Shown here: positions 1 through 64,000 of the stretch, piece after piece
Numbering within the stretch: position 1 is the first letter of the stretch
How the letters are laid out: the number at the start of each line of letters is the position of its first letter
DNA from: an uncultured Methanospirillum sp.
Lineage (GTDB): Archaea > Halobacteriota > Methanomicrobia > Methanomicrobiales > Methanospirillaceae
NCBI GenBank assembly: GCA_964637135.1
Contig: CAZWTX010000010.1
Location: 1-64,000 of the forward strand
DNA: 64,000 bases
Direction of reading: 5' to 3'
Program-made: the position numbers and the translations under genes
Notes under the pieces: generated by a model
What the model was told of the DNA's origin: nothing
What the model saw: only the letters and a program-made list of their open reading frames with translations
Database searches by the model: none

Positions 1-759
1 GGTCCAGTCCCTGCTTCCCGCTGATGATCCCCCGAAGATTAGTACCATGTCACAAGTCCGGGCTAGCCGGATCAGTTCATCGGCGATCGCAGCTGGGTCA
101 TCGGGAACAACTTGTCCGAAGACCGGTGTTATTCCTGCCTGTCTAAGATACGAAGCAATCATGTAAGAGTTTGTATCCACGATCTGGCCGGGAAGAGGTT
201 TTTTCTGGATCGGAATTACCTCGTCACCGGTAGCGATCAGGCCTACTTTCACACTCCGAACCAGCACCTCGGAGATCCCATAGGTGAGCAGGGCGCCGAT
301 ATCAAACGGGGTGATTACATGCCCGGTCCCCATAACGGTATCATTCTCGCTGATATCCGCCCCTTGGGAGATGGTATTCTCGTACGGGGAGACGGTTTTA
401 TGGATAAGATACCGCTGCTCACCAAGCTCAATCACGTCCTCGATTCTTATTACCGCATCAAAGCCATCCGGCATAGGCATCCCGGTATTAACCCGGATAG
501 CATTTACCTCCAGGGTGTGATCCGGTGAGGCACCAATGGTCCCCACGCTTTTGACAGCTATCCCATCCGGGCCACATAATAGCGTCGGAGGAATGGTCCG
601 ACGGGATACGATGGGTACAGCCAGGATATGTCCGGCTGCATCCTGAACCGCAATTCGATGGGTATCTAACGGTCGGGGGAATGATTCAAGGAGTATTTTT
701 TTTGCCTTGTCCAGAGGGAGCAGGCTGGATGGAGAGGTTATTCGGGGAATCGGGATCAC
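1..759 (-). CDS. moeA: Molybdopterin molybdotransferase MoeA (runs off the window start)
   Basis: Manual translation of the minus strand from GTG at 757-759 gives VNTGMPMPDGFDAVIRIED, VGLIATGDEV, GQIVDTNSYMI and FGGSSAGSRD, all MoeA motifs. Not in the ORF track because the stop lies outside the window. Confidence 0.9.
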   Translation of the reverse strand, partial: MIPIPRITSPSSLLPLDKAKKILLESFPRPLDTHRIAVQDAAGHILAVPIVSRRTIPPTLLCGPDGIAVKSVGTIGASPDHTLEVNAIRVNTGMPMPDGFDAVIRIEDVIELGEQRYLIHKTVSPYENTISQGADISENDTVMGTGHVITPFDIGALLTYGISEVLVRSVKVGLIATGDEVIPIQKKPLPGQIVDTNSYMIASYLRQAGITPVFGQVVPDDPAAIADELIRLARTCDMVLIFGGSSAGSRDWT

Positions 760-804
760 CTTTGATGATTTCAAGTATTTGTTTCCCGGGGAGACATTAA
801 ATAG

Positions 805-833
805 TATCTATTAACTTTCTAAGATGTTAATAG
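805..833. promoter_or_regulatory. Inverted repeat CTATTAAC-N10-GTTAATAG, candidate operator upstream of moeA
   Basis: Perfect 8-bp arms at 808-815 and 826-833; TATCTATTAACTTT (805-818) recurs as TATCTGTTAACTTT at 1308-1321. Confidence 0.4.
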
Positions 834-1372
834 TTTACCCTTATTCTTCTTTTCGATAAAAAAGAAATTTGCCGATTGCAGATGCACCAAATCTAATACC
901 AGTCCCAATCCGGTCGGGTACATTATTTCCGGGTATCTATCTCATACGAGGAGTGAACCATTCTTCTTCGTGCCCTTTGTAAGATAATTATGGGGAATTT
1001 CTCAAAGAAATGTCATAATAATAACCTGACGAGGCACTGTTGAACCGGCATTTTTCCAGGAACCAGTCTGGTTCTTCAGGCTGTAATAAACACCTCCCAG
1101 AAGATAAATATCGATCCTGGCATGAACGCCAAGAAAAGAGAGATATTCGGGATAGAACTCTCCTATGAGACTCCTTGAAACCCGTTACAAAAACCGGCAG
1201 CCGTTAAAAACTCTTGGATATCCTCTTTTTCAATCACAAATAATCACAATTTACGGATTTAGCCCTTATTGCCGGGTATCATTTAGAATTTGGATCTTCT
1301 CCCTAACTATCTGTTAACTTTTCCAGAAATAAAATCAAAAGGATTACTTATTCCCAGATTCACAGTACTGAC

Positions 1373-2434
1373 ATGGATAGCAGATCATATTCGTTATACC
1401 AGAAATTGTTCGGCATTCTTCTGCTGATCGGGATTCTGGTTGCCCCTTTACCAGTATTTGCAGCAACCGAGGATTCAGGGACCAGGATGATCACGGACAT
1501 GGCCGGAAGAGATGTGGAGATCCCGGATCCGGTGGAATCCGTAATCACCCTAGGATCCGTCCCGGTTCAGAACAGTTTCATCCTCGCCCTCGGGAAGGGG
1601 GATACGATCAAGAATAACCTCCCGGAATCATTCCAGAAACAGGGCAGGTGGAAGTACCAGTATGTCTTCATCCCCCAGCTGGCAGATGAACCATCCATCC
1701 AGGTCAGTTCCAACCAGCCAAACGTGGAACAGATCATCGGTATGAACCCGGACCTCTGTTTTACGATGGACAAAGGAACGGTTGAACTCCTGGAGGGGAG
1801 CGGTGTTCCGGTGATCTTCCTCTCATGGGTGGATGAAGCCGATGTACAGGATTTGATGACTCTTCTCGGGGAAATCTATCACGAGCCAGACCGGGCTGCA
1901 GAGTTTCTCAAGTACTTTGATCAGACCACCAGCCGGGTATCAGCGATAGCCGATACGATCCCGGATGAAGAACGGAAAAAAGTGCTCTATCTCAATTATA
2001 AATCAATGAGCGTACCCCATAAGATCGCAGACTGGTGGATCAGCACGGCGGGCGGGATCAGTGTCAGCAGCGATCCGCGTGGAACTGAGTCGCTTGAGGT
2101 CGATCCCGAGATCGTCAACGCATGGAATCCGGACGTGATCATCGTTGCAAGCGAGAGTGACATCGATGGATTACTCTCAGACGAACAGTTCTCAGAGATT
2201 ACCGCAGTGAAGAACAAGGCAATCTATAACGGGCCTTTTGGTGCCCATATCTGGGCAAACCGGGGAATTGAACTCCCTCTCATGGTGCTCTGGACGGCAA
2301 AGACGGTGTACCCGGATCACTTCAACAGTATCGATCTTGAGAAAGAGACTGCAGATTTTTACCAGAGATTCTTTGGCACATCCCTGACGGATGACCAGGT
2401 ACAGGAGATCCTCAGCGGAAACGCAAAGATATAA
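1373..2434 (+). CDS. ABC transporter substrate-binding protein, iron/cobalamin (helical backbone) family
   Basis: Signal peptide, ITDMAGRDVEIP, NVEQIIGMNPDL, EIVNAWNPDVII, ITAVKNKAIY. Confidence 0.9.
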   Translation: MDSRSYSLYQKLFGILLLIGILVAPLPVFAATEDSGTRMITDMAGRDVEIPDPVESVITLGSVPVQNSFILALGKGDTIKNNLPESFQKQGRWKYQYVFIPQLADEPSIQVSSNQPNVEQIIGMNPDLCFTMDKGTVELLEGSGVPVIFLSWVDEADVQDLMTLLGEIYHEPDRAAEFLKYFDQTTSRVSAIADTIPDEERKKVLYLNYKSMSVPHKIADWWISTAGGISVSSDPRGTESLEVDPEIVNAWNPDVIIVASESDIDGLLSDEQFSEITAVKNKAIYNGPFGAHIWANRGIELPLMVLWTAKTVYPDHFNSIDLEKETADFYQRFFGTSLTDDQVQEILSGNAKI

Positions 2435-2445
2435 CCCTTTTTTTT
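2435..2445 (+). terminator. Oligo-T archaeal terminator
   Basis: CCC followed by a T run directly after the stop codon. Confidence 0.5.
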
Positions 2446-2818
2446 GAGAGAGACTCATTCCCTACCCGTGGTTCCGGTCCGGGGGGATAGGTCTTAACTG
2501 ATTGACAATATCGCAATGGTAATCAATCATGAACAACCACGTACTATCTGGAACAGAGACATATCCTGACGTGGAATCCATGCACATACAATCCAGTCGC
2601 ATCCTTCCGGTTCATTTCAGTCCCGTCCCATACCAAACCGGGATCTTCCCACTCTCCGATGATGGCCGGGAACGAGGTATCCCGGGTTTTCTCCATCCCC
2701 GATCACATCACGAACAACCTGTTACTTTCTCCCTGACCAGTACCGTTCCAGTATCTGTACCGGGACTCAGATACCGGTGTGAAATCTTCCAAATCCCAGG
2801 CACCACGGGAAGGAGACA

Positions 2819-3697
2819 ATGAGCGGTAATATGAAACCCGCCGGGTTACCGGGAGATTCTTTCCTGCCCGGTTCTATCCTTGCAGAGACACGGGATCGGC
2901 TGGTCATGCGGTATGGCGACCGGCTGGACTCGCTTACCCTCTCCCGGGTGGTGATCGGGATCTTCTACACCGGGGTTATACTCTCCGACGGATCTTCCGG
3001 GATCTGCTTCACCCCGATCAAGGCGATCCCTGAATCGGTCTGCTGTCCCTCCCAGGCCAAGGCCATGCCCCGGGCAGGACGGCTGAAAGGAATGAAGGTA
3101 ACCGATACCTTCCCATACCTCACCCAGCCGGCACCGATTAAGCGGGCAATCGCAATTGCCACCCTGAATGCGTTATCAGATGGAATCTGGCGGGAAAATC
3201 CTGGTGAGGGGGCCGGGAGGTACCGAATCGAGGAGGGAGATGACATCTTCTCCCTGGGACCGGGTAAAATTCAGAAAGCGGTAGTAATCGGGGCTCTCAT
3301 CCCGATCGTGAAGACCTTCAAGGAGAAGAGGATCCCCTACCGGATCGCCGAACTTGATATCCGGACCCTGAAGGCAGAAGAACTTCCCTTCTTCGTCAGC
3401 CAGGAGGATCTCCCCGGGGAACTCAAAACAGCAGATCTCGTGGTCATATCTGGCACAACTCTCCTGAACGACACCCTTGAAGAAATCCTCTCATTCTGTT
3501 GTACGGATGCGACCATCCTCCTGATCGGCCCGACGGCAACGATGCTTCCGGAGAGTTTCTTCTCCCGGGGAGTGACCGCACTTGCCGGAAACCGGGTTAT
3601 CAACGGAGAAGAGACGCTTGATGTCCTCACCGAAGGTGGTTCCGGGTATCACTTCTATGACCGGTCATCCAAAAAAGTGATGATCATCAGGGAGTGA
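2819..3697 (+). CDS. DUF364-type Rossmann-like (putative heavy-metal chelation) protein
   Basis: GIFYTGV, AIAIATLNAL, ADLVVISGTTLLNDTLE, LIGPTATMLP..FF.RGV. Confidence 0.8.
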   Translation: MSGNMKPAGLPGDSFLPGSILAETRDRLVMRYGDRLDSLTLSRVVIGIFYTGVILSDGSSGICFTPIKAIPESVCCPSQAKAMPRAGRLKGMKVTDTFPYLTQPAPIKRAIAIATLNALSDGIWRENPGEGAGRYRIEEGDDIFSLGPGKIQKAVVIGALIPIVKTFKEKRIPYRIAELDIRTLKAEELPFFVSQEDLPGELKTADLVVISGTTLLNDTLEEILSFCCTDATILLIGPTATMLPESFFSRGVTALAGNRVINGEETLDVLTEGGSGYHFYDRSSKKVMIIRE

Positions 3698-3737
3698 CCG
3701 GACAAAAACGGCACATTCCCGGCCGTTCCATCTTTCC

Positions 3738-4319
3738 TCATCCTTTCCGGGCCGTGAGAATAAAAAACCCGGACCGGGCATCGGCTGATATCCCGATAAA
3801 TCCGGCCGTTTTCAGGAGCAACACCACTTCTTCGCCGGAATAGAAACGGGCACGTGAGAGAAACCGGCCTTTCCCTTCTGAACAGAGATACCTCCTGTGG
3901 ATCGCTCCGCCCCGTTCGATGAAGGCAAGAATGAGCGTTCCCCGGGGGAGAAGAATGCGGTGCATCTCTTTCAGGGCAGCACCCGGATCATCCAGGAAAC
4001 AGAGAACCGTCACCATGAGGATACAGGGTACTGTCTCATCCCTGACCGGGAGGGCTTCTGCCCTCCCCCGGATGACCCCGATTCCTCTCCCGCGTGCCAT
4101 CCGGCAGAGCGAAACAGACGGTTCAATCCCGGTTTTTATCCCGAGTGGTGCGGCAAACCGCCCGGAGCCGGCTCCCACTTCGATGCACCGGGAGCCGGGA
4201 GCCGGAAATAGATCCCTGATTTGGGAGAGTTCGGCGAGATACTCATCCCGGTGCTCATCAAACCACCGGTCATATTCACCTGCATACACCTCGAAGACCT
4301 CCCCTGCCATCTGTCTCAC
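3738..4319 (-). CDS. Class I SAM-dependent methyltransferase
   Basis: YDRWF, IEVGAGSGRF motif I, GRAEALP, VLCFLDDP. Confidence 0.9.
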   Translation of the reverse strand: MRQMAGEVFEVYAGEYDRWFDEHRDEYLAELSQIRDLFPAPGSRCIEVGAGSGRFAAPLGIKTGIEPSVSLCRMARGRGIGVIRGRAEALPVRDETVPCILMVTVLCFLDDPGAALKEMHRILLPRGTLILAFIERGGAIHRRYLCSEGKGRFLSRARFYSGEEVVLLLKTAGFIGISADARSGFFILTARKG

Positions 4320-4323
4320 CGGC

Positions 4324-4692
4324 TCATTCCCCGTAAAGGAACGTTCGCACCTTTTCCCCGGTTGATGTTTCCCGCTTCTTCAGCATGGCAAGATCAGGTT
4401 TCTCCTCCATGAACATGGAGAAGAGCAGGTAGAGAAAGTCCATGGTGAGATCCATCACCTCCTTCCTGAACCTGACTTCAACCGTCGTGTCACCGACAAA
4501 TCCCTTGATAGAGAACCAGTCTTTCTTATCAAATTTGTAAAACCCCTCCCCGATGGCAGGGAGCGATTCAACCGTTCCGAAGTGTTTCAGGTAGGTGAAA
4601 AAACCTTCAGGTACCGGAGCGTCAAGAAGAAACTCCTTCATGAATGAACCGTCTGCGCAAACCTTATGCCGTACCGACCTGACAATCCGCAT
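4324..4692 (-). CDS. Conserved small hypothetical protein coupled to the cysteine desulfurase gene
   Basis: C-terminal part of track ORF 4324..4929. ATG at 4692 (MRIVRSVRHKVCADGSF) overlaps the desulfurase 3' end; the upstream part is an off-frame overlap. Confidence 0.6.
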   Translation of the reverse strand: MRIVRSVRHKVCADGSFMKEFLLDAPVPEGFFTYLKHFGTVESLPAIGEGFYKFDKKDWFSIKGFVGDTTVEVRFRKEVMDLTMDFLYLLFSMFMEEKPDLAMLKKRETSTGEKVRTFLYGE

Positions 4693-5881
4693 TTTCTGCA
4701 ATATCCCGAATGGCCTCGGCTGAAACCCGGCATTCCTCATCGGTCGTGGCCCAGGAGAGGCTGAGCCTGACGCATCCCTGGCCGCCGTCGATAACCTTGT
4801 GGACCAGCGGGGCACAATGAAGTCCGGTCCGGGCGATGATATGATAGGCCCTGGCCAGGATAAAGCCCACATCATCGTCGTCCAGTCCGTTGATGTTAAA
4901 GGCGATGATCGGTAGGTCAGGGCAGTCATTGTACACCGTGATATTGCTCTCTTTTTTCAGTTCCCGGATTAAAAACATCGTCTGTCTGTCTGCCTTCTCC
5001 TTGATGGTTTCAATTCCCTTCCCGGTGATGAACCCGACACCTGCGGCGAGGGCGGCAAGGCCGGGGTAGTTATGCGTTCCGGACTCGAACCGTTCGGGCA
5101 TCTCGCGGGGTTGGGTGAGAAGGAAGGAGTCTGTCCCGGTTCCACCAAACCGGACCGGGACGACAGCAGCCGGATCACGGGTGAAGAATCCCCCCGTCCC
5201 GGGAATCCCTAAAAGCCCCTTGTGACCGGTGAACACGAATGCATCGACCGGGAGATCAATCAGGCTGATAGGGATATGACCGGCGGTCTGGGCACCATCA
5301 ACGATGAAATAAATCCCGTGATCATGGAGGACATCACCGATTGATGCAATATCCTGCACCGAACCGAGCACATTGCTCCCATGGGTCATGACCATGAGCC
5401 GGGTGTCAGGCCTGATAGCCGCTTCAACTGATTCGGGAGAGACATACCCCCGTTCAAAGGGGATGATATCAAGACTGATCCGGTTTTGCTCCCGGTATTC
5501 AGTGAGCGGTCTGAGCACGGAGTTATGATCGAGGGCCGTCGTGAGGACATGGCATCCATGAGACTGCCCGGCAAGAAATCCTGGTATGAGAATATTCAGG
5601 GAGTCCGTGGCATTATGCGTGAAAACAATATGTTCGGGAGGAACTCCACCCAGAAGGTCAGAGACTCGTTCTCTCGCCAGGGTGACATAGTCTTCACCCT
5701 GCGTTCCGGTCGTTCTGCCTGACCCGAAGACCGGAAGAGAAAGGGAGGCGTCAATCGCTGCCTTCACCCCGGGAGGTTTCGGCCAGCTGGTTGCTGCATT
5801 GTTCAGATAGATGAGTGGTTTGTGATCGGTGGCCATCTCTTCCAGATAATCTAACGGAGAACCACAAAATGGTTCGTTCAT
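4664..5881 (-). CDS. Cysteine desulfurase family (class V PLP) enzyme
   Basis: YLNNAATSWPKP, FTHNATDSLN, HNSVLRP, DGAQTAG, TGHKGL (PLP Lys), RTGLHCAP (catalytic Cys). Confidence 0.92.
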   Translation of the reverse strand: MNEPFCGSPLDYLEEMATDHKPLIYLNNAATSWPKPPGVKAAIDASLSLPVFGSGRTTGTQGEDYVTLARERVSDLLGGVPPEHIVFTHNATDSLNILIPGFLAGQSHGCHVLTTALDHNSVLRPLTEYREQNRISLDIIPFERGYVSPESVEAAIRPDTRLMVMTHGSNVLGSVQDIASIGDVLHDHGIYFIVDGAQTAGHIPISLIDLPVDAFVFTGHKGLLGIPGTGGFFTRDPAAVVPVRFGGTGTDSFLLTQPREMPERFESGTHNYPGLAALAAGVGFITGKGIETIKEKADRQTMFLIRELKKESNITVYNDCPDLPIIAFNINGLDDDDVGFILARAYHIIARTGLHCAPLVHKVIDGGQGCVRLSLSWATTDEECRVSAEAIRDIAENADCQVGTA

Positions 5882-5925
5882 GTTGATATAAACACTTATT
5901 ACCGGGTGTATAGAAATGAGAGGAT

Positions 5926-6237
5926 ATGGCCGGCATTACCCCGGCTGCCCTCCGGGAAGCAGCCGATGTGCTTGGAATTCAGGAAAAAGCCTCTCTGTAT
6001 GAAATCCGACACCGGTACCACGAGCAGATCAAGGTCTGGCATCCTGACGTTCCAAAAGAGGATCCCGGGATGTCACACGAGATGACGATCCGTATTCAGA
6101 ATGCGTATGATCTCCTCCTTGATCACTGCATGAACCATCTCTTCTCGTTCCGGATCGAGGATCTCTCCCGGGATCTCGAGAAGAGTCCTGCTGATTTCTG
6201 GAAAGAACGGTTTGGGAAGGATCCCATCTGGGGGTGA
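5926..6237 (+). CDS. Small J-domain (DnaJ N-terminal) protein
   Basis: AADVLGI..ASLYEIRHRY..WHPD..IQNAY. Confidence 0.85.
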   Translation: MAGITPAALREAADVLGIQEKASLYEIRHRYHEQIKVWHPDVPKEDPGMSHEMTIRIQNAYDLLLDHCMNHLFSFRIEDLSRDLEKSPADFWKERFGKDPIWG

Positions 6238-6238
6238 A

Positions 6239-8368
6239 TTACCGGTCCGCTTCTGGAAACCGAAACTTCCCCGGCGGAACCCGGATTTCAAACCTCGCTC
6301 CCACCCCCGGCTCACCGGTTTCACGGATAGTAATCCCGGTTATCTCGAGGATCTCCCGGATCAGGAAAAGCCCAAGCCCGGTATTTTTGCCAACACCTTT
6401 CCGGAATATCTTATCCTTCTCACCAGCTGCAATACCCCCGCCGTTATCCTCATACACGATGACCAGATCCCCGCCATCCCTTCTGCAGGTAAGTGAAATT
6501 CGGGTGAGATTCTGCCCGTGCCGGACCGAGTTCTCGACGAGATTGAATATGACCCGGCCGAACATGGGATCAGCATACACCTCAAGCCGGTTGATCTCCC
6601 GAAAGAGATCGGTTTCCCCGATCAGTCCCTGGACCTGTGGCGTATCAAGGAGCCTATCAATATTCTGCCAGTCTGGTGCAGAGGACCCCAGTTCCTGGTA
6701 CTGACCGGTAAACTGGATCAGGTTCTTGATCTCTCCGGTCACCTGGTCAAGGATATCGAGGCTTCTCACCTGCTCCGGGCTTGAACTAGCCTGGCGGATC
6801 TCGCCCAGATGAAAGGCGGTGATCATGATCCGGTTGAGGATATCATGTCTCGTGACGCTGGACAGGATTTGCAGTTTCCGGTTGACCTCTGCAACTGCCT
6901 TGTTAGCCCGGTATATCTCGTCCATATCATGGATCGCAATAAGCAGGCAGGGTTCTGACCGGATCTGGATCCGTGAGATTGCCACGTCGGCAACGAACGG
7001 GCCGCCATCCGCACGATGCAGGATCAGTTCACCGTGAGCAGTCTTCCCCTCCGCAGTCCTGGCGAGGAGGTCACGGATCATCGTGCAGGTTAGTCCGGTA
7101 TCCATAAGATCGAGACGTGGTCCTCCGTCTCCTTCCGGTTCATCTCCCTCTTTCTCTCTTTCACCGGGAGGATCTCCGAATACCTGTCTGAATCCCTGGT
7201 TGAGATCGATGATCCGCCCCTCCCGGCTCAGGATCAGGATCGGGTCAGGCGTCTGCTTAAATATCGTGGTGAACTTCTCCTCGTTTTCCCTGAGCAACTG
7301 CTGGGACGCCTTCTGCGCACTGATGTCATTGAGGAGGAGCAGGGTTGCAATCCTGCCCTCATAGGAGATCAGCCGGCCTTTGATGATAACCGGATGTCTC
7401 TGTCCGTCCTTTGAGAGGATCGATATCTCGATGGGAAGGGGATTCTCTCCCATCAGTCGTGCCCGGATCTGCTGGATTGCCAAATCACGATCCTCAGCGG
7501 CAACATGGGGGAGGATTGGGGTGCCGATTACTTCTTCGGGTGAGTACCCAAGGGTGGTGGTCACCGCCGGATTGATGTAGCGTATCTCCTGGTCCATGTC
7601 ATATACGATTATGTAATCTGGGAGGTTTTCAACAAGAACCCGTTTGTATTCCTCGCTCTCTTTCAACGCTGCGTTCAGTCGTTTCAGCTCTTCCAGGCTT
7701 AAATATAACCGCTCGTCATCCAGTTCCTTAAGAATGAGGAGAAATCCAATCCCACTCACGAACATCATGAAGAAGAGAAGGAAAGTCCCTGAACTGTTGA
7801 TCAGGTTTGCCGTAAAGAGCGAATACTCCCCAGGTCCGGCCTGGAAGGCGGCGATCGCCCGGGCAAGACCGATCGGGATGGCAGGAAGGCAGAGAATGCC
7901 AATGAAGAGCCGGATTCGGGACCCGGCCATTCTCATACAGAGGAGGATCCCACAGATCCCGAACAGGATCAGGGCGCTCAGGGAGAAGAGGATGAGCCGA
8001 TCCTTTTCACCCTCGCCGAAGAGTAAAAAAGACCCGGTAGTGAGGAGGAAGAGAAGGAGATACAGCCGCTCAACCTGCCGGTCATCCCGTCCGACCGTGA
8101 TCAGACCGACAGACTGGAGGGAGAAACCGGCCAGGGCAATGACGTTTGCCACCTGGATCGAGAGGATATCCGGGATATCTCCCCGCATACCATATAACGG
8201 CCAAGCAAAGGCAAGACAGAATTTACCGGCAATGAAGAGGAGGTATGCCCGATCACCAGTGATGGATTTCTTGTATGCGACAAGAAGGAGAATGGATACG
8301 AGTTCTCCGATGGTCAGCAACAGAAGGCTCGTCCTGATATCGATGTATTCCAGGAAAATCGCGTCCAC
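6239..8368 (-). CDS. Membrane-bound PAS histidine kinase
   Basis: About 7 N-terminal TM helices, two PAS domains, SVTRHDILN H-box, NLVENSVRHG, DNGGGI, TGLGLF. Confidence 0.92.
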   Translation of the reverse strand: MDAIFLEYIDIRTSLLLLTIGELVSILLLVAYKKSITGDRAYLLFIAGKFCLAFAWPLYGMRGDIPDILSIQVANVIALAGFSLQSVGLITVGRDDRQVERLYLLLFLLTTGSFLLFGEGEKDRLILFSLSALILFGICGILLCMRMAGSRIRLFIGILCLPAIPIGLARAIAAFQAGPGEYSLFTANLINSSGTFLLFFMMFVSGIGFLLILKELDDERLYLSLEELKRLNAALKESEEYKRVLVENLPDYIIVYDMDQEIRYINPAVTTTLGYSPEEVIGTPILPHVAAEDRDLAIQQIRARLMGENPLPIEISILSKDGQRHPVIIKGRLISYEGRIATLLLLNDISAQKASQQLLRENEEKFTTIFKQTPDPILILSREGRIIDLNQGFRQVFGDPPGEREKEGDEPEGDGGPRLDLMDTGLTCTMIRDLLARTAEGKTAHGELILHRADGGPFVADVAISRIQIRSEPCLLIAIHDMDEIYRANKAVAEVNRKLQILSSVTRHDILNRIMITAFHLGEIRQASSSPEQVRSLDILDQVTGEIKNLIQFTGQYQELGSSAPDWQNIDRLLDTPQVQGLIGETDLFREINRLEVYADPMFGRVIFNLVENSVRHGQNLTRISLTCRRDGGDLVIVYEDNGGGIAAGEKDKIFRKGVGKNTGLGLFLIREILEITGITIRETGEPGVGARFEIRVPPGKFRFPEADR

Positions 8369-8996
8369 CCCAACGTTTGATCTGGTTCACGCTATGATAC
8401 GGCCGGATTACTCTTGAACCTATCGGGGACCGGCTGATCTGGTTCTAACCGATACTGATTCCGCCACCCGGGGTTTCGGGAGGAACAGAGGATGATATCG
8501 GTTACTTTGATCAAAGGGGTGATAGTGCAGATGGAGCAAGAGTTAGAGAGTAGAAGAAAGATGCCCTACAACAGTCTCCTCATCCCAGGATTCCAGGATA
8601 GACATCTGACATGAATCACACTGTGAATTAGGAGATCATATGGCCCAAAATAAAAAGGTGATTCGCCGGGTTCTCATATCCACATGGATCTCTCGGTTAT
8701 CGTTCATCCCCCACAGGGAGCAATATTCTGCCGGATACACGACGTAACACAATTCTCATCAGGTATCAGCCGATGGGATACACCCCATATCCAAGCATCA
8801 GACCCACGTTCAGAGTAAAAACCACATTGGTTATACTGCCTTGATACTGGGGACTATATACCCGGATAAAAAACCCTAAATTACCAGCAATTCTCACGAA
8901 CCGTTAATGAACCGTCATATATTTACCCTATCAGAGCCGAACCGATAGCCGTAGGTACAACGTCTTTATGGGGTTGCCTCCAGTAAGGGGTCTTTC

Positions 8997-11228
8997 ATGC
9001 AGTTTAAAACCCGGTTAATACTGATGATGCTCGGAATATCCGTTATTCCCCTGATCATCATCGGGACCATCGGAATCATCAGCCTCATGTCGGTCAGCGG
9101 AACGACCGATGTCAAGGTGAATGAAATTGGTAACGAATCGATAACGGAATCAACGAATGCACTCCAGAAACTCGCTGAGGAGAACATCATCCAGAATACC
9201 AAATCAATTGCAAAGGAACTTGAGATCTATCTCAAGGCCCATCCGGAAAAGAGCTGGCAGGATCTCTCCAATGATCCGGATTTCCGGGCGATAGCCGTCC
9301 AGCCAATCGGAACACAGGGATACAGTGTTCTTGCCGATCCGGTTGGTTTTAAAAACCTGATGCATTCGACGAAATCCAAGGAAGGCGGCTCGTATGAGGT
9401 GTATAAAACCGATTCCCCAGAGCTTTTTGACATTGTCACACAGATCAGGGGAGGAAAACCGGCAGCAGGATATTATCAGTTCAAGGAGCAGGACGGATCC
9501 TACCGGAACAAATTCATCAGTTATTACCCGGTTAACGGTTCTACCAGTGACGGCGTCAAACTCGAGACGGCGATTACCGTGTACATCGATGAATTCCTTG
9601 CCCCCACGGTAACTCTTGAAGAGAAACTCAGGACCGAAAACGAGGGGCTCATCCAGGAGATCTCCGGTTCAATTCAACAGGCGGTCGTCCTTATCCTCAT
9701 CTTTGCTATCCTTACCATCATTGCCGTAATCCTGATCGGGCTGTGGTTCGCTCGTAAAACCACCGCACCCCTTGAACAGACTGCCATGATGATCAGCGAA
9801 ATGGGGAAGGGTCACCTCTCAGGGAGGCTGAAACTGGAACGGGATGACGAGATCGGGGTGCTCGGGAGGGAGATGGATGCATTCTCTGATCATCTCCAGC
9901 ATACCGTTCTTGCGACATTAAAACAGGTTGCTTCCGGTGATCTCTCCGTATCGATCACCCCGAAAGATGAAAATGACGAGATCTCCCATACGATGAATCA
10001 GTTGATCACCTCAATAACCGGGATCATGGGAGAGATCAGGGGACTGATCACGGAGGCTGAAGACGGAAGACTTCAAACCCGTGGGGATTCCTCCCAATTC
10101 ATCGGGGCATACCGGGAGATTATCGTTGGAATCAATAACATGCTGGATGCAATCACGACCCCGCTCAACGAAGCACTCCGGGTTGCCGAACAGTTCTCGC
10201 AGGCGAAATTTTCGACACGGTTTGACGAGAGCGTGACAACCAGAGGAGATCTGATTGCCCTGAAAGAAGGCCTCAACACAATCGGGGTTGAACTCTCGAT
10301 TGCCATCAAAGAAGTCTCCGAACAGGTCTCTGCCCTCACCGCTTCTTCAGAGGAGGCAGCAGCCAGTGTAGAGGAAATTTCTGCAGGCGCAGCTTCAGTT
10401 GCCCAGAGTTCAGCAAAAGTCAGTACAAATGCCGAGAACAGCGTTCAGTCCATCGATCAGGTACTGACCGCCATGGAAGAACTGACCACCGCGGTCTCAA
10501 CGGTTGCTGCAAAGGTCGATTCTGTGAACAGGCTCTCACAGGATGCCAATACCACCTCAATACAAGGCATTGAACAGGCAGCAGCGGCAGAGGGAGGAAT
10601 TAACGCGATTAATTCCTCTGTCCAGGATGTCGGGGTAATTATTGACGAGATCAGGAACCAGATGCTTGAGATCGGCAAGATCGTCAGCATCATCAGCGAT
10701 ATTGCAGACCAGACAAACCTTCTGGCATTGAATGCTGCCATCGAAGCTGCACGGGCAGGAGAAGCTGGCTTGGGTTTTGCCGTGGTGGCAGACGAAGTGA
10801 AAAGTCTTGCACAGGAATCACAGGGTTCAACAGAGAATATCGCAAAAATCATCGCTTCTCTGAAAGAACAGTCTGAGCGGGCAGCTAATGCGATGAAGCA
10901 GGCAAACGAACAGGTATCCAGGGGATCGGTTGCAATTACTGATACCATCACCTTCTTCAAGTCTATCGCGGGCAAGGTAGAGGATATATCCCGGAACATA
11001 ACCGAGGTCGCCAGCCTCACAGAAGAAGAGGCGGCGGCAGTGGAAGAGATCACCGCGAGTGTTTCAGAAGTGAAAGAAATGTCAGTTGATACCGCACAGG
11101 AAGCAATCGGATCCTCGTCGGCTTCAGAGGAATCTGCATCTGCCCTCAACCAGGTATCGATAATCATCGGCGAACTCTCCATGATTGCCACCCGTATCAG
11201 CGAATCAATGGGAAGACTCAACCGATAA
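8997..11228 (+). CDS. Methyl-accepting chemotaxis protein (Cache-like sensor, HAMP)
   Basis: Two TMs, HAMP (DDEIGVL), [34 protein letters not shown]. Confidence 0.95.
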
Positions 11229-11432
11229 CCCTTTTTTTCGAGAACGGGTGCTGCAGAAACTCCGTTACCCGTATCAGAACTATTCACGCCAGGGACCTGT
11301 TTCAGGATACCACGACGGGGGAGAGAAGCAGACGGACGTGATCTCCTGACGTGAGAGCGGTACAGGGATACCTAAACCAACCGGGTGAGGGTGATTCCCA
11401 AGAACTCTGACCCACGACCCGGTAAAAATGGA

Positions 11433-11792
11433 TTATTCGTTTGCCACAAACTCACTCTTCCCTACTTTTGCATACACCCCGCAGATTGGGCAGATATACG
11501 TGTCGGGAAGATCTTCAAACGCAGTTCCGGGTTTTATTCCGTTCTTTGGTTCGCCCCTGGCCGGGTCATACAGGTATCCACAGGCCACACACCTGTACCT
11601 GCCTGACGGAGCCTCCATGGGGACAAATTCGTTCTTGCCGATTGCAGCTCCCTTTCCACAGACCGGACAGATATATGTCTTCGGGAGATCTTCAAACGCG
11701 GTGCCGGGGGGAATACCGTTCTTGGGTTCTCCCCGCACCGGATCATAAATGTAACCACATATTTCACATTTATACGGCTTATTTTTCTTCAT
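11433..11792 (-). CDS. Double (tandem) rubredoxin
   Basis: Two CxxCGY.YDP..G....[16 protein letters not shown] domains; the duplication is visible at DNA level. Confidence 0.93.
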
Positions 11793-11808
11793 TATGAGCC
11801 CTCAGTTC

Positions 11809-11850
11809 GTTGCAATGCAACATGTGGAATAGGGTTGAGCTGGTATAAAA
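11809..11850 (-). promoter_or_regulatory. Rubredoxin promoter: TATA box plus palindrome GTTGCA-A-TGCAAC
   Basis: TTTTATA on the minus strand at 11844-11850; perfect 6-bp-arm palindrome at 11809-11821 near the expected start site. Confidence 0.45.
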
Positions 11851-12444
11851 GACTTCCAAATTAGGTTTGGGTGAAATTTGACAATGAAGAAAAAACTCAG
11901 GAAAACAAAAGTCTGGACAACAATTCACCAGAAAAACCTGAATCAATCTGACCGGGTATACTCTATCCAAAACCAGACCTGACCATCGGATCTCCATCCA
12001 ACAGGATGAGTTGATACGTTGTACGGCATGAAAGGGGTAGAGTGAGAAACATATTCCACATGAAAAATCATCACTCCTGATGACAAATTTCTTACCCGGT
12101 TCCACTACAACAGCGACCGAAGCGGAACATTTCAGATACGAATGGGGATTGGGTGGATCTCACCGGGATCATTGATATGGGCGTATCTGTGGATACATCC
12201 TGCAGTGATGTGATTCAGTTACAATCAATCCGGTTCATGACATCCCGGTGGATCGATATCAATCAATTCCGGTCCGGCTGCCAGAAGGGATGAGTACCGC
12301 GAAATCACGGAATGAGGAGAGCGTAAGGTAATTATCCGTGTCCGTTCCTGAATGAAGTCCAACCACCGGTTGATGACTGCTGTCTCGGGGATAACGGATC
12401 ATCCGGAAGTTATATTCAGAAAGAATGCCATCCAGGTGATATTC

Positions 12445-12957
12445 ATGGGAAATTATGTTCTGATCGGGTTGCCAGGCGCTGGAAAGAGTACTCTCGGAGT
12501 AATCCTTGCAAAAACACTTGGAATGAAATTCATCGATACCGATCTCGTAATACAGGAAAAAACCGGGAGATTTCTCCAGGACATAATTGACACACAGGGG
12601 CCGGAGGCGTTTCTGAAGATCGAGGAGGAGACGATACTCTCGCTGAAAGCGGACAATACGGTCATTGCCACGGGGGGGAGCGTTGTTACCGGTCAAAAAG
12701 CAATGGAACACCTGAAAAACGGGAGCATCGCCATATACATACGAATCTCCTTTGAGGAGATGGTTCACCGGTTACATAATATTAAAACCCGGGGCATTGT
12801 CCTGATTCCCGGTCAGAATCTTCGCGATTTGTACGAACAACGGATTCCGCTGTACGAGAGGTATGCAGATCTCTGTATCGATTGTTCGGATGACGATTTT
12901 GAGGTTGTTGTCGAGAGAATCGTTAATTCCCTTCATACCACCCGGGGAGGGATCTGA
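12445..12957 (+). CDS. aroK: Shikimate kinase, bacterial P-loop type
   Basis: LIGLPGAGKSTLG, FIDTD, VIATGGSVV, R.PLYE.YAD; ATG at 12445 preceded by AGGTGA. Confidence 0.88.
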   Translation: MGNYVLIGLPGAGKSTLGVILAKTLGMKFIDTDLVIQEKTGRFLQDIIDTQGPEAFLKIEEETILSLKADNTVIATGGSVVTGQKAMEHLKNGSIAIYIRISFEEMVHRLHNIKTRGIVLIPGQNLRDLYEQRIPLYERYADLCIDCSDDDFEVVVERIVNSLHTTRGGI

Positions 12958-13189
12958 TTATCTTATGATACCTTGAACCCGGATGACAGAGGGTTGTCCA
13001 GAAGATGGAGAGAGGTCATGCCGTTGTATCGGCGATGGCATTATATTGCCATTCATTCACCGATGATATATCTCCCGGTCAGGACCTTACAAGAAATCCC
13101 CCATACAGGTACCAGGTGTCCGGGATGATGGTTACCGGCTTGAACCCATCCATCATCCATCTCACGAATCCCCACCTGATCCCTACCCT

Positions 13190-14800
13190 TCAGGATGTCT
13201 CCCCGGTGGGAGCCATAACCGTGATTAAGTTCTCACGGGTAACCGTATCAGATCCCCATTGCTTTGATGTAATGGTGAGGGTGACCGTGTACAAACCATC
13301 ATCTGAGTACGTATGAACCGGATTTTTCCCGTCCGAACCACATCCATCACCAAAAATCCACAGGTACTCACATTCCTCATCCTGACAGGTACTCTGATCA
13401 ATAAACGAAACCGTCAGCGGAGCCTCTCCGGACAGGGGGAGAGCATCGAATGCGACCTTCACCGGCTGGGATCGGTCGGTGGTATTCACCATTTCAGGAT
13501 CCCTGATACTGGTTTTAGGAATCGTCGAGGGAACATCTCCCGGCAGAGGGTGAGTATCAGGCACTAATTTTTCATACAGGGATGAGTTGCTGATATTCAC
13601 CGTGAGCGGAACCGCTGCAGCATACCGTGCCCCGTTCTGATCCTGGATCTGTAAGCTGACCGGGTATGATCCGGCAGTAGTGTACACATGCTGGACGTTT
13701 CTCGCATTCGAGGCAATGGATTTCCCATCACCAAAATCCCAGAGATAGGTATACATCTCCTCAGGAACACCGGGATCGAGTTCTGACTGATCGAGGAAAT
13801 ATACCTCCTTTGGAGCCGTCCCGTTCAGGGGAATTGCCGTGAATTTTACCGCCGGATACTCTGAAGGCTGGACACGAACAGCATCGGACACGGTAATATT
13901 CATCTGATTGCCATTGGCATTCGCAATCGTCAGGGTAACCGGGTACCGGCCGGCACCGAGGTAGGTATGAACCGGGTTCTTCTCATTCGAGACAGCACTT
14001 CCGTCACCAAAATCCCATCGGTAATTCGTAATGGGAACCGTGCTTGTACTCTGGTCGATGAAGGAGACCTTCAACGGAGCAGGCCCTATCGACGGAACTG
14101 CGGTAAACAATGCCGAAAATTCAGGTATCCGGCCGGATCCCGAACTATTGGTGATATTTACGAGGACAGAGCCGGGAGCACGGTACCATGCTCCGGTATC
14201 GTCCTGAATCTCCAGTGAAATGCTGTATTCACCGGGTACAGCATAACGGTGACGGGTATTTCCAGCTGTATTGGTCTCGTTAGTCCCGTCATCAAAGTCC
14301 CAGAGGTAGGTATACATCTCGTCAGGGACACCGGGATCGAGTTCTGACTGATCGAGGAAGAGAATGTCTTCTGAAATCGTGCCATCCGGTGGAGATGCAG
14401 CAAACCTGACAATCGGATACTCTGAGGGGCGGACATGAATGTAAGCATCTTTTGTTACTGTTGCATTCGCCCCGGTTTTATCATGCACTGTCAGGGAGAT
14501 GTTATACCAGCCTGCCCCGGCATAGGTATGGACCGGATTCATCTCTTCTGATGTCTTACTCCGGTCACCGAAACTCCAGAGATAACCGGTGATATTCGAT
14601 GTGCCCTGGCTCTCGTCCAGGAAGGTTACTGTCAGGGGGGCCGGTCCTTCGGTCGGAACACCGGTGAATCCGGATATTATCTCTGCGGAGACGCTGACTC
14701 CGGTCAGAAGGATGAGAAAAAGGATGACCCCCGCGAACTGTCGCAACCGGCAGGTGATCATCATATTACTCGTTTTTCTTTTTTCGTTGATTTCATTCAT
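13190..14800 (-). CDS. Secreted multi-PKD domain protein (5 PKD domains)
   Basis: Signal peptide; repeated GPAPLTV.F.D.S / W.FGDG / NPVHTY; a PKD pair is internally duplicated (PSEYP..FLDQSELDPGVP.EMYTYLWDF twice). Confidence 0.92.
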   Translation of the reverse strand: MNEINEKRKTSNMMITCRLRQFAGVILFLILLTGVSVSAEIISGFTGVPTEGPAPLTVTFLDESQGTSNITGYLWSFGDRSKTSEEMNPVHTYAGAGWYNISLTVHDKTGANATVTKDAYIHVRPSEYPIVRFAASPPDGTISEDILFLDQSELDPGVPDEMYTYLWDFDDGTNETNTAGNTRHRYAVPGEYSISLEIQDDTGAWYRAPGSVLVNITNSSGSGRIPEFSALFTAVPSIGPAPLKVSFIDQSTSTVPITNYRWDFGDGSAVSNEKNPVHTYLGAGRYPVTLTIANANGNQMNITVSDAVRVQPSEYPAVKFTAIPLNGTAPKEVYFLDQSELDPGVPEEMYTYLWDFGDGKSIASNARNVQHVYTTAGSYPVSLQIQDQNGARYAAAVPLTVNISNSSLYEKLVPDTHPLPGDVPSTIPKTSIRDPEMVNTTDRSQPVKVAFDALPLSGEAPLTVSFIDQSTCQDEECEYLWIFGDGCGSDGKNPVHTYSDDGLYTVTLTITSKQWGSDTVTRENLITVMAPTGETS

Positions 14801-14826
14801 GGTTGTTCGTCCGGTTAATGGATGGA

Positions 14827-17800
14827 TTATACTCCGAAACTCATCCCGGAGAGGAGCATTTCATCAGCGGTCTGGGCAAGATTCTGGGTCTTGAGGAAGG
14901 TGGTCTGGTCCGGATGGATGACCTCAACTGCCTTGAGATTTCCTACCTGAATTCCGACCTGGACACCCTCACCCCAGAACGTGTGGGAGAGCTGCTTTCC
15001 GGAGAGGACGACATTCAGGGCCCTGGTATTGTTATTGATGGTAACCGTGGCATTCAGGTCCGGACCGGTCTTGGAATAGGTGTAGAGATCGCCAGTCACA
15101 CTCGTCGGGGCATCGAAGGAGACGTCAACTCCGTTCAGCGTGATCCTGACCGGCATGGTTGCATTCACCGTTCCGGCGGTCACCCTGCCTCCGTTCAGCA
15201 TCATGGTGCAGGTATCCTCGTTATCGCCCAGGTACCGGATGGTTCCATGCATCGTTGCGTTCTGGAGGGAGAAGACATCGTTGGTGATGCGTTCATCAGC
15301 TCCTGACCAGGAGATCGACTCGGTTCCGGTCATCAGGAGGTCGTCGTCTATCGAGAGGTTCTTGCCTCCGATACCGATTCTCACGATGTTTGATTTGACT
15401 CCTAACCGTGCCAGATCCTCTACCTGGCTTGCAGTAAACCACCACTTGCCTGATCCGAGATCCACTCTCAGGTGAGATACCCCGTTGGTTGCATCCTCGG
15501 TGGTGAATGCTATCTCGTGATCAGATATGATGGTCCGGTTCCCGACCATCGACCCGAACGGGAAGTTAATATCGCCTACCCTGACCGTGACCGGACGTTT
15601 CAGGTGCATTGCCGTGGAACGGTTGAATCCGGCAGGAATTGTCCCCTGTATCTTAATCTGGTTGCCGGGAGCGGCGTCCTGAACGGCAATGATGGCCGTG
15701 TCCACGACGTCTGAAGATGTCTTGCCAAAGAAGGCCCGCAGGGTTGAGAGTTCGGTGTTCACGGTCGCATTCATTACCGGGGAGGCTGAGTCGGTGAGAT
15801 CAAGGCCGTATCCCTCCCAGTGGAGGAACTGGTAGCCGTCTGCCGGAACAGCCCTGACCTCTCCGGTCGTTCCTTTCCGGATACCACCCTTCGGGAGCGT
15901 GATGGTTCCGGCCCCGGCAGGAATGACATTTGCGTGAATCTGCTCATCGGTAGATGATTCTTCGTTGTAACAGCCCTGGGATCTATCCGCTGCCAGGAGG
16001 TTATACGTCAATAACCAGGGCTGATACCCGGAGAATGTATCCGGAACCCATGGAACCTTTCCTTTCCCGTTCGGGGTGAGGATCATCGGTTCAACCTGAA
16101 TCGTGTCATACCCGCAGACATCGTCATCTGCTTCTTTCATCGACCATTTAAACGCAATTCCCTGGTTAATGGCATTGGTGATCGTCTTCTCGTCTTCATA
16201 ATCGAATGAGCCACCAACTCCAAATCCCATTATACGGACACTCGTCTCGACATCGCCATCGACCTTCTGGGTGTTACTGGTCTCGGTTGTCATCTCGAAT
16301 TCGGTGGTCTGTTGGATACCCATACTCCACTCCAGGTTATTTCCAAGTGAGGTTGCAGTGAAACTCCCTGCATACGGACTCTGTGTCCAGTCACGATCTA
16401 CCCAGCCACCTGACCAGGAAGCCCAGTCCCATTCATTAAAGTTATCAAAGGCCGGAGAGTTTCTCATACCGGCAAGCGGTCCGGAAGTGGGTGGACTGGT
16501 GATATTATACCCGAGGGCGTGTGATGATACCGGGCTTGACGGACTGATCGTCGTGAGATAGAGAATCTCCGGGTGGTCCGGATTGAGAACCCCGTTATAA
16601 TCTGCGTAATTATATGCATGGGTTACCAGGTTTGGTGCCAGATACAGGATAAACCCGTTCGAATGATCTCCCATGCTACAATGGCTGATCGTGTCTATGG
16701 TTTTTTGTGAGAACTCTGCCTCGTTACTATCCGAGGTTTCTACCATCGCGGATGCAGATGCATCAAGACCCACCCGTTTTTTGAGGAACTTGTTCTCATA
16801 ACTGACAGTCGCCTTTGCAGATTCAGATCCACCGGTTTCAGTCACCTGCGAGTCGGTTTTACTCAACTCAACCTCTGAGGTCACCTCCATTCCGTCACAT
16901 TCATAGCCGTTATATGCGAAGGGAGGAGCACCATCGACAAATCCGACTGGAATAGAAAGATTACCATAGGTATTGAAGTCACTCTGGGTATCAAAGGAAT
17001 TAACCGTGTTATTCACGATAAGCATATCTGAATTGTAGAACGTGAGATACGCCCATTCAGCCTGTATTCCGTAATTCCAAGTCATCGAATCTTGAAACCC
17101 GAGTAAACAATAAAGAACCTCACTATTTTCCGAGTTTTCGATAGGGAGATTTATGGCTGTTTTCGTCACATATCCACACCCGATCGCATTATTAATAACT
17201 TCGGGGCAAGGAACCTTGATCTGATTTTCTACCCCCCAGGAATTTGTGGGAAATGAAGAGACATCACATGTATAGGTGATCAGCGGTGGTGTGTATACCA
17301 GATGAGCATCACCACAGACGATCGCATTAATATTGTTCACACCGGTTGGGTTTTCCTGATAGGAACCTGCGGTCAGGAAGACTGCTGAAGGTTTTCCCTT
17401 ATAGGTGTTCACCCAGGTATTCTGATCTATCAATGTCTTCTCGCCATAGTAGTTATTCGGACCAATGAATGAGGTTTGAACGGTATCGGCAAAGTCATAG
17501 GCCCAGATGATTACCGGCTCATCGGTATACATGTGGGTGGTTACCATGACATCATAGATTTCGGTGTCCGGTACTGGTGAGAATCCCGGACGGCTTGAAT
17601 CATTATTGGTGAGACTATATACCGGCTGGGCAGGCACTACAGATGATGTTCCTTCGAGATCTTCTATCGATATGAAAAAGACATCCAGATACGCGGTAGA
17701 GCCACTGGTAATTTTCCGGATTAAATATACTCCGTCGTCGGTACTACAGACCTGGAATAACTTTGGATTACTTCCAGCGTTATCCCAGGCATAATTGGCG

Positions 17801-18291
17801 ATGGTCCTTTTTGCCCCCCAAGCTCCGGACCAACCAGTTCCTTCAGGTTGCAGGGCGAACGAATCTACACTCGTCTGGCCGGTTGAGAAATCATACCCGA
17901 AGATGTAATTTACCCCGTTGATATACGCACTCCTGAATCCGGCAGGGCAGGGATTCCCAATCTCTCCACTAATTGTCAGAGGCGACCCGTCCAGGACTTG
18001 AAACTCCGGATGACCACCAGAATTTGCTGCTGTGACTTTTAATACGTCTGTATGACTTGTTTCTTCGGTATTTCCATATTCATACCATTTGGGAGTTTGA
18101 ATTGCCAGATAGCCAGGCGCCGGTGAAAAGATGGAGAATGCCGGATATGTATCGGGATACTGACCATAAGCTATAGCCTGTGGCCCCATAAATTCCGCTA
18201 TTACCGGCGATACCCCAAGCAGGAGTGCGATCGCCACTAGTCCTAAAACAATACTCAGTCTCCGCCAACTGACCGTTTTTTTGCCTGACAT
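14827..18291 (-). CDS. Large secreted protein, paralogue B (beta-rich, InlB B-repeat-like domain); candidate pore-forming or surface protein
   Basis: Likely start ATG 18291 (MSGKK, matching MSGLK of the paralogue); signal peptide; GAGTI..VPADGYQFLHWEG B-repeat-like domain; co-linear with 18671..22132. Confidence 0.8.
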   Translation of the reverse strand: MSGKKTVSWRRLSIVLGLVAIALLLGVSPVIAEFMGPQAIAYGQYPDTYPAFSIFSPAPGYLAIQTPKWYEYGNTEETSHTDVLKVTAANSGGHPEFQVLDGSPLTISGEIGNPCPAGFRSAYINGVNYIFGYDFSTGQTSVDSFALQPEGTGWSGAWGAKRTIANYAWDNAGSNPKLFQVCSTDDGVYLIRKITSGSTAYLDVFFISIEDLEGTSSVVPAQPVYSLTNNDSSRPGFSPVPDTEIYDVMVTTHMYTDEPVIIWAYDFADTVQTSFIGPNNYYGEKTLIDQNTWVNTYKGKPSAVFLTAGSYQENPTGVNNINAIVCGDAHLVYTPPLITYTCDVSSFPTNSWGVENQIKVPCPEVINNAIGCGYVTKTAINLPIENSENSEVLYCLLGFQDSMTWNYGIQAEWAYLTFYNSDMLIVNNTVNSFDTQSDFNTYGNLSIPVGFVDGAPPFAYNGYECDGMEVTSEVELSKTDSQVTETGGSESAKATVSYENKFLKKRVGLDASASAMVETSDSNEAEFSQKTIDTISHCSMGDHSNGFILYLAPNLVTHAYNYADYNGVLNPDHPEILYLTTISPSSPVSSHALGYNITSPPTSGPLAGMRNSPAFDNFNEWDWASWSGGWVDRDWTQSPYAGSFTATSLGNNLEWSMGIQQTTEFEMTTETSNTQKVDGDVETSVRIMGFGVGGSFDYEDEKTITNAINQGIAFKWSMKEADDDVCGYDTIQVEPMILTPNGKGKVPWVPDTFSGYQPWLLTYNLLAADRSQGCYNEESSTDEQIHANVIPAGAGTITLPKGGIRKGTTGEVRAVPADGYQFLHWEGYGLDLTDSASPVMNATVNTELSTLRAFFGKTSSDVVDTAIIAVQDAAPGNQIKIQGTIPAGFNRSTAMHLKRPVTVRVGDINFPFGSMVGNRTIISDHEIAFTTEDATNGVSHLRVDLGSGKWWFTASQVEDLARLGVKSNIVRIGIGGKNLSIDDDLLMTGTESISWSGADERITNDVFSLQNATMHGTIRYLGDNEDTCTMMLNGGRVTAGTVNATMPVRITLNGVDVSFDAPTSVTGDLYTYSKTGPDLNATVTINNNTRALNVVLSGKQLSHTFWGEGVQVGIQVGNLKAVEVIHPDQTTFLKTQNLAQTADEMLLSGMSFGV

Positions 18292-18310
18292 ACTTCCTTT
18301 CCCTTCCTGC

Positions 18311-18342
18311 TGCCGGAATGGTGTTCCCCAACCATTCCGACA
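18311..18342 (-). other. 12-bp stem-loop in the putative 5' leader of paralogue B
   Basis: Transcript strand TGTCGGAATGGT-TGGGGAAC-ACCATTCCGGCA, 12 pairs including one U-G, 20 nt before the ATG. Confidence 0.6.
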
Positions 18343-18670
18343 AAGAATCGATAAATGCTCGAAATAAGAGTGATTCACGCACCATCCGGTGAGTGCGCGA
18401 TTCTCTCTTATGGTGTGATTCTATATTTTGAACATTATATAATTGCCTATATTTATCCTATAAAATATGTCAGAGAATTGCACATATTTTTCATATTCTC
18501 TCAAATTTCTGTTATTTTGGTTTGATTCAGGTATTATTCTCCTTGATAAAATCTATTATCTGGTTACCGGTAGTGTGTTCAGACCGGATATCCGGAAAAA
18601 AAGTGGGAAGAATTTTTGATCTGCCTTATCGGCAGATCCGGGATCTCTCTCCTGTCCCGATAATCTCCTA

Positions 18671-21600
18671 TCAGAAACTCATTCCCGAAAGAAGGGTTTC
18701 TTCTGAAGAGTGGGCAAGATTCGGTGTCTTCAGGGCGATCGTCCGGGCAGGATGGATTACCGACGAGGCTTTTGCGGTTCCGATCTGAAGGCTCACCGGC
18801 ACCCCGGTCTCCCAGAAGCGGTGAGAGAGTTTTTTACCCGATAATTCGACGTTCCATCCCTTCGTATCATTGTTGATCGACACGGTGGCATTCAGGTCCG
18901 GACCGGTCCGGGAATAGGTGTACTGGTTCCCGTTCACCGAGGATGGTCCGGAAAGGGCAAGTTCAACCCCGTTCATCGAGAATTTGACCGGCATCGTTGC
19001 ATTCACCGATCCGGTGTTCAGTTTCCCGCCGCTGAGCATGAGGGAACTGGTCCCTGACTCATCTCCCAGGTACCGGATGGTTCCCCGGACCGTTGCATTC
19101 TGGAGAGAGAATACATTGTTCGTGACCAGTTCGTCGGCTCCTGACCAGTCAATCGACTCGGTTCCGGTCATGAGCACGTCATCCGTCACCGAGATGTTCT
19201 TACCACCGATACCCATCCTCACGATGTTGGATTTTACCCCGTATCCGGCCAGGTTCTGTACCTGGTTAGCCATGAACCACCACTTACCTGATCCGCGGTC
19301 TATCCTGAGATGGGAGACACCCTGTGTCGGATCCTCGGTGGTGAACGCGATCTCGTGATCGGATATCACGGTCCGGTCCCCGACCGTCGGGCCGAACGGG
19401 AAGATGAGATCTCCGACCCTGATCTCAACCGGTGATTTGAGGTGCATGATGATGTGGTTATTAAATCCGGTGGGAAGGGTTCCCTGGATTTTAACCTGGT
19501 TTCCGGTCGAACCATTCCGGACTGCAATAATGGCCGTGTCCACAAGACTCGACGAGCTTTTCCCGAAGATGGCACGGAGGGTTGACAACTGGCTTTTCAC
19601 GGTCGCATTCGTAACCGGAGAGGCAGAATCGGTGAGATCGAGGCCATAAGCCTCCCAGTGCAGGAACTGGTACCCGTCCGCCGGGATCGCCTGAACCTGA
19701 CCGGTCATCCCCTTTGCGATTCCTCCTTTCGGCAGGGTGATGGTTCCGGCATTTGCAGGAATGACACTTGTCTTGATCTTCTGCTCGATTGCAGATGCCC
19801 CGAGATTGCATCCTTCAGACGGATCAGCTTCGATGAGGTTGTACGTCAGGAGCCAGGGCTGATATGCAGAATATGTCGGGGGTACCCAGGGAACCGGTTT
19901 TCCTGCGATTGGCGTGAGAAGAATCGGTTCAACCCGGATGGTATCATACCCGCAGACATCGTCATCGGCGACTTTCATCGACCAGTGGAAGGATATTCCC
20001 TGGTTAACCGCATTGGTGACCACGTTTTCTGCCTCCCAGGTATACGATCCGCTCGCTCCGAATCCCAGAACCTTCGCACTCGTCTCTATCTCGTTCTCGA
20101 CTGTTGTTGTCTGGCTGGTCGTTGTCGTCATCTCGTATTCGGTTGTCTGCTGGGACCCGAGACTCCACTCCAGGTGATCTCCGAGAGAGGTCGCGGTAAA
20201 ACTCCCTGCATACGGACTCTGTGACCAGTCACGGCCACCCCATCCTCCTGACCAGGAAGCCCAGCTCCAGTCGTCAAAATCATCAAAGTACGGCGATTTC
20301 ATCATTCCGGCGAGCGGTCCTGATGTTGGCGGACTCGTGATATTATACCCCTGAATATGGGAGGTCAGGGGGTTTGAGGGATCCATCTTGGACAGGTAGA
20401 GAATCTCCGGGTTATCAGAGGGTAGATTTCCTTCGTAATCGGCGACATTATATGCATTCGTTATCAGGTTCGGCGAGAGATAGAGAATATATCCATATGA
20501 ATGGTTCTCTCCCATACTGCACCGGCTGAAGGTATCAGTCGTCGTTTGCTTAAATTCCGTCTCGGTACCGTCCTTGTTTTCAATGGAATAACTGTATCCG
20601 GCATCTACGCCGACCCGTTTCTTCAGGAACTCATGTCCATAACTGACTGATGCCTTTGCTGTGGAAGAGCCGGATGTTTCTGTTGTTTTGGTATCCGATT
20701 TACTCAGCTCGACCTCTGATGTCACCTCAACGCCGTCACATTCAAACCCGTTGAATGAAAACGGAGCGACACCATCGACAAATCCGACCGGTATTGAGAG
20801 ATTACCATATGCGGTGAAGTTGGTGGAGGTATCGAATTTCCCCTGGGTACTGTTCGGGATTAAGAGATTCCCATCCCAGAACGTAAGAATAAAATTGCCA
20901 TCCTGGTAGAAATCGTCGGTATATTTTTTGTCGTCAGGATCGTAGGTGAATCCGACCAGGTAACATGACTCACTATTCGCAGATCCGACGATCGGGGCAA
21001 CGATGGGGAAGACAGTAAACCCATTATCTGCCATGACTAACGGGAATTCCCCGGATGGCATACCAATAACTACCTTTTGCCAGGTATTTGATCCGAAAGA
21101 GGTGATATCGCATGAGTATGTCCCTATTGCAGAAGATTTGGTATTCTCATAATCACCACAGGCGATTGCATTGATATTGTTCGTATGGAAGGGATCTTCA
21201 GCATAACACCCTTCGGTGAATGAGACCGTTCGTGGTTTTCCACGGAAGAGGGTTGTCCAGGAATTTTTATCGATCAATGTCTTCTGACCGTATCCATTCG
21301 GTCCGATATACCAGGTACATACGGTCTGACCGGAATCGCCTGCCCAGATGAATACAGGATTATCCGGATCCAGGTGAGTAGTAACAAGGCCGTCAAAGAG
21401 TTCGGTATCCGGTACCGGGTTGAAACCCGGACGGCTTGAATCATTATTTTTGAGTTGGTATACGGTCTGATAGGTTAACTGGTCCTCTGTCCCCAGAAGT
21501 TCTGCCAATGGAATGAACGAGATATCAACATAGGACCCCGCAGAGTTTGTGAACCTGCCAAAAAGGTACACTCCGTCATCTGAACCGAATACCCTGAAGT

Positions 21601-22132
21601 TGTCGACGTTCTTGCTCATACCGTCGAAAACATAATTCAATTTCTTTGTAACTGCCCAGTTTCCTTTCCAGGTCCCAGAACTATCCTTTCCAAGGGTGAA
21701 GGTATCAACATTCAGGCTGCTTCCACCTTTACTGGAGAAGATGAACTCCACCCCGTCAATAAGAACACTTCGATAGCCCGTATTAAACGGAGCACTTGAC
21801 TGACCGCTGTATTTTATAGAGATTGGAGATACTTTGGGTGGCATCGCATCAAAGTTAATGTGCCCGTTAATAGAGGAGTACGGGATCTGATACAGATTTG
21901 TGTTTAAGACAAACTGGCTTGAGGTTTTCTGGGGTTCAGTCTGGATGACCATGAACCCTTCCTCTGGCATAAACATGGTGGGAAGTTTCGTCCCTCCCGG
22001 TGTTGAGATCGAATATTTTACCGGACCTCCAAGGTACGCGGTTACCGGTGATGTTCCTACCATGAGTAACAGGATTATACCTAAGAAAATTATCCCTGTT
22101 AGTCGCTCATTTGACCTTTTTAGTCCTGACAT
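18671..22132 (-). CDS. Large secreted protein, paralogue A; candidate pore-forming or surface protein
   Basis: Signal peptide; long near-identical blocks with 14827..18291 (YGNLSIPVGFVDG, EVTSEVELSK, GYNITSPPTSGPLAGM, QPWLLTYN, C-terminal LLSGMSF). Confidence 0.8.
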   Translation of the reverse strand: MSGLKRSNERLTGIIFLGIILLLMVGTSPVTAYLGGPVKYSISTPGGTKLPTMFMPEEGFMVIQTEPQKTSSQFVLNTNLYQIPYSSINGHINFDAMPPKVSPISIKYSGQSSAPFNTGYRSVLIDGVEFIFSSKGGSSLNVDTFTLGKDSSGTWKGNWAVTKKLNYVFDGMSKNVDNFRVFGSDDGVYLFGRFTNSAGSYVDISFIPLAELLGTEDQLTYQTVYQLKNNDSSRPGFNPVPDTELFDGLVTTHLDPDNPVFIWAGDSGQTVCTWYIGPNGYGQKTLIDKNSWTTLFRGKPRTVSFTEGCYAEDPFHTNNINAIACGDYENTKSSAIGTYSCDITSFGSNTWQKVVIGMPSGEFPLVMADNGFTVFPIVAPIVGSANSESCYLVGFTYDPDDKKYTDDFYQDGNFILTFWDGNLLIPNSTQGKFDTSTNFTAYGNLSIPVGFVDGVAPFSFNGFECDGVEVTSEVELSKSDTKTTETSGSSTAKASVSYGHEFLKKRVGVDAGYSYSIENKDGTETEFKQTTTDTFSRCSMGENHSYGYILYLSPNLITNAYNVADYEGNLPSDNPEILYLSKMDPSNPLTSHIQGYNITSPPTSGPLAGMMKSPYFDDFDDWSWASWSGGWGGRDWSQSPYAGSFTATSLGDHLEWSLGSQQTTEYEMTTTTSQTTTVENEIETSAKVLGFGASGSYTWEAENVVTNAVNQGISFHWSMKVADDDVCGYDTIRVEPILLTPIAGKPVPWVPPTYSAYQPWLLTYNLIEADPSEGCNLGASAIEQKIKTSVIPANAGTITLPKGGIAKGMTGQVQAIPADGYQFLHWEAYGLDLTDSASPVTNATVKSQLSTLRAIFGKSSSSLVDTAIIAVRNGSTGNQVKIQGTLPTGFNNHIIMHLKSPVEIRVGDLIFPFGPTVGDRTVISDHEIAFTTEDPTQGVSHLRIDRGSGKWWFMANQVQNLAGYGVKSNIVRMGIGGKNISVTDDVLMTGTESIDWSGADELVTNNVFSLQNATVRGTIRYLGDESGTSSLMLSGGKLNTGSVNATMPVKFSMNGVELALSGPSSVNGNQYTYSRTGPDLNATVSINNDTKGWNVELSGKKLSHRFWETGVPVSLQIGTAKASSVIHPARTIALKTPNLAHSSEETLLSGMSF

Positions 22133-22646
22133 GACTGAACTGACCTCCCATCCGTAAAAGAACCAGATCTCTTAAACTCGTAAATCGAACTGAATTTCCT
22201 GACCTATATGCCGCCGGTCTTCTGGCAATAATTTCAATGATTCCTCATATGGGAGAGAAATACACCATCTGCCAGGTGAGTCTCAGAGAACCCTTCTGTC
22301 GTGAGTATATATTAAGATCAATATAAAGATTATTATATTTTTTAAGGAATATTATTTCCTTGTCTTCTCTAATATCATAAAGATACTGATAACCGGTAAG
22401 ACACGAAATAAGGGTTTATCCAATTCTTCCCTATTCTCTCATACAACCTCTGATTAACCGGTGAAAAGACAATTCGCAATCTGTAGAGATATGTGAATAG
22501 TATCAACCTTTTTTCATATCCTATTCATCTCCGGGGTCTTCATCACAGGATCTTTCCCTGGACAACCAACATACTCGATTATAAAATTCCGGGATTGGAT
22601 ATTCAAAGCAGACCGATAACTCAGTTTCTGCCCCCCGGATATCCGA

Positions 22647-24164
22647 TTATTCATCCGCAAGCGACCTAAATGCAGAAGATATATTGTATTTTTCGAGAAT
22701 CCTGTCGTATCTGGTCTTCCCGTCCGGACCGGTTTCAGTGGAAATACGGTCGAGTGACCGCTGGAATGCATCAACCAGAGTCCGGGGAGTCTCCCGGTTA
22801 AATGCAAAATAATAGTCATTCGTCTTGAGGGTCCATACCGGCTCTATCATGTCCGGGTTCTCTGCGAACTGATCGATGAGGTACCGGCCGGGATCCTCGG
22901 CATATGCCCAGCCGTCGATGGTTCCGGCTTCGAGATCCGTTATCAGCGTTTTCGGATCGGTTGCATACTGGATATCCGTACATCCAAGACGCTCAAGATC
23001 AAGGGCAGCAATATCATCGGTAATCGCTCCGATTCTCAGTCCGGCGAGATCATCCGGACCGGATATATGTGAATCGGCAGCGGTCAGGGTGAAGATGACA
23101 TTTGGTTCGGTCAGAATCGGTCCGGCCCAGAGGAAGAGATCCTCCCGTTCAGGAGACCGTGCCATGGAGAAAATGGCGGTTCCGGATTGGTTCATCGTCC
23201 GGTGATATCCACTCTCCCATGAACCAAGAACCACCTGTTCGTCGGTCAGATTCTCATTCAGACTGGTATAAACCTCTCTGAGAATATCAACCGAAAGTCC
23301 CTCCACAGATCCATTCTTCTGGAAATTAAACGGATAATACTCTTCAGTATAATACTGCAAAGCCGGGAGTCCCGATGACTGGTTCCAGACACTTGCGACC
23401 TGTTCGTACCCGCTCAGTCCTCCGTCTTCAGGAATGACCATGAGTCGGTGTAATGCCGCTTCAAACGCCGTTACTATTTCATCCGGGGTATCCTTGTTGA
23501 ATCCATAATAGAGCGGGATTGAATCCATCCGGTAGACAATCCGGTACGATTCGGGCGTTGCGTTCATCAGAGTAATGAAATAATTCCCGGCGATATCTCC
23601 GGAAGTAAAGAGATCGATGGTCCCGTTATCAAGCAGCCGGATCAGTTCAAGCGGGTCCGGATCGGTGATGATGTTCTCCGGAGATACGCCAAGATCAATC
23701 AGCCGATCCACGGACACATCGGAGGTTACTGCCCCGATAGTGTAATCTGAAAGGTCATCTCCGGATGAGATAGTGATGTTATCTGACCGCCGTGAAAAGA
23801 GAACGATGTTGTATGAGGCAAACGGGCCAATCCACCGATACTGATCCTCCCGTGCCGGTGTTCTGGCGATGGAGAAGATAACCGAACCTGTCGTATTCCG
23901 GACCGTTGCAAGGCCTTCGTTCAGGGGGACGATATGTACCACTGATGCCGGAACTTCGGCTCCGGCCTCACGGGTTATCGCCGAGAGGAGATCGACTGCA
24001 AGTCCCCGGGAAATATTGTTTTCATGGAAATTGAACGGAGGAAATTCCTCGGTTAGGAACATCAAGCCGGAAAAAGAATCTGACACAGGCTCTGCTGTTC
24101 AGGGGGTGGTACCTGCCAGGATAAGCAGGAAGACAAAAAGGAACGGAGTAAGATGGAAGGTCAT
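22647..24164 (-). pseudogene. Tandem two-domain amino-acid (family 3) substrate-binding protein with an in-frame TGA after the signal peptide
   Basis: Two TEE(F/Y)(P/Y)PFNF..G..GL.VD..FS(I/M)AR(T/S)P.RED...W.GP domains. Upstream in-frame ATG 24164 gives MTFHLTPFLFVFLLILAGTTP-TGA(24099-24101)-TAEPVSDS. Confidence 0.75.
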
Positions 24165-24527
24165 AAGATGAACTACCACCGTCAGGGGATAAAGGTACCG
24201 TTTCTACCGGAAAGCAACAATTGTGACCTCACACGAACCGGAACAAACCGGTGATAAAAGGACATATGGTACCATACCCAATCCTCCTGCGCTCTGGTTT
24301 CCCGAAGCATACCTCTTCAGATGCAGTATGCATGAAATGTTCCGGGAAGATCGTATATTAGTATCAGACCGCAGAATATCGTCTGAATATGGCTATCCAG
24401 ACAAAAATGTCTGGATTTTTTCTCTTCCCTTCAGAACCGGGATAAAATACCGATGTACCGGAGATCAATTCGGAAACACTATAAGGAGAGGGGATCAAGT
24501 ATCGGTTTAAGTCCGTAGGGTGGGTGT

Positions 24528-24674
24528 ATGGACGTCAAACCGCTTTCAGTTTTGCAGGAAGAGGGATGGGTAGCCCTCGTGGAAAAACTTGGTCCGATAG
24601 ATGCCCTTCGTTTTATTCAGATATATGATACTGGTGGTGACCTCATTGAGGATGATCTCTTATCGCCTGGATGA
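24528..24674 (+). pseudogene. Short, probably truncated antitoxin-like ORF (48 aa)
   Basis: MDVKPLSVLQEEGWVALVEKLGPIDALRFIQIYDTGGD; resembles the small 'G..AL...LGP....RF...Y..G.GDYT' proteins that accompany PIN toxins, then diverges. Confidence 0.5.
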
Positions 24675-25022
24675 ATAGGAAATCTTCCCCGGTTGGAGAG
24701 AAGATCCTACCAGAAATATTGTCTTGATCTCTTATGTCACGGTAATTTAGGGGAAATCAGATTCAGAGAATAACTGGCCAGTTCATTACCGCTTAGGAGA
24801 GGATGGCGCTCAATGATCGATGATGGAGATTCATCACGAATACTTCCGATCCGGTAAATAATCGGATTACTAAGCCTCGTTTGGAACAATCATCTGATGT
24901 CGGATACAAATAGAACATATATCGTTGAGATTATCGTTTTCATCAGTCAACTGAAGTCAGGTGTACCCGTTATTCTGCCCCGTTGGAATTCAGTATTACT
25001 TCGTAATCTCTGTAATAAATGG

Positions 25023-26102
25023 TTAAAAGGGTTCAAATGTTCCATTGTGAACCTTTCTGAATCCGATCGGATAAACCGCCGTTCCGGTCTCATCAAATCT
25101 GACTTCACCGAGGGCACCGGAATAAGTTCGGTTCACATACCATTCATGGATTCCTTTCGGATCATCACCGCTGAGCGCGATTGCCATATTCAGGGTATTC
25201 AGGGCATCATACGCTTCCGCACCAAAAAATGTTGCATTCTCTCCATACGATTCAGAATACCTCTTGAAGAACGGATGAGTACGGTTCAGTTCGGGAGTCG
25301 TGTATATCAGACCTTCTGCTGCCGGAACATCGGCAAGGGATTTCCGCTCGATAACCCGGGTTCCTACCAGGGGAGCGGATATTCCCGCAGTTCTCAGGAG
25401 TTCTGCAACTCTTCCGCCTTCTGAAACGCTGAGTAGCATAATTACATCCGGATTACTCTCCCGGATTTCGGAGATATTCAGGGTTTCATTGACCTTATCC
25501 TGATTATATCTGCTATTTAGGACGATTTTTCCCGGGAGGAGATCGTTTAATGCCGTGAAATACATCCTGCTGTAGTCGTTCTCCCCGCCGACGATTGCTA
25601 TCCGGGAGAATTGATCCAGGTACGAGGCAAGGACAGGAGTCTCCTGAATAACCCCCGGAGTAAAAGTGATCAAACGATCAACCGGCTGACTCCGGTTAAT
25701 AGATGCACTTCCAAGGGCCAGTTGGACTTTCCCGGTTTCACTGGCATCCGGGTACACTACATTTGTCGTCCAGCTTGAGATCGTGATGACGACCGGAAGG
25801 TCCGGGTGGGTGGATTTCATCTTTTCCCAGGTAGAAGACGCGATATTTGCATCGCTTCCTGCGTCCATGATGATTTGCTCAATGGCAAAGTTAGGATTCT
25901 CCGGATGAACCAGGTTGAAGGCATTGATACACTCTGTACCTATATCTGAAATAAACCCGCTCTGCATGACCAGGATCCCTACCGGGACTGACGTATTGTC
26001 TGAATCTATGACGGCCGGTTCATCCGGACTATCAGCATATGTCGTAATGGGGGGGATCATAACGATTAAAATGAGAAGAATGAGCGTCTGAATGCGAACC
26101 AT
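25023..26102 (-). CDS. ABC transporter substrate-binding protein, LivJ/branched-chain amino-acid-like fold
   Basis: Signal peptide, VGIL..SG, NPDVI, AEAYDAL, YSGALGEVRFDETG. Confidence 0.8.
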   Translation of the reverse strand: MVRIQTLILLILIVMIPPITTYADSPDEPAVIDSDNTSVPVGILVMQSGFISDIGTECINAFNLVHPENPNFAIEQIIMDAGSDANIASSTWEKMKSTHPDLPVVITISSWTTNVVYPDASETGKVQLALGSASINRSQPVDRLITFTPGVIQETPVLASYLDQFSRIAIVGGENDYSRMYFTALNDLLPGKIVLNSRYNQDKVNETLNISEIRESNPDVIMLLSVSEGGRVAELLRTAGISAPLVGTRVIERKSLADVPAAEGLIYTTPELNRTHPFFKRYSESYGENATFFGAEAYDALNTLNMAIALSGDDPKGIHEWYVNRTYSGALGEVRFDETGTAVYPIGFRKVHNGTFEPF

Positions 26103-26227
26103 ATCTAGTAAGGTTGGGATGAACCGGAATAATATGTGTGATCAGGATACCGGTACACCTGAAAACAGGAGTAATACCTCCTCATGCAAAGAAGAATCGT
26201 TAACAGATCCGGTACCCGAATACCAAT

Positions 26228-26725
26228 ATGGACTCTGAATCCCCTGAATGCTGTCCCCGGTTTGATCCAAAACCCTGGGATGAGAAATCCTTCGCATGGA
26301 AGGAAAAACGGTTCATCAAGGACCGGGTCATCACCTTCTTCTATATCCCCCTTACTTTTGGTTCAGTAATTCAGCGGATGACTGCCAAAGTGGAGGCAGC
26401 CGGGGGAGAAATCCCTGACTGGATGTGTCTCTCTGACCATACCTCCCGGTGGAAGATGGATCTCTACCTCGCCGTCGACCGCGAGATACCCGGGGCAGAA
26501 AATGTGACGCTCTCTGGTTCATTTATCAGCAGGGTCTACGAGGGCGATTTCAGAGAGACCGGCACCTGGGGAGACGATTTTCGGAAATTTGCTGAACGCA
26601 TCGGTTTTCTGGTAAATAAGCTCTACATGTGGTACACGACCTGCCCGAAATGTGCCCGGAAATACGGAAAAAATTACGTTGTCTTCATTGCCGAGGGAAC
26701 AGGACCTTCTCCGGGTGATTCCTGA
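26228..26725 (+). CDS. Conserved Cys-containing protein (GyrI-like/'hydrolase' family)
   Basis: ECCPRFDPKPWD, LSG.F.SRVYEG, WYTTCPKCARKYGKNYVV. Confidence 0.65.
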   Translation: MDSESPECCPRFDPKPWDEKSFAWKEKRFIKDRVITFFYIPLTFGSVIQRMTAKVEAAGGEIPDWMCLSDHTSRWKMDLYLAVDREIPGAENVTLSGSFISRVYEGDFRETGTWGDDFRKFAERIGFLVNKLYMWYTTCPKCARKYGKNYVVFIAEGTGPSPGDS

Positions 26726-26841
26726 CCGGGGCCATCTCCCCGGTCCCGGGTCACGTTCTCCAGGTACCGGGTGTGCATCCGGTACTCATTCCTCAAGTTT
26801 TTTATGTTCTCCCTTCGGGGTATTATTCTGGGAGTGTTTGA

Positions 26842-27732
26842 ATGAAGTGTGTGTGTTTTGGGATCCTGCTTATCTGCATGATCCTCTGTGGTTCGGCTGC
26901 AGCAGCCGATGAATCGAATGAAACAGCCTTGGCTGATGGAGTCGAAACGGTCGAAGAGATTGAGGAGATCATCGTGGTAAACACGACGCTCCTGACCCCT
27001 GATGCATCGGCTGCCTTCGGATCCATCGATCGGAAGATCATGATGGTCGCCGAAGAGGCTTTTGATTACCTTCTCAGGGGAAACGAGACCGCCAAAGAAG
27101 ATTTCCTGGCTGAATATGCCACTATTGCTGATGATCTCGCAGCTTTTGAAGCCCTTATCGATACAGGTGATGAACGCTATGCTGACCTGAAGGTGGAGTA
27201 TGACACTCTCGTCGGAGTGGTGGACGGCATGGGTACCGCCGCAGAGACGATGTTTGCCAGTTACGAAGCAGAAGGAATCGTCCCTGAAGAACAGATTGCT
27301 GCCTTCGATAAACAGGTGTATACTGCCACCAATAGCATGGAAGCAATCTGGCAGCTCAATCATGCAACCCGTACAGGACCACGGACGCTTGATGCAACGA
27401 GAAAAATGCTCATCTCCACTCTGCTTGAAGCAATCGTGGAGAGTTATGCCTACCCGATCACCGGTGATGTGGAGACCGAGAAAGAAGAGGCCCTTGCCCT
27501 GTTTGCAGAGTTCGATACCGACGTTGCAGAGGCCGGTGAATTGTACCCGGATGTCTCCTTTGAAGACCTGAAATCAGTCAAAGCAGACCTGATGGCCGCG
27601 GCAGAGGCGATGTTTGCCGGTTACGAGGCAGAAGGATCCGTCACCGCAGAGGAGGCAGACGCCTTCGAAGATGCGGTTGAGACCTTTACTGCCGTCTTTA
27701 TCACTATGGAAGAAGAACAGGGAGAGATCTGA
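26842..27732 (+). CDS. Secreted acidic all-helical protein with an internal duplication
   Basis: Signal peptide; repeats AAETMFASYEAEG..AAFD and AAEAMFAGYEAEG..DAFE. Confidence 0.8.
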   Translation: MKCVCFGILLICMILCGSAAAADESNETALADGVETVEEIEEIIVVNTTLLTPDASAAFGSIDRKIMMVAEEAFDYLLRGNETAKEDFLAEYATIADDLAAFEALIDTGDERYADLKVEYDTLVGVVDGMGTAAETMFASYEAEGIVPEEQIAAFDKQVYTATNSMEAIWQLNHATRTGPRTLDATRKMLISTLLEAIVESYAYPITGDVETEKEEALALFAEFDTDVAEAGELYPDVSFEDLKSVKADLMAAAEAMFAGYEAEGSVTAEEADAFEDAVETFTAVFITMEEEQGEI

Positions 27733-28239
27733 CATCGCCTTCCGACCGGTGATAACCGGTTCTCCTTTTTTATTCTTCGATTTTGCTTAACGGATCATCT
27801 TCATGGTGGTGACTCTTTTACGGTTATCCGCATCCGGTTCCCATTTCAAAAAACGGCAGTACATTCGGACCAGAGTACCTGCCGGAAAAATTGATTCCAA
27901 TATTGTTCAAAAGAACAAGATCAAAAGATCTGTCCGGCTAAAAAGGGCCGGAAAACGGTATCTGTCAGCAGTTCTTCGGACTGTTGTAATTCTCACATTA
28001 TCCCGGGGATTCTGCCCTGCTGTCCCGTGAAATGCCAGCAAAACGATCCGGGTCGTCGAACAGGGGGGAAAGACGATTACCCCACCTGATCCGGTTGAAC
28101 GGGTGATCAATATCCCGATACCAGTTGCATCAATGGTGTCCATGACGAAATGGTGACCGGCTCATCGGTATGAATCCATTACCCACCGTATCCACTCACC
28201 AGGTTAAAAACCGGAGAATCCGTGATGAAAATGTGAGTA

Positions 28240-28449
28240 TTACGAACCGCACTGCTCCAATCCGGCATGGATATGAGTAGCATGAGGTTTCATATGCGCT
28301 CCAATGATCCGTTCATGATACAGGAGAATCGATTCTCCCGGTTTAACATACGGTACCATAGAACGCGGCATCTGGAATATTTCCCCCTGGTCAGTAACAA
28401 GAACCACCTGGTCTTCTGTGACCCTGTCAACGATTACTTTACGTACCAT
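28240..28449 (-). CDS. DUF3006-like small protein
   Basis: MVRKVIVDRVTEDQVVL..GE.FQMPRSMVP.VKPGE; ATG 28449 preceded by GGTGA. Confidence 0.55.
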   Translation of the reverse strand: MVRKVIVDRVTEDQVVLVTDQGEIFQMPRSMVPYVKPGESILLYHERIIGAHMKPHATHIHAGLEQCGS

Positions 28450-28755
28450 TTCACCCACCAGACCGGCCGCCCGACGGCCGACAAACCACGGATGAATCTT
28501 CTTCACGATCAATGATAAACCTGATGAAACGATCCTGCTTCTTTCTCTCCACCCGGTGAATAACTGCGCCCTCATCGATCGGAAAAGATAGAGGTATCCG
28601 GAGATTGATGAATAAATCCTGAATTTGCTCTTTAATAATGGGGATTAGTGCCCTCCCCCAGAGATATGCATTCTCTCGGAATAGTTTCATTTCCAAATAG
28701 TTCTGAGACATAATTATTAACCTGGGAAATGAACCTCTCCTTGTAGAAGGTTGTT

Positions 28756-29196
28756 ATGGATGAAGAGATGAGTGACCGGGCAGCAGAGATGATGATTCGA
28801 ATCCTTCTCTTCTACCGGGAGTTGTTCAAAAAAGGAAAACTCATGAAACTGACCGGCATCCAGGAAGCCGAATTCAGGCTTATCCACCGGTTGTACTATG
28901 AGTCTCCCATGTCCATGTCAACCCTGGGCGGGCAGCTCTACATCTCCCGGCCTCATATGACCACCCTGATAGACCGGCTCATCGAGAACGGGATGGTCGA
29001 ACGCCTTCCCGATCCCGATGACCGGCGGGTAATCAATGTTAACATCACCCAGAAAGGACGTGAAAGTCTCGAAGGGGCCTGTAAGGCACTGAAGAAATCA
29101 TTCAAATCTCAGGTATCAAGCCTCGAATTCTCTGATCTTGAGATTATTTGTTCTTCCGCTGAAAGGCTCCTCTCGGTCCTCTCCAGGCTCCCCTAA
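28756..29196 (+). CDS. MarR family transcriptional regulator
   Basis: MSTLG..LYISRPHMTTLIDRLIENGMVERLPDPDDRRVINVNITQKG. Confidence 0.92.
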   Translation: MDEEMSDRAAEMMIRILLFYRELFKKGKLMKLTGIQEAEFRLIHRLYYESPMSMSTLGGQLYISRPHMTTLIDRLIENGMVERLPDPDDRRVINVNITQKGRESLEGACKALKKSFKSQVSSLEFSDLEIICSSAERLLSVLSRLP

Positions 29197-29310
29197 CATG
29201 ACTACGCCAGATCAGCCTAGGCATGCCACTAGTAAAACCGGGCACCGGACTGATCCCGGGAGGGGGATATTTCTTCCTCCTGAACGCATTCTCAACGGAG
29301 CATTATATTC

Positions 29311-30693
29311 ATGATTCAATCCCCCAACACAGGCAGACCAGTCGGTACTGCAAACCAACCCTGCGGAGTTTCCTCCCGGAAACATCCCTGGACCCGAGAA
29401 ATCATTTGCATTCTCATCTCCGGCATTCTCCTTGCCGCCCTCACAGCAACACCGGTCCTCGCCGGAACCAAATATCTCTCTGGATCCCCGGAAATCGCGG
29501 TGAGTATCTGTGGAACGAACGAGTTCGCACCAGGCGCAACAGTTCCCCTCACCCTTCAGGTCCAGAACACCGGACTGAACAACATCAAGATCGTCCAGTC
29601 AAGTGTTGTTGAACGCGATGATATCCCAAGCACGGCAAAGATGGTTACCGTCGCCCTCAAATCCGGTGAATCACCGATCCTGGTTAAAACCGATCCCCAG
29701 ATGATCGGCGACATCCTTGCATCCCAGAGTGTTCCGGTAACGTTCGATATACGGGTACCAAATGACGCGAAGGCAGGAACCTACACCCTTCCGGTTGAGA
29801 TTGACTACACGTATCTCGCTGATGCTGAACAGGAAGGAACCGACAGCATCATCTACCGGTATAACTCCAAGAAACAGACGATCGACCTGCCGTTTATCGT
29901 GAAATCTGCCATTAACCTTGAGATAACGGACATAGATGCCGAAAACATCAATGCCGGAGGATCCGGATTCCTTACCCTCACCCTTGAGAACACCGGTTCA
30001 GATACCGGAAAAAACGCTATCGCAAATCTGAGCAGGAATGGAAACTCTCCGATCATCCCGGTCTCAAGCAGCGTGTATCTCGGCACCTTTGCCCCAGGCG
30101 AGAAAAAAGTGGCAAAGTTCAAGGTTTCCGTTAACAAGGATGCCGAACCCCAGGAGTACCCGATAAACCTGGTGATCACCTACGAGAATGCCGATGGTGA
30201 GACCTTAAGCACCCCGATGGAGAAGGTCGGGGTAACGGTGGGTGCAAAGATCAAGTTCACGGTCACGAGCGAACCTCCGACCATCAGCCCGGGACACAAG
30301 TCATTCATAGAAGTGACCTACCGCAACGACGGATCTGCCACGGCACACGGGGCAGAGGTCAGGCTGAGTGCCGTTGATCCGTTCTCCAGCAACGACGATC
30401 TCTCCTACCTCGGCGACATTCCCCCGGGCGAGAGCGCAATTGCACGATTTGGACTGAACGTGGAATCCGGAGCAGATCTGAAGACATATGGCCTTGATTC
30501 CGAGGTCAAGTACCGCGACGCCCTTGATGACACACAGGTATCAGACACCATCAAGGTACCGATCGAGGTCGTGAAAGCCGAAGGACTTCTCTCCATCCTC
30601 CTGCATCCTGTCGTCCTTGCCTTTCTGATCATCCTCCTCCTCGGTGGCGCCTACTTCTACTACGAAAACCGACGAAAACAGTCCTCCCGGTAA
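29311..30693 (+). CDS. COG1361-type S-layer-domain protein associated with the RND transporter
   Basis: Signal peptide, repeated Ig-like 'YLG...PGE' domains, C-terminal TM anchor. Confidence 0.8.
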   Translation: MIQSPNTGRPVGTANQPCGVSSRKHPWTREIICILISGILLAALTATPVLAGTKYLSGSPEIAVSICGTNEFAPGATVPLTLQVQNTGLNNIKIVQSSVVERDDIPSTAKMVTVALKSGESPILVKTDPQMIGDILASQSVPVTFDIRVPNDAKAGTYTLPVEIDYTYLADAEQEGTDSIIYRYNSKKQTIDLPFIVKSAINLEITDIDAENINAGGSGFLTLTLENTGSDTGKNAIANLSRNGNSPIIPVSSSVYLGTFAPGEKKVAKFKVSVNKDAEPQEYPINLVITYENADGETLSTPMEKVGVTVGAKIKFTVTSEPPTISPGHKSFIEVTYRNDGSATAHGAEVRLSAVDPFSSNDDLSYLGDIPPGESAIARFGLNVESGADLKTYGLDSEVKYRDALDDTQVSDTIKVPIEVVKAEGLLSILLHPVVLAFLIILLLGGAYFYYENRRKQSSR

Positions 30694-30714
30694 AACGTCA
30701 CAGAGAGATAGGAC

Positions 30715-32961
30715 ATGGTCTCAATTTTTTCCGGTATCGCTGGCCTCATCGTGAACCGGCCCGGCCTGGTCTCCAAGATCATGCTGGTCCTGATGGTCGC
30801 CTCCCTCTTTGGGATGACGATGGTCACGATGCAGACCGGCACCGGCACCTATATGGATGAAAACTCCCCGAAGGGCATCCTGATCGATCATTACACGGAA
30901 ACGTTCTCAACAGAGACCGTTATCCTCCTCTTCGAATCCGGGGATTCGACCAGCCCGGTACTCCTCCAGTATATCGATTCCATTGAAGAACCGATCGAGA
31001 ACCTGCAATACGTATCCTCGATCTCAACTCTTGCCGACATCGTAAAATCCCTCAATGACGGGGTAATACCCGCTTCGTCCGGCGAGATGGAAGCAGTTCT
31101 CGCAAAAGTTCCCGAAAATATTCTCAAGGGGTATGCCCCTTCAGGAATGTTGACCATGGGAACCATCGGTCTTGAATCAGGACTGACTGACGAGCAGAAG
31201 AGCGGTGCCCTTTCCAATCTGCAGAAATTTATCGACAGCACCAGCCCCCCACCAGGAGTTACCATACAGTTAACAGGAAACGCCGCATTCCAAGAGGAGA
31301 TGAAGAAGGAGATGGGCTCTTCCATGGGCATACTGATCATGGCCGCACTCGCGCTTATGGTCATCGTGATGGGTCTGCTCTTCGGATACGTCAATCACCG
31401 GTTCCTCCCGGTTGTTATCGTTGCATCAGGCCTGATATTCACCTTCGGATTTATCGGACTGGCCGGGATTCAGATCAGCATGGCCGTCATCTCGGCATTT
31501 CCGGTGATGATAGGTCTCGGGATTGACTATGCAATCCAGTTTCATTCCCGTCTTGAAGAAGAATCCAGGGATCACCCACTCTCAGAAGCAATTCATACCA
31601 CAATTACCAAGACCGGACCGGCCGTGATGTATGCCATGCTCGCAACCTGTATGGGTTTTGTGGCCATGTTCATATCTCCGGTCCCGATGATGCAGGGATT
31701 CGGCCTGGTCAGTATTATCGGGGTGAGTACCTGTTACCTGACGTCACTGATCGGAATCCCGTTGATTGCAATCCTCATCAATTACAAGGCGAAAGGACAT
31801 GGAGTATCAAAACAGTCGGTAATCATTGATGCCGGACTCTCCAGGATAGCTTTCAATATCGCAAAACGACCTGTCCCCGTTCTCCTGGTCGTACTCTTCG
31901 TTGCCTTCATCGGGATCCAGTTTGACTCCCGCATCCCGGTGAACACGGATGAAAACTCCTTTGTCCCACCCGATATGCCGTCGAAGGTAACCCTCGACAA
32001 GGTAACGAGGACGATAGGTTCCACCAGCTCTGTACCGATCGTTATCCGGGGATCTGATGTGTTATCCCTTGATTCGGTAAAATGGATGAAGGATTTCACA
32101 GATTTGGAAGTCAGGACCAGATCCAAGGTTACCCGGGGAACGAGTATTGCAGATTACGTGATCACGTACAACAACAACCGGATGCCGGAGACGCAGAGTG
32201 AACTGGACGAGGTTCTGTCGCAAATACCTGAAGAAATCAGGAAAAAATACGTGAACGGAAACACCGAGGCGGTCATACAGTTCAACACGGTGAAGTTAAC
32301 CACAACAACCCAGAGCGATCTGAAGAAAGATATCGAAGGTGATCTGTTACTCTACCCTGCCCCGGTAGGAATCAGGACAGATATCACGGGAAGTTTTGCG
32401 GTATTTACTGACCTGGTTAACGACATCGTCGAGAGTAAGGAGATCATCACCTATACAGGGTTTATCCTGGTGGTGCTGTTCCTCGGGATTGTCTACCGCA
32501 ACATCAACGCACTCACACCAATTGTCCCGATTGCTGCAGTTGTCGGATGGAACGGTGTTGTCATGTACGGACTGGGCATTGATTACAACATTATGACGGC
32601 GTGCCTTGGTTCGATGACGATCGGGGTTGCCTGTCAGTATACTATCCTCATGATGGAACGCTATATAGAGGAACGTGAGATCACGGACAACGTTATTGAA
32701 GCCATCAAGAACAGTACGAGAAAAATCGGCTCGGCGATCATGGTCTCCGGGTTTGCAACCTTCTTCGGGTTCTCAGCCCTGATCCTCTCGGACTTCCCGA
32801 TCATCAGCACCTTCGGGCTGACCACGATCATCGCGGTGCTCTTCTCACTGATCGGAGCAATTGCGGTAATGCCGGCAATTCTCTCCTTCGTGGATCGGGT
32901 CATCCACCGGGTGGAAGAGGTGGAGGAAAAGATACTCCATCACCCGCATAAGGATCGATAA
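30715..32961 (+). CDS. RND/MMPL (HAE3) family transporter
   Basis: IGLGIDYAIQF, two-repeat 12-TM architecture, GFSALILSDFP. Confidence 0.92.
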   Translation: MVSIFSGIAGLIVNRPGLVSKIMLVLMVASLFGMTMVTMQTGTGTYMDENSPKGILIDHYTETFSTETVILLFESGDSTSPVLLQYIDSIEEPIENLQYVSSISTLADIVKSLNDGVIPASSGEMEAVLAKVPENILKGYAPSGMLTMGTIGLESGLTDEQKSGALSNLQKFIDSTSPPPGVTIQLTGNAAFQEEMKKEMGSSMGILIMAALALMVIVMGLLFGYVNHRFLPVVIVASGLIFTFGFIGLAGIQISMAVISAFPVMIGLGIDYAIQFHSRLEEESRDHPLSEAIHTTITKTGPAVMYAMLATCMGFVAMFISPVPMMQGFGLVSIIGVSTCYLTSLIGIPLIAILINYKAKGHGVSKQSVIIDAGLSRIAFNIAKRPVPVLLVVLFVAFIGIQFDSRIPVNTDENSFVPPDMPSKVTLDKVTRTIGSTSSVPIVIRGSDVLSLDSVKWMKDFTDLEVRTRSKVTRGTSIADYVITYNNNRMPETQSELDEVLSQIPEEIRKKYVNGNTEAVIQFNTVKLTTTTQSDLKKDIEGDLLLYPAPVGIRTDITGSFAVFTDLVNDIVESKEIITYTGFILVVLFLGIVYRNINALTPIVPIAAVVGWNGVVMYGLGIDYNIMTACLGSMTIGVACQYTILMMERYIEEREITDNVIEAIKNSTRKIGSAIMVSGFATFFGFSALILSDFPIISTFGLTTIIAVLFSLIGAIAVMPAILSFVDRVIHRVEEVEEKILHHPHKDR

Positions 32962-33028
32962 TCTTTTCTTTTTTCCGCCTGCCGGGAACCGGGATCAGGC
33001 ATAAATCCGAAGACATCCTCTCATCTTC

Positions 33029-33613
33029 ATGGCTCCTCCCCACAGGCTCTTTTTCATCCTGCTCCTGGCATTGCCCTATTTCGTGCTCTTTCTCGGTATT
33101 CTTCCCGATATCCGGTACGATGCGTTCGCTCTTATGCGCATCTGTGCTCTTGCAGGATTCATCTCGCTCAGTCTTGCGATCAGCATGAACCTTCTGAAAT
33201 CCAGACTATACGACCTGCTTGGAGAGCCATTCATCAGGATTCATCACTTCTTTGCGATTATCGGCCTTATCCTCATCACCCTCCATCCGGTAATCCTCTC
33301 CCTTACCGTATCGAAACTGACGGTTTTTATCCCGGTACTCGGATCACCCGGAGGGATGCTTGCCCAGGGAGGACGGATCGCCATCATTCTGTTTTACCTT
33401 GCTTTCCTGGCTGCCCTGTTCAACGGACGTATCGGGGATAGGTGGAGAATTATTCACCGGCTCATGTATCCTGCACTCCTGCTCGGGTTCATCCATGCCG
33501 TCATGATTGGATCAGATCTTGAAAACCCGGTGATCAGGGGGGAGATATTCATACTGTGCGGGATTGTGATCATGACCGGGATCTATGCCTGGAATCACCG
33601 CCGGCAGAGATAA
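33029..33613 (+). CDS. Ferric-reductase-like transmembrane (haem b) protein
   Basis: Six TMs with His pairs RIHH..LITLH and WRIIHRL..FIHA. Confidence 0.75.
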   Translation: MAPPHRLFFILLLALPYFVLFLGILPDIRYDAFALMRICALAGFISLSLAISMNLLKSRLYDLLGEPFIRIHHFFAIIGLILITLHPVILSLTVSKLTVFIPVLGSPGGMLAQGGRIAIILFYLAFLAALFNGRIGDRWRIIHRLMYPALLLGFIHAVMIGSDLENPVIRGEIFILCGIVIMTGIYAWNHRRQR

Positions 33614-33690
33614 AACGGCAACCCGCCTCATGTATCCTAGGATGCCAGGGGGATCTCCAATGGTACCGGGAATAAAGCGGGCGGCTCTCG

Positions 33691-35880
33691 TCAGGTCCGG
33701 AGAGTAAACCGATTCATCTCCCGGTTTGTCTCGGCGACCACGTCCTCTATTCCGGTGATGATTCCGGTGATCTGTGATACCATGGCAAGGGCTTCTTCGG
33801 CAGTCTCCGATGAGGTAAGGGCATCTTTTGCGGTCTGCCTGACCAGGCTGCTCATCTCCTGGACACTGGCAGTAATCTCCTCGAAAGAGGCGGCCTGTTC
33901 CTCGCTTGCACCTGCAACACTTTCCATGTGAGTGCTGATTGACCCGACCGACCCGGTCAGCTGGTTGAAGACATCAAGGGTACTCTTCACTGCCTCAGTC
34001 CCTTCACGCACCGCCTCACCGGCATCGGTTATCGCCCCCACGGCTGCATGGGTCTTCGTATCAAGGACCTCGATCATGGAGGTGATCTGGTGGGCAGACT
34101 CACCGGCCTGGGTTGCAAGGGATTTCACCTCCTCTGCAACCACGGCAAATCCCCGACCCGCTTCTCCGGCACGGGCAGCCTCAATGGCTGCATTAAGTGC
34201 AAGAAGACTCGTCTGATCAGAAATGCTCGTGATAATCCCGATGATCTTGCTGATCTCTTCCATCTGTTTCTGGATCTCGGCGATGATGGTTCCCGTCTCC
34301 TCCGAGGTTTTCCGGATCTGCTCCATGCCCTGCTCTGCCTCCGCAGCATGCCGGATTCCGGTCTGTGCAAGAGTATCAGCCTCTGCCCCTGCACGGGCAA
34401 CGGCTTCCACATTTGCGGTAACAGAAGCAACCGTCGTGGTCATATCCTCCATTGCCTTGAGAACCTGAACAATTCCTTCCTCGCTCTCAGCGGCTGTTTT
34501 CTTTGTCTGATCGGCATTATCAGCGATAGAGGAGGCACCCTGCCGTACGGCCTCGATCCCTGACGATGCATTCCCGGCATTGGAGGCAAGTCCTGCCATC
34601 CGGGTGTTGATAGCAGTAAGGGCATGCGAGATCTCGGCACCGATAGCATCAAGAGCCTCGCGGAACGCGATGAAGTCCCCTCCAGCAAAGACATCATCTG
34701 AGAACCGGGCATTGTAATTACAGGCAGCGTACTCCTGGGAGAGCCGCATCGCCTCGTGTACCGGCTGAATCAGGGCATCGAGGGTGGCATTGAACCCGAC
34801 GATGATCTCATGATATGAACCTTCAAGTGATCCGGGATCCCCCCTGACCGAGAGATCTCCTCCGGCAGCACGGGCAGAGAGGGTTTTTAGTTCCCGGATA
34901 ACCGAGGTAAGGGCTGAGATCGTCCCATTGAGGGCAGGTGTGATCTGATCATCATCACCCTTCGGCTCCAGCCTGAGCGAGACATCCCCCGCTGCGATCT
35001 GCCGCATTGCCCCGGTTACGTCATGTTCGAGGTAATCACTGAACTGGTCGAAGAGCCGGGCAAGATCCCCGAGTTCATCCTTTCTGTCAAGGTTCAGCCT
35101 TCTGCTCACAATCCCTCTGCTCATCCAGGTGAACTGTTCCACAATCCGGTCTAAGGGACGGGTGATGCTTCTTGTCAGGAAAAACGCGAAGAGAAGCGAG
35201 AGAAGCAGGGCGCCGGCTGCAAGGCAGGCCATGATAAAAATTGAAGATTCTTTCGTCTCTTTTGATGCGATCGCCTTTGCTTCAGCTTCCCGGAGGTTGG
35301 CCTCTTTCAGAGCGGTAAAGGTATTCGCAGTCGCCCGTCGGGCATTGGCATGTCTCCCGCCGTTCATGATCGAAACCTTTGCCTCCCCAAGTTTTCCGGC
35401 AGCTTCAAGACTGAAGACCTCCTGGGCGGCTGCTTTATACTCAGCCCACTGTTCCTTGAAGAGTGAGAAAGACTCCGCAACCTCGGGCGACATCTCATGA
35501 TCCTCAAATTCGACGAGAAGCGACTCGATCAGAACTGTTTCATTCTTCATTCTGCTTTCATCGCTGGCAAACTCCTCGGGTACCGCAATAGACCGAAAGA
35601 CGAGGGCCCGAATCGAGTTCAGGGAGACCTCGGTGTTGGCGATTGCGAGCATTGGTACGGTATTCTCCGTGTACATCTGGTCCATGTTTCCGTATATCCG
35701 GTCCATCTGGAAGGAACCGTAGATACCGACCGACAACATGAGCAGACTGACCAGGATAAAGCCCACGATGAGCTTTTTTCCAATGTGAATGTTATCCAGA
35801 AAGGTTAATGATGCCACATTTCCCACCCCCCGGGGCAGATACAGAATACCTCCTTTACCTGCAACGTGATAAACCTTCAT
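33691..35880 (-). CDS. Methyl-accepting chemotaxis protein (four-helix-bundle sensor)
   Basis: IGKKLIVGF, two TMs, [38 protein letters not shown]; the true start may be slightly downstream. Confidence 0.95.
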
Positions 35881-36335
35881 CTGCCGCTCTATCTGCCGGA
35901 GATATCGGCATCATTTGAACGGGCAGGGCAGATACAGACCGGATCAGGGATGCCCCAAAATTACCCCCTGCATGCCATCATCGACGGAATCGAACTATCG
36001 TCAGGAGAACTGGGTACATTCACCAGACCGGAAGCATTCATTCCGCTCTTCGTGGATCACCGATCACCCATCTCCTCTGCACAGAGATCGATGAGGAACT
36101 GGCTAAACTCCTCCGGAATGGCAGAGTGGTCCCGGTTACCGGAGCCCGTGAGAAAATTGAACCATCTGATGCGGAGTTCTTTGATGGTCGCAATCGTGTT
36201 CAGAAATCAATCTCTCCGCTCGCAGGCTACAGGGTTCCCGATGACCGGCTGCAGAACGGATCAGGATCACCAGCCTGTTTCGATGGCTTTATTGATGGGT
36301 AATACAAGTTCACGTATCATCATCGGAGCGTATGG

Positions 36336-37328
36336 ATGAGAGACCGAGCATGGGCAGTCAGATGGGTACAGGGGAACAACCAGTCGAAAAAATCATATAT
36401 CAATGCTATCTTCTATCCCGTCCTGATGGCAGCCTTCCTCGCAGTCTGCTGTTGTGGGTTTACTGGTGCATCAGATACTGATCCCAATACGGGCAATCCT
36501 GGAGAGAACCTCTCCCTTATGGCTGTTGCCGCTTTTGAACAGGGAGTCCAATTTCATACAGCCGGAGATCTTGAAAAAGCAATATCAGCATACGGAGAAG
36601 CAATAGAACTCGATCCTGACAGACCTGCCTACCATAAGGCACTGGGATATGCATACCGCCAGACTGGTGATTACCAGTCAGCAAAAGAGGCATTTCATCG
36701 GGCATACAACCTGAACAGTTCAGATTATGAAGCAGGTTATCAGACCGGTCTCTCCCTTTTCCAGCTCGGTGAATATGCCCGGGCGGGAGAGGTTTTTGAT
36801 GATATCGCCATGACCGGTGATCCAATTCCGGCCCGGGTTTTTCGTGGAATATCACTGTATATTCAGGAGCGAAATGAAGAAGCTGAATCAGTATTTCGTG
36901 AAGTATTAGCCCAGGATCCAGACAACCTTCTTGCCCAGTACTGGAACGCCCAGGTTCTTGCAGTTGAAGAGCGATACGAAGAGGCAATCGGGATATATCA
37001 GCATGCACTCACCCGGTACCCGTCTGATCCGCTCCTTTATGCGGGATTGGGGGATTGCATGCTGGCAACAGGCCGGTACCCCGAAGCAGAAGAGGCATAC
37101 CTGAACTCCCTCTCACGGGAAGAAAATCAGCCGATGGTCCTGCTTGGTCTTGGAATAGTCTCATTAAAGACCGGTGATTTTAAGGGAGCAGAGCAGAATC
37201 TGAAAAGATCTCTTGAGATAAATCCGGATAATCCGCTTGTGATGTATAATCTCGGACAGGTGTATGTAGCCCTTGGTGATGATATGAAGGCAAAAGAGGC
37301 ATTTACCCGGGCATCAACCCTATCATGA
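36336..37328 (+). CDS. Tetratricopeptide repeat protein with N-terminal hydrophobic signal
   Basis: About 7 TPRs (AI..Y..AIELDP, LG..Y...GDY, SLEINPDNP..YNLG). Confidence 0.88.
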   Translation: MRDRAWAVRWVQGNNQSKKSYINAIFYPVLMAAFLAVCCCGFTGASDTDPNTGNPGENLSLMAVAAFEQGVQFHTAGDLEKAISAYGEAIELDPDRPAYHKALGYAYRQTGDYQSAKEAFHRAYNLNSSDYEAGYQTGLSLFQLGEYARAGEVFDDIAMTGDPIPARVFRGISLYIQERNEEAESVFREVLAQDPDNLLAQYWNAQVLAVEERYEEAIGIYQHALTRYPSDPLLYAGLGDCMLATGRYPEAEEAYLNSLSREENQPMVLLGLGIVSLKTGDFKGAEQNLKRSLEINPDNPLVMYNLGQVYVALGDDMKAKEAFTRASTLS

Positions 37329-37464
37329 CCTGATGGGCAGATGGTGGGGATTCATCAGTTCCTGATGACATGGGTACAGACATCAATCATAGGAAAGGTT
37401 CATATCAGATAATCCCCCTTTTCAGGGCAAATCATTATCCGACTACATAGAAAAGATAGTCCTG

Positions 37465-40014
37465 ATGTCAGCAGGCTCCCGGATCCTCCTTTTCTTGATC
37501 CTTCTTATCACGGTTCCAATTCTTACCGGGGCAGAAGTCAATGAAAATTCGACATTTCTGACTGGTGAGAATCCCGGTGAAATATCTGGTCCGGACCAGG
37601 TCATCCCGTCAGTACCCGATAACGGGGTCGAAGGCGGGGAGACCGGGGATGATATGAATCTGGAAGAGGAGGAACTGCCAGCGGACAGCGTGGACACTGA
37701 AGATGCAGGTACAGAAGAAGACACGAACCTGATAATCACCGATAATACAGAAACACCCGGAGAAAACAAAGATCCTGTCACAGTAACCGATCCTGAAACT
37801 ATCGCTCCGGAAGAGGAAATTCAGGAAAAAATCGACGAGAGGATTGAATCAGCATATTCAACCCTTCTCACCTCTTCTCCCCCGGTAATTGAGCAGGATC
37901 CGGATAATGTAAATGATATTCCTGGGGATACCTACGAAGGGGGAGATCCGGAAGATTTCTCCCTCTCCACTTCTTCATCTGATAATTCAGACACAACCAC
38001 CGTTGCTGATGAGATGGAAACCCTCGCGACGACCACCCCGTTTAAAATCGATCCGTCAACCATGAACACCGCTGGTGGCGGGTACAGCCAGACAACCGGG
38101 TACGGATGGATTGACGGCGGAGGGAGCGAGAACTCATATTTCCGGATCACCCTGTCTTCGATAGCAGAATATCCGGTAGAGTTTCACCTTGTCAGCAGTT
38201 TCACGACAAAGGCGATGTATGCCATCCTGATCCAGGCATCATACGTGACTATCAGCGGTATTGATCTCACTGCATCATCGACCGGATCATCTGAGCAGGT
38301 TAATACTATCACCCATACCGGCACCGGGGGAGCCATCACAGTAGAATCCGGGTACACCGGGGTTAAACTGGTGAATGTCGATGTCGATGCATCAAACGGT
38401 CCGGCCGTAAAGGTTGACGGATCATCGGTTGATATCATCGGAACGGATAATCCTGATGCCTATCTCACCTCGTACAACGGGGGGGCAACCAATGAACACT
38501 GGGGAACCAGCCTCACTTCAACAGCAACAAACGGATACGGATACGGGCTGCTTCAGCAGTCAACATCACGGCCCTCATCGATTACGGTCACCGGGGATGG
38601 AGGAGGAGGAGTTTCAGTATCCGGCTCTTATACCGGAGCAGAAGTCAATCAGGGAACTCTGGCTCTGGGCGGGGATAATATCACCATTACCGGTACAGGA
38701 TCTGCATCCACAAAAGACAGCGGCGTGACGGTAATCGGCACAGGCACCCTCACCTCGACCGCAACGAACACCCATATTACCGGACAGGAGTATGGGATAT
38801 CCGCAAATACCGGAAGAATCTCGATCACAGGAAGCGACAGCAGGATATCCGGGGGACGGAGCGGTATTTACCTGACAGGGGATCGGGGATCCTCTGGAAC
38901 CGGGGGAGTCACCATCGGTGAGGATGTCGGGGTATCCGGATCGACCGGGTATGCCATCGAACTTGACGGCCCGGCCAATTATGTAGGGGACAGGGCAATT
39001 ACCCTCTCAAACTCATCAAATCTCGACGGCGGACTCGGGAAGACCGGTGGTGCCCCGGGTTCAGGGAATGAAGTTATATCAGATAATGCCGCAGTTACCA
39101 TCAGTTCCGGAACCGGTTCACCTGATTACCAGGTAACGATTACTCTTTCAGCTATCAGCGGCTCGGAACCTTACAATCTCCGTATCCTGGACGAAGAAGG
39201 GGATCTCATCTACCTGATCGATGACTGGGAAAACCTCCCGGCAGGAGTGACATACGACGATATTGCCGGAACAGTTTCGTTCTCATCAGGAACATTCTCG
39301 ATCTATACGGCAGTAAAGGAAGAGATACCTGCACCTGCACCGGGAGGATCAGAACCAGAATCAGTCGAAGCAGTATCCATGGAGAGCGAAGAGGAGGGTG
39401 AACCAACCCTTGAGGATGTGGCCCAACTCGAAGGAGAACTCGCGGATCCCTCAGAAGTAGTGCGTGAGGCTGCTATCGATTCAATCCATGGAATCATCTT
39501 CCTCTCTGGTGCATCCGTGGAAGTCAAATCTGCGGCTGCAGAAGCATTGGCCGATTCGGTTCGTTCTGCACCGGCGGCAGCTTCCATTTCCGGGGTTACG
39601 ATCCTTGGAGCGATCCTTACGTCCACAGATGTATCAGCAGAAGCAAAGGAGAGTACCCGGGCAGCATTATATCTAGTTTTCACGGGAGAGAGTTCCCCGG
39701 AGATCAAGTCTGCCGCAACGGTTGCTGTTGCCGGTAGCCTGGCGGCAAACCCGCTCCTTGCGACCGGGGATGATATCAGGATTCTGTCTGTCGCCGCAGG
39801 TTCCGGGGAAATTACCGGGGATGCAGCACAGGCATCGCTGGACACCACCGTCACATTACTAAAGACAGGATCCGTCGAGACAATCACAATACAGGAACTC
39901 ATCACCCTCCTCGTCCAGGAGTACCCGGATACTCTCGATATGTCCGGACTCATGGCCCTTGCAGACGATCCCCTTATTGATCCTGAAATCCGGGATTGGA
40001 TATCCGGGTTATAA
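37465..40014 (+). CDS. Secreted protein: acidic linker, G/S/T-rich beta-helix-like region, C-terminal HEAT-like helical repeats
   Basis: Signal peptide; repeated I.G...GI strands; LADPSEVVREAAIDSI, EVKSAAAEAL, PEIKSAATVA. Confidence 0.7.
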   Translation: MSAGSRILLFLILLITVPILTGAEVNENSTFLTGENPGEISGPDQVIPSVPDNGVEGGETGDDMNLEEEELPADSVDTEDAGTEEDTNLIITDNTETPGENKDPVTVTDPETIAPEEEIQEKIDERIESAYSTLLTSSPPVIEQDPDNVNDIPGDTYEGGDPEDFSLSTSSSDNSDTTTVADEMETLATTTPFKIDPSTMNTAGGGYSQTTGYGWIDGGGSENSYFRITLSSIAEYPVEFHLVSSFTTKAMYAILIQASYVTISGIDLTASSTGSSEQVNTITHTGTGGAITVESGYTGVKLVNVDVDASNGPAVKVDGSSVDIIGTDNPDAYLTSYNGGATNEHWGTSLTSTATNGYGYGLLQQSTSRPSSITVTGDGGGGVSVSGSYTGAEVNQGTLALGGDNITITGTGSASTKDSGVTVIGTGTLTSTATNTHITGQEYGISANTGRISITGSDSRISGGRSGIYLTGDRGSSGTGGVTIGEDVGVSGSTGYAIELDGPANYVGDRAITLSNSSNLDGGLGKTGGAPGSGNEVISDNAAVTISSGTGSPDYQVTITLSAISGSEPYNLRILDEEGDLIYLIDDWENLPAGVTYDDIAGTVSFSSGTFSIYTAVKEEIPAPAPGGSEPESVEAVSMESEEEGEPTLEDVAQLEGELADPSEVVREAAIDSIHGIIFLSGASVEVKSAAAEALADSVRSAPAAASISGVTILGAILTSTDVSAEAKESTRAALYLVFTGESSPEIKSAATVAVAGSLAANPLLATGDDIRILSVAAGSGEITGDAAQASLDTTVTLLKTGSVETITIQELITLLVQEYPDTLDMSGLMALADDPLIDPEIRDWISGL

Positions 40015-40030
40015 TAACCGGAGTCAGATA

Positions 40031-41515
40031 TCAGACAACGGCGGACTCAGGGAGTTCCCCCCCGTCCTGGTAATCAGGATGAACCTCTTCCCTGATGAGG
40101 AATGAAAGGAGGACGATCACTAGCCCGAAGATGAAGGTCACGAAGAACGTGAGGTCAAACCCGGCAGCAAGAACCTCCATCTGAACCGTTACCGGTGCAC
40201 TTCTGGTAACATTGTAATGGGAAGCGATAGAGATCATCCCCTGGATAAAGACAAGATTAAAGAACGCAATCCCGATGGTGAGCGGGGCAAACCGTTCCAG
40301 ACTGGTCAGCGACGAGACCATTCCCTGGTACTTCCTCGCCGTGGAGCTCATCACCAGGTTTGATACCGGGGTGATAATTAGGCCGAGCCCGAACCCGATG
40401 ACAAACAGACAGGCGATCACGAACAATACCGGGGTATCTGCCCGCAGATGCATGATCAGGAAATAACCAGCTGCCAGGGTTATGGCTGCCATGATACTGA
40501 TGATCCGTCCGCCAATCCGGTTATACAAGGACCCGGCAAGGATCCCGGATATCATCATGGCAACCGAGAGCGCCGTCAGGATCAGACCTGATGTGGAGGT
40601 GGAATATCCTCCCACGTACTGAAGATAGAACGGGAGAAGATAGTTTATCCCAGAGAAACTGAAGAAGACGAGCACCAGGATACAATTTGAGAACAGGAAA
40701 TTCCGGTTGTGAAAGAGCCTGAGTTCGAGAAGGGGATCTTTGCATGTCAGTTCCTGCCGGATAAAAAGGGCAAGAATGAGGATTGCAAGAACCAGGGACG
40801 TCAGGATCACCGGTGAGGTCCAGCCAAGAGTATCTCCCTCGGTTACCCCGAAGAGGAGGAGAGCAAGGCCGGAAAAGATCAGGGCAGCTCCCGTCCGGTC
40901 AAAGGAACCGGGATGACTGATGTGCTCTCCGGACGGGATGACCCGGATACCAAGCACGACCGCCAGGATACCAACCGGGACATTGATGAAGAAGATCCAG
41001 TGCCAGGAGAGGTACTCGGTCAGGAGACCGCCGATAGTCGGCCCGATTGCGGTCCCAAGAGCGGCAACCGTCATAATGATCCCCATTGCCTGTCCTTTCC
41101 GTTCCCGTAGGATGTATGCATTCACCATCGCCGGGGCGATCGCGGTGATCATTGCCCCGCCGATTCCCTGGAACACCCGCGAACCGATGAGGCTCAGGAA
41201 TGAACCGGTCAGATCCGGGAGCACGGCACAGGTGAACGAACCTGTGGTGAAAATGATAAAACCGGTGATAAAAACCCGTTTAAACCCGATAACATCAGAC
41301 ACCTTCCCGAAGATCAGAACACAGCCGGCCATAACCAGCAGGTAGATCGTTGAGACCCAGCTGACCGTGCTCGTGGAGAGATCAAACGAGGTCGAGATGG
41401 TGGGGAGGGCGATATTGACGATCGTTCCATCGAGCGCCCCCATGAAGGTTGCAAGTGATATTGAGAGGATTAGCGGGATGTCGCCAGACATCCGCCGCTC
41501 GGGTGAGGCTTTCAT
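40031..41515 (-). CDS. MFS transporter, DHA2 (14-TM) family
   Basis: LDGTIVNIALP, GKVSDVIG.KRVF, RVFQGIGGA, WHWIFFINVPVG. Confidence 0.93.
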   Translation of the reverse strand: MKASPERRMSGDIPLILSISLATFMGALDGTIVNIALPTISTSFDLSTSTVSWVSTIYLLVMAGCVLIFGKVSDVIGFKRVFITGFIIFTTGSFTCAVLPDLTGSFLSLIGSRVFQGIGGAMITAIAPAMVNAYILRERKGQAMGIIMTVAALGTAIGPTIGGLLTEYLSWHWIFFINVPVGILAVVLGIRVIPSGEHISHPGSFDRTGAALIFSGLALLLFGVTEGDTLGWTSPVILTSLVLAILILALFIRQELTCKDPLLELRLFHNRNFLFSNCILVLVFFSFSGINYLLPFYLQYVGGYSTSTSGLILTALSVAMMISGILAGSLYNRIGGRIISIMAAITLAAGYFLIMHLRADTPVLFVIACLFVIGFGLGLIITPVSNLVMSSTARKYQGMVSSLTSLERFAPLTIGIAFFNLVFIQGMISIASHYNVTRSAPVTVQMEVLAAGFDLTFFVTFIFGLVIVLLSFLIREEVHPDYQDGGELPESAVV

Positions 41516-41575
41516 AATACATATGGCGGCTTAAGAGGTAAGAATCGTCTCCCGGCGACTTGGGCTACCCAAGGA

Positions 41576-44128
41576 TCAGGGAGGGGAATCCGTCCATCGG
41601 GAGAAAGCTCTGAGGGCCGGCCAGAGAACAAGTACCGGCATCGTTCCGATAAGAAGGAATACCCACTGGAACAGGTTCAACGGAACCGTTCCAAAAAGAC
41701 TCCCCCCGTACTGGACGATCAGTACCTGGATCAGAATGATTCCTGCCATGATCAGAAAGAAGATCGGATTGCCTTTCAGGAGCGGGGGCATCACCCCGTT
41801 GATGCCGCGACAGTTTATCCCGTTCCATACCTGTGCAAGGACAAATCCGGAGAAGAACGCGGTTGCCTGCTCTGCAGGAGTGTCCATGAGCGGAATGCCG
41901 AGCGTCAGGAGGATCACACCAGCCAGAATATACACCGCGGCGGTGATGAGAATGGCTCGCATCATGTATGGGGTGATCACCGGGGCATTCCGGGGGATCG
42001 GCCGCTGGTTCATCAATCCCGGATGCGGGGCCTCTGAACAAAGGGCAAGAGCAGCGAGGGAATCCATGATGATGTTGATCCAGAGCAGTTGGATAATCGT
42101 AAACGGCGGGGGAAACCCAAGCACCGGAGAGAGGACAGTGATCACGGCGGCCGAGATGTTGATGGTCAGCTGGAAGATCAGGAACCGCTGGATATTCTCG
42201 AACAACGCCCGTCCCCACCAGACCGCCCGTTCTATCGTCGGGAAAGAATCATCAAGAAGGATGATATCGCTTGCTTCCCGGGCAACCTCGGTCCCGGCAA
42301 TCCCCATCGCAAGTCCGACATCCGCATGACGAAGGGCTGGTGCGTCGTTGGTTCCGTCGCCGGTCACCGCCACCACCTCACCGTCTTCCTGAAGTGCCTG
42401 CACCAGCATGAGCTTGTCATGGGGCTGGGACCGTGCCAGCACCTGGAGATCCCGCGACACCTGCTGCCGGGAACGGTCGTCAAGATCCCTGAATTCAGGA
42501 CCGGTGACAACGAATCCTGTGGTCAGGATCCCGGTCTCCCGTGCGATCGCGGCAGCCGTCTCCGGGCTGTCTCCGGTGACCATTTTCACGATAATACCGG
42601 CATCACGGCATGTGGCAACAGCCTGTGGGACATCCGGCCTGACCTCATCCCTGATTCCGACATACCCATCCCAGACCAGGTTATCCGGTTCTGTTCCGGG
42701 CGGGGAGAGAAGGGCATGGGCAAAGGCAAGGGTCCGCATTGCCCGGCCGGCAAGATCGTGAACCCGGGCAAGGTCAGGGGCCGGGCTGCATCGGGCGGCC
42801 ACTACCTCCGGGGCCCCCTTCACAAGAATGATTTCCCGGCCGGCGATGATAACCGTCGTTGACATTAGTTTCTTCTGCGAACTGAAGAGATCCTGTGATA
42901 CCGGCGGGTAGCGGTTCCTGATATCCTGGTATCGTATCCCTGCACGATGCAGCCATCTGAGCAGGGCACCTTCGGTGGAGTTTCCGACCGTTCCCATCCT
43001 GCCGGCGGCCGCATCAAGTTCCGCCGTACTATTAACCGCTGCATTCAGGGTCACCCAACCGGCAGCGGTCTCCGGCACCCCCGTGACATCTTCCGGTACT
43101 TCGATTGGAGATGCTGCCACCTCCATCTGGTTCATCGTGAGCGTTCCGGTCTTGTCAGTACAGATCACTGTCACTGCCCCGATGGTTTCACATGCACTAA
43201 TACGTCGTACCAGACTCGACGCCCGGGTCATCTTCCGCACACTCAGGGCAAGAGAAACGGTCACGCTCACCGGGAGGCCTTCCGGAACAGAGACTACGAT
43301 AATGACCACGGCGTACATCACTGCATGGAGGAGAAGCCGGATCACATCGAGGAAACTTCCGGGAGGATTCGGGCCAAAGAAACCCTGGAAGAGAATGAGA
43401 CCGATGATCAGGGCAGCCATGAGATACCCGAACCTGCTGATCAGGCCGGCAAGGTCGCCGAGTTTTACCTGTAGCGGTGTCTGCGGTCTGACGCCCGCGG
43501 CAAGGGAAGCAGCAATCTCGCCCATCCGGGTATGGTCCCCGACACCGGCAGCGACCATTTTTCCCCTGCCTGCAGTCACGTAGGAACCTTTGACGACGAT
43601 ATCATCAGGGTTCTTTTTTACCGCCTCGCTCTCGCCGGTAAAGGCCGATTCGTCGGTTTCCATTCCCGGGCAGTGGATCAGGTACCCGTCTGCGGGAATC
43701 ATATCACCGGCTTCCAGGAGGATAATATCCCCAACGACGATATCCCGCATCGGGACTGACGATGCCTGACCGTCCCTGATCACCTTGATGCCGGTATCCT
43801 CCCGCATCGCGTTCAGTGCATCGAACTCACGATTACTTTTGTATTCGGTCAGAAAGGCGATGGTTGTCGCCAGGATAACCGCAAGCAGGATCCCGACGGT
43901 ATCAATGAGACTGTTCCCCTCTGCGACTGCCACCACAGCAGAGAGGAGCATTGCCACGAGCAGGATCCGGATGATGGGATCCTCGTACTTCTCAAGGTAC
44001 TGTTTCCATGCAGGAACCCGTTTCGGGGGTGTCAACTCGTTCTTTCCGAAACGACTTCGTGACAACTCGATATCAGGAGCTGACAATCCGGTCCGTGGGT
44101 TGACGGGGATGTCAGGGAGGGAACGCAT
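41576..44128 (-). CDS. Calcium-translocating P-type ATPase (type II)
   Basis: TGES, VPEGLP, DKTGTLT, KGAPE, TGD, GDGTNDAPAL, QLLWINIIMD. Confidence 0.95.
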   Translation of the reverse strand: MRSLPDIPVNPRTGLSAPDIELSRSRFGKNELTPPKRVPAWKQYLEKYEDPIIRILLVAMLLSAVVAVAEGNSLIDTVGILLAVILATTIAFLTEYKSNREFDALNAMREDTGIKVIRDGQASSVPMRDIVVGDIILLEAGDMIPADGYLIHCPGMETDESAFTGESEAVKKNPDDIVVKGSYVTAGRGKMVAAGVGDHTRMGEIAASLAAGVRPQTPLQVKLGDLAGLISRFGYLMAALIIGLILFQGFFGPNPPGSFLDVIRLLLHAVMYAVVIIVVSVPEGLPVSVTVSLALSVRKMTRASSLVRRISACETIGAVTVICTDKTGTLTMNQMEVAASPIEVPEDVTGVPETAAGWVTLNAAVNSTAELDAAAGRMGTVGNSTEGALLRWLHRAGIRYQDIRNRYPPVSQDLFSSQKKLMSTTVIIAGREIILVKGAPEVVAARCSPAPDLARVHDLAGRAMRTLAFAHALLSPPGTEPDNLVWDGYVGIRDEVRPDVPQAVATCRDAGIIVKMVTGDSPETAAAIARETGILTTGFVVTGPEFRDLDDRSRQQVSRDLQVLARSQPHDKLMLVQALQEDGEVVAVTGDGTNDAPALRHADVGLAMGIAGTEVAREASDIILLDDSFPTIERAVWWGRALFENIQRFLIFQLTINISAAVITVLSPVLGFPPPFTIIQLLWINIIMDSLAALALCSEAPHPGLMNQRPIPRNAPVITPYMMRAILITAAVYILAGVILLTLGIPLMDTPAEQATAFFSGFVLAQVWNGINCRGINGVMPPLLKGNPIFFLIMAGIILIQVLIVQYGGSLFGTVPLNLFQWVFLLIGTMPVLVLWPALRAFSRWTDSPP

Positions 44129-44330
44129 ATGATGAATCCATCGTCAGTGAATATCAGTCTGGTGGCTCACAATGCAATAGTACCAGATATGATCCCATTC
44201 ATCCACTGGATGCTGCGGGACAAGTGAGAAACCCTATAAATCCTGAGCCCCGATAGTACCGTTCCACAGCAATTCCCGGACTGAAGAGAGACTCTGAAGC
44301 AGTTTCTCATGCGGGAATGGTGAAATATCC

Positions 44331-45206
44331 ATGAAATCACAGCGTGACGCCGGTCTTACCGGCAGAATTTTTCTTACCTGGGTACTGCTCCTCCTGGTTT
44401 ACCTCATCTTTATGGGCATACTCATGGCACTCGGGCTCCCATCGATCTTCATCATCGTGATCGCGGTGGGGATGGGACTTGTCCAGTACTTCTTCTCAGA
44501 CAAACTCGTCCTCATGAGTACCGGCGCCCGGATCACCGAACCAGACGAAGCGCCCGGACTTCACCGGATGATCGAGGCGCTCTGTATCGAAGCCGGCCTT
44601 CCAAAGCCACGGGTGGCAATCATGCAGTCGCCGATGCCGAACGCGTTTGCCACCGGACGCAGCCCGAACCATGCGGTGGTTGCGGTCACTGACTCGATCA
44701 TGCGAACCCTGAACGAAGAGGAACTCAAAGCGGTACTTGCCCACGAACTCTCCCATATCAAGAACCGGGACATCCTGACGATGACCGTGGCAAGTTTCGT
44801 TGCCATGATCGCTTCCATGATTATGAACAACTTCCTCTTCGCCTCACTCTTCAACCGGGAACAGGGCGGAGCCTGGATCATCGCCGGCATCGTCGCAACC
44901 GTCGTATGGCTCATTGCAACGCTCCTTATGATGGCGCTCTCCCGGTACCGGGAATTTGCCGCTGACCGTGGTGCCGCTTACATAACAGAGAACCCTGATG
45001 CCCTCATATCGGCCCTGAAAAAGATCAGCGGAAGGATGGACAGCCTTCCTGCCCAGACAAAAGCTGCTGCCGAAGGAGCCAACGCCTTCTATATCATCCC
45101 GGCAATCTCCGGCCAGTCCCTCGCAGCACTCTTCTCGACGCACCCTGCCCTTGAGAAACGCATTGAAAATCTCGAGAAGGTCAGAAGCGAAATCCGGGGC
45201 TACTAA
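44331..45206 (+). CDS. htpX: Zinc metalloprotease HtpX
   Basis: PNAFATGRSP, VLAHELSHIKNRD, LSRYREFAAD, FSTHP. Confidence 0.95.
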   Translation: MKSQRDAGLTGRIFLTWVLLLLVYLIFMGILMALGLPSIFIIVIAVGMGLVQYFFSDKLVLMSTGARITEPDEAPGLHRMIEALCIEAGLPKPRVAIMQSPMPNAFATGRSPNHAVVAVTDSIMRTLNEEELKAVLAHELSHIKNRDILTMTVASFVAMIASMIMNNFLFASLFNREQGGAWIIAGIVATVVWLIATLLMMALSRYREFAADRGAAYITENPDALISALKKISGRMDSLPAQTKAAAEGANAFYIIPAISGQSLAALFSTHPALEKRIENLEKVRSEIRGY

Positions 45207-45305
45207 CCCATTTTTCAGATTAAAAATCTCATATGACCACCGGTTGCCACCCGGTGATGCCTGATCCATAAACAGGTATCCGTACAAGGGATCACCATCA
45301 ATCCA

Positions 45306-47564
45306 TCACCCCTGACCGTGGCTGTCGGCCTCAAAGACACGATACCGCCATCCTGATCCCGGAACGGCTATCTCGAACTCAACGCCGTTCCCGAAAATTC
45401 CCACTTCGCGGATGGAAATCTCGGTCAGGGCCAGAATCTCCCGGATCAGAAAGAGACCGAGTCCGGTATTTTTCCCATGGCCTTTCTTAAATATTAACTC
45501 CTTTTCAGCATCAGGTACACCAGAACCGTTATCGGCATACCTGATGATCAACGGCTCTCCCTCTTTCTCCGGGGGAGTGGCGGTGATCCGGATCTCCGTT
45601 ACATGCTCTCCGTGTCGGCGAGAATTCTCGATCAGGTTGTATATCACCTTCTCAAGCATCTGGTCTGCGTAGATCTCAAACCAGTCAACCGACGATATAC
45701 ATTCTACCCCATCAAGCAGACAGGTTATCAGCCGGGAATAGAGGATTGGTTCAATTCGTTGCCATATTGGTTCTTTGACGCCGAGCTCATCGTATTCTCG
45801 CGTAAACTCGATCAGATTCTGGATATCACTACTTGCCTGGCCGATTGCGAGGCAGGCTTTTTCCAGATCGGTGCCCTTGACAGATGGGGCAAAGAGATCA
45901 ACATATCCGCTTATTACCGTGATCCGGTTCAGGATATCATGCCGTGTGATACTGCTGAGGATTCGGATCTTCTCCCCTGCCAGCTTGAGGGCCCTGTTTA
46001 CCCTGATCACCTCCTCCTCTGCCTTCTTCCGTTTGGAGATATCAATAAAACCGCTGATGATTCCTGCAATTGCTCCTCCCGCATCGTACCAGGGAGTGAA
46101 GATAGCAGTCGTCCATTTTGGCTCCTTCACCCGGGGGAACGAAACATATGAGTCGGCTATCGTTATTGCTTCCCCGGCAAGGACTTTCTCATAATTATCC
46201 CCTGCATCGGTCTCCCTCAGAAACGGAAACAGTTCAAACGGAGTTTTTCCGAGTGCATCCATTCTCATGACCCCGGTAAACATCTCCATCATCGGGTTCC
46301 AGTACCGGTGGCAGAGGGTGCGGTCGAGGACGCAAATTCCAATCGGCAGCTGGTTGATGACTTCACGGATAAACTGCTCCTTTTCGGTGAGTTCTGCCTG
46401 ACTCTTCTGTAATTCGTTCAGGGAGAACCTGAGATCGTCTGAGATCGTGAGGAGATCCTCATTCATCCGGTTGAGCTGCTGGTTTTTCCGATCAATTTCC
46501 TCCCTGGTTCTCACCAGTTCTCCCCATGAACGGGCATTCATGATGGCGAGCCCGATAAACCGGCTCATCGAGAGGGCAAGGTTGAGGTACTCGCGAACCC
46601 GGTCCTGTTCCTGCACCCCGGATACCTCGAGGATACCAATAAGTTCGGCCTGATACCGGAGTGTCAGGAAAAAACCCGAACGATCAGGGATAAAACCCCA
46701 CTCCTCTCCCGCATACGCGAGAAGGGGCGAGGCGGCGGGATCCCCGCATACCTGGCCGGGGCTCATGAATTCTGCCCCGGGAATCCCGGCTTCAAACCGG
46801 ATGTACCGGACCGACCGGGGACCATACAGGGTCTCAAAGACCGTCAGGATCTTCCCAATCACCTCATCTTCATTGGTAATCTGGGCAATCCCGGACAGGA
46901 ATGTGATTGAAGCCATCTGCCTGGCAAGTTCTTCTCTGATCCGGAGGAGTCGTTTCTGAGATACTGAACGTTCGCGCCTGAGTTCCCATTTCGTTACCGC
47001 AAGATGTATAATGGCCTCAAGGAGAGATGTCCCGACCGACACCTTACGGACCGGTAGACCGGAAAATTCTTCAAATGAACGAATATCCTGCTCATCAACA
47101 GGGAGAATCCCGGTATCCACAATGGAGACACCCGTCAGGTTTCGGGAGAAAAAATCAGATCTCTCGTCGGGATTAAAGCCCATCAGGGATACATGATCTT
47201 TCCATTTTTTCATCCAGGATGGATACACGAGGTATGCACCGGCAGCGACCAGCGAGGAGATCTCATACGATGGGATCACGAGTTCAAGGCAGGTATCCGG
47301 GCCGGCATGGACAATCCTTTCTCCAAACAGCCCCTCCTCTGCGATCTGCCGTGTCCCGAAGAAGAGGCCTTCCGCTCCAGGCGGGAGCATCCGGTTGATC
47401 TGGTCTGCTCCCGTTACCAGCTCGTGGTGTGAACAACTACACATATGCGGATAAAAAACGGATTCAACCCCCTGCCACGCGGCTTTTTTCAGGACATGCC
47501 TGACCTCCGGTTCAAGAGTCTCGCAGAAGAAAAGACAAAGACCAGGTTTTTTTTCAGGTGACAA
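45306..47564 (-). CDS. Histidine kinase: DUF1638-like N-terminus, GAF-like, PAS, HisKA/HATPase
   Basis: Likely TTG start at 47564 overlapping the upstream stop; C..L..E, CLE, YLVYPSW..W, IVDTG, F.E..GLP; SITRHDILN, NLIENSRRHG, DNGSGV, TGLGLF; no TM. Confidence 0.85.
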   Translation of the reverse strand: MSPEKKPGLCLFFCETLEPEVRHVLKKAAWQGVESVFYPHMCSCSHHELVTGADQINRMLPPGAEGLFFGTRQIAEEGLFGERIVHAGPDTCLELVIPSYEISSLVAAGAYLVYPSWMKKWKDHVSLMGFNPDERSDFFSRNLTGVSIVDTGILPVDEQDIRSFEEFSGLPVRKVSVGTSLLEAIIHLAVTKWELRRERSVSQKRLLRIREELARQMASITFLSGIAQITNEDEVIGKILTVFETLYGPRSVRYIRFEAGIPGAEFMSPGQVCGDPAASPLLAYAGEEWGFIPDRSGFFLTLRYQAELIGILEVSGVQEQDRVREYLNLALSMSRFIGLAIMNARSWGELVRTREEIDRKNQQLNRMNEDLLTISDDLRFSLNELQKSQAELTEKEQFIREVINQLPIGICVLDRTLCHRYWNPMMEMFTGVMRMDALGKTPFELFPFLRETDAGDNYEKVLAGEAITIADSYVSFPRVKEPKWTTAIFTPWYDAGGAIAGIISGFIDISKRKKAEEEVIRVNRALKLAGEKIRILSSITRHDILNRITVISGYVDLFAPSVKGTDLEKACLAIGQASSDIQNLIEFTREYDELGVKEPIWQRIEPILYSRLITCLLDGVECISSVDWFEIYADQMLEKVIYNLIENSRRHGEHVTEIRITATPPEKEGEPLIIRYADNGSGVPDAEKELIFKKGHGKNTGLGLFLIREILALTEISIREVGIFGNGVEFEIAVPGSGWRYRVFEADSHGQG

Positions 47565-48585
47565 TTGGATAACTCCCGAACCGGGTTGCCGCTTCACGAA
47601 TCGCAAGGAGATTTTCATCGGGAACCTGGAGGGGAATCTCCCCGTGGTTATCGCTCAGGATAAACCCGCCACCAGGTGCTGCGATGCGGATGAGCCGGGA
47701 GACCTGGTCTGCTACCTCCTCACGGCTCCAGTGTACCATCGCTATCCCGTTCAGGTTTCCGATGATCCCCACCTTTCCCCCGGCCAATGCTTTTATCTCC
47801 GATATATTCTCACTTTCTCCAAAGGCGATGGCAGCGGTTCCGGTTTCAATAACCCGGTCAAGAATGGGAAGTACCCGGGCTGACGCGAATGCGGTTGCCA
47901 CCGGCCCGGGTATCTGTGGAATCACCTCCCTGGCCACACGCCACCCGGTCCGTTCGTATAGGGCCGGGGGGATGATCATCGGCGAGGAGACCGGGTCAAA
48001 GTAGATGATCGCATCTGCACCGGCTGCGATCTGGGCTTTTCCCCATGCAATACAGAACTCACTATTTATTGCAATAAGGCGATCAAAGCGCTCCGGATCG
48101 GTATACATCAGTTGAAGATATGCCTCAAACCCCATCTGCATCACCGGGAGGGAGAGGGGAGCGATGACAACTCCGAAGATGGGGGCATCATCGGGGGAAC
48201 CGGCCTTAATCAGGCGTATTGTCTCGAGCACCATCGCAAGGCACGCAGTCTCGTGGACCCGGGGAACCGTGATGGTATCAATAGCAGCCCCGCTCGTAAT
48301 GATCGGCCTGCCGCTGTTTGGCGGACCATCTTCACGGAACAGGATCGAGCCACCGAACGCCTCGAAATCAACCGCCCCGTAATGGAATCCGAAATAGGCA
48401 TCGGTTCCGTACTTCTCCCTGATATGCAACTGGCCCCTGGCAACATGGTCTGAGGAGGTAAAAAAATCCGCATGCCTGATCCCCAGATCTTTTGCAGCGT
48501 GCATTGTTGGGTTGAGCACGAGGGGCACCCGGTCAGGCTCCTGAAATCCGAGTGCCGTCATGATCCGATCCCGTGAGCTCATCAT
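47554..48585 (-). CDS. UroD/MtaA-CmuA superfamily protein (MT2-like)
   Basis: SSRDRI.TAL..EPDRVP, EAFG, AQIAAGADAI..DP.SS..I.P..Y, GNLN, GGGFILS. Confidence 0.88.
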   Translation of the reverse strand: MMSSRDRIMTALGFQEPDRVPLVLNPTMHAAKDLGIRHADFFTSSDHVARGQLHIREKYGTDAYFGFHYGAVDFEAFGGSILFREDGPPNSGRPIITSGAAIDTITVPRVHETACLAMVLETIRLIKAGSPDDAPIFGVVIAPLSLPVMQMGFEAYLQLMYTDPERFDRLIAINSEFCIAWGKAQIAAGADAIIYFDPVSSPMIIPPALYERTGWRVAREVIPQIPGPVATAFASARVLPILDRVIETGTAAIAFGESENISEIKALAGGKVGIIGNLNGIAMVHWSREEVADQVSRLIRIAAPGGGFILSDNHGEIPLQVPDENLLAIREAATRFGSYPIVT

Positions 48586-49220
48586 CGGAATCCCTCCAGA
48601 TCATGGATGGCCGGAATGACATCAGATGCTGTCACACAGACACGATCAGCTCCGACTTCGGCGCCAAGGCCGGGATCAATCCTGAACGGGGCTCCTCCGA
48701 CAATAACCCGGGTTCCGGTACCGGCCAGGAACGAGGTGACTTCCCTGACCTTCAGGGCTGACGGGAACATCAGGACAGAGATCAGGAGGATCTGGATGCC
48801 ATCCCTCGCAAGAAGCGGCAGGAGACCGGCGACGTCCTGGTGACCGTACCGCACCGGAGTATATCCCGCTGATTTTAAAACCGAGGAAACAATCCGCTCG
48901 CCGAGCATATGATAATCGTCAAGAACCACCGTTGCGATCCGGGTGTCTCGGCCGGGAAGCCCGGCCGGGTCAGGTATCAGGAGATCTATCGCCTCTTCGA
49001 TCAAGGTGCCGGCCATGTAGACCTGGGAAAGAGCAAGATTGCCTTCTTCCCAGTTTTGTCCTATCTCTTCAAGAGCCGGTACAACGAGGTAGTCGATAAC
49101 CTCACCGGGAGTGGTATCCTCAATGGCTTCATCGAGGATCTCACGGATAGTGACACGATCCATCCCGATAAGCGCTGAGACGAGTCCGGTCACCGCATCC
49201 TCCCGCAAAACGGTGGTCAT
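48582..49220 (-). CDS. Corrinoid (cobalamin-binding) protein
   Basis: Cap domain (PALEEIGQNWEEG..LSQV), DDYHMLG (DxHxxG), SVLM, VIVGGAPF, VGAD. Confidence 0.92.
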   Translation of the reverse strand: MTTVLREDAVTGLVSALIGMDRVTIREILDEAIEDTTPGEVIDYLVVPALEEIGQNWEEGNLALSQVYMAGTLIEEAIDLLIPDPAGLPGRDTRIATVVLDDYHMLGERIVSSVLKSAGYTPVRYGHQDVAGLLPLLARDGIQILLISVLMFPSALKVREVTSFLAGTGTRVIVGGAPFRIDPGLGAEVGADRVCVTASDVIPAIHDLEGFR

Positions 49221-49630
49221 GCACGGAGATTAGACGTTTTCGGGATATAAATATAGATCCCCATAGCGAGGCCATGAGGCGGTTACCAGCCAGGTACAGG
49301 ATACATCAGGCATACGGAGCCGGAATGAAAGGAAACAGATCGTGTTATCAATCTCCATTCCACCAATTGCCGGTATCATCCATTAAATCAGTTCAGGTCA
49401 TGGAGGCATGTCATGCCAGATGAAGATATGGTACCGTACAGAATACGGTTCTCTGCCCGCAGGGTCAGCAGGATAATCCCCTATAGCATCAAACCGATAC
49501 GGATCGTGGAAATCATCCGGTGCACAGGAATACCGGGTCAGCGAAACGATCCTCATTGTAACCAGCTGCAAAACCTCAGGGTTCTGGAACGGTCCGTAGC
49601 CGGAGCAGTTCTGTCCGTTGGAGAACATAC

Positions 49631-50008
49631 ATGCAGGTGATCAGGATTCAATCTCTTCCTCCGGTTGGGTATGTTGCACTCGGAGGATGCTGCGGGTCAG
49701 TTCTCAGGTTCCTGATCAGTGATCCCCTCCCGGTTCCAGCCGGGACATTCCTCGTGAACGTCACCGGATGTATCGCGATCGATATCCTGATGTACCACTC
49801 GATCTTCACCGGTGCCTTCAGCCGGGAGGCAAGGATGTTCCTCGGGTTCGGATGTATCGGATCCTTCACAACATTCTCGGCGTTTGCCACGGAAACAATT
49901 ACCTTCAGCCCGGTTTTTGGAGTGATCAATATCCTGGCAAACCTTCTCTGCGGACTGCTGGGTATCTTCATCGGCAGAACGATCGTGCTCTCTCATCGGA
50001 GGCCGTGA
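49631..50008 (+). CDS. crcB: Fluoride channel Fluc/CrcB, subunit 1
   Basis: VALGG..GSVLRF, GTFLVNVTG, G.IGSFTTFSAF. Confidence 0.88.
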   Translation: MQVIRIQSLPPVGYVALGGCCGSVLRFLISDPLPVPAGTFLVNVTGCIAIDILMYHSIFTGAFSREARMFLGFGCIGSFTTFSAFATETITFSPVFGVINILANLLCGLLGIFIGRTIVLSHRRP

Positions 50009-50361
50009 TGGAGAATGTCCTTCTTGTGGGGCTTGGAGGAGCGATCGGAGCCTCGCTTAGGTATATCCTCTCCGGGCTTTCTCCTATCCGGGGGATCCCG
50101 GCCGGGACAGCTCTCGTGAATATCTCCGGGAGCATCATCTTTGCATTCGTTGCCTTCTCACCATCTCCCGGGTCCGCCTATTTTCTCATCGATGCCGGAA
50201 TCCTCAGCGGGTACACCACCTTTTCAACCTTCAGTTTCGAGGTCTTCCGGATGCTGGAAGATCATGATTATCTCCATATGGCAGGTACCATTCTGATCAA
50301 TCTTGTCGGGAGCATCGGAGGGGCCTTTCTCGGCTATATCCTCATAACCCGGCTGGTATAG
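50008..50361 (+). CDS. crcB: Fluoride channel Fluc/CrcB, subunit 2
   Basis: ATG overlaps the upstream TGA (TGATG); VGLGGAIGASLRY, GTALVNISGS, GILSGYTTFSTF. Confidence 0.9.
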   Translation: MENVLLVGLGGAIGASLRYILSGLSPIRGIPAGTALVNISGSIIFAFVAFSPSPGSAYFLIDAGILSGYTTFSTFSFEVFRMLEDHDYLHMAGTILINLVGSIGGAFLGYILITRLV

Positions 50362-50371
50362 GAGGGGATCC

Positions 50372-50698
50372 ATGTTTGATGACGGAATGTTGCTCAGGAT
50401 GTACATCGCTGAGTCGGCAAAAATCGGAAAAAAGCCGGCCTATAAATTTCTCGTTGAATTCTTCCTGTCCAGGGGCTTTCCAGGATGCACGGTCACGAGA
50501 GGAATTACCGGGTTCGGCCATGAGCATACGATCCACACGGTTGATGTCCTCAACTTCTCGTTCGACCTCCCGCTGGTCATCGATGTCATCGATACCAGGG
50601 AGCGGATCCTTTCCATTGCCGAGGAGATCGAGCGTGAAGGATATGTAAAACACGGACTCATCATGCTTCAGGATGTCAGGATGAGTCGGAAAGCATAG
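50372..50698 (+). CDS. DUF190 (PII-like) protein
   Basis: LLRMYIAE, GCTVTRGITGFG, S.DLPLVIDVID; usual crcB neighbour. Confidence 0.88.
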   Translation: MFDDGMLLRMYIAESAKIGKKPAYKFLVEFFLSRGFPGCTVTRGITGFGHEHTIHTVDVLNFSFDLPLVIDVIDTRERILSIAEEIEREGYVKHGLIMLQDVRMSRKA

Positions 50699-50757
50699 CA
50701 ACCCAGAGATCGGCCCGGCTTGAGAAAAAAGAGAATATTGTACCCGGCATATCGGGT

Positions 50758-51939
50758 CTAGAAATCGGTCATAATACGGAACTGATCGATTTCTTCCTTG
50801 TTGAGCTGTTCGAGGAACTCCTCTGCGGCATGTCTGACATCCTTACTTGCCGTGATTGCTCTCCCGACCACGAGGATATCAGCACCTGAAGCGAGGGCAT
50901 CTTTAACGACCGGGACACGGATACCGCCGGCTGTTGCCACCAGGAGTTTTCCGCCGGCAGCTTTTTTGATGGCTGAGATGTTCCCCCATGCATGGGCAGT
51001 ACTCTCGGCATCGATAGCCCGGTGTAGTTCGACGATGTGGGGTTTAACCTTCAGGCTCTTGATCAGGCCGACCGGATCAGAGACATTGAGCATATCGATG
51101 ACGGCATAGATACCGGTCTTGCGGGCCTCGGTGATCGCCTTCTCGATCGTAGAGATTGGGGCAAGTCCTGACATGACAACGGCATCGGCAGATGCATCAG
51201 AGGCCATACGTGCCTCGAGATTGCCGGTGTCCAGAATTTTCATGTCTGCAACGATGAATGCATTCGGTTTGACACTTCTGATCTCGGAGAGGACATTCAG
51301 CCCGAATTTCTTGATCAGCGGGGTTCCTGCCTCGATGATCAGATGATCATTCTCCGGGAGAGCGTTCAGAACGGCCTTGAGCTTGCCCATGTCAACGATA
51401 TCGAGGGCAACCTGCAGATATGGCGGATCCCACAACCGTTGAACCTTGAATCCCATGACTGCGTGAGCAGCACGGTCTTTCTCATTGATCAGGGTCTTTT
51501 CATCGGGGAAGTTTTCGAATGCACGGCTGATGGCAAGCCGGGTTGCACCATAGTTATACCGGTAGATCCTGTTGTAATCTGATGCATCCGGGTGGAGAAA
51601 GGCACTTGCAAGGATACAGATATCGTCCAGTTTCTTGCCGGCAAATACGCCGTCTTCAACAGAGTCTGCAACTGCCTTTGAGATCGCTGCCTGGACAGGT
51701 CCGAAAATCTGGTTGACCTGCCGCTCATTCTTCAGGGTCACCTTTGGAATAACCAGCGTTGCAGGTTTCGTAAGCAGATTCGGCCGGACTACTGCAAGAA
51801 GAGGAGTGTGACCGGCAGAGAGTTGGGAGAAGGCATTTGCAAAAGCCGTCCCGACCGGTCCGTTTTTATCCCCGACGATGAGGTCAATATGTGCCAGTTC
51901 TGCACCATCACCAATCAGGGCTTCGCCAATGAGATACAT
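50758..51939 (-). CDS. fae-hps: Bifunctional formaldehyde-activating enzyme / 3-hexulose-6-phosphate synthase
   Basis: GEALIGDG.E.AHIDL, GHTPLLAVVRPNL (Fae); LQVALD, IIEAGTPLIK, ADMKILDTG, VVGRAIT (Hps). Confidence 0.96.
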   Translation of the reverse strand: MYLIGEALIGDGAELAHIDLIVGDKNGPVGTAFANAFSQLSAGHTPLLAVVRPNLLTKPATLVIPKVTLKNERQVNQIFGPVQAAISKAVADSVEDGVFAGKKLDDICILASAFLHPDASDYNRIYRYNYGATRLAISRAFENFPDEKTLINEKDRAAHAVMGFKVQRLWDPPYLQVALDIVDMGKLKAVLNALPENDHLIIEAGTPLIKKFGLNVLSEIRSVKPNAFIVADMKILDTGNLEARMASDASADAVVMSGLAPISTIEKAITEARKTGIYAVIDMLNVSDPVGLIKSLKVKPHIVELHRAIDAESTAHAWGNISAIKKAAGGKLLVATAGGIRVPVVKDALASGADILVVGRAITASKDVRHAAEEFLEQLNKEEIDQFRIMTDF

Positions 51940-52206
51940 GCTGTCTTCCCGTATATTTCAACGGGAGGACTATATAGTCAGCTCTCCACCGGGAAGGAGG
52001 ATCTCACCGGGAGTGGGGAGATCAGGCATCTTGCACCAGCCGGATACCGACAACCGGGTAGGGATCCGGACCTCATGAGAGGATAGAATCTCCAAACCAT
52101 GCGATCCACTCCCTTTTCAAAGATATTCATCACGAATATCCATGCAAATTCAAATCCGGATTATGCCGGGACTATTCACCGATCAGATCACATAACCAGA
52201 ATATCT

Positions 52207-52832
52207 TCACTCATTCAGGGATTCTGCAAGAGAATAATAATGATCTGCGTTACGGGTGGTATAGAGTTGGTACCAGGCCTCGAGGGTGTTTTCCCTCATT
52301 ACTCCGAGTTTTTTCAGAACCTGGAATGCAAATTCTACCGGGGCTATTCCGCTCGCAGTAACCAGGTTTCCATCCAGGACTGCAGGTTCATCAACATAAT
52401 ATGATACACCCGCATATCCTGGACAATACTGCCTCAACACCTGGAGATCGTTACTGGTATGCCGCCTGGAATTCAGCATACCGGCATCTGCCATCGCCAT
52501 CGTTGCCCCGCATATCGCTCCGACCATGACTCCGCCATAAAGAAATCTGTTGATAACCGGCATTATCTCCTTCTGTGCCGGTTGCAGCCAGGTGTCTGCC
52601 CCGGGAAGGATCAGGAGATCCCCTTTGCCCGGACTGATGGCAGTGATCTCCTGTTCCGGTACCAGACGAAAACGCCCATGGAAAAGACAGGATCACGGGT
52701 CTTCCCACAGAGAACAAGCGTGAACCGGATATTCCGGTCATGAAAAAACCGGCCAGATACAAGCTCGGCAAGAAGAAATGACGGCTCCCAGTCTGCCATC
52801 GTCTCAAGGACATACAGATAAACGGTAGGCAT
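52207..52832 (-). pseudogene. Frameshifted DJ-1/PfpI (type 1 glutamine amidotransferase-like) gene
   Basis: MADWE..SMG in one frame; FRLVPEQ..LLILPGADTW..VGAICGAT..HTSN..LVTASG in another; one base missing near 52672. Confidence 0.85.
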
Positions 52833-53111
52833 TTTTATTATGGTTAGTGATCACGGAGGATAACTCCACCGAAAGGACCGGTACAGACTCATCGGAATTC
52901 CCGGAGTTCATACCGATAGGGAGCATACCCCCCCAAACACCGGAAACCACCACGAATTGGGTTCAGGGAGGTATATATCAGTTACACGACGGGGATAATC
53001 AGCATTTCCCCACGATTCCCGTATAGGTTCCCACACCTGAACTGAACCAGACGGTATCCTGACCAGGACACAAAGAGAGCTTCTGCTCAATAAGCAGATC
53101 TACAAAAGATG

Positions 53112-53269
53112 TGGGGTTGGTGAGATTTGAACTCACGATCGACGGGTCTCTCCGATATGCATCAGTGCTCCAACGGATCATCATGAATCAGAAGACCCGG
53201 TTGTCATCATCTGCACGGATTGCAAAGACCGCTGGAGCCCGTCGCCATGCCGGGCTAGGCCACAACCCC
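53112..53269 (-). tRNA. trnW: tRNA-Trp(CCA) with an 84-nt intron at 37/38 (53148-53231)
   Basis: Acceptor stem GGGGTTG/CAACCCC, anticodon arm ACGGG-CTCCAG^..^A-CCCGT, T arm GTGAG-TTCAAAT-CTCAC, BHB central helix CTCC/GGAG. Confidence 0.95.
53162..53210 (-). ncRNA. Intron-encoded box C/D guide RNA
   Basis: C ATGATGA (53204-10), D' CTGA (53188-91), C' ATGATGA (53178-84), D CTGA (53162-65); guides complementary to the tRNA anticodon arm. Confidence 0.92.
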
Positions 53270-53467
53270 GTTTGTGCTCGTATATGTAGGAAGAGGAATC
53301 ATTTAAGGGTTATCCTTCGGAAAAGAACCGTCAATTCAGACCTTCTGCCGGCAACCGGGACAGCATGATGTCTGATATAACCTGGTGCACCAGAAGGCAG
53401 GCGTCTGTTGCATCATAATGTCCTGCAGAATTAACTATTATCTCTTCATGATGGCTACCTGTAGGCA

Positions 53468-55183
53468 ATGGACGATCGAAAGCCACCGGAACTGAGCTAT
53501 GCCTGCGGGACGTCTTCAGTTCCTCTTCTCGGAAACACCATCGGCGATTACCTCGAATACATCACCTCGGAATACCCGGATAACGAAGCCCTCGTCGCTC
53601 CTTTTCAAAACTTCAGAATGACCTACCGGGAGTTCCTGGCGGAGGTAAACCGGGTCGGAAGGGGCCTGATGGCACTTGGGATCAATAAAGGTGACCGCGT
53701 GGGTATCTGGGCGATGAATTATGCCGAGTGGATCCTTGTCCAGTTTGCCACGGCAAAGATCGGGGCGATCATGGTCAATATCAACCCGTCATACCGGTCG
53801 TTTGAACTGGAGTACTGCCTGAAACAGTCAGAGATCAAACTGCTCATTCTCCAGGGGAGGTTTAAAACCTCAGACTACGTGGGTATGTTCTACGAAGCAT
53901 GCCCTGAGGCATACGAGTCCCGACCTGGCCACATTCTTTCGGAGAAGTTCCCGTTCCTGAAGACGGTTGTCTTCATGGGTGATATCCCGTACAACGGGAT
54001 GTACTCGTGGGAGGATATGATAAAACGATCAGAGCAGATAAGCCCGGAAGAACTGAAAGAACGGGAAGAATCACTCACCTTCGATGATCCTATCAACATT
54101 CAGTATACCTCGGGAACAACCGGGTACCCGAAAGGAGTCGTCCTGACCCACCATAATGTTCTTAATAACGGATACATCATCGGGGAAGGAATGAACTTTA
54201 CCGAGAAAGACCGGCTCTGTATCCCGGTTCCCTTTTACCACTGCTTCGGTATGGTACTCTCAAACCTCGCCAGTATGACCCATGGTTCCACGATGGTCAT
54301 CCCGGCCCCTGCCTTTGATCCCGAGATCGTCCTCCAGACGATCGAAGCAGAGCGATGTACAGCTGTGCACGGGGTGCCGACAATGTTCATCGCCGAATTG
54401 CGGCACCCGAATTTTTCAAAGTACGACATCAGATCACTCCGGACCGGGATCATGGCTGGATCTCCCTGCCCGATAGAATCAATGAAAGAAGTTGCCTCAA
54501 AAATGCACATGTCAGAAGTTGTCATCGTGTACGGACAGACCGAACTCTCCCCGGGAGTCACCATGACCACGACAAAGGATCCCCTGGAGAAACGGGTTAC
54601 CAGCGTCGGCAGAGTCTTCCCTCATACCGAACTGAAGATCATTGATGCGGAAACGAAGAAGACCCTCCCCAAGGGAGAGATCGGTGAGATTTGTGCCCGT
54701 GGATACATGACGATGCGGTGCTACTACAATAACCCGACCGCAACCCGGCAGACAAAGGATGAGAACGGATGGATCCATACCGGCGACCTCGGGTCGTTCG
54801 ATCCCGAGGGATATGTCCATATCGAGGGACGCCTCAAGGACATGGTCATCAGGGGCGGCGAAAACATCTATCCACGTGAAATTGAGGAATTCCTGCATCA
54901 GCACCCGAAGATAGCAGATGTGTATGTGATCGGAGTTCCGGATGAGAAGTACGGAGAGGAACTGATGGCCTGGATCAAACTTGAAGAAGGACAGGCACTC
55001 ACTGAAGATGAGGTAAAAGAGTATTGTGACGGGAAGATCGCCCGGTACAAGATCCCCCGGTACTATACGTTCGTGGATGGTTTCCCGATAACGGTCAGCG
55101 GGAAGATCCAGAAGTTCAAAATGCGGGAAATGGCCATCGAGATGCTCGGCCTCGAAGAAGTAGCCCGGATCCAGACAGCCTGA
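53468..55183 (+). CDS. AMP-dependent acyl-CoA synthetase
   Basis: QYTSGTTGYPKG, YGQTE, TGDLG, GRLKDMVIRGGENIYP, SGKIQKF. Confidence 0.93.
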   Translation: MDDRKPPELSYACGTSSVPLLGNTIGDYLEYITSEYPDNEALVAPFQNFRMTYREFLAEVNRVGRGLMALGINKGDRVGIWAMNYAEWILVQFATAKIGAIMVNINPSYRSFELEYCLKQSEIKLLILQGRFKTSDYVGMFYEACPEAYESRPGHILSEKFPFLKTVVFMGDIPYNGMYSWEDMIKRSEQISPEELKEREESLTFDDPINIQYTSGTTGYPKGVVLTHHNVLNNGYIIGEGMNFTEKDRLCIPVPFYHCFGMVLSNLASMTHGSTMVIPAPAFDPEIVLQTIEAERCTAVHGVPTMFIAELRHPNFSKYDIRSLRTGIMAGSPCPIESMKEVASKMHMSEVVIVYGQTELSPGVTMTTTKDPLEKRVTSVGRVFPHTELKIIDAETKKTLPKGEIGEICARGYMTMRCYYNNPTATRQTKDENGWIHTGDLGSFDPEGYVHIEGRLKDMVIRGGENIYPREIEEFLHQHPKIADVYVIGVPDEKYGEELMAWIKLEEGQALTEDEVKEYCDGKIARYKIPRYYTFVDGFPITVSGKIQKFKMREMAIEMLGLEEVARIQTA

Positions 55184-55192
55184 CCGAAAAGA

Positions 55193-55855
55193 TCACAGCC
55201 ACTTTTTTTCAGCCCAGTACGCGTAGGTAGCCGGCCAGTCATCTCTCCTGAACTGAACCAGCTGGCGCATCCGTGCCATTATTTCCTCGTGAACGGCCTG
55301 TTGATCCGGATATACCGGCCTCGTCACGATAGCATCACCAATCTCAATACCAACCTGGTACGCATGCTGATATGCCTTTTTTATCGCCTCTTCTCCGTCA
55401 GCTCCATTATAGGCGGCAGTTCCGAGGATATCTGCCCCCATTTTCTGGAGAATCCGTACAATGTACCCGGCAACATCTTCTGCCTGGGAGCCCCCGGCAG
55501 TACACACCGCTGCCGCATATTTTCCTGAAAAGCGCTGACAATGAATGGTATCCCCCATCCGGTCATAGAGGGCCTTAAGCCGGGCGGTTACGTTATCGAT
55601 ATAATTCGGACTTGCCAGTATGATCGCATCTGCGGCAAGCATCTGGTCATATACCTCAGTGAACTGATCGTCAAGAACACAGGATCCGGTACGGTAACAG
55701 GTCTCGCACCCGGTGCACATGCGGATATCATACTCCCGAAGTTCAAGCTGCCTGGTCTCGCACCCGCTGTCGGCAGCCCCCTGAAGAAGGGTTGCGAGCA
55801 ATTTTCCGGTTTCACTCTTCTTGCGCGGACTGGTATTGATTCCAAGAACCTGCAT
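55193..55855 (-). CDS. Iron-sulfur flavoprotein / flavodoxin family
   Basis: INTSPR, CTGCETCYRTGSC (CX2CX2CX5C), ADAIILASPNY. Confidence 0.9.
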   Translation of the reverse strand: MQVLGINTSPRKKSETGKLLATLLQGAADSGCETRQLELREYDIRMCTGCETCYRTGSCVLDDQFTEVYDQMLAADAIILASPNYIDNVTARLKALYDRMGDTIHCQRFSGKYAAAVCTAGGSQAEDVAGYIVRILQKMGADILGTAAYNGADGEEAIKKAYQHAYQVGIEIGDAIVTRPVYPDQQAVHEEIMARMRQLVQFRRDDWPATYAYWAEKKWL

Positions 55856-55942
55856 TGGATAGAATCGGTCAGCACCTATAAAAACACAATGATGCACGTG
55901 TATCCTTACCGGGGATGTATGAGAAAAAAGAGAAAAATCAGG

Positions 55943-56626
55943 TTATTTGTCGTTCATCTTCTCAAGCAGGCAGTCCATGAGTTCATTACTCCGGTCCCTG
56001 AGGCCGAAACCGACGAGGATTGCAATCGCTGCTCCGATGCCCAGACCGACACCCCAGGCCACTGGTACGATGAAGGCGTAGATGATGTCCAGTTGGATCT
56101 TCAACTGGGTCAGGGCGAGCATGATCACGATGAAATAGAGGAATACCCGCAGAAACATGGTAACCGGCAGAAGGAGATTTATCCCTGCGGTTTCACCCAT
56201 TGCACCGACCATATCCATGAAATAGTCGACCAGGATCAGTCCGATAACCAGTATCAGGACAAATGCAATGATATTCGGGATAAACGCCAGGATACCTGCA
56301 ATGAGGGTCTGGAGCGACTCAATCTGGAGGGTATCTGCCGCTGCCATCACGGCAAAGAGGTATACAACGATCCGGATCAGCCAGTCCACTGCATCAGAGA
56401 GTGAACACCCGGAATGAAGAATGGTCATTCCCACCCGGGTTTTCCCCAGGGATTCAGAAGTCCCAGTTTTTTCAAAGAAAAGGGCCGCGATACGCCCAAG
56501 AATCCGTCCGACTATCCAGCCGATGATCAGGATGATGATCGCTGCGATTACAAAGGGTAGGATCTCCATCGTGGCATTGACCATTCCCATCACCGGGGTT
56601 ATCACCATCGTACCGATGTCTGTCAT
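55943..56626 (-). CDS. TM-helix repeat membrane protein (MscS N-terminal-like)
   Basis: Two LP..IAA.IIL.IG repeats, LTQL.I, AIAILVGFG.RD. Confidence 0.75.
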   Translation of the reverse strand: MTDIGTMVITPVMGMVNATMEILPFVIAAIIILIIGWIVGRILGRIAALFFEKTGTSESLGKTRVGMTILHSGCSLSDAVDWLIRIVVYLFAVMAAADTLQIESLQTLIAGILAFIPNIIAFVLILVIGLILVDYFMDMVGAMGETAGINLLLPVTMFLRVFLYFIVIMLALTQLKIQLDIIYAFIVPVAWGVGLGIGAAIAILVGFGLRDRSNELMDCLLEKMNDK

Positions 56627-56824
56627 GGATCTCACTGTAACGAAATAGACTCCCTATATAATAAGACATTGCATAATTACCCCCAATTACCCTGCGTTAT
56701 CTGATAACACGGAATCATCGTCATCACCAGTGCCGTGTTACAGTATGACAATGGTTATCAGAACCCGGGCGCAAATCATACAAACTCATTGCAGAATACC
56801 GGTGATGAGACAGGTGCCTGCCCT

Positions 56825-58117
56825 ATGTTCTGGGACAAACCAATGGAAACCATATCACCGCATGATCTCAGGGATCTTCAGCTGAAACGGCTGAAGGAAA
56901 CGGTCAGCCGGTGTCAGTCCATTCCGTATTACAGGAATGTTTTCAAGCAAGCCGGGATTACTCCCGATGATATCAGAACTCTCGATGATCTCACGAAGAT
57001 CCCGTTTACCCGCAAGGTCAACCTTCGTGAAGGTTACCCGTTCGGGTTTTTTGCCGTCCCGATGAAAGAGGTCATCCGGATACATACGACATCCGGGACA
57101 ACCGGAAAACCGACGGTCGTCGGGTATACCCGGGGGGATATCGAGAACTGGTCTTCGCTCATCGCACGCAACCTGACAATGATCGGTCTTTCGAGCGAGG
57201 ATATCTTCCAGAACATGGTCAATTACGGGATGTTCACCGGGGGACTCGGTTTTCACTACGGGGCCGAAAAAGCCGGCCTGACCGCGATACCAAGTGCAAC
57301 CGGGAATACGAAACGGCAGCTTGAGATGATCCAGGATTTCGGGGTCACCGCAATCCACTGTACTCCCAGTTATGCCCTTCATCTTGCCGAAGTCGCCACC
57401 GAAATGAACGTGGATCTCTCCCGGCTGAAGACCGGAATTTTCGGGGCAGAACCCTGGTCTGAAAAGATGCGGGAGGAACTTGAATCAAAACTCGGGGTGG
57501 AAGCCTTTGACAGTTACGGGATGAGTGAACTCTATGGTCCTGGTGTTGCATTTGAATGCCAGGAACACAACGGGCTCCACATCTGGCATGACTCTTACCT
57601 GGTCGAGATCATCGATCCGGTCACCGGAGAACAGCTCGGTCCGAACGAACGCGGTGAACTGGTAATCACCCCGCTCGTCAAGGAAGCCATGCCACTGGTC
57701 AGGTACCGCACCGGGGATATCACCATGTTCCTTGATGATGACTGTCCGTGTGGGAGGGGAACAAGGATTGCCCGGTTTACCGGCCGGAGTGACGATATGC
57801 TCGTCATCAGAGGAATCAACGTCTTCCCAAGCCAGATCGAGCATGTTCTTCTCGGAATAGAGGAGGTCGGCAACCATTACATGGTTTATGTAGACCGGAT
57901 CAACCATATGGATGAGATGACCATCGATGTGGAGGTTGCACCCGGATCCTTCCGTGGTGAACTTGCTGATCTGAAAAGCCTGCAGAACAAGGTTGTCAAG
58001 GCGCTCAGGGATGTACTCGAACTGCGGACCAGTGTGAAACTTGTGGAGCCGGGAACCCTTCCCCGGTTTGAAGGAAAGGCAAAACGGGTTATTGATCGGC
58101 GGGGTGACCTGATATGA
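56825..58117 (+). CDS. paaK: Phenylacetate-CoA ligase family protein
   Basis: HTTSGTTGKPTVVGYT, FTGGLGFHYG, GAEPWS, YGMSE, RYRTGD, GRSDDML.IRGINVFPSQ. Confidence 0.9.
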   Translation: MFWDKPMETISPHDLRDLQLKRLKETVSRCQSIPYYRNVFKQAGITPDDIRTLDDLTKIPFTRKVNLREGYPFGFFAVPMKEVIRIHTTSGTTGKPTVVGYTRGDIENWSSLIARNLTMIGLSSEDIFQNMVNYGMFTGGLGFHYGAEKAGLTAIPSATGNTKRQLEMIQDFGVTAIHCTPSYALHLAEVATEMNVDLSRLKTGIFGAEPWSEKMREELESKLGVEAFDSYGMSELYGPGVAFECQEHNGLHIWHDSYLVEIIDPVTGEQLGPNERGELVITPLVKEAMPLVRYRTGDITMFLDDDCPCGRGTRIARFTGRSDDMLVIRGINVFPSQIEHVLLGIEEVGNHYMVYVDRINHMDEMTIDVEVAPGSFRGELADLKSLQNKVVKALRDVLELRTSVKLVEPGTLPRFEGKAKRVIDRRGDLI

Positions 58118-59415
58118 GATGTTGGGAACCCCGTATCGAGGAAATGCCACCCGGGGATCTCAGGCGGCTTCAGTTCAAACTCCTCAAGACACTTATCGGG
58201 AAGGTCTACAGTTTCTCTTCTTTTTACCATGACCGGATGAAAGAGGCCGGTGTTCATCCTGATGACATCACCTGCCTTGAAGATATTGTCAAACTCCCGT
58301 TCATGCACAAGAAAGACCTCCGGGATACCTACCCTGACGGGTTGATCATGGCTGAACAGGAGGAACTGGTCAGGTACCACGTCTCCTCAGGTACCACCGG
58401 AAAACCGACCGTTGTCGGGTATACCAAACGGGATATCGAGCTCTGGAGCGAGTCCCTTGCCCGGGGACTCACCTCTGCCGGGATAGGGCGGGGTGATGTG
58501 ATGCAGATCTCATACGGGTACGGATTGTTCACCGGCGGGCTTGGTCTTCACTACGGGGCAGAACGGGTTGGAGCCACCGTTGTGCCGACATCGGTCGGAA
58601 ACACCGAGCGGCAGATCGAACTGATGCAGGATCTCAGGGTAACTGCAATCGCCTGTACCCCCTCATATCTCATGCATATGGGTGAGGTTGCCGGGAAGAT
58701 GGGAATCTCGATCAAGGATGACACCCTCCTGCGAAAAGCAATCGTCGGGGCTGAACCCTGGAGCGAGCAGATGCGGATCCGGATCAAGGAATGGCTCGGG
58801 GTAGATGCCTACGATGTATATGGAACAAGTGAATTATCAGGGCCTCTCTTCATCGAATGCGTCGAACAACAGGGTTTTCACATGTGGAGCGATCTCGTCT
58901 ACCCTGAAATACTTGATCCTGAAATCGATCGGCCGCTTCCTCCTGGAGAGAAAGGAGAACTGGTCGTGACCATGCTTCAGAAGGAAGGACTGCCGATCAT
59001 CCGTTACCGGACCGGGGATATCACCTCGATCCGGCCGGAACCCTGTTCCTGTGGACGGACCCATCCCTGCATTGAACGGCTTTCAGGCAGGGTTGATGAC
59101 ATGCTCATCATCAGGGGGATCAATGTCTTCCCATCGCAGGTAGAACATGCCCTGCTCGGAATCGAAGAGGTCGGTGATCACTTCATGATTGAGGTTGACC
59201 GTAAGGGAGCCCTCGACGAAATGCTGGTCAGGGTGGAACTCCCAAGGGAAGCATTCTCAGACAAGATCACCGATCTCATGAAAATCCGCGGAAGGGTTGA
59301 AAAGATCCTGCGAAACTCCCTGAATGTTGCGGTTGCTGTGGAACTTGCAGAACCGGGAACGCTCCCAAGGTTTGAAGGTAAAGCAAAGCGAGTGATTGAT
59401 AAAAGGAGGCTATAA
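58114..59415 (+). CDS. paaK: Phenylacetate-CoA ligase family protein (second paralogue)
   Basis: HVSSGTTGKPTVVGYT, YGLFTGGLG, GAEPWS, RYRTGD; ATGA overlap with the upstream gene. Confidence 0.9.
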   Translation: MRCWEPRIEEMPPGDLRRLQFKLLKTLIGKVYSFSSFYHDRMKEAGVHPDDITCLEDIVKLPFMHKKDLRDTYPDGLIMAEQEELVRYHVSSGTTGKPTVVGYTKRDIELWSESLARGLTSAGIGRGDVMQISYGYGLFTGGLGLHYGAERVGATVVPTSVGNTERQIELMQDLRVTAIACTPSYLMHMGEVAGKMGISIKDDTLLRKAIVGAEPWSEQMRIRIKEWLGVDAYDVYGTSELSGPLFIECVEQQGFHMWSDLVYPEILDPEIDRPLPPGEKGELVVTMLQKEGLPIIRYRTGDITSIRPEPCSCGRTHPCIERLSGRVDDMLIIRGINVFPSQVEHALLGIEEVGDHFMIEVDRKGALDEMLVRVELPREAFSDKITDLMKIRGRVEKILRNSLNVAVAVELAEPGTLPRFEGKAKRVIDKRRL

Positions 59416-59849
59416 TGACCTGTGAACAGTACATGATCCGTCAGATATCTCTCTTCTCAGAGAACAAACCGGGCCGGCTGGCAGCAATGGCAAAGGCCTG
59501 CCAGGAAGAGGGAGTGAACATCCTTGCGTTCTCTATCGCGGAGGCAGACGGATTCGGTGTCATCCGGGCACTTGTCGATAAACCGGATGCAGCGTACAGG
59601 AAACTGACTGGTCTTGGGTTTAACGTTGCATTCACCCATGTCATTGCCGTTGAGATGAAGGATGAACCCGGGGGGCTCTATGAAATCGCCTCCCGGCTCT
59701 CTGAAGCATCCATCAATATCGAGTATTCGTATGCCTATTCAGGCAAACACGGCGCAGTGTTGATTCTGAGGGTTGACCAGGTCGAGGATGCGATACAACT
59801 CCTCCTCAGGGAGCAGATCCACCTCATAGCGGCAACACAAATCCACTAA
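59415..59849 (+). CDS. ACT domain protein
   Basis: QISLFSENKPGRL, D.PGGL..I...L....INIEY.YA. Confidence 0.9.
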   Translation: MTCEQYMIRQISLFSENKPGRLAAMAKACQEEGVNILAFSIAEADGFGVIRALVDKPDAAYRKLTGLGFNVAFTHVIAVEMKDEPGGLYEIASRLSEASINIEYSYAYSGKHGAVLILRVDQVEDAIQLLLREQIHLIAATQIH

Positions 59850-59948
59850 TCCTTTTTTTCCAGTATAGGGCCTTCACAATTCCCGGTAATCTGACAGGGC
59901 ATACCATACCTATTAGAGACCCACAGACAATGTCCATGCAGGAGATAC

Positions 59949-60491
59949 GTGATGGCAACCCAAGAGAAGCGTGTACTGATCGTGATTGCTCCCCGGGATT
60001 TTCGTGATGAAGAACTCGCCGATCCGATCAAATACCTTGAAAAATACGAAATCGGGTTTGATATCATCTCAACAACCCGTGGACTTGCAGTAGGAATGCT
60101 CGGCGGGAAGGTTCTGGTTGAGCGGACGATCAATGATCTCCTCTCTGACGGAATAGACCCCTACGAAGCCCTCTTCATCGTCGGGGGAAACGGTACCCCG
60201 GAGCATCTCTGGCCGGATACAAACCTCCAGGAACTGGTGAGGATTTTCGGGAAGAAGGGAAAGATCATCAGTGCAATCTGTCTCGCCCCGGCAGTCCTTG
60301 CACGGGCGGGTATCCTGAACGGAAAAACCGCCACGATCTGGAATGATGATACGGCAATTGCTGAACTCAGGAACGGGGGGGCAGTATACAAGCCGGATCC
60401 GATCGTCCTTGACGGACGAATCATCACTGCGAACGGCCCGTCAGCCGCAGCAGGGTTCGGTGAAAAACTTGCCAAGGCAGTGATCGGATAA
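59949..60491 (+). CDS. DJ-1/PfpI family protein
   Basis: FRDEE, IVGGNG, AICLAP..LARAG, IITANGP. Confidence 0.9.
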   Translation: MMATQEKRVLIVIAPRDFRDEELADPIKYLEKYEIGFDIISTTRGLAVGMLGGKVLVERTINDLLSDGIDPYEALFIVGGNGTPEHLWPDTNLQELVRIFGKKGKIISAICLAPAVLARAGILNGKTATIWNDDTAIAELRNGGAVYKPDPIVLDGRIITANGPSAAAGFGEKLAKAVIG

Positions 60492-60582
60492 CCTGTTCGA
60501 CTTCTGCGGGAGTATGAGGGAAGAATACACGTTCACCGGCAGGTAGAAATCCGATGAATGGAAAAAAGAAGGAAGAGGACGA

Positions 60583-61068
60583 TCAGTCCCGGAACGCGAT
60601 GTGTACGTTCATCGAGTCTGAACCAAAGAATTCACGGCAGAAATCTGCAGTCAGTTGCGGAGCATATTCTTTGCATGAAAAGATGTCAATGTAAGCCGCG
60701 TTGGTCTCATTTGCAAAGTGTGCCGAGATAAGAGAGGTCTCGATCAACTGCGTCATGGAATAGCCGGCTACCCGTTCACACGGACCAAAGTGAATGATCT
60801 GCGGTTCGCCATACCGCTTCATCCTGATAAGATCACAGAGCTGAACCACAAACTCACGGATCTTTCCAGCATCACGAATGGTCTTCGGATCACAGTTCTT
60901 CAGGTCAACGCTCATGTACAGTCCCCACGCGTTCCTGGCTGCAAACTCCTCCATAGTCTCCTGATCTGACTTCGGTGGGGTGGTAACGACACCCTCCCGG
61001 GTTGGTGCAAGAATATCAATCATTTTTTCCAAGTCTCCTTTGACATTATCACGTGGAACCATCAGCAT
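60583..61068 (-). CDS. speD: S-adenosylmethionine decarboxylase (pyruvoyl) proenzyme
   Basis: WGL..SVDL..C, GYS..QLIETSLISAHF, AYIDIFSCK. Confidence 0.85.
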   Translation of the reverse strand: MLMVPRDNVKGDLEKMIDILAPTREGVVTTPPKSDQETMEEFAARNAWGLYMSVDLKNCDPKTIRDAGKIREFVVQLCDLIRMKRYGEPQIIHFGPCERVAGYSMTQLIETSLISAHFANETNAAYIDIFSCKEYAPQLTADFCREFFGSDSMNVHIAFRD

Positions 61069-61510
61069 TTAAGGATTGCCCCCCACATCCTCTGCCAAAA
61101 TGAGAAATCGCTTATTTTGACTGATTTTTTTCGATTCGGTCCGTCAGAATCAATTTTTATGATAAATGGGCAATTATGCCATGGATTTGAAAAATTACGG
61201 CCGGAACGAAGACTCGATCTCTCCGTATAATCGAAAGAAGCAATTTCGGCACGTAATTCATTGCAGCGCGGAATTTCAGGGGGTTTTACAGTGAGGGCTT
61301 ACCAAAAATGACTCATGAATCCCCCATTTTGTAAAAATGAGCCTCAAATGTCCTTTTTTTCCACTGGCGAAACCCCGATAATATGACGATTTTTTTCCGC
61401 GCATCAACAATCCCCATCTGAGCGGTACCCTAAGGCACCTTCATGAACACCTCCGGGGGGTGGTGCCGCAGGTGATCGCCCGTATCAGGGGATCAAAACG
61501 GGCACCATGA

Positions 61511-62104
61511 TCATGATCGTCGATCCAGGAAGAAGGGAATGATCATGATCACTGCTACAATGAACCAGAACTGGGCGAAGATAAAGAGAAGGTGTTCCTG
61601 GTTTTCATCATAAAACCGGATATCCACGGACCTCGTCTGGTTCCATTGAATGTGCGTGGATCCGTTTCCGTGTTCAACCGTATGACCTGACGGCTGCAGC
61701 GAGGTAAGGAGAGGATTGCCGACCTGGTACGGTTCCGGAATAATTACTTCTATCCGTGCAGGTTCAGGGAACTGCATCTGAAGGCTGTTTCCGGACATGG
61801 AATATTCATACCGGAGAGTATAGTTCCCGTCCGGGAAGGTTAGCACCCCTCGGTCATTTTTCATCTCAACAGGACCCGCATCTCCGTTCAGGGTCAGGTT
61901 CTTTGGTTCGAGCGGGATTCGCTCACCAAGCATACCTGCCTGGAAGAGATCATACCTCCCGGTATCATTGATCCTGATCAGGGCATCATATCCTGCTGCA
62001 TCCGGGTGTATTGAGAACGTTGCGTTAATACCGGCGGCTGCAGGTACGATACAGAGGATCAGAGCCCCAATGCAGCAAGCAATGATTCGAGTGTTGGATC
62101 GCAT
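61511..62104 (-). CDS. Conserved membrane-anchored hypothetical protein (DUF5803-like)
   Basis: Signal peptide, GMLGERIPL, VGNPLL, RFYD..QE.LL.IF.QFW C-terminal TM. Confidence 0.6.
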   Translation of the reverse strand: MRSNTRIIACCIGALILCIVPAAAGINATFSIHPDAAGYDALIRINDTGRYDLFQAGMLGERIPLEPKNLTLNGDAGPVEMKNDRGVLTFPDGNYTLRYEYSMSGNSLQMQFPEPARIEVIIPEPYQVGNPLLTSLQPSGHTVEHGNGSTHIQWNQTRSVDIRFYDENQEHLLFIFAQFWFIVAVIMIIPFFLDRRS

Positions 62105-63267
62105 TCTACAGGGGGTTCGCATTGTTTGATCACGGTCTCCGGATCTTTGAGGAGGTGTCCGGTCACCACGCAGACAACCCGTTCGGTCCGGTCGATGATC
62201 CCGGCTTCAACGAGTTTTTTCACCCCGGCAACCGAGGCCGCTGATGCCGGTTCAACACCGACACCTTCTTTTCGTGCGAGATCACGCTGCATTGCGAGAA
62301 TCTCTTCGTCGGTCACGGTATCTGCTGTCCCGCCGCTCTTCCTGATAGCGGTCAGGACTTTCTCGGCATTCACCGGGGCACCGATCCTGATTGCCGTGGC
62401 AACGGTTTCAGGATTCTGCTCTGGGATCACTTCCATGAGGTTTTCCCTGATAGCCCTGACGACCGGGGCAGAACCGGATGCCTGGATACCGGTCATCATC
62501 GGCATCCCGTCAACAAATCCGAGTTCCTGGAGCTCAATCATTCCCTTGTAGACTGCCGAGATGTTACCGGCATTCCCTACCGGGAGCACCATCCGGTCGG
62601 GTACCGATCCATTCAGCTGATCAATCACCTCAAATCCGATCGTCTTCTGACCTTCGAGCCGGTACGGGTTGACTGAGTTAAGAAGATATATTCCCTTCTT
62701 CTCGCAGAGATCCCTGACCATCTCAAGGGCACGATCAAAATTACCCCTGATCGAGACAACCCTCGCACCATGCATCAGGGCCTGGGCGACTTTTCCGAGC
62801 GCAACCTTCCCGGAGGGAAGAAGGACAATGGATGGAATTCCTCCCTTCGCACCGTATACTGCCAGGGAAGCCGAGGTGTTACCGGTACTGGCACAGGCGA
62901 CAGAGGTCATCTTCAGTTGTAATGCCATCGATACCCCTACCGTCATTCCCCGATCCTTGAAAGAGCCGGAGGGATTCATCCCTTCGTGTTTCGCATAGAG
63001 GTATGGAAGGCCCATCTCCTCGCCGATCCTTCTCAGGTGGTAGAGCGGAGTTCCACCTTCCTGCAGCGTGACCGGTTCACCGGTTACCGGAAGGAGCTCT
63101 TTGTACCGCCATACTGATACCGGGCGACTCTGCCAGTCTTTGCGGGTGATATTGATATTGGCAAGGTCATACCTGACCTCAAGAAGGTGACCGCAATGAC
63201 GGCAGGTGTAGATAACTGCATCTGCCGGATAGGTTGCCCCGCAGCCGATACAAACGAGATCATACAT
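62059..63267 (-). CDS. thrC: Threonine synthase
   Basis: N-terminal CxxC..CxxC, EGGTPL, NPSGSFKDRG, ASTGNTS, PVGNAGN, VEPASA, VTGHLLKD. Confidence 0.96.
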   Translation of the reverse strand: MYDLVCIGCGATYPADAVIYTCRHCGHLLEVRYDLANINITRKDWQSRPVSVWRYKELLPVTGEPVTLQEGGTPLYHLRRIGEEMGLPYLYAKHEGMNPSGSFKDRGMTVGVSMALQLKMTSVACASTGNTSASLAVYGAKGGIPSIVLLPSGKVALGKVAQALMHGARVVSIRGNFDRALEMVRDLCEKKGIYLLNSVNPYRLEGQKTIGFEVIDQLNGSVPDRMVLPVGNAGNISAVYKGMIELQELGFVDGMPMMTGIQASGSAPVVRAIRENLMEVIPEQNPETVATAIRIGAPVNAEKVLTAIRKSGGTADTVTDEEILAMQRDLARKEGVGVEPASAASVAGVKKLVEAGIIDRTERVVCVVTGHLLKDPETVIKQCEPPVECDPTLESLLAALGL

Positions 63268-63333
63268 GGTACATCAGGTAGATCCTCGATCTACTTCAGG
63301 ATGTGGGAAAAAGAAGGGGATGGTTGGATCAGG

Positions 63334-63963
63334 TCAGGACTGAGGTTCGGCAAATAACTCCCTGATCTGGGCAAGACGCTGATCCTGAAACTTCAGGTTT
63401 GTCTCCATGCTCCTGATTGCGGTATTGATATCATCAGAGAGTTGCATCGCCGGGTCAGAGATATCATAGGTTGCTGCCAGGAGTTTGAGCAACCGTTTTG
63501 TTATCTCGGTACTCTTCACCAGGCGGCCGTATTCCGTGATCAGGGTGTTATCAAAACCGCCTTCTGTTGCCCGTGCCATATCATCTGCAATCTGCTTCCG
63601 GCGGTTGATAACCCCTTCGATCGCAGCATACAGTTCACTGTGTGTCACCGGTTTTAGGATATAATCCTCTATGTACATGCCATATTCCTGGGCTTCCTGG
63701 GGGGTGAGCTGCTTTGCGGTTAGCATCATCACCGGTATGTCCTTCGTATCAAGATTCTGCTTGATTTCAACGAGGGTTTCCCACCCGTCCATCGGTTCCA
63801 TCATGATATCAAGGAGGATGAGATCCGGAGTGACTGAACTGAGCAGTTCTATTCCTTCCGGCCCACTGTTTGCCGATTTGACCGTGTACCCTCCCCTCTC
63901 AAGCATGGTGACAAATATGTCAACAATAAAAGGACTGTCATCGATAACAAGGATAGTAGACAT
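63334..63963 (-). CDS. Response regulator (receiver plus C-terminal helical domain)
   Basis: ILVIDDS, PDLILLDIMMEPMDG, MLTAK, DYILKP. Confidence 0.93.
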   Translation of the reverse strand: MSTILVIDDSPFIVDIFVTMLERGGYTVKSANSGPEGIELLSSVTPDLILLDIMMEPMDGWETLVEIKQNLDTKDIPVMMLTAKQLTPQEAQEYGMYIEDYILKPVTHSELYAAIEGVINRRKQIADDMARATEGGFDNTLITEYGRLVKSTEITKRLLKLLAATYDISDPAMQLSDDINTAIRSMETNLKFQDQRLAQIRELFAEPQS

Positions 63964-64000
63964 CAGAAACTTCCCCCGACATCTTCTGCAATCTCCCGTA

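Follow-up and report, generated by a model that had tools for sequence, protein, structure and literature searches.

We predict that three adjoining genes of an uncultured Methanospirillum sp., which encode a corrinoid protein, a protein with the URO-D/MtaA/CmuA fold and a soluble histidine kinase, very probably work as a signaling input. With moderate confidence, based on sequence comparisons, we assign them to an undescribed and widespread class of signal inputs, in which a corrinoid methyltransferase core appears detached from metabolism and is linked through a GAF domain to kinases, diguanylate cyclases, or HD-GYP proteins. The class would exist in DUF1638 and RACo versions. Sensing would rely on organometallic Co-C bonds or on the Co(I)/Co(II) couple, and DUF1638 would be a small four-cysteine domain for corrinoid reactivation or state recognition that can substitute for RACo. 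No description of the cassette was found in the literature searched, with most subscription papers beyond reach.

Gene organization

The cassette is on the minus strand of the window, the 64,000-nucleotide stretch of DNA that was analyzed. The gene for the corrinoid protein (48,582-49,220; 212 amino acids) is followed by those for the URO-D-fold protein (47,554-48,585; 343 amino acids) and the histidine kinase (45,306-47,564). The kinase gene has two candidate starts, a TTG at 47,564 (752 amino acids) and an ATG at 47,618 (770 amino acids). The first two genes overlap by ATGA at 48,582-48,585 and, given the TTG start, the second and third overlap as TTG/TGA at 47,554-47,564. All reading frames and overlapping stop and start codons were thus found where the first-pass annotation had placed them, and, as it had also claimed for MT1 and activator genes, no MT1, MT2, or activator gene adjoins the trio. 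The junction of the URO-D and kinase genes has identical letters in contigs from two other public runs (X2, 46,984-48,641; X3, 46,811-47,766), so the gene layout is not an assembly artefact. We rejected a fusion or frameshift at the run of eight A (47,549-47,556), as the genes are separate in relatives and the same letters occur in the other runs.

A putative archaeal TATA box, TTTATA (49,246-49,251, minus strand), is predicted from the sequence, 26 nt 5′ of the first ATG. Judged by general knowledge of archaeal promoters, this spacing makes a leaderless operon transcript possible. A scan for sigma-70 promoters and terminators gave matches at chance level only, and the RNA runs yielded no more than a pair of short contigs, one of 243 and one of 216 nt. 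The stretch was detected in bioreactor, wastewater, and sediment samples. An adjacent crcB pair was considered as a clue to halide handling and rejected because it is absent beside the cassette among the close relatives listed.

The corrinoid protein and the URO-D-fold protein

The stand-alone corrinoid protein matches B12-binding_2 (E = 1.7e-13 in a Pfam-type profile scan) and B12-binding (31.8-33 bits over two scans, cut-off 32.1). It has a four-helix cap and a Rossmann domain, and the three motifs that had been reported as intact are all present (DYHMLG, SVL, and VGG), as expected of a His-on corrinoid protein of the MtaC/MttC type (DxHxxG, SxL, GG, and the cap). The base-off/His-on motif is D102-x-H104-x-x-G107. 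Its best solved matches are trimethylamine and monomethylamine corrinoid proteins (E = 1e-27), and CarH follows at 5e-4. Cap residues W57, Q66, and Y68 are invariant in the family. The CarH signature consists of GxxW and an EH element ten residues after the Trp (PMC11796333). GxxW is found in the cap as G54-x-x-W57 and in 49 of 49 family members; in the eight corrinoid proteins of methyltransferases that were used as controls, the Trp position is always F or Y. At the EH element the sequence reads V67-Y68, with Tyr in 49/49.

The second protein was annotated as an MT2-like member of the UroD/MtaA family. The fold is clear (URO-D profile, E = 6.5e-53; best solved match of the family profile MtaA, PDB 4ay7, E = 8e-19); the MT2 identity did not hold, as the HxC...C zinc-thiolate ligands are replaced. 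Scores fall below every equivalog cut-off (MtaA, 80.5 of 400 bits; MtbA, 52.8 of 600; TIGR01463 MtaA/CmuA, 101.7 of 235). HICG and PGCG of MtaA align to AFAS and NHGE, and the zinc-site residues are A232-x-A234 ... D312-N-H314-G-E316. The ligand positions read A-x-A...H in this copy and H-x-A...H across the cassette family, where the second ligand is Ala in 50/50 and 120/120 relatives. His232 is missing here and present in 45 of 50 relatives. Surveys for B12-binding (55 genomes) and URO-D were useful only as a source of control loci; control URO-D regions of the same genomes keep HxCG in 13 of 15 cases and include no match to the cassette GAF profile. The pocket is strongly conserved (mean column identity 63%), with residues that differ from one sub-lineage to another. 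The protein shares 22% identity with CmuA and is on a separate tree branch. Zinc-free MT1 scaffolds occur in this fold; one report describes CdmB as such an MT1, with a substrate channel that brings haloalkanes to Co(I) (PMC13222342). The component missing from the cassette may therefore be an acceptor methyltransferase and not an MT1.

The histidine kinase

The kinase has the domain order DUF1638-GAF-coiled coil-PAS-HisKA-HATPase, and no transmembrane stretch was seen in its sequence. This agrees with the soluble multidomain kinase of the first-pass annotation. All domains are encoded on the minus strand: DUF1638 at 46,980-47,549 (residues 6-195; profile match and confident model), a cassette-specific GAF domain at 46,521-46,946 (about residues 207-348; fold match), PAS at 46,026-46,373 (profile scan), HisKA-type helices at 45,807-45,962, and HATPase_c at 45,360-45,659 (profile scan). 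The HisKA profile match is weak (E = 0.013), and H542 in the motif HDILN is the candidate phospho-acceptor; the H, N, G1, and G2 boxes of class I histidine kinases are all present. The GAF model (pLDDT 90.6) matches the GAF domain of PDE5A (Z 16.4, rmsd 2.2 over 138 residues). The kinase had no profile match to a PocR domain.

DUF1638 (PF07796) is marginal in this copy alone (27.7 bits, cut-off 27) and scores far higher in many relatives (e.g., E = 5.7e-15 in L012). A profile built with the window copy aligned DUF1638 over residues 6-195, and the best Atlas matches of the domain were all DUF1638 (0.86-0.87, support at the level of a lead). The family has four conserved cysteines (107/109, 102/113, 103/113, and 108/113), three of which are found here (C14, C42, and C92). 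With the domain model, Foldseek gave TM values of at most 0.44 among the matches listed and no clear relative. The best VIA match was the PrpR N-terminal domain (Z 7.8, rmsd 5.8 over 146), with none at Z of 8 or above. Such poor matches of a predicted model do not show that the fold is new, and they point to no function.

Catabolic partners in the host genome

The host genome (97.7% complete) had no match to MttB, MtaB, or MtmB, the three MT1 families searched. It contains one URO-D gene, MtrH in the mtr operon only, and one folP-like pterin-binding gene; no spare acceptor methyltransferase was found. The second methyltransferase of a three-component pathway is thus absent from the cluster and, as searched, not free in the genome. 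A single RACo gene is about 3 kb after cdhCDE-like genes, and its product may act on the cassette in trans. Of the cognate MT1 or activator that would have made this an ordinary methyltransferase pathway, only a candidate activator was found. The Pfam DUF1638 scan of this genome was insensitive and missed even the kinase's own copy.

Conservation of the cassette

The conservation that the first-pass annotation had named as a check was found: the three genes recur together in many phyla, with exchangeable outputs (kinase, hybrid kinase, or GGDEF protein). Among 52 related loci (type A), the corrinoid gene is 5′ of the URO-D-fold gene in 49 of the 49 with upstream DNA, and a fused DUF1638-GAF protein is 3′ of it in 42/52. 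The outputs in 40 scanned loci are 26 HATPase kinases (9 of them hybrid) and 10 GGDEF proteins, with no output recognized in 4. One locus, L005, has neither DUF1638 nor the cassette GAF downstream. By record titles, the hosts are mostly anaerobes and microaerophiles and include the phototrophs Thiocapsa, Oscillochloris, and Thiodictyon.

Signaling domains occur in 26 of 94 cassette neighbors, none of which matched MtrH, pterin-binding, RACo, or MT1 families at E<=1e-15. We saw no clue to the ligand among them, and none of the genes that recur nearby encodes a transcription factor, a transporter, or an acceptor. There are a few scattered, non-conserved redox genes (rubrerythrin, hemerythrin, FMN reductase, and nitroreductase). 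In L024 (phycobilisome-type match, E = 1.2e-5) and L006, the cassette adjoins genes for B12 proteins that have an additional domain at the N terminus. Within Methanospirillum, 14 of 24 genomes matched, one with the type B cassette described below. Seven close relatives (56-64% identity) have the same losses of His232 and the DUF1638 Cys in open frames, which looks like a sub-lineage change; given these losses, this copy may have reduced function.

A parallel cassette (type B) consists of a corrinoid protein, a URO-D protein with HxAG that keeps the His and the last Cys, RACo, and a GAF-output protein. RACo is found in 61 of 72 type B loci with downstream DNA, and two loci have unrelated genes next. 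Of 17 long RACo relatives, 13 have a kinase or GGDEF/EAL output, which is joined via the type B GAF in 12 cases, and HD-GYP outputs also occur among the cassettes. The type A and type B GAF domains align over 123 columns (prob 91.6); with an unrelated GAF set of six sequences as the control, the values were 59 and 4. In a tree of a smaller set, type B was unplaced and did not join type A/A'. DUF1638 adjoins RACo in one metabolic cluster (L218).

The first-pass annotation had DUF1638 reading the state of the corrinoid. This is doubtful, because four type A loci keep the GAF domain but lack DUF1638, 28 of 150 representatives with the GAF domain also lack it, and in type B its place is taken by RACo. 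From this pattern of loss and replacement, DUF1638 is more likely the activator or reset arm and the GAF domain the coupler. The GAF domain is also kept without RACo in nine type B loci.

Possible mechanism and alternatives

We tentatively propose, from sequence comparisons, that kinase output depends on the state of the cobalt, which a small methyl or alkyl donor alters. The corrinoid protein would hold the cobamide His-on, and the URO-D-fold protein would be an MT1-like scaffold, as in CdmB, that determines specificity. A donor, such as a halomethane or a methylated sulfur compound, would react with corrinoid Co(I). As no acceptor methyltransferase was found, the methyl group would be kept out of metabolism; it might remain on cobalt or be handed by the URO-D protein to an HS–-like nucleophile, giving a slow reset. 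DUF1638, in the activator slot, may help to reduce oxidized Co(II) and so restore Co(I), a role that RACo may have in the parallel cassette. The altered cobalt state would be relayed via the cassette's own GAF domain: state-dependent docking on the DUF1638-GAF head would switch the output, which is a kinase here and a c-di-GMP enzyme in some other loci. There is evidence against this model: the form reset by RACo is Co(II) and not methyl-Co(III), and an oxidation signal would therefore explain a RACo-kinase fusion equally well or better. Furthermore, 16 of 50 cassette genomes have no RACo match, and reset there would depend on the putative activity of DUF1638 alone.

The main rival, which we consider unlikely, is an oxidant or redox sensor. 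O2, N2O, NO, polysulfide, or polyhalomethanes would oxidize corrinoid Co(I) to Co(II), the RACo or DUF1638 in the activator slot would selectively bind the Co(II) form as the reader, a role close to that first proposed, and the URO-D protein would only shield the site or filter small molecules. Both activator-slot domains are fused directly before the GAF-output, the four DUF1638 cysteines could bind a metal or Fe-S center, and the largely anaerobic or microaerophilic hosts and the redox genes nearby are consistent with such a signal. According to one report, RACo, when complexed with CoFeSP, binds Co(II) and stabilizes it (PMC4934906). However, the activator slot is dispensable in the four type A and nine type B loci that retain the URO-D gene and the GAF domain, the pocket is more conserved than a shield seems to require, and the redox neighbors are few. 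It is improbable, though compatible with corrinoid, URO-D, and activator proteins forming a full minimal transmethylation set, that the first two genes encode a one-enzyme transmethylase (MtsA and CmuA are of this type) for detoxification or a small product, with the kinase GAF/PAS sensing product or substrate or merely regulating the operon. Kinases adjoining corrinoid methyltransferases are known regulators (mecA-D; MsmS, RdmS, and MA4377), MecA and the Methanosarcina kinases being thought to regulate their operons, and type B keeps the His and last Cys. GGDEF and HD-GYP outputs are a mismatch to simple operon autoregulation, the lack of any recurring transcription factor, transporter, or acceptor gene argues the same way, and the presence of an activator-type domain within the kinase itself would make little sense if the two were not physically coupled.

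We find it quite improbable that the system is a light sensor with enzymatic reset, in which methyl- or adenosyl-cobamide is photolyzed to Co(II) and rebuilt by the activator and URO-D protein. The cap GxxW, the B12 proteins with extra domains in L024 and L006, and the phototroph hosts would fit, but V-Y with an invariant Tyr replaces EH, methylamine corrinoid proteins are far closer than CarH, and the stretch comes from bioreactor, wastewater, and sediment samples. Least probable, and very much so, is that the family senses while this copy is degenerating or has lost the ability to bind a ligand or turn it over. It has lost His232, one DUF1638 Cys, and several family residues, and occurrence in the genus is patchy; against this, frames, overlaps, and kinase boxes are intact and the same losses are shared by the seven relatives.

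If sensing by a methyl or alkyl donor or by oxidation is true, many anaerobes, including hydrogenotrophic methanogens without methylotrophy, sense a small molecule in the dark by cobamide methyl-transfer or redox chemistry. To our knowledge, the known B12 signaling proteins (CarH and photocobilins) sense light. Dark sensing of this kind would account for the corrinoid and "uroporphyrinogen decarboxylase" genes that stand as orphans in such genomes; metagenome-assembled genome studies should then not take these genes as evidence of methylotrophy. The function of DUF1638 becomes directly testable, with GGDEF members in cultured isolates as a simple read-out.

Comparison with known systems

The cassette shares with MtaA/MtbA/MtsA and MtaC-type systems a URO-D TIM barrel paired with a cap and Rossmann corrinoid protein. 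Those enzymes have the HxC...C zinc site, whereas the cassette lacks it and its third gene encodes a signaling protein; MtaB, MttB, and MtmB were not found in the host genome. The haloalkane MT1s of CdmBCA (Acetobacterium dehalogenans) and CmuA (Methylorubrum extorquens CM4) also have a URO-D-fold partner of a corrinoid protein, and by analogy the first two genes may work like CdmB/CmuA. CmuA keeps HxC...C in the alignment, unlike the cassette protein, an acceptor enzyme of the CdmA/CmuB type is missing, and the likeness to CdmB is by description, not sequence.

The mec cassette of dichloromethane degraders (the PocR-kinase MecA, MecB, MecC, and MecGH) likewise groups kinase, corrinoid, and URO-D-fold genes, together with activator genes, and mecABC adjoin cfrAB in Dehalobacter. 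By description it differs in having PocR input instead of DUF1638-GAF, an MtrH-type acceptor (MecF), a DNA-binding regulator (MecD), and a catabolic role; neither MecF nor a MecD-like regulator was found among the cassette neighbors. In Phaeobacter, one report has DUF1638 co-fit with a RamA-like activator (10.1101/192971), and the stand-alone DUF1638 protein PGA1_c13340 is tied there to corrinoid reactivation, whereas the cassette DUF1638 is fused to GAF and kinase domains.

CarH, AerR, and photocobilins also use a B12-binding domain in signaling and have GxxW in the cap. The cassette differs in lacking EH and in keeping its B12 protein separate from the output and always with an enzyme-fold partner. 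In the regulatory hydrogenases HoxBC-HoxJ and HupUV-HupT, an enzyme-like metalloprotein detached from metabolism is the input of a histidine kinase. The cassette shares this design principle only, with no homology and with cobamide chemistry in place of NiFe and H2.

Organization of the cassette

The genome encodes a three-gene cassette on the minus strand: a corrinoid protein (gene 1, 48582..49220), a URO-D-fold protein (gene 2, 47554..48585) and a kinase (gene 3, 45306..47564). The three reading frames, two overlaps and corrinoid motifs of the first-pass annotation agree with the sequence. Pfam matches B12-binding_2 and B12-binding in gene 1, URO-D in gene 2, and PAS and HATPase_c in gene 3, whose proposed N-terminal DUF1638 scores 27.7 bits against a cut-off of 27. 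The GAF-like domain also proposed for the kinase is found in the predicted structure of residues 1-348 (pLDDT 90.6), where residues 208-348 match GAF domains (Z 16.4, rmsd 2.2, 138 residues aligned). Boxes H, N, G1 and G2 are all found in the kinase sequence, and a search of it for a membrane stretch found none. The gene 2/3 junction is identical in contigs from two other runs, and TTTATA lies 26 nt ahead of the first ATG of gene 1.

Two crcB (fluoride channel) genes and a DUF190 gene are divergent from the cassette (49631-50698, plus strand). The window also encodes a Fae-Hps fusion (50758-51939, minus strand), which is ordinary for methanogens, and an acidic 849-aa protein with an N-terminal hydrophobic stretch, possibly a surface protein (37465-40014, plus strand), for which Pfam returned nothing at E 1e-4.

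Distribution and outputs

A gene 2 scan of GTDB genomes found 52 loci (39-51% identity) of this layout (type A), in Methanomicrobiales, Methanomassiliicoccales, Desulfobacterota, Gammaproteobacteria, Chloroflexota, Bacillota, Myxococcota and others. The trio is conserved elsewhere, with the corrinoid gene immediately upstream of gene 2 in all 49 loci that have upstream DNA. A fused DUF1638 and GAF lies downstream in 42/52. Among the others, the two are on split genes in one, a contig end interrupts DUF1638 in one, four have GAF without intact DUF1638 (L001, L013, L036, L050), one has neither (L005), and three have no downstream DNA. Outputs of the third gene vary: the 40 third genes scanned (from 47 loci having one, near-duplicates and short pieces omitted) comprise 26 kinases (9 hybrid), 10 GGDEF proteins and 4 without an assigned output. 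As related genomes are non-independent, these counts describe breadth and do not amount to statistical support. Within the genus the distribution is patchy (gene 2 matched in 14/24 genomes, one of the 14 being type B, described below), and in Azoarcus KH32C the cassette is plasmid-borne. The cassette GAF profile matches 1,054 clusters (50% identity) at E<=1e-10; in the best 150 of these, the part N-terminal of GAF is DUF1638 in 122 and another part in 1, and GAF comes first in 27.

Some loci carry additional genes. A second kinase (HisKA_2), having the cassette GAF without DUF1638, is immediately upstream of the corrinoid gene in L014:5902-7257 and L049:6003-7277. The corrinoid frame of L007:157-3177 runs on from an upstream Cache-HAMP-MCP chemoreceptor, through either gene fusion or loss of a stop codon. 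Cassette-adjoining B12-binding proteins in L024:11642-12721 and L006:4624-5868 have an additional N-terminal domain; that of L024 has a phycobilisome-type match (E 1.2e-5), which suggests a photocobilin.

An optional slot between URO-D and GAF

In a variant layout (type A'), DUF1638 is stand-alone (L089, L114 and L229). A long gene is next in L089 and L114, a PAS/HATPase kinase in the former, and in the tree the type-A' URO-D genes group as sister to type A (support 98.9/96). One genome (G058) combines both layouts, A and A', in a stretch of ~17 kb arranged around long kinases (L089:1434-4920 and 11770-18787), with a hemerythrin gene immediately upstream.

Type B consists of corrinoid protein, URO-D protein, the reductive activator RACo and a GAF-output protein (L084, L116, a Thiodictyon plasmid), and was surveyed in 85 loci, 80 from metagenomes and 5 from genomes. 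Examples are L084:4959-11898, L116, L121:7332-12323 and L130-L214, with URO-D motifs HxAG and SSGCE and GAF-kinase, GGDEF or HD-GYP outputs. H-x-A-G occurs in 69/85 URO-D proteins, the remaining 16 not being read by the pattern. The corrinoid gene is upstream in 74/85 (10 contig edges, 1 not found). Where downstream DNA is present (n=72), RACo is next in 61, a GAF-output protein follows directly in 9 (motif read by eye) and other genes follow in 2. Thirty proteins behind RACo include 18 kinases, 3 GGDEF, 2 HD-GYP, 1 receiver, 1 with PAS only and 5 without a match. Kinase or GGDEF/EAL domains are fused to RACo in 13/17 long RACo relatives, 12 of the 13 with the type-B GAF immediately behind RACo; P0121-P0133 are RACo-GAF-output fusions. 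A single reading frame spans URO-D and RACo in L203:5905-8634, P0134 and P0135.

Type-A and type-B GAFs align over 123 columns (prob 91.6, E 8e-7), against 59 and 4 columns for an unrelated GAF with the cassette types, in a small control set. The invariant core in these comparisons is the corrinoid protein, a cysteine-less URO-D protein and a dedicated GAF; DUF1638 and RACo, on the same gene orders, share one optional slot between the latter two. The DUF1638 domain model has a pLDDT of 95.8, and the family has four conserved cysteines. In the accessible text of Price et al. (10.1101/192971), DUF1638 is co-fit and co-distributed with a RamA-like activator and given no specific function, an association repeated in the portion available of PMC12478193. 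Excerpts of the mec preprint and PMC9768040 assign MecGH to reactivation.

Altered metal-ligand positions in gene 2

Gene 2 had been described as MT2-like. MtaA HICG and PGCG, which we take to be zinc ligands, align to AFAS and NHGE, so it is not a standard MT2. The cassette family pattern is H-x-A-S-G ... D-N-H-G-E, with Ala at the second ligand position in 50/50 and 120/120 relatives, His232 in 45/50 and 119/120, and invariant His314 and Glu316. From this pattern, most members could have a different His/carboxylate metal site. Twenty high-scoring URO-D regions of the same genomes served as controls; 4 of them were cassettes and 1 HemE. The 15 left keep HxCG in 13, with RACo in 9 and an MtrH-like gene in 3; neither cassette GAF profile nor the kinase query (weak for bacterial kinases) matched any of them.

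The URO-D superfamily includes the MT1s CdmB, MtvB, OdmB, MtoB, CmuA and MecC/E, and CdmB is zinc-free, channelling haloalkanes to Co(I) (PMC13222342, available part). By this analogy, recognition of the donor is the better reading of gene 2, and the absent part would therefore be the acceptor enzyme.

Catabolic partners

Searches of the source genome (97.7% complete) for the MT1s MttB, MtaB and MtmB found no match. An activator gene is present: one RACo, ~3 kb behind cdhCDE-like genes (named by reading of sequences). This genome has one URO-D gene, one MtrH within the mtr operon and one pterin-binding gene, folP-like; of its other two B12-binding matches, one is a radical-SAM protein and the other a 365-aa protein whose sole match, at the N-terminus, is weak. 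The mtr operon holds two tandem MtrA-like genes (G000:C26:6812-8509).

Among 94 of 139 prepared type-A flanking proteins (cut to 340 aa, E<=1e-15), none matched MT1, MtrH, pterin-binding or RACo families, and 26 have signalling domains. A RACo match is absent in 16/50 cassette genomes, including the records of Thiocapsa marina and of Oscillochloris trichoides.

Two genomes from the genus of the source genome encode a corrinoid protein and a 418-aa URO-D protein (L115:3914-9072, G070; L117:4779-6635, G068), divergent in L115 from an MtrH-like methyltransferase and RACo. By sequence, these genes make up a full Mto/Cdm-type set (MT1, CP, MT2 and activator) in an organism presumed to be hydrogenotrophic, and may permit use of a methyl donor.

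Proposed function

The cassette is real and conserved, and is probably an undescribed kind of sensor. We tentatively favor a mechanism in which the URO-D protein would let a small methyl or alkyl donor reach Co(I). Docking on the DUF1638-GAF head would depend on the cobalt state and would in turn control the kinase, and DUF1638 would help recover Co(I). The strongest rival, which we consider doubtful, is oxidant sensing; an activator-type domain would be its natural reader because RACo binds and stabilizes Co(II) (PMC4934906, in part). An unlikely reading is a small transmethylase whose regulator is co-transcribed or senses the product, for which MsmS, RdmS and MA4377 may be compared (10.1101/2021.03.04.434021, accessible sections). 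Taking the cobalt-state readings together with the product-sensing part of the transmethylase reading, a signal-input role for the cassette is likely.

Light sensing is improbable: GxxW of the CarH signature is present but EH is missing (signature from the available part of PMC11796333), and the accessible portion of PMC8717448 mentions neither methyltransferase nor URO-D. Decay of the window copy, which together with seven close relatives is without His232 and the third of the four conserved DUF1638 cysteines, is very improbable.

Comparison with known systems

A description of the cassette was not found in the literature searched, a scope that excluded subscription papers and several supplements. 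New here are the side-by-side evidence for GAF as the constant part and for a slot common to RACo and DUF1638, the metabolic URO-D genes as a control set, and the His-less sub-lineage that includes the window copy. The parts belong to known families, and the cassette differs in defining features from MT2, the three-component pathway, CarH and mec. It would work like an MT1/corrinoid pair employed in the manner of a regulatory hydrogenase.
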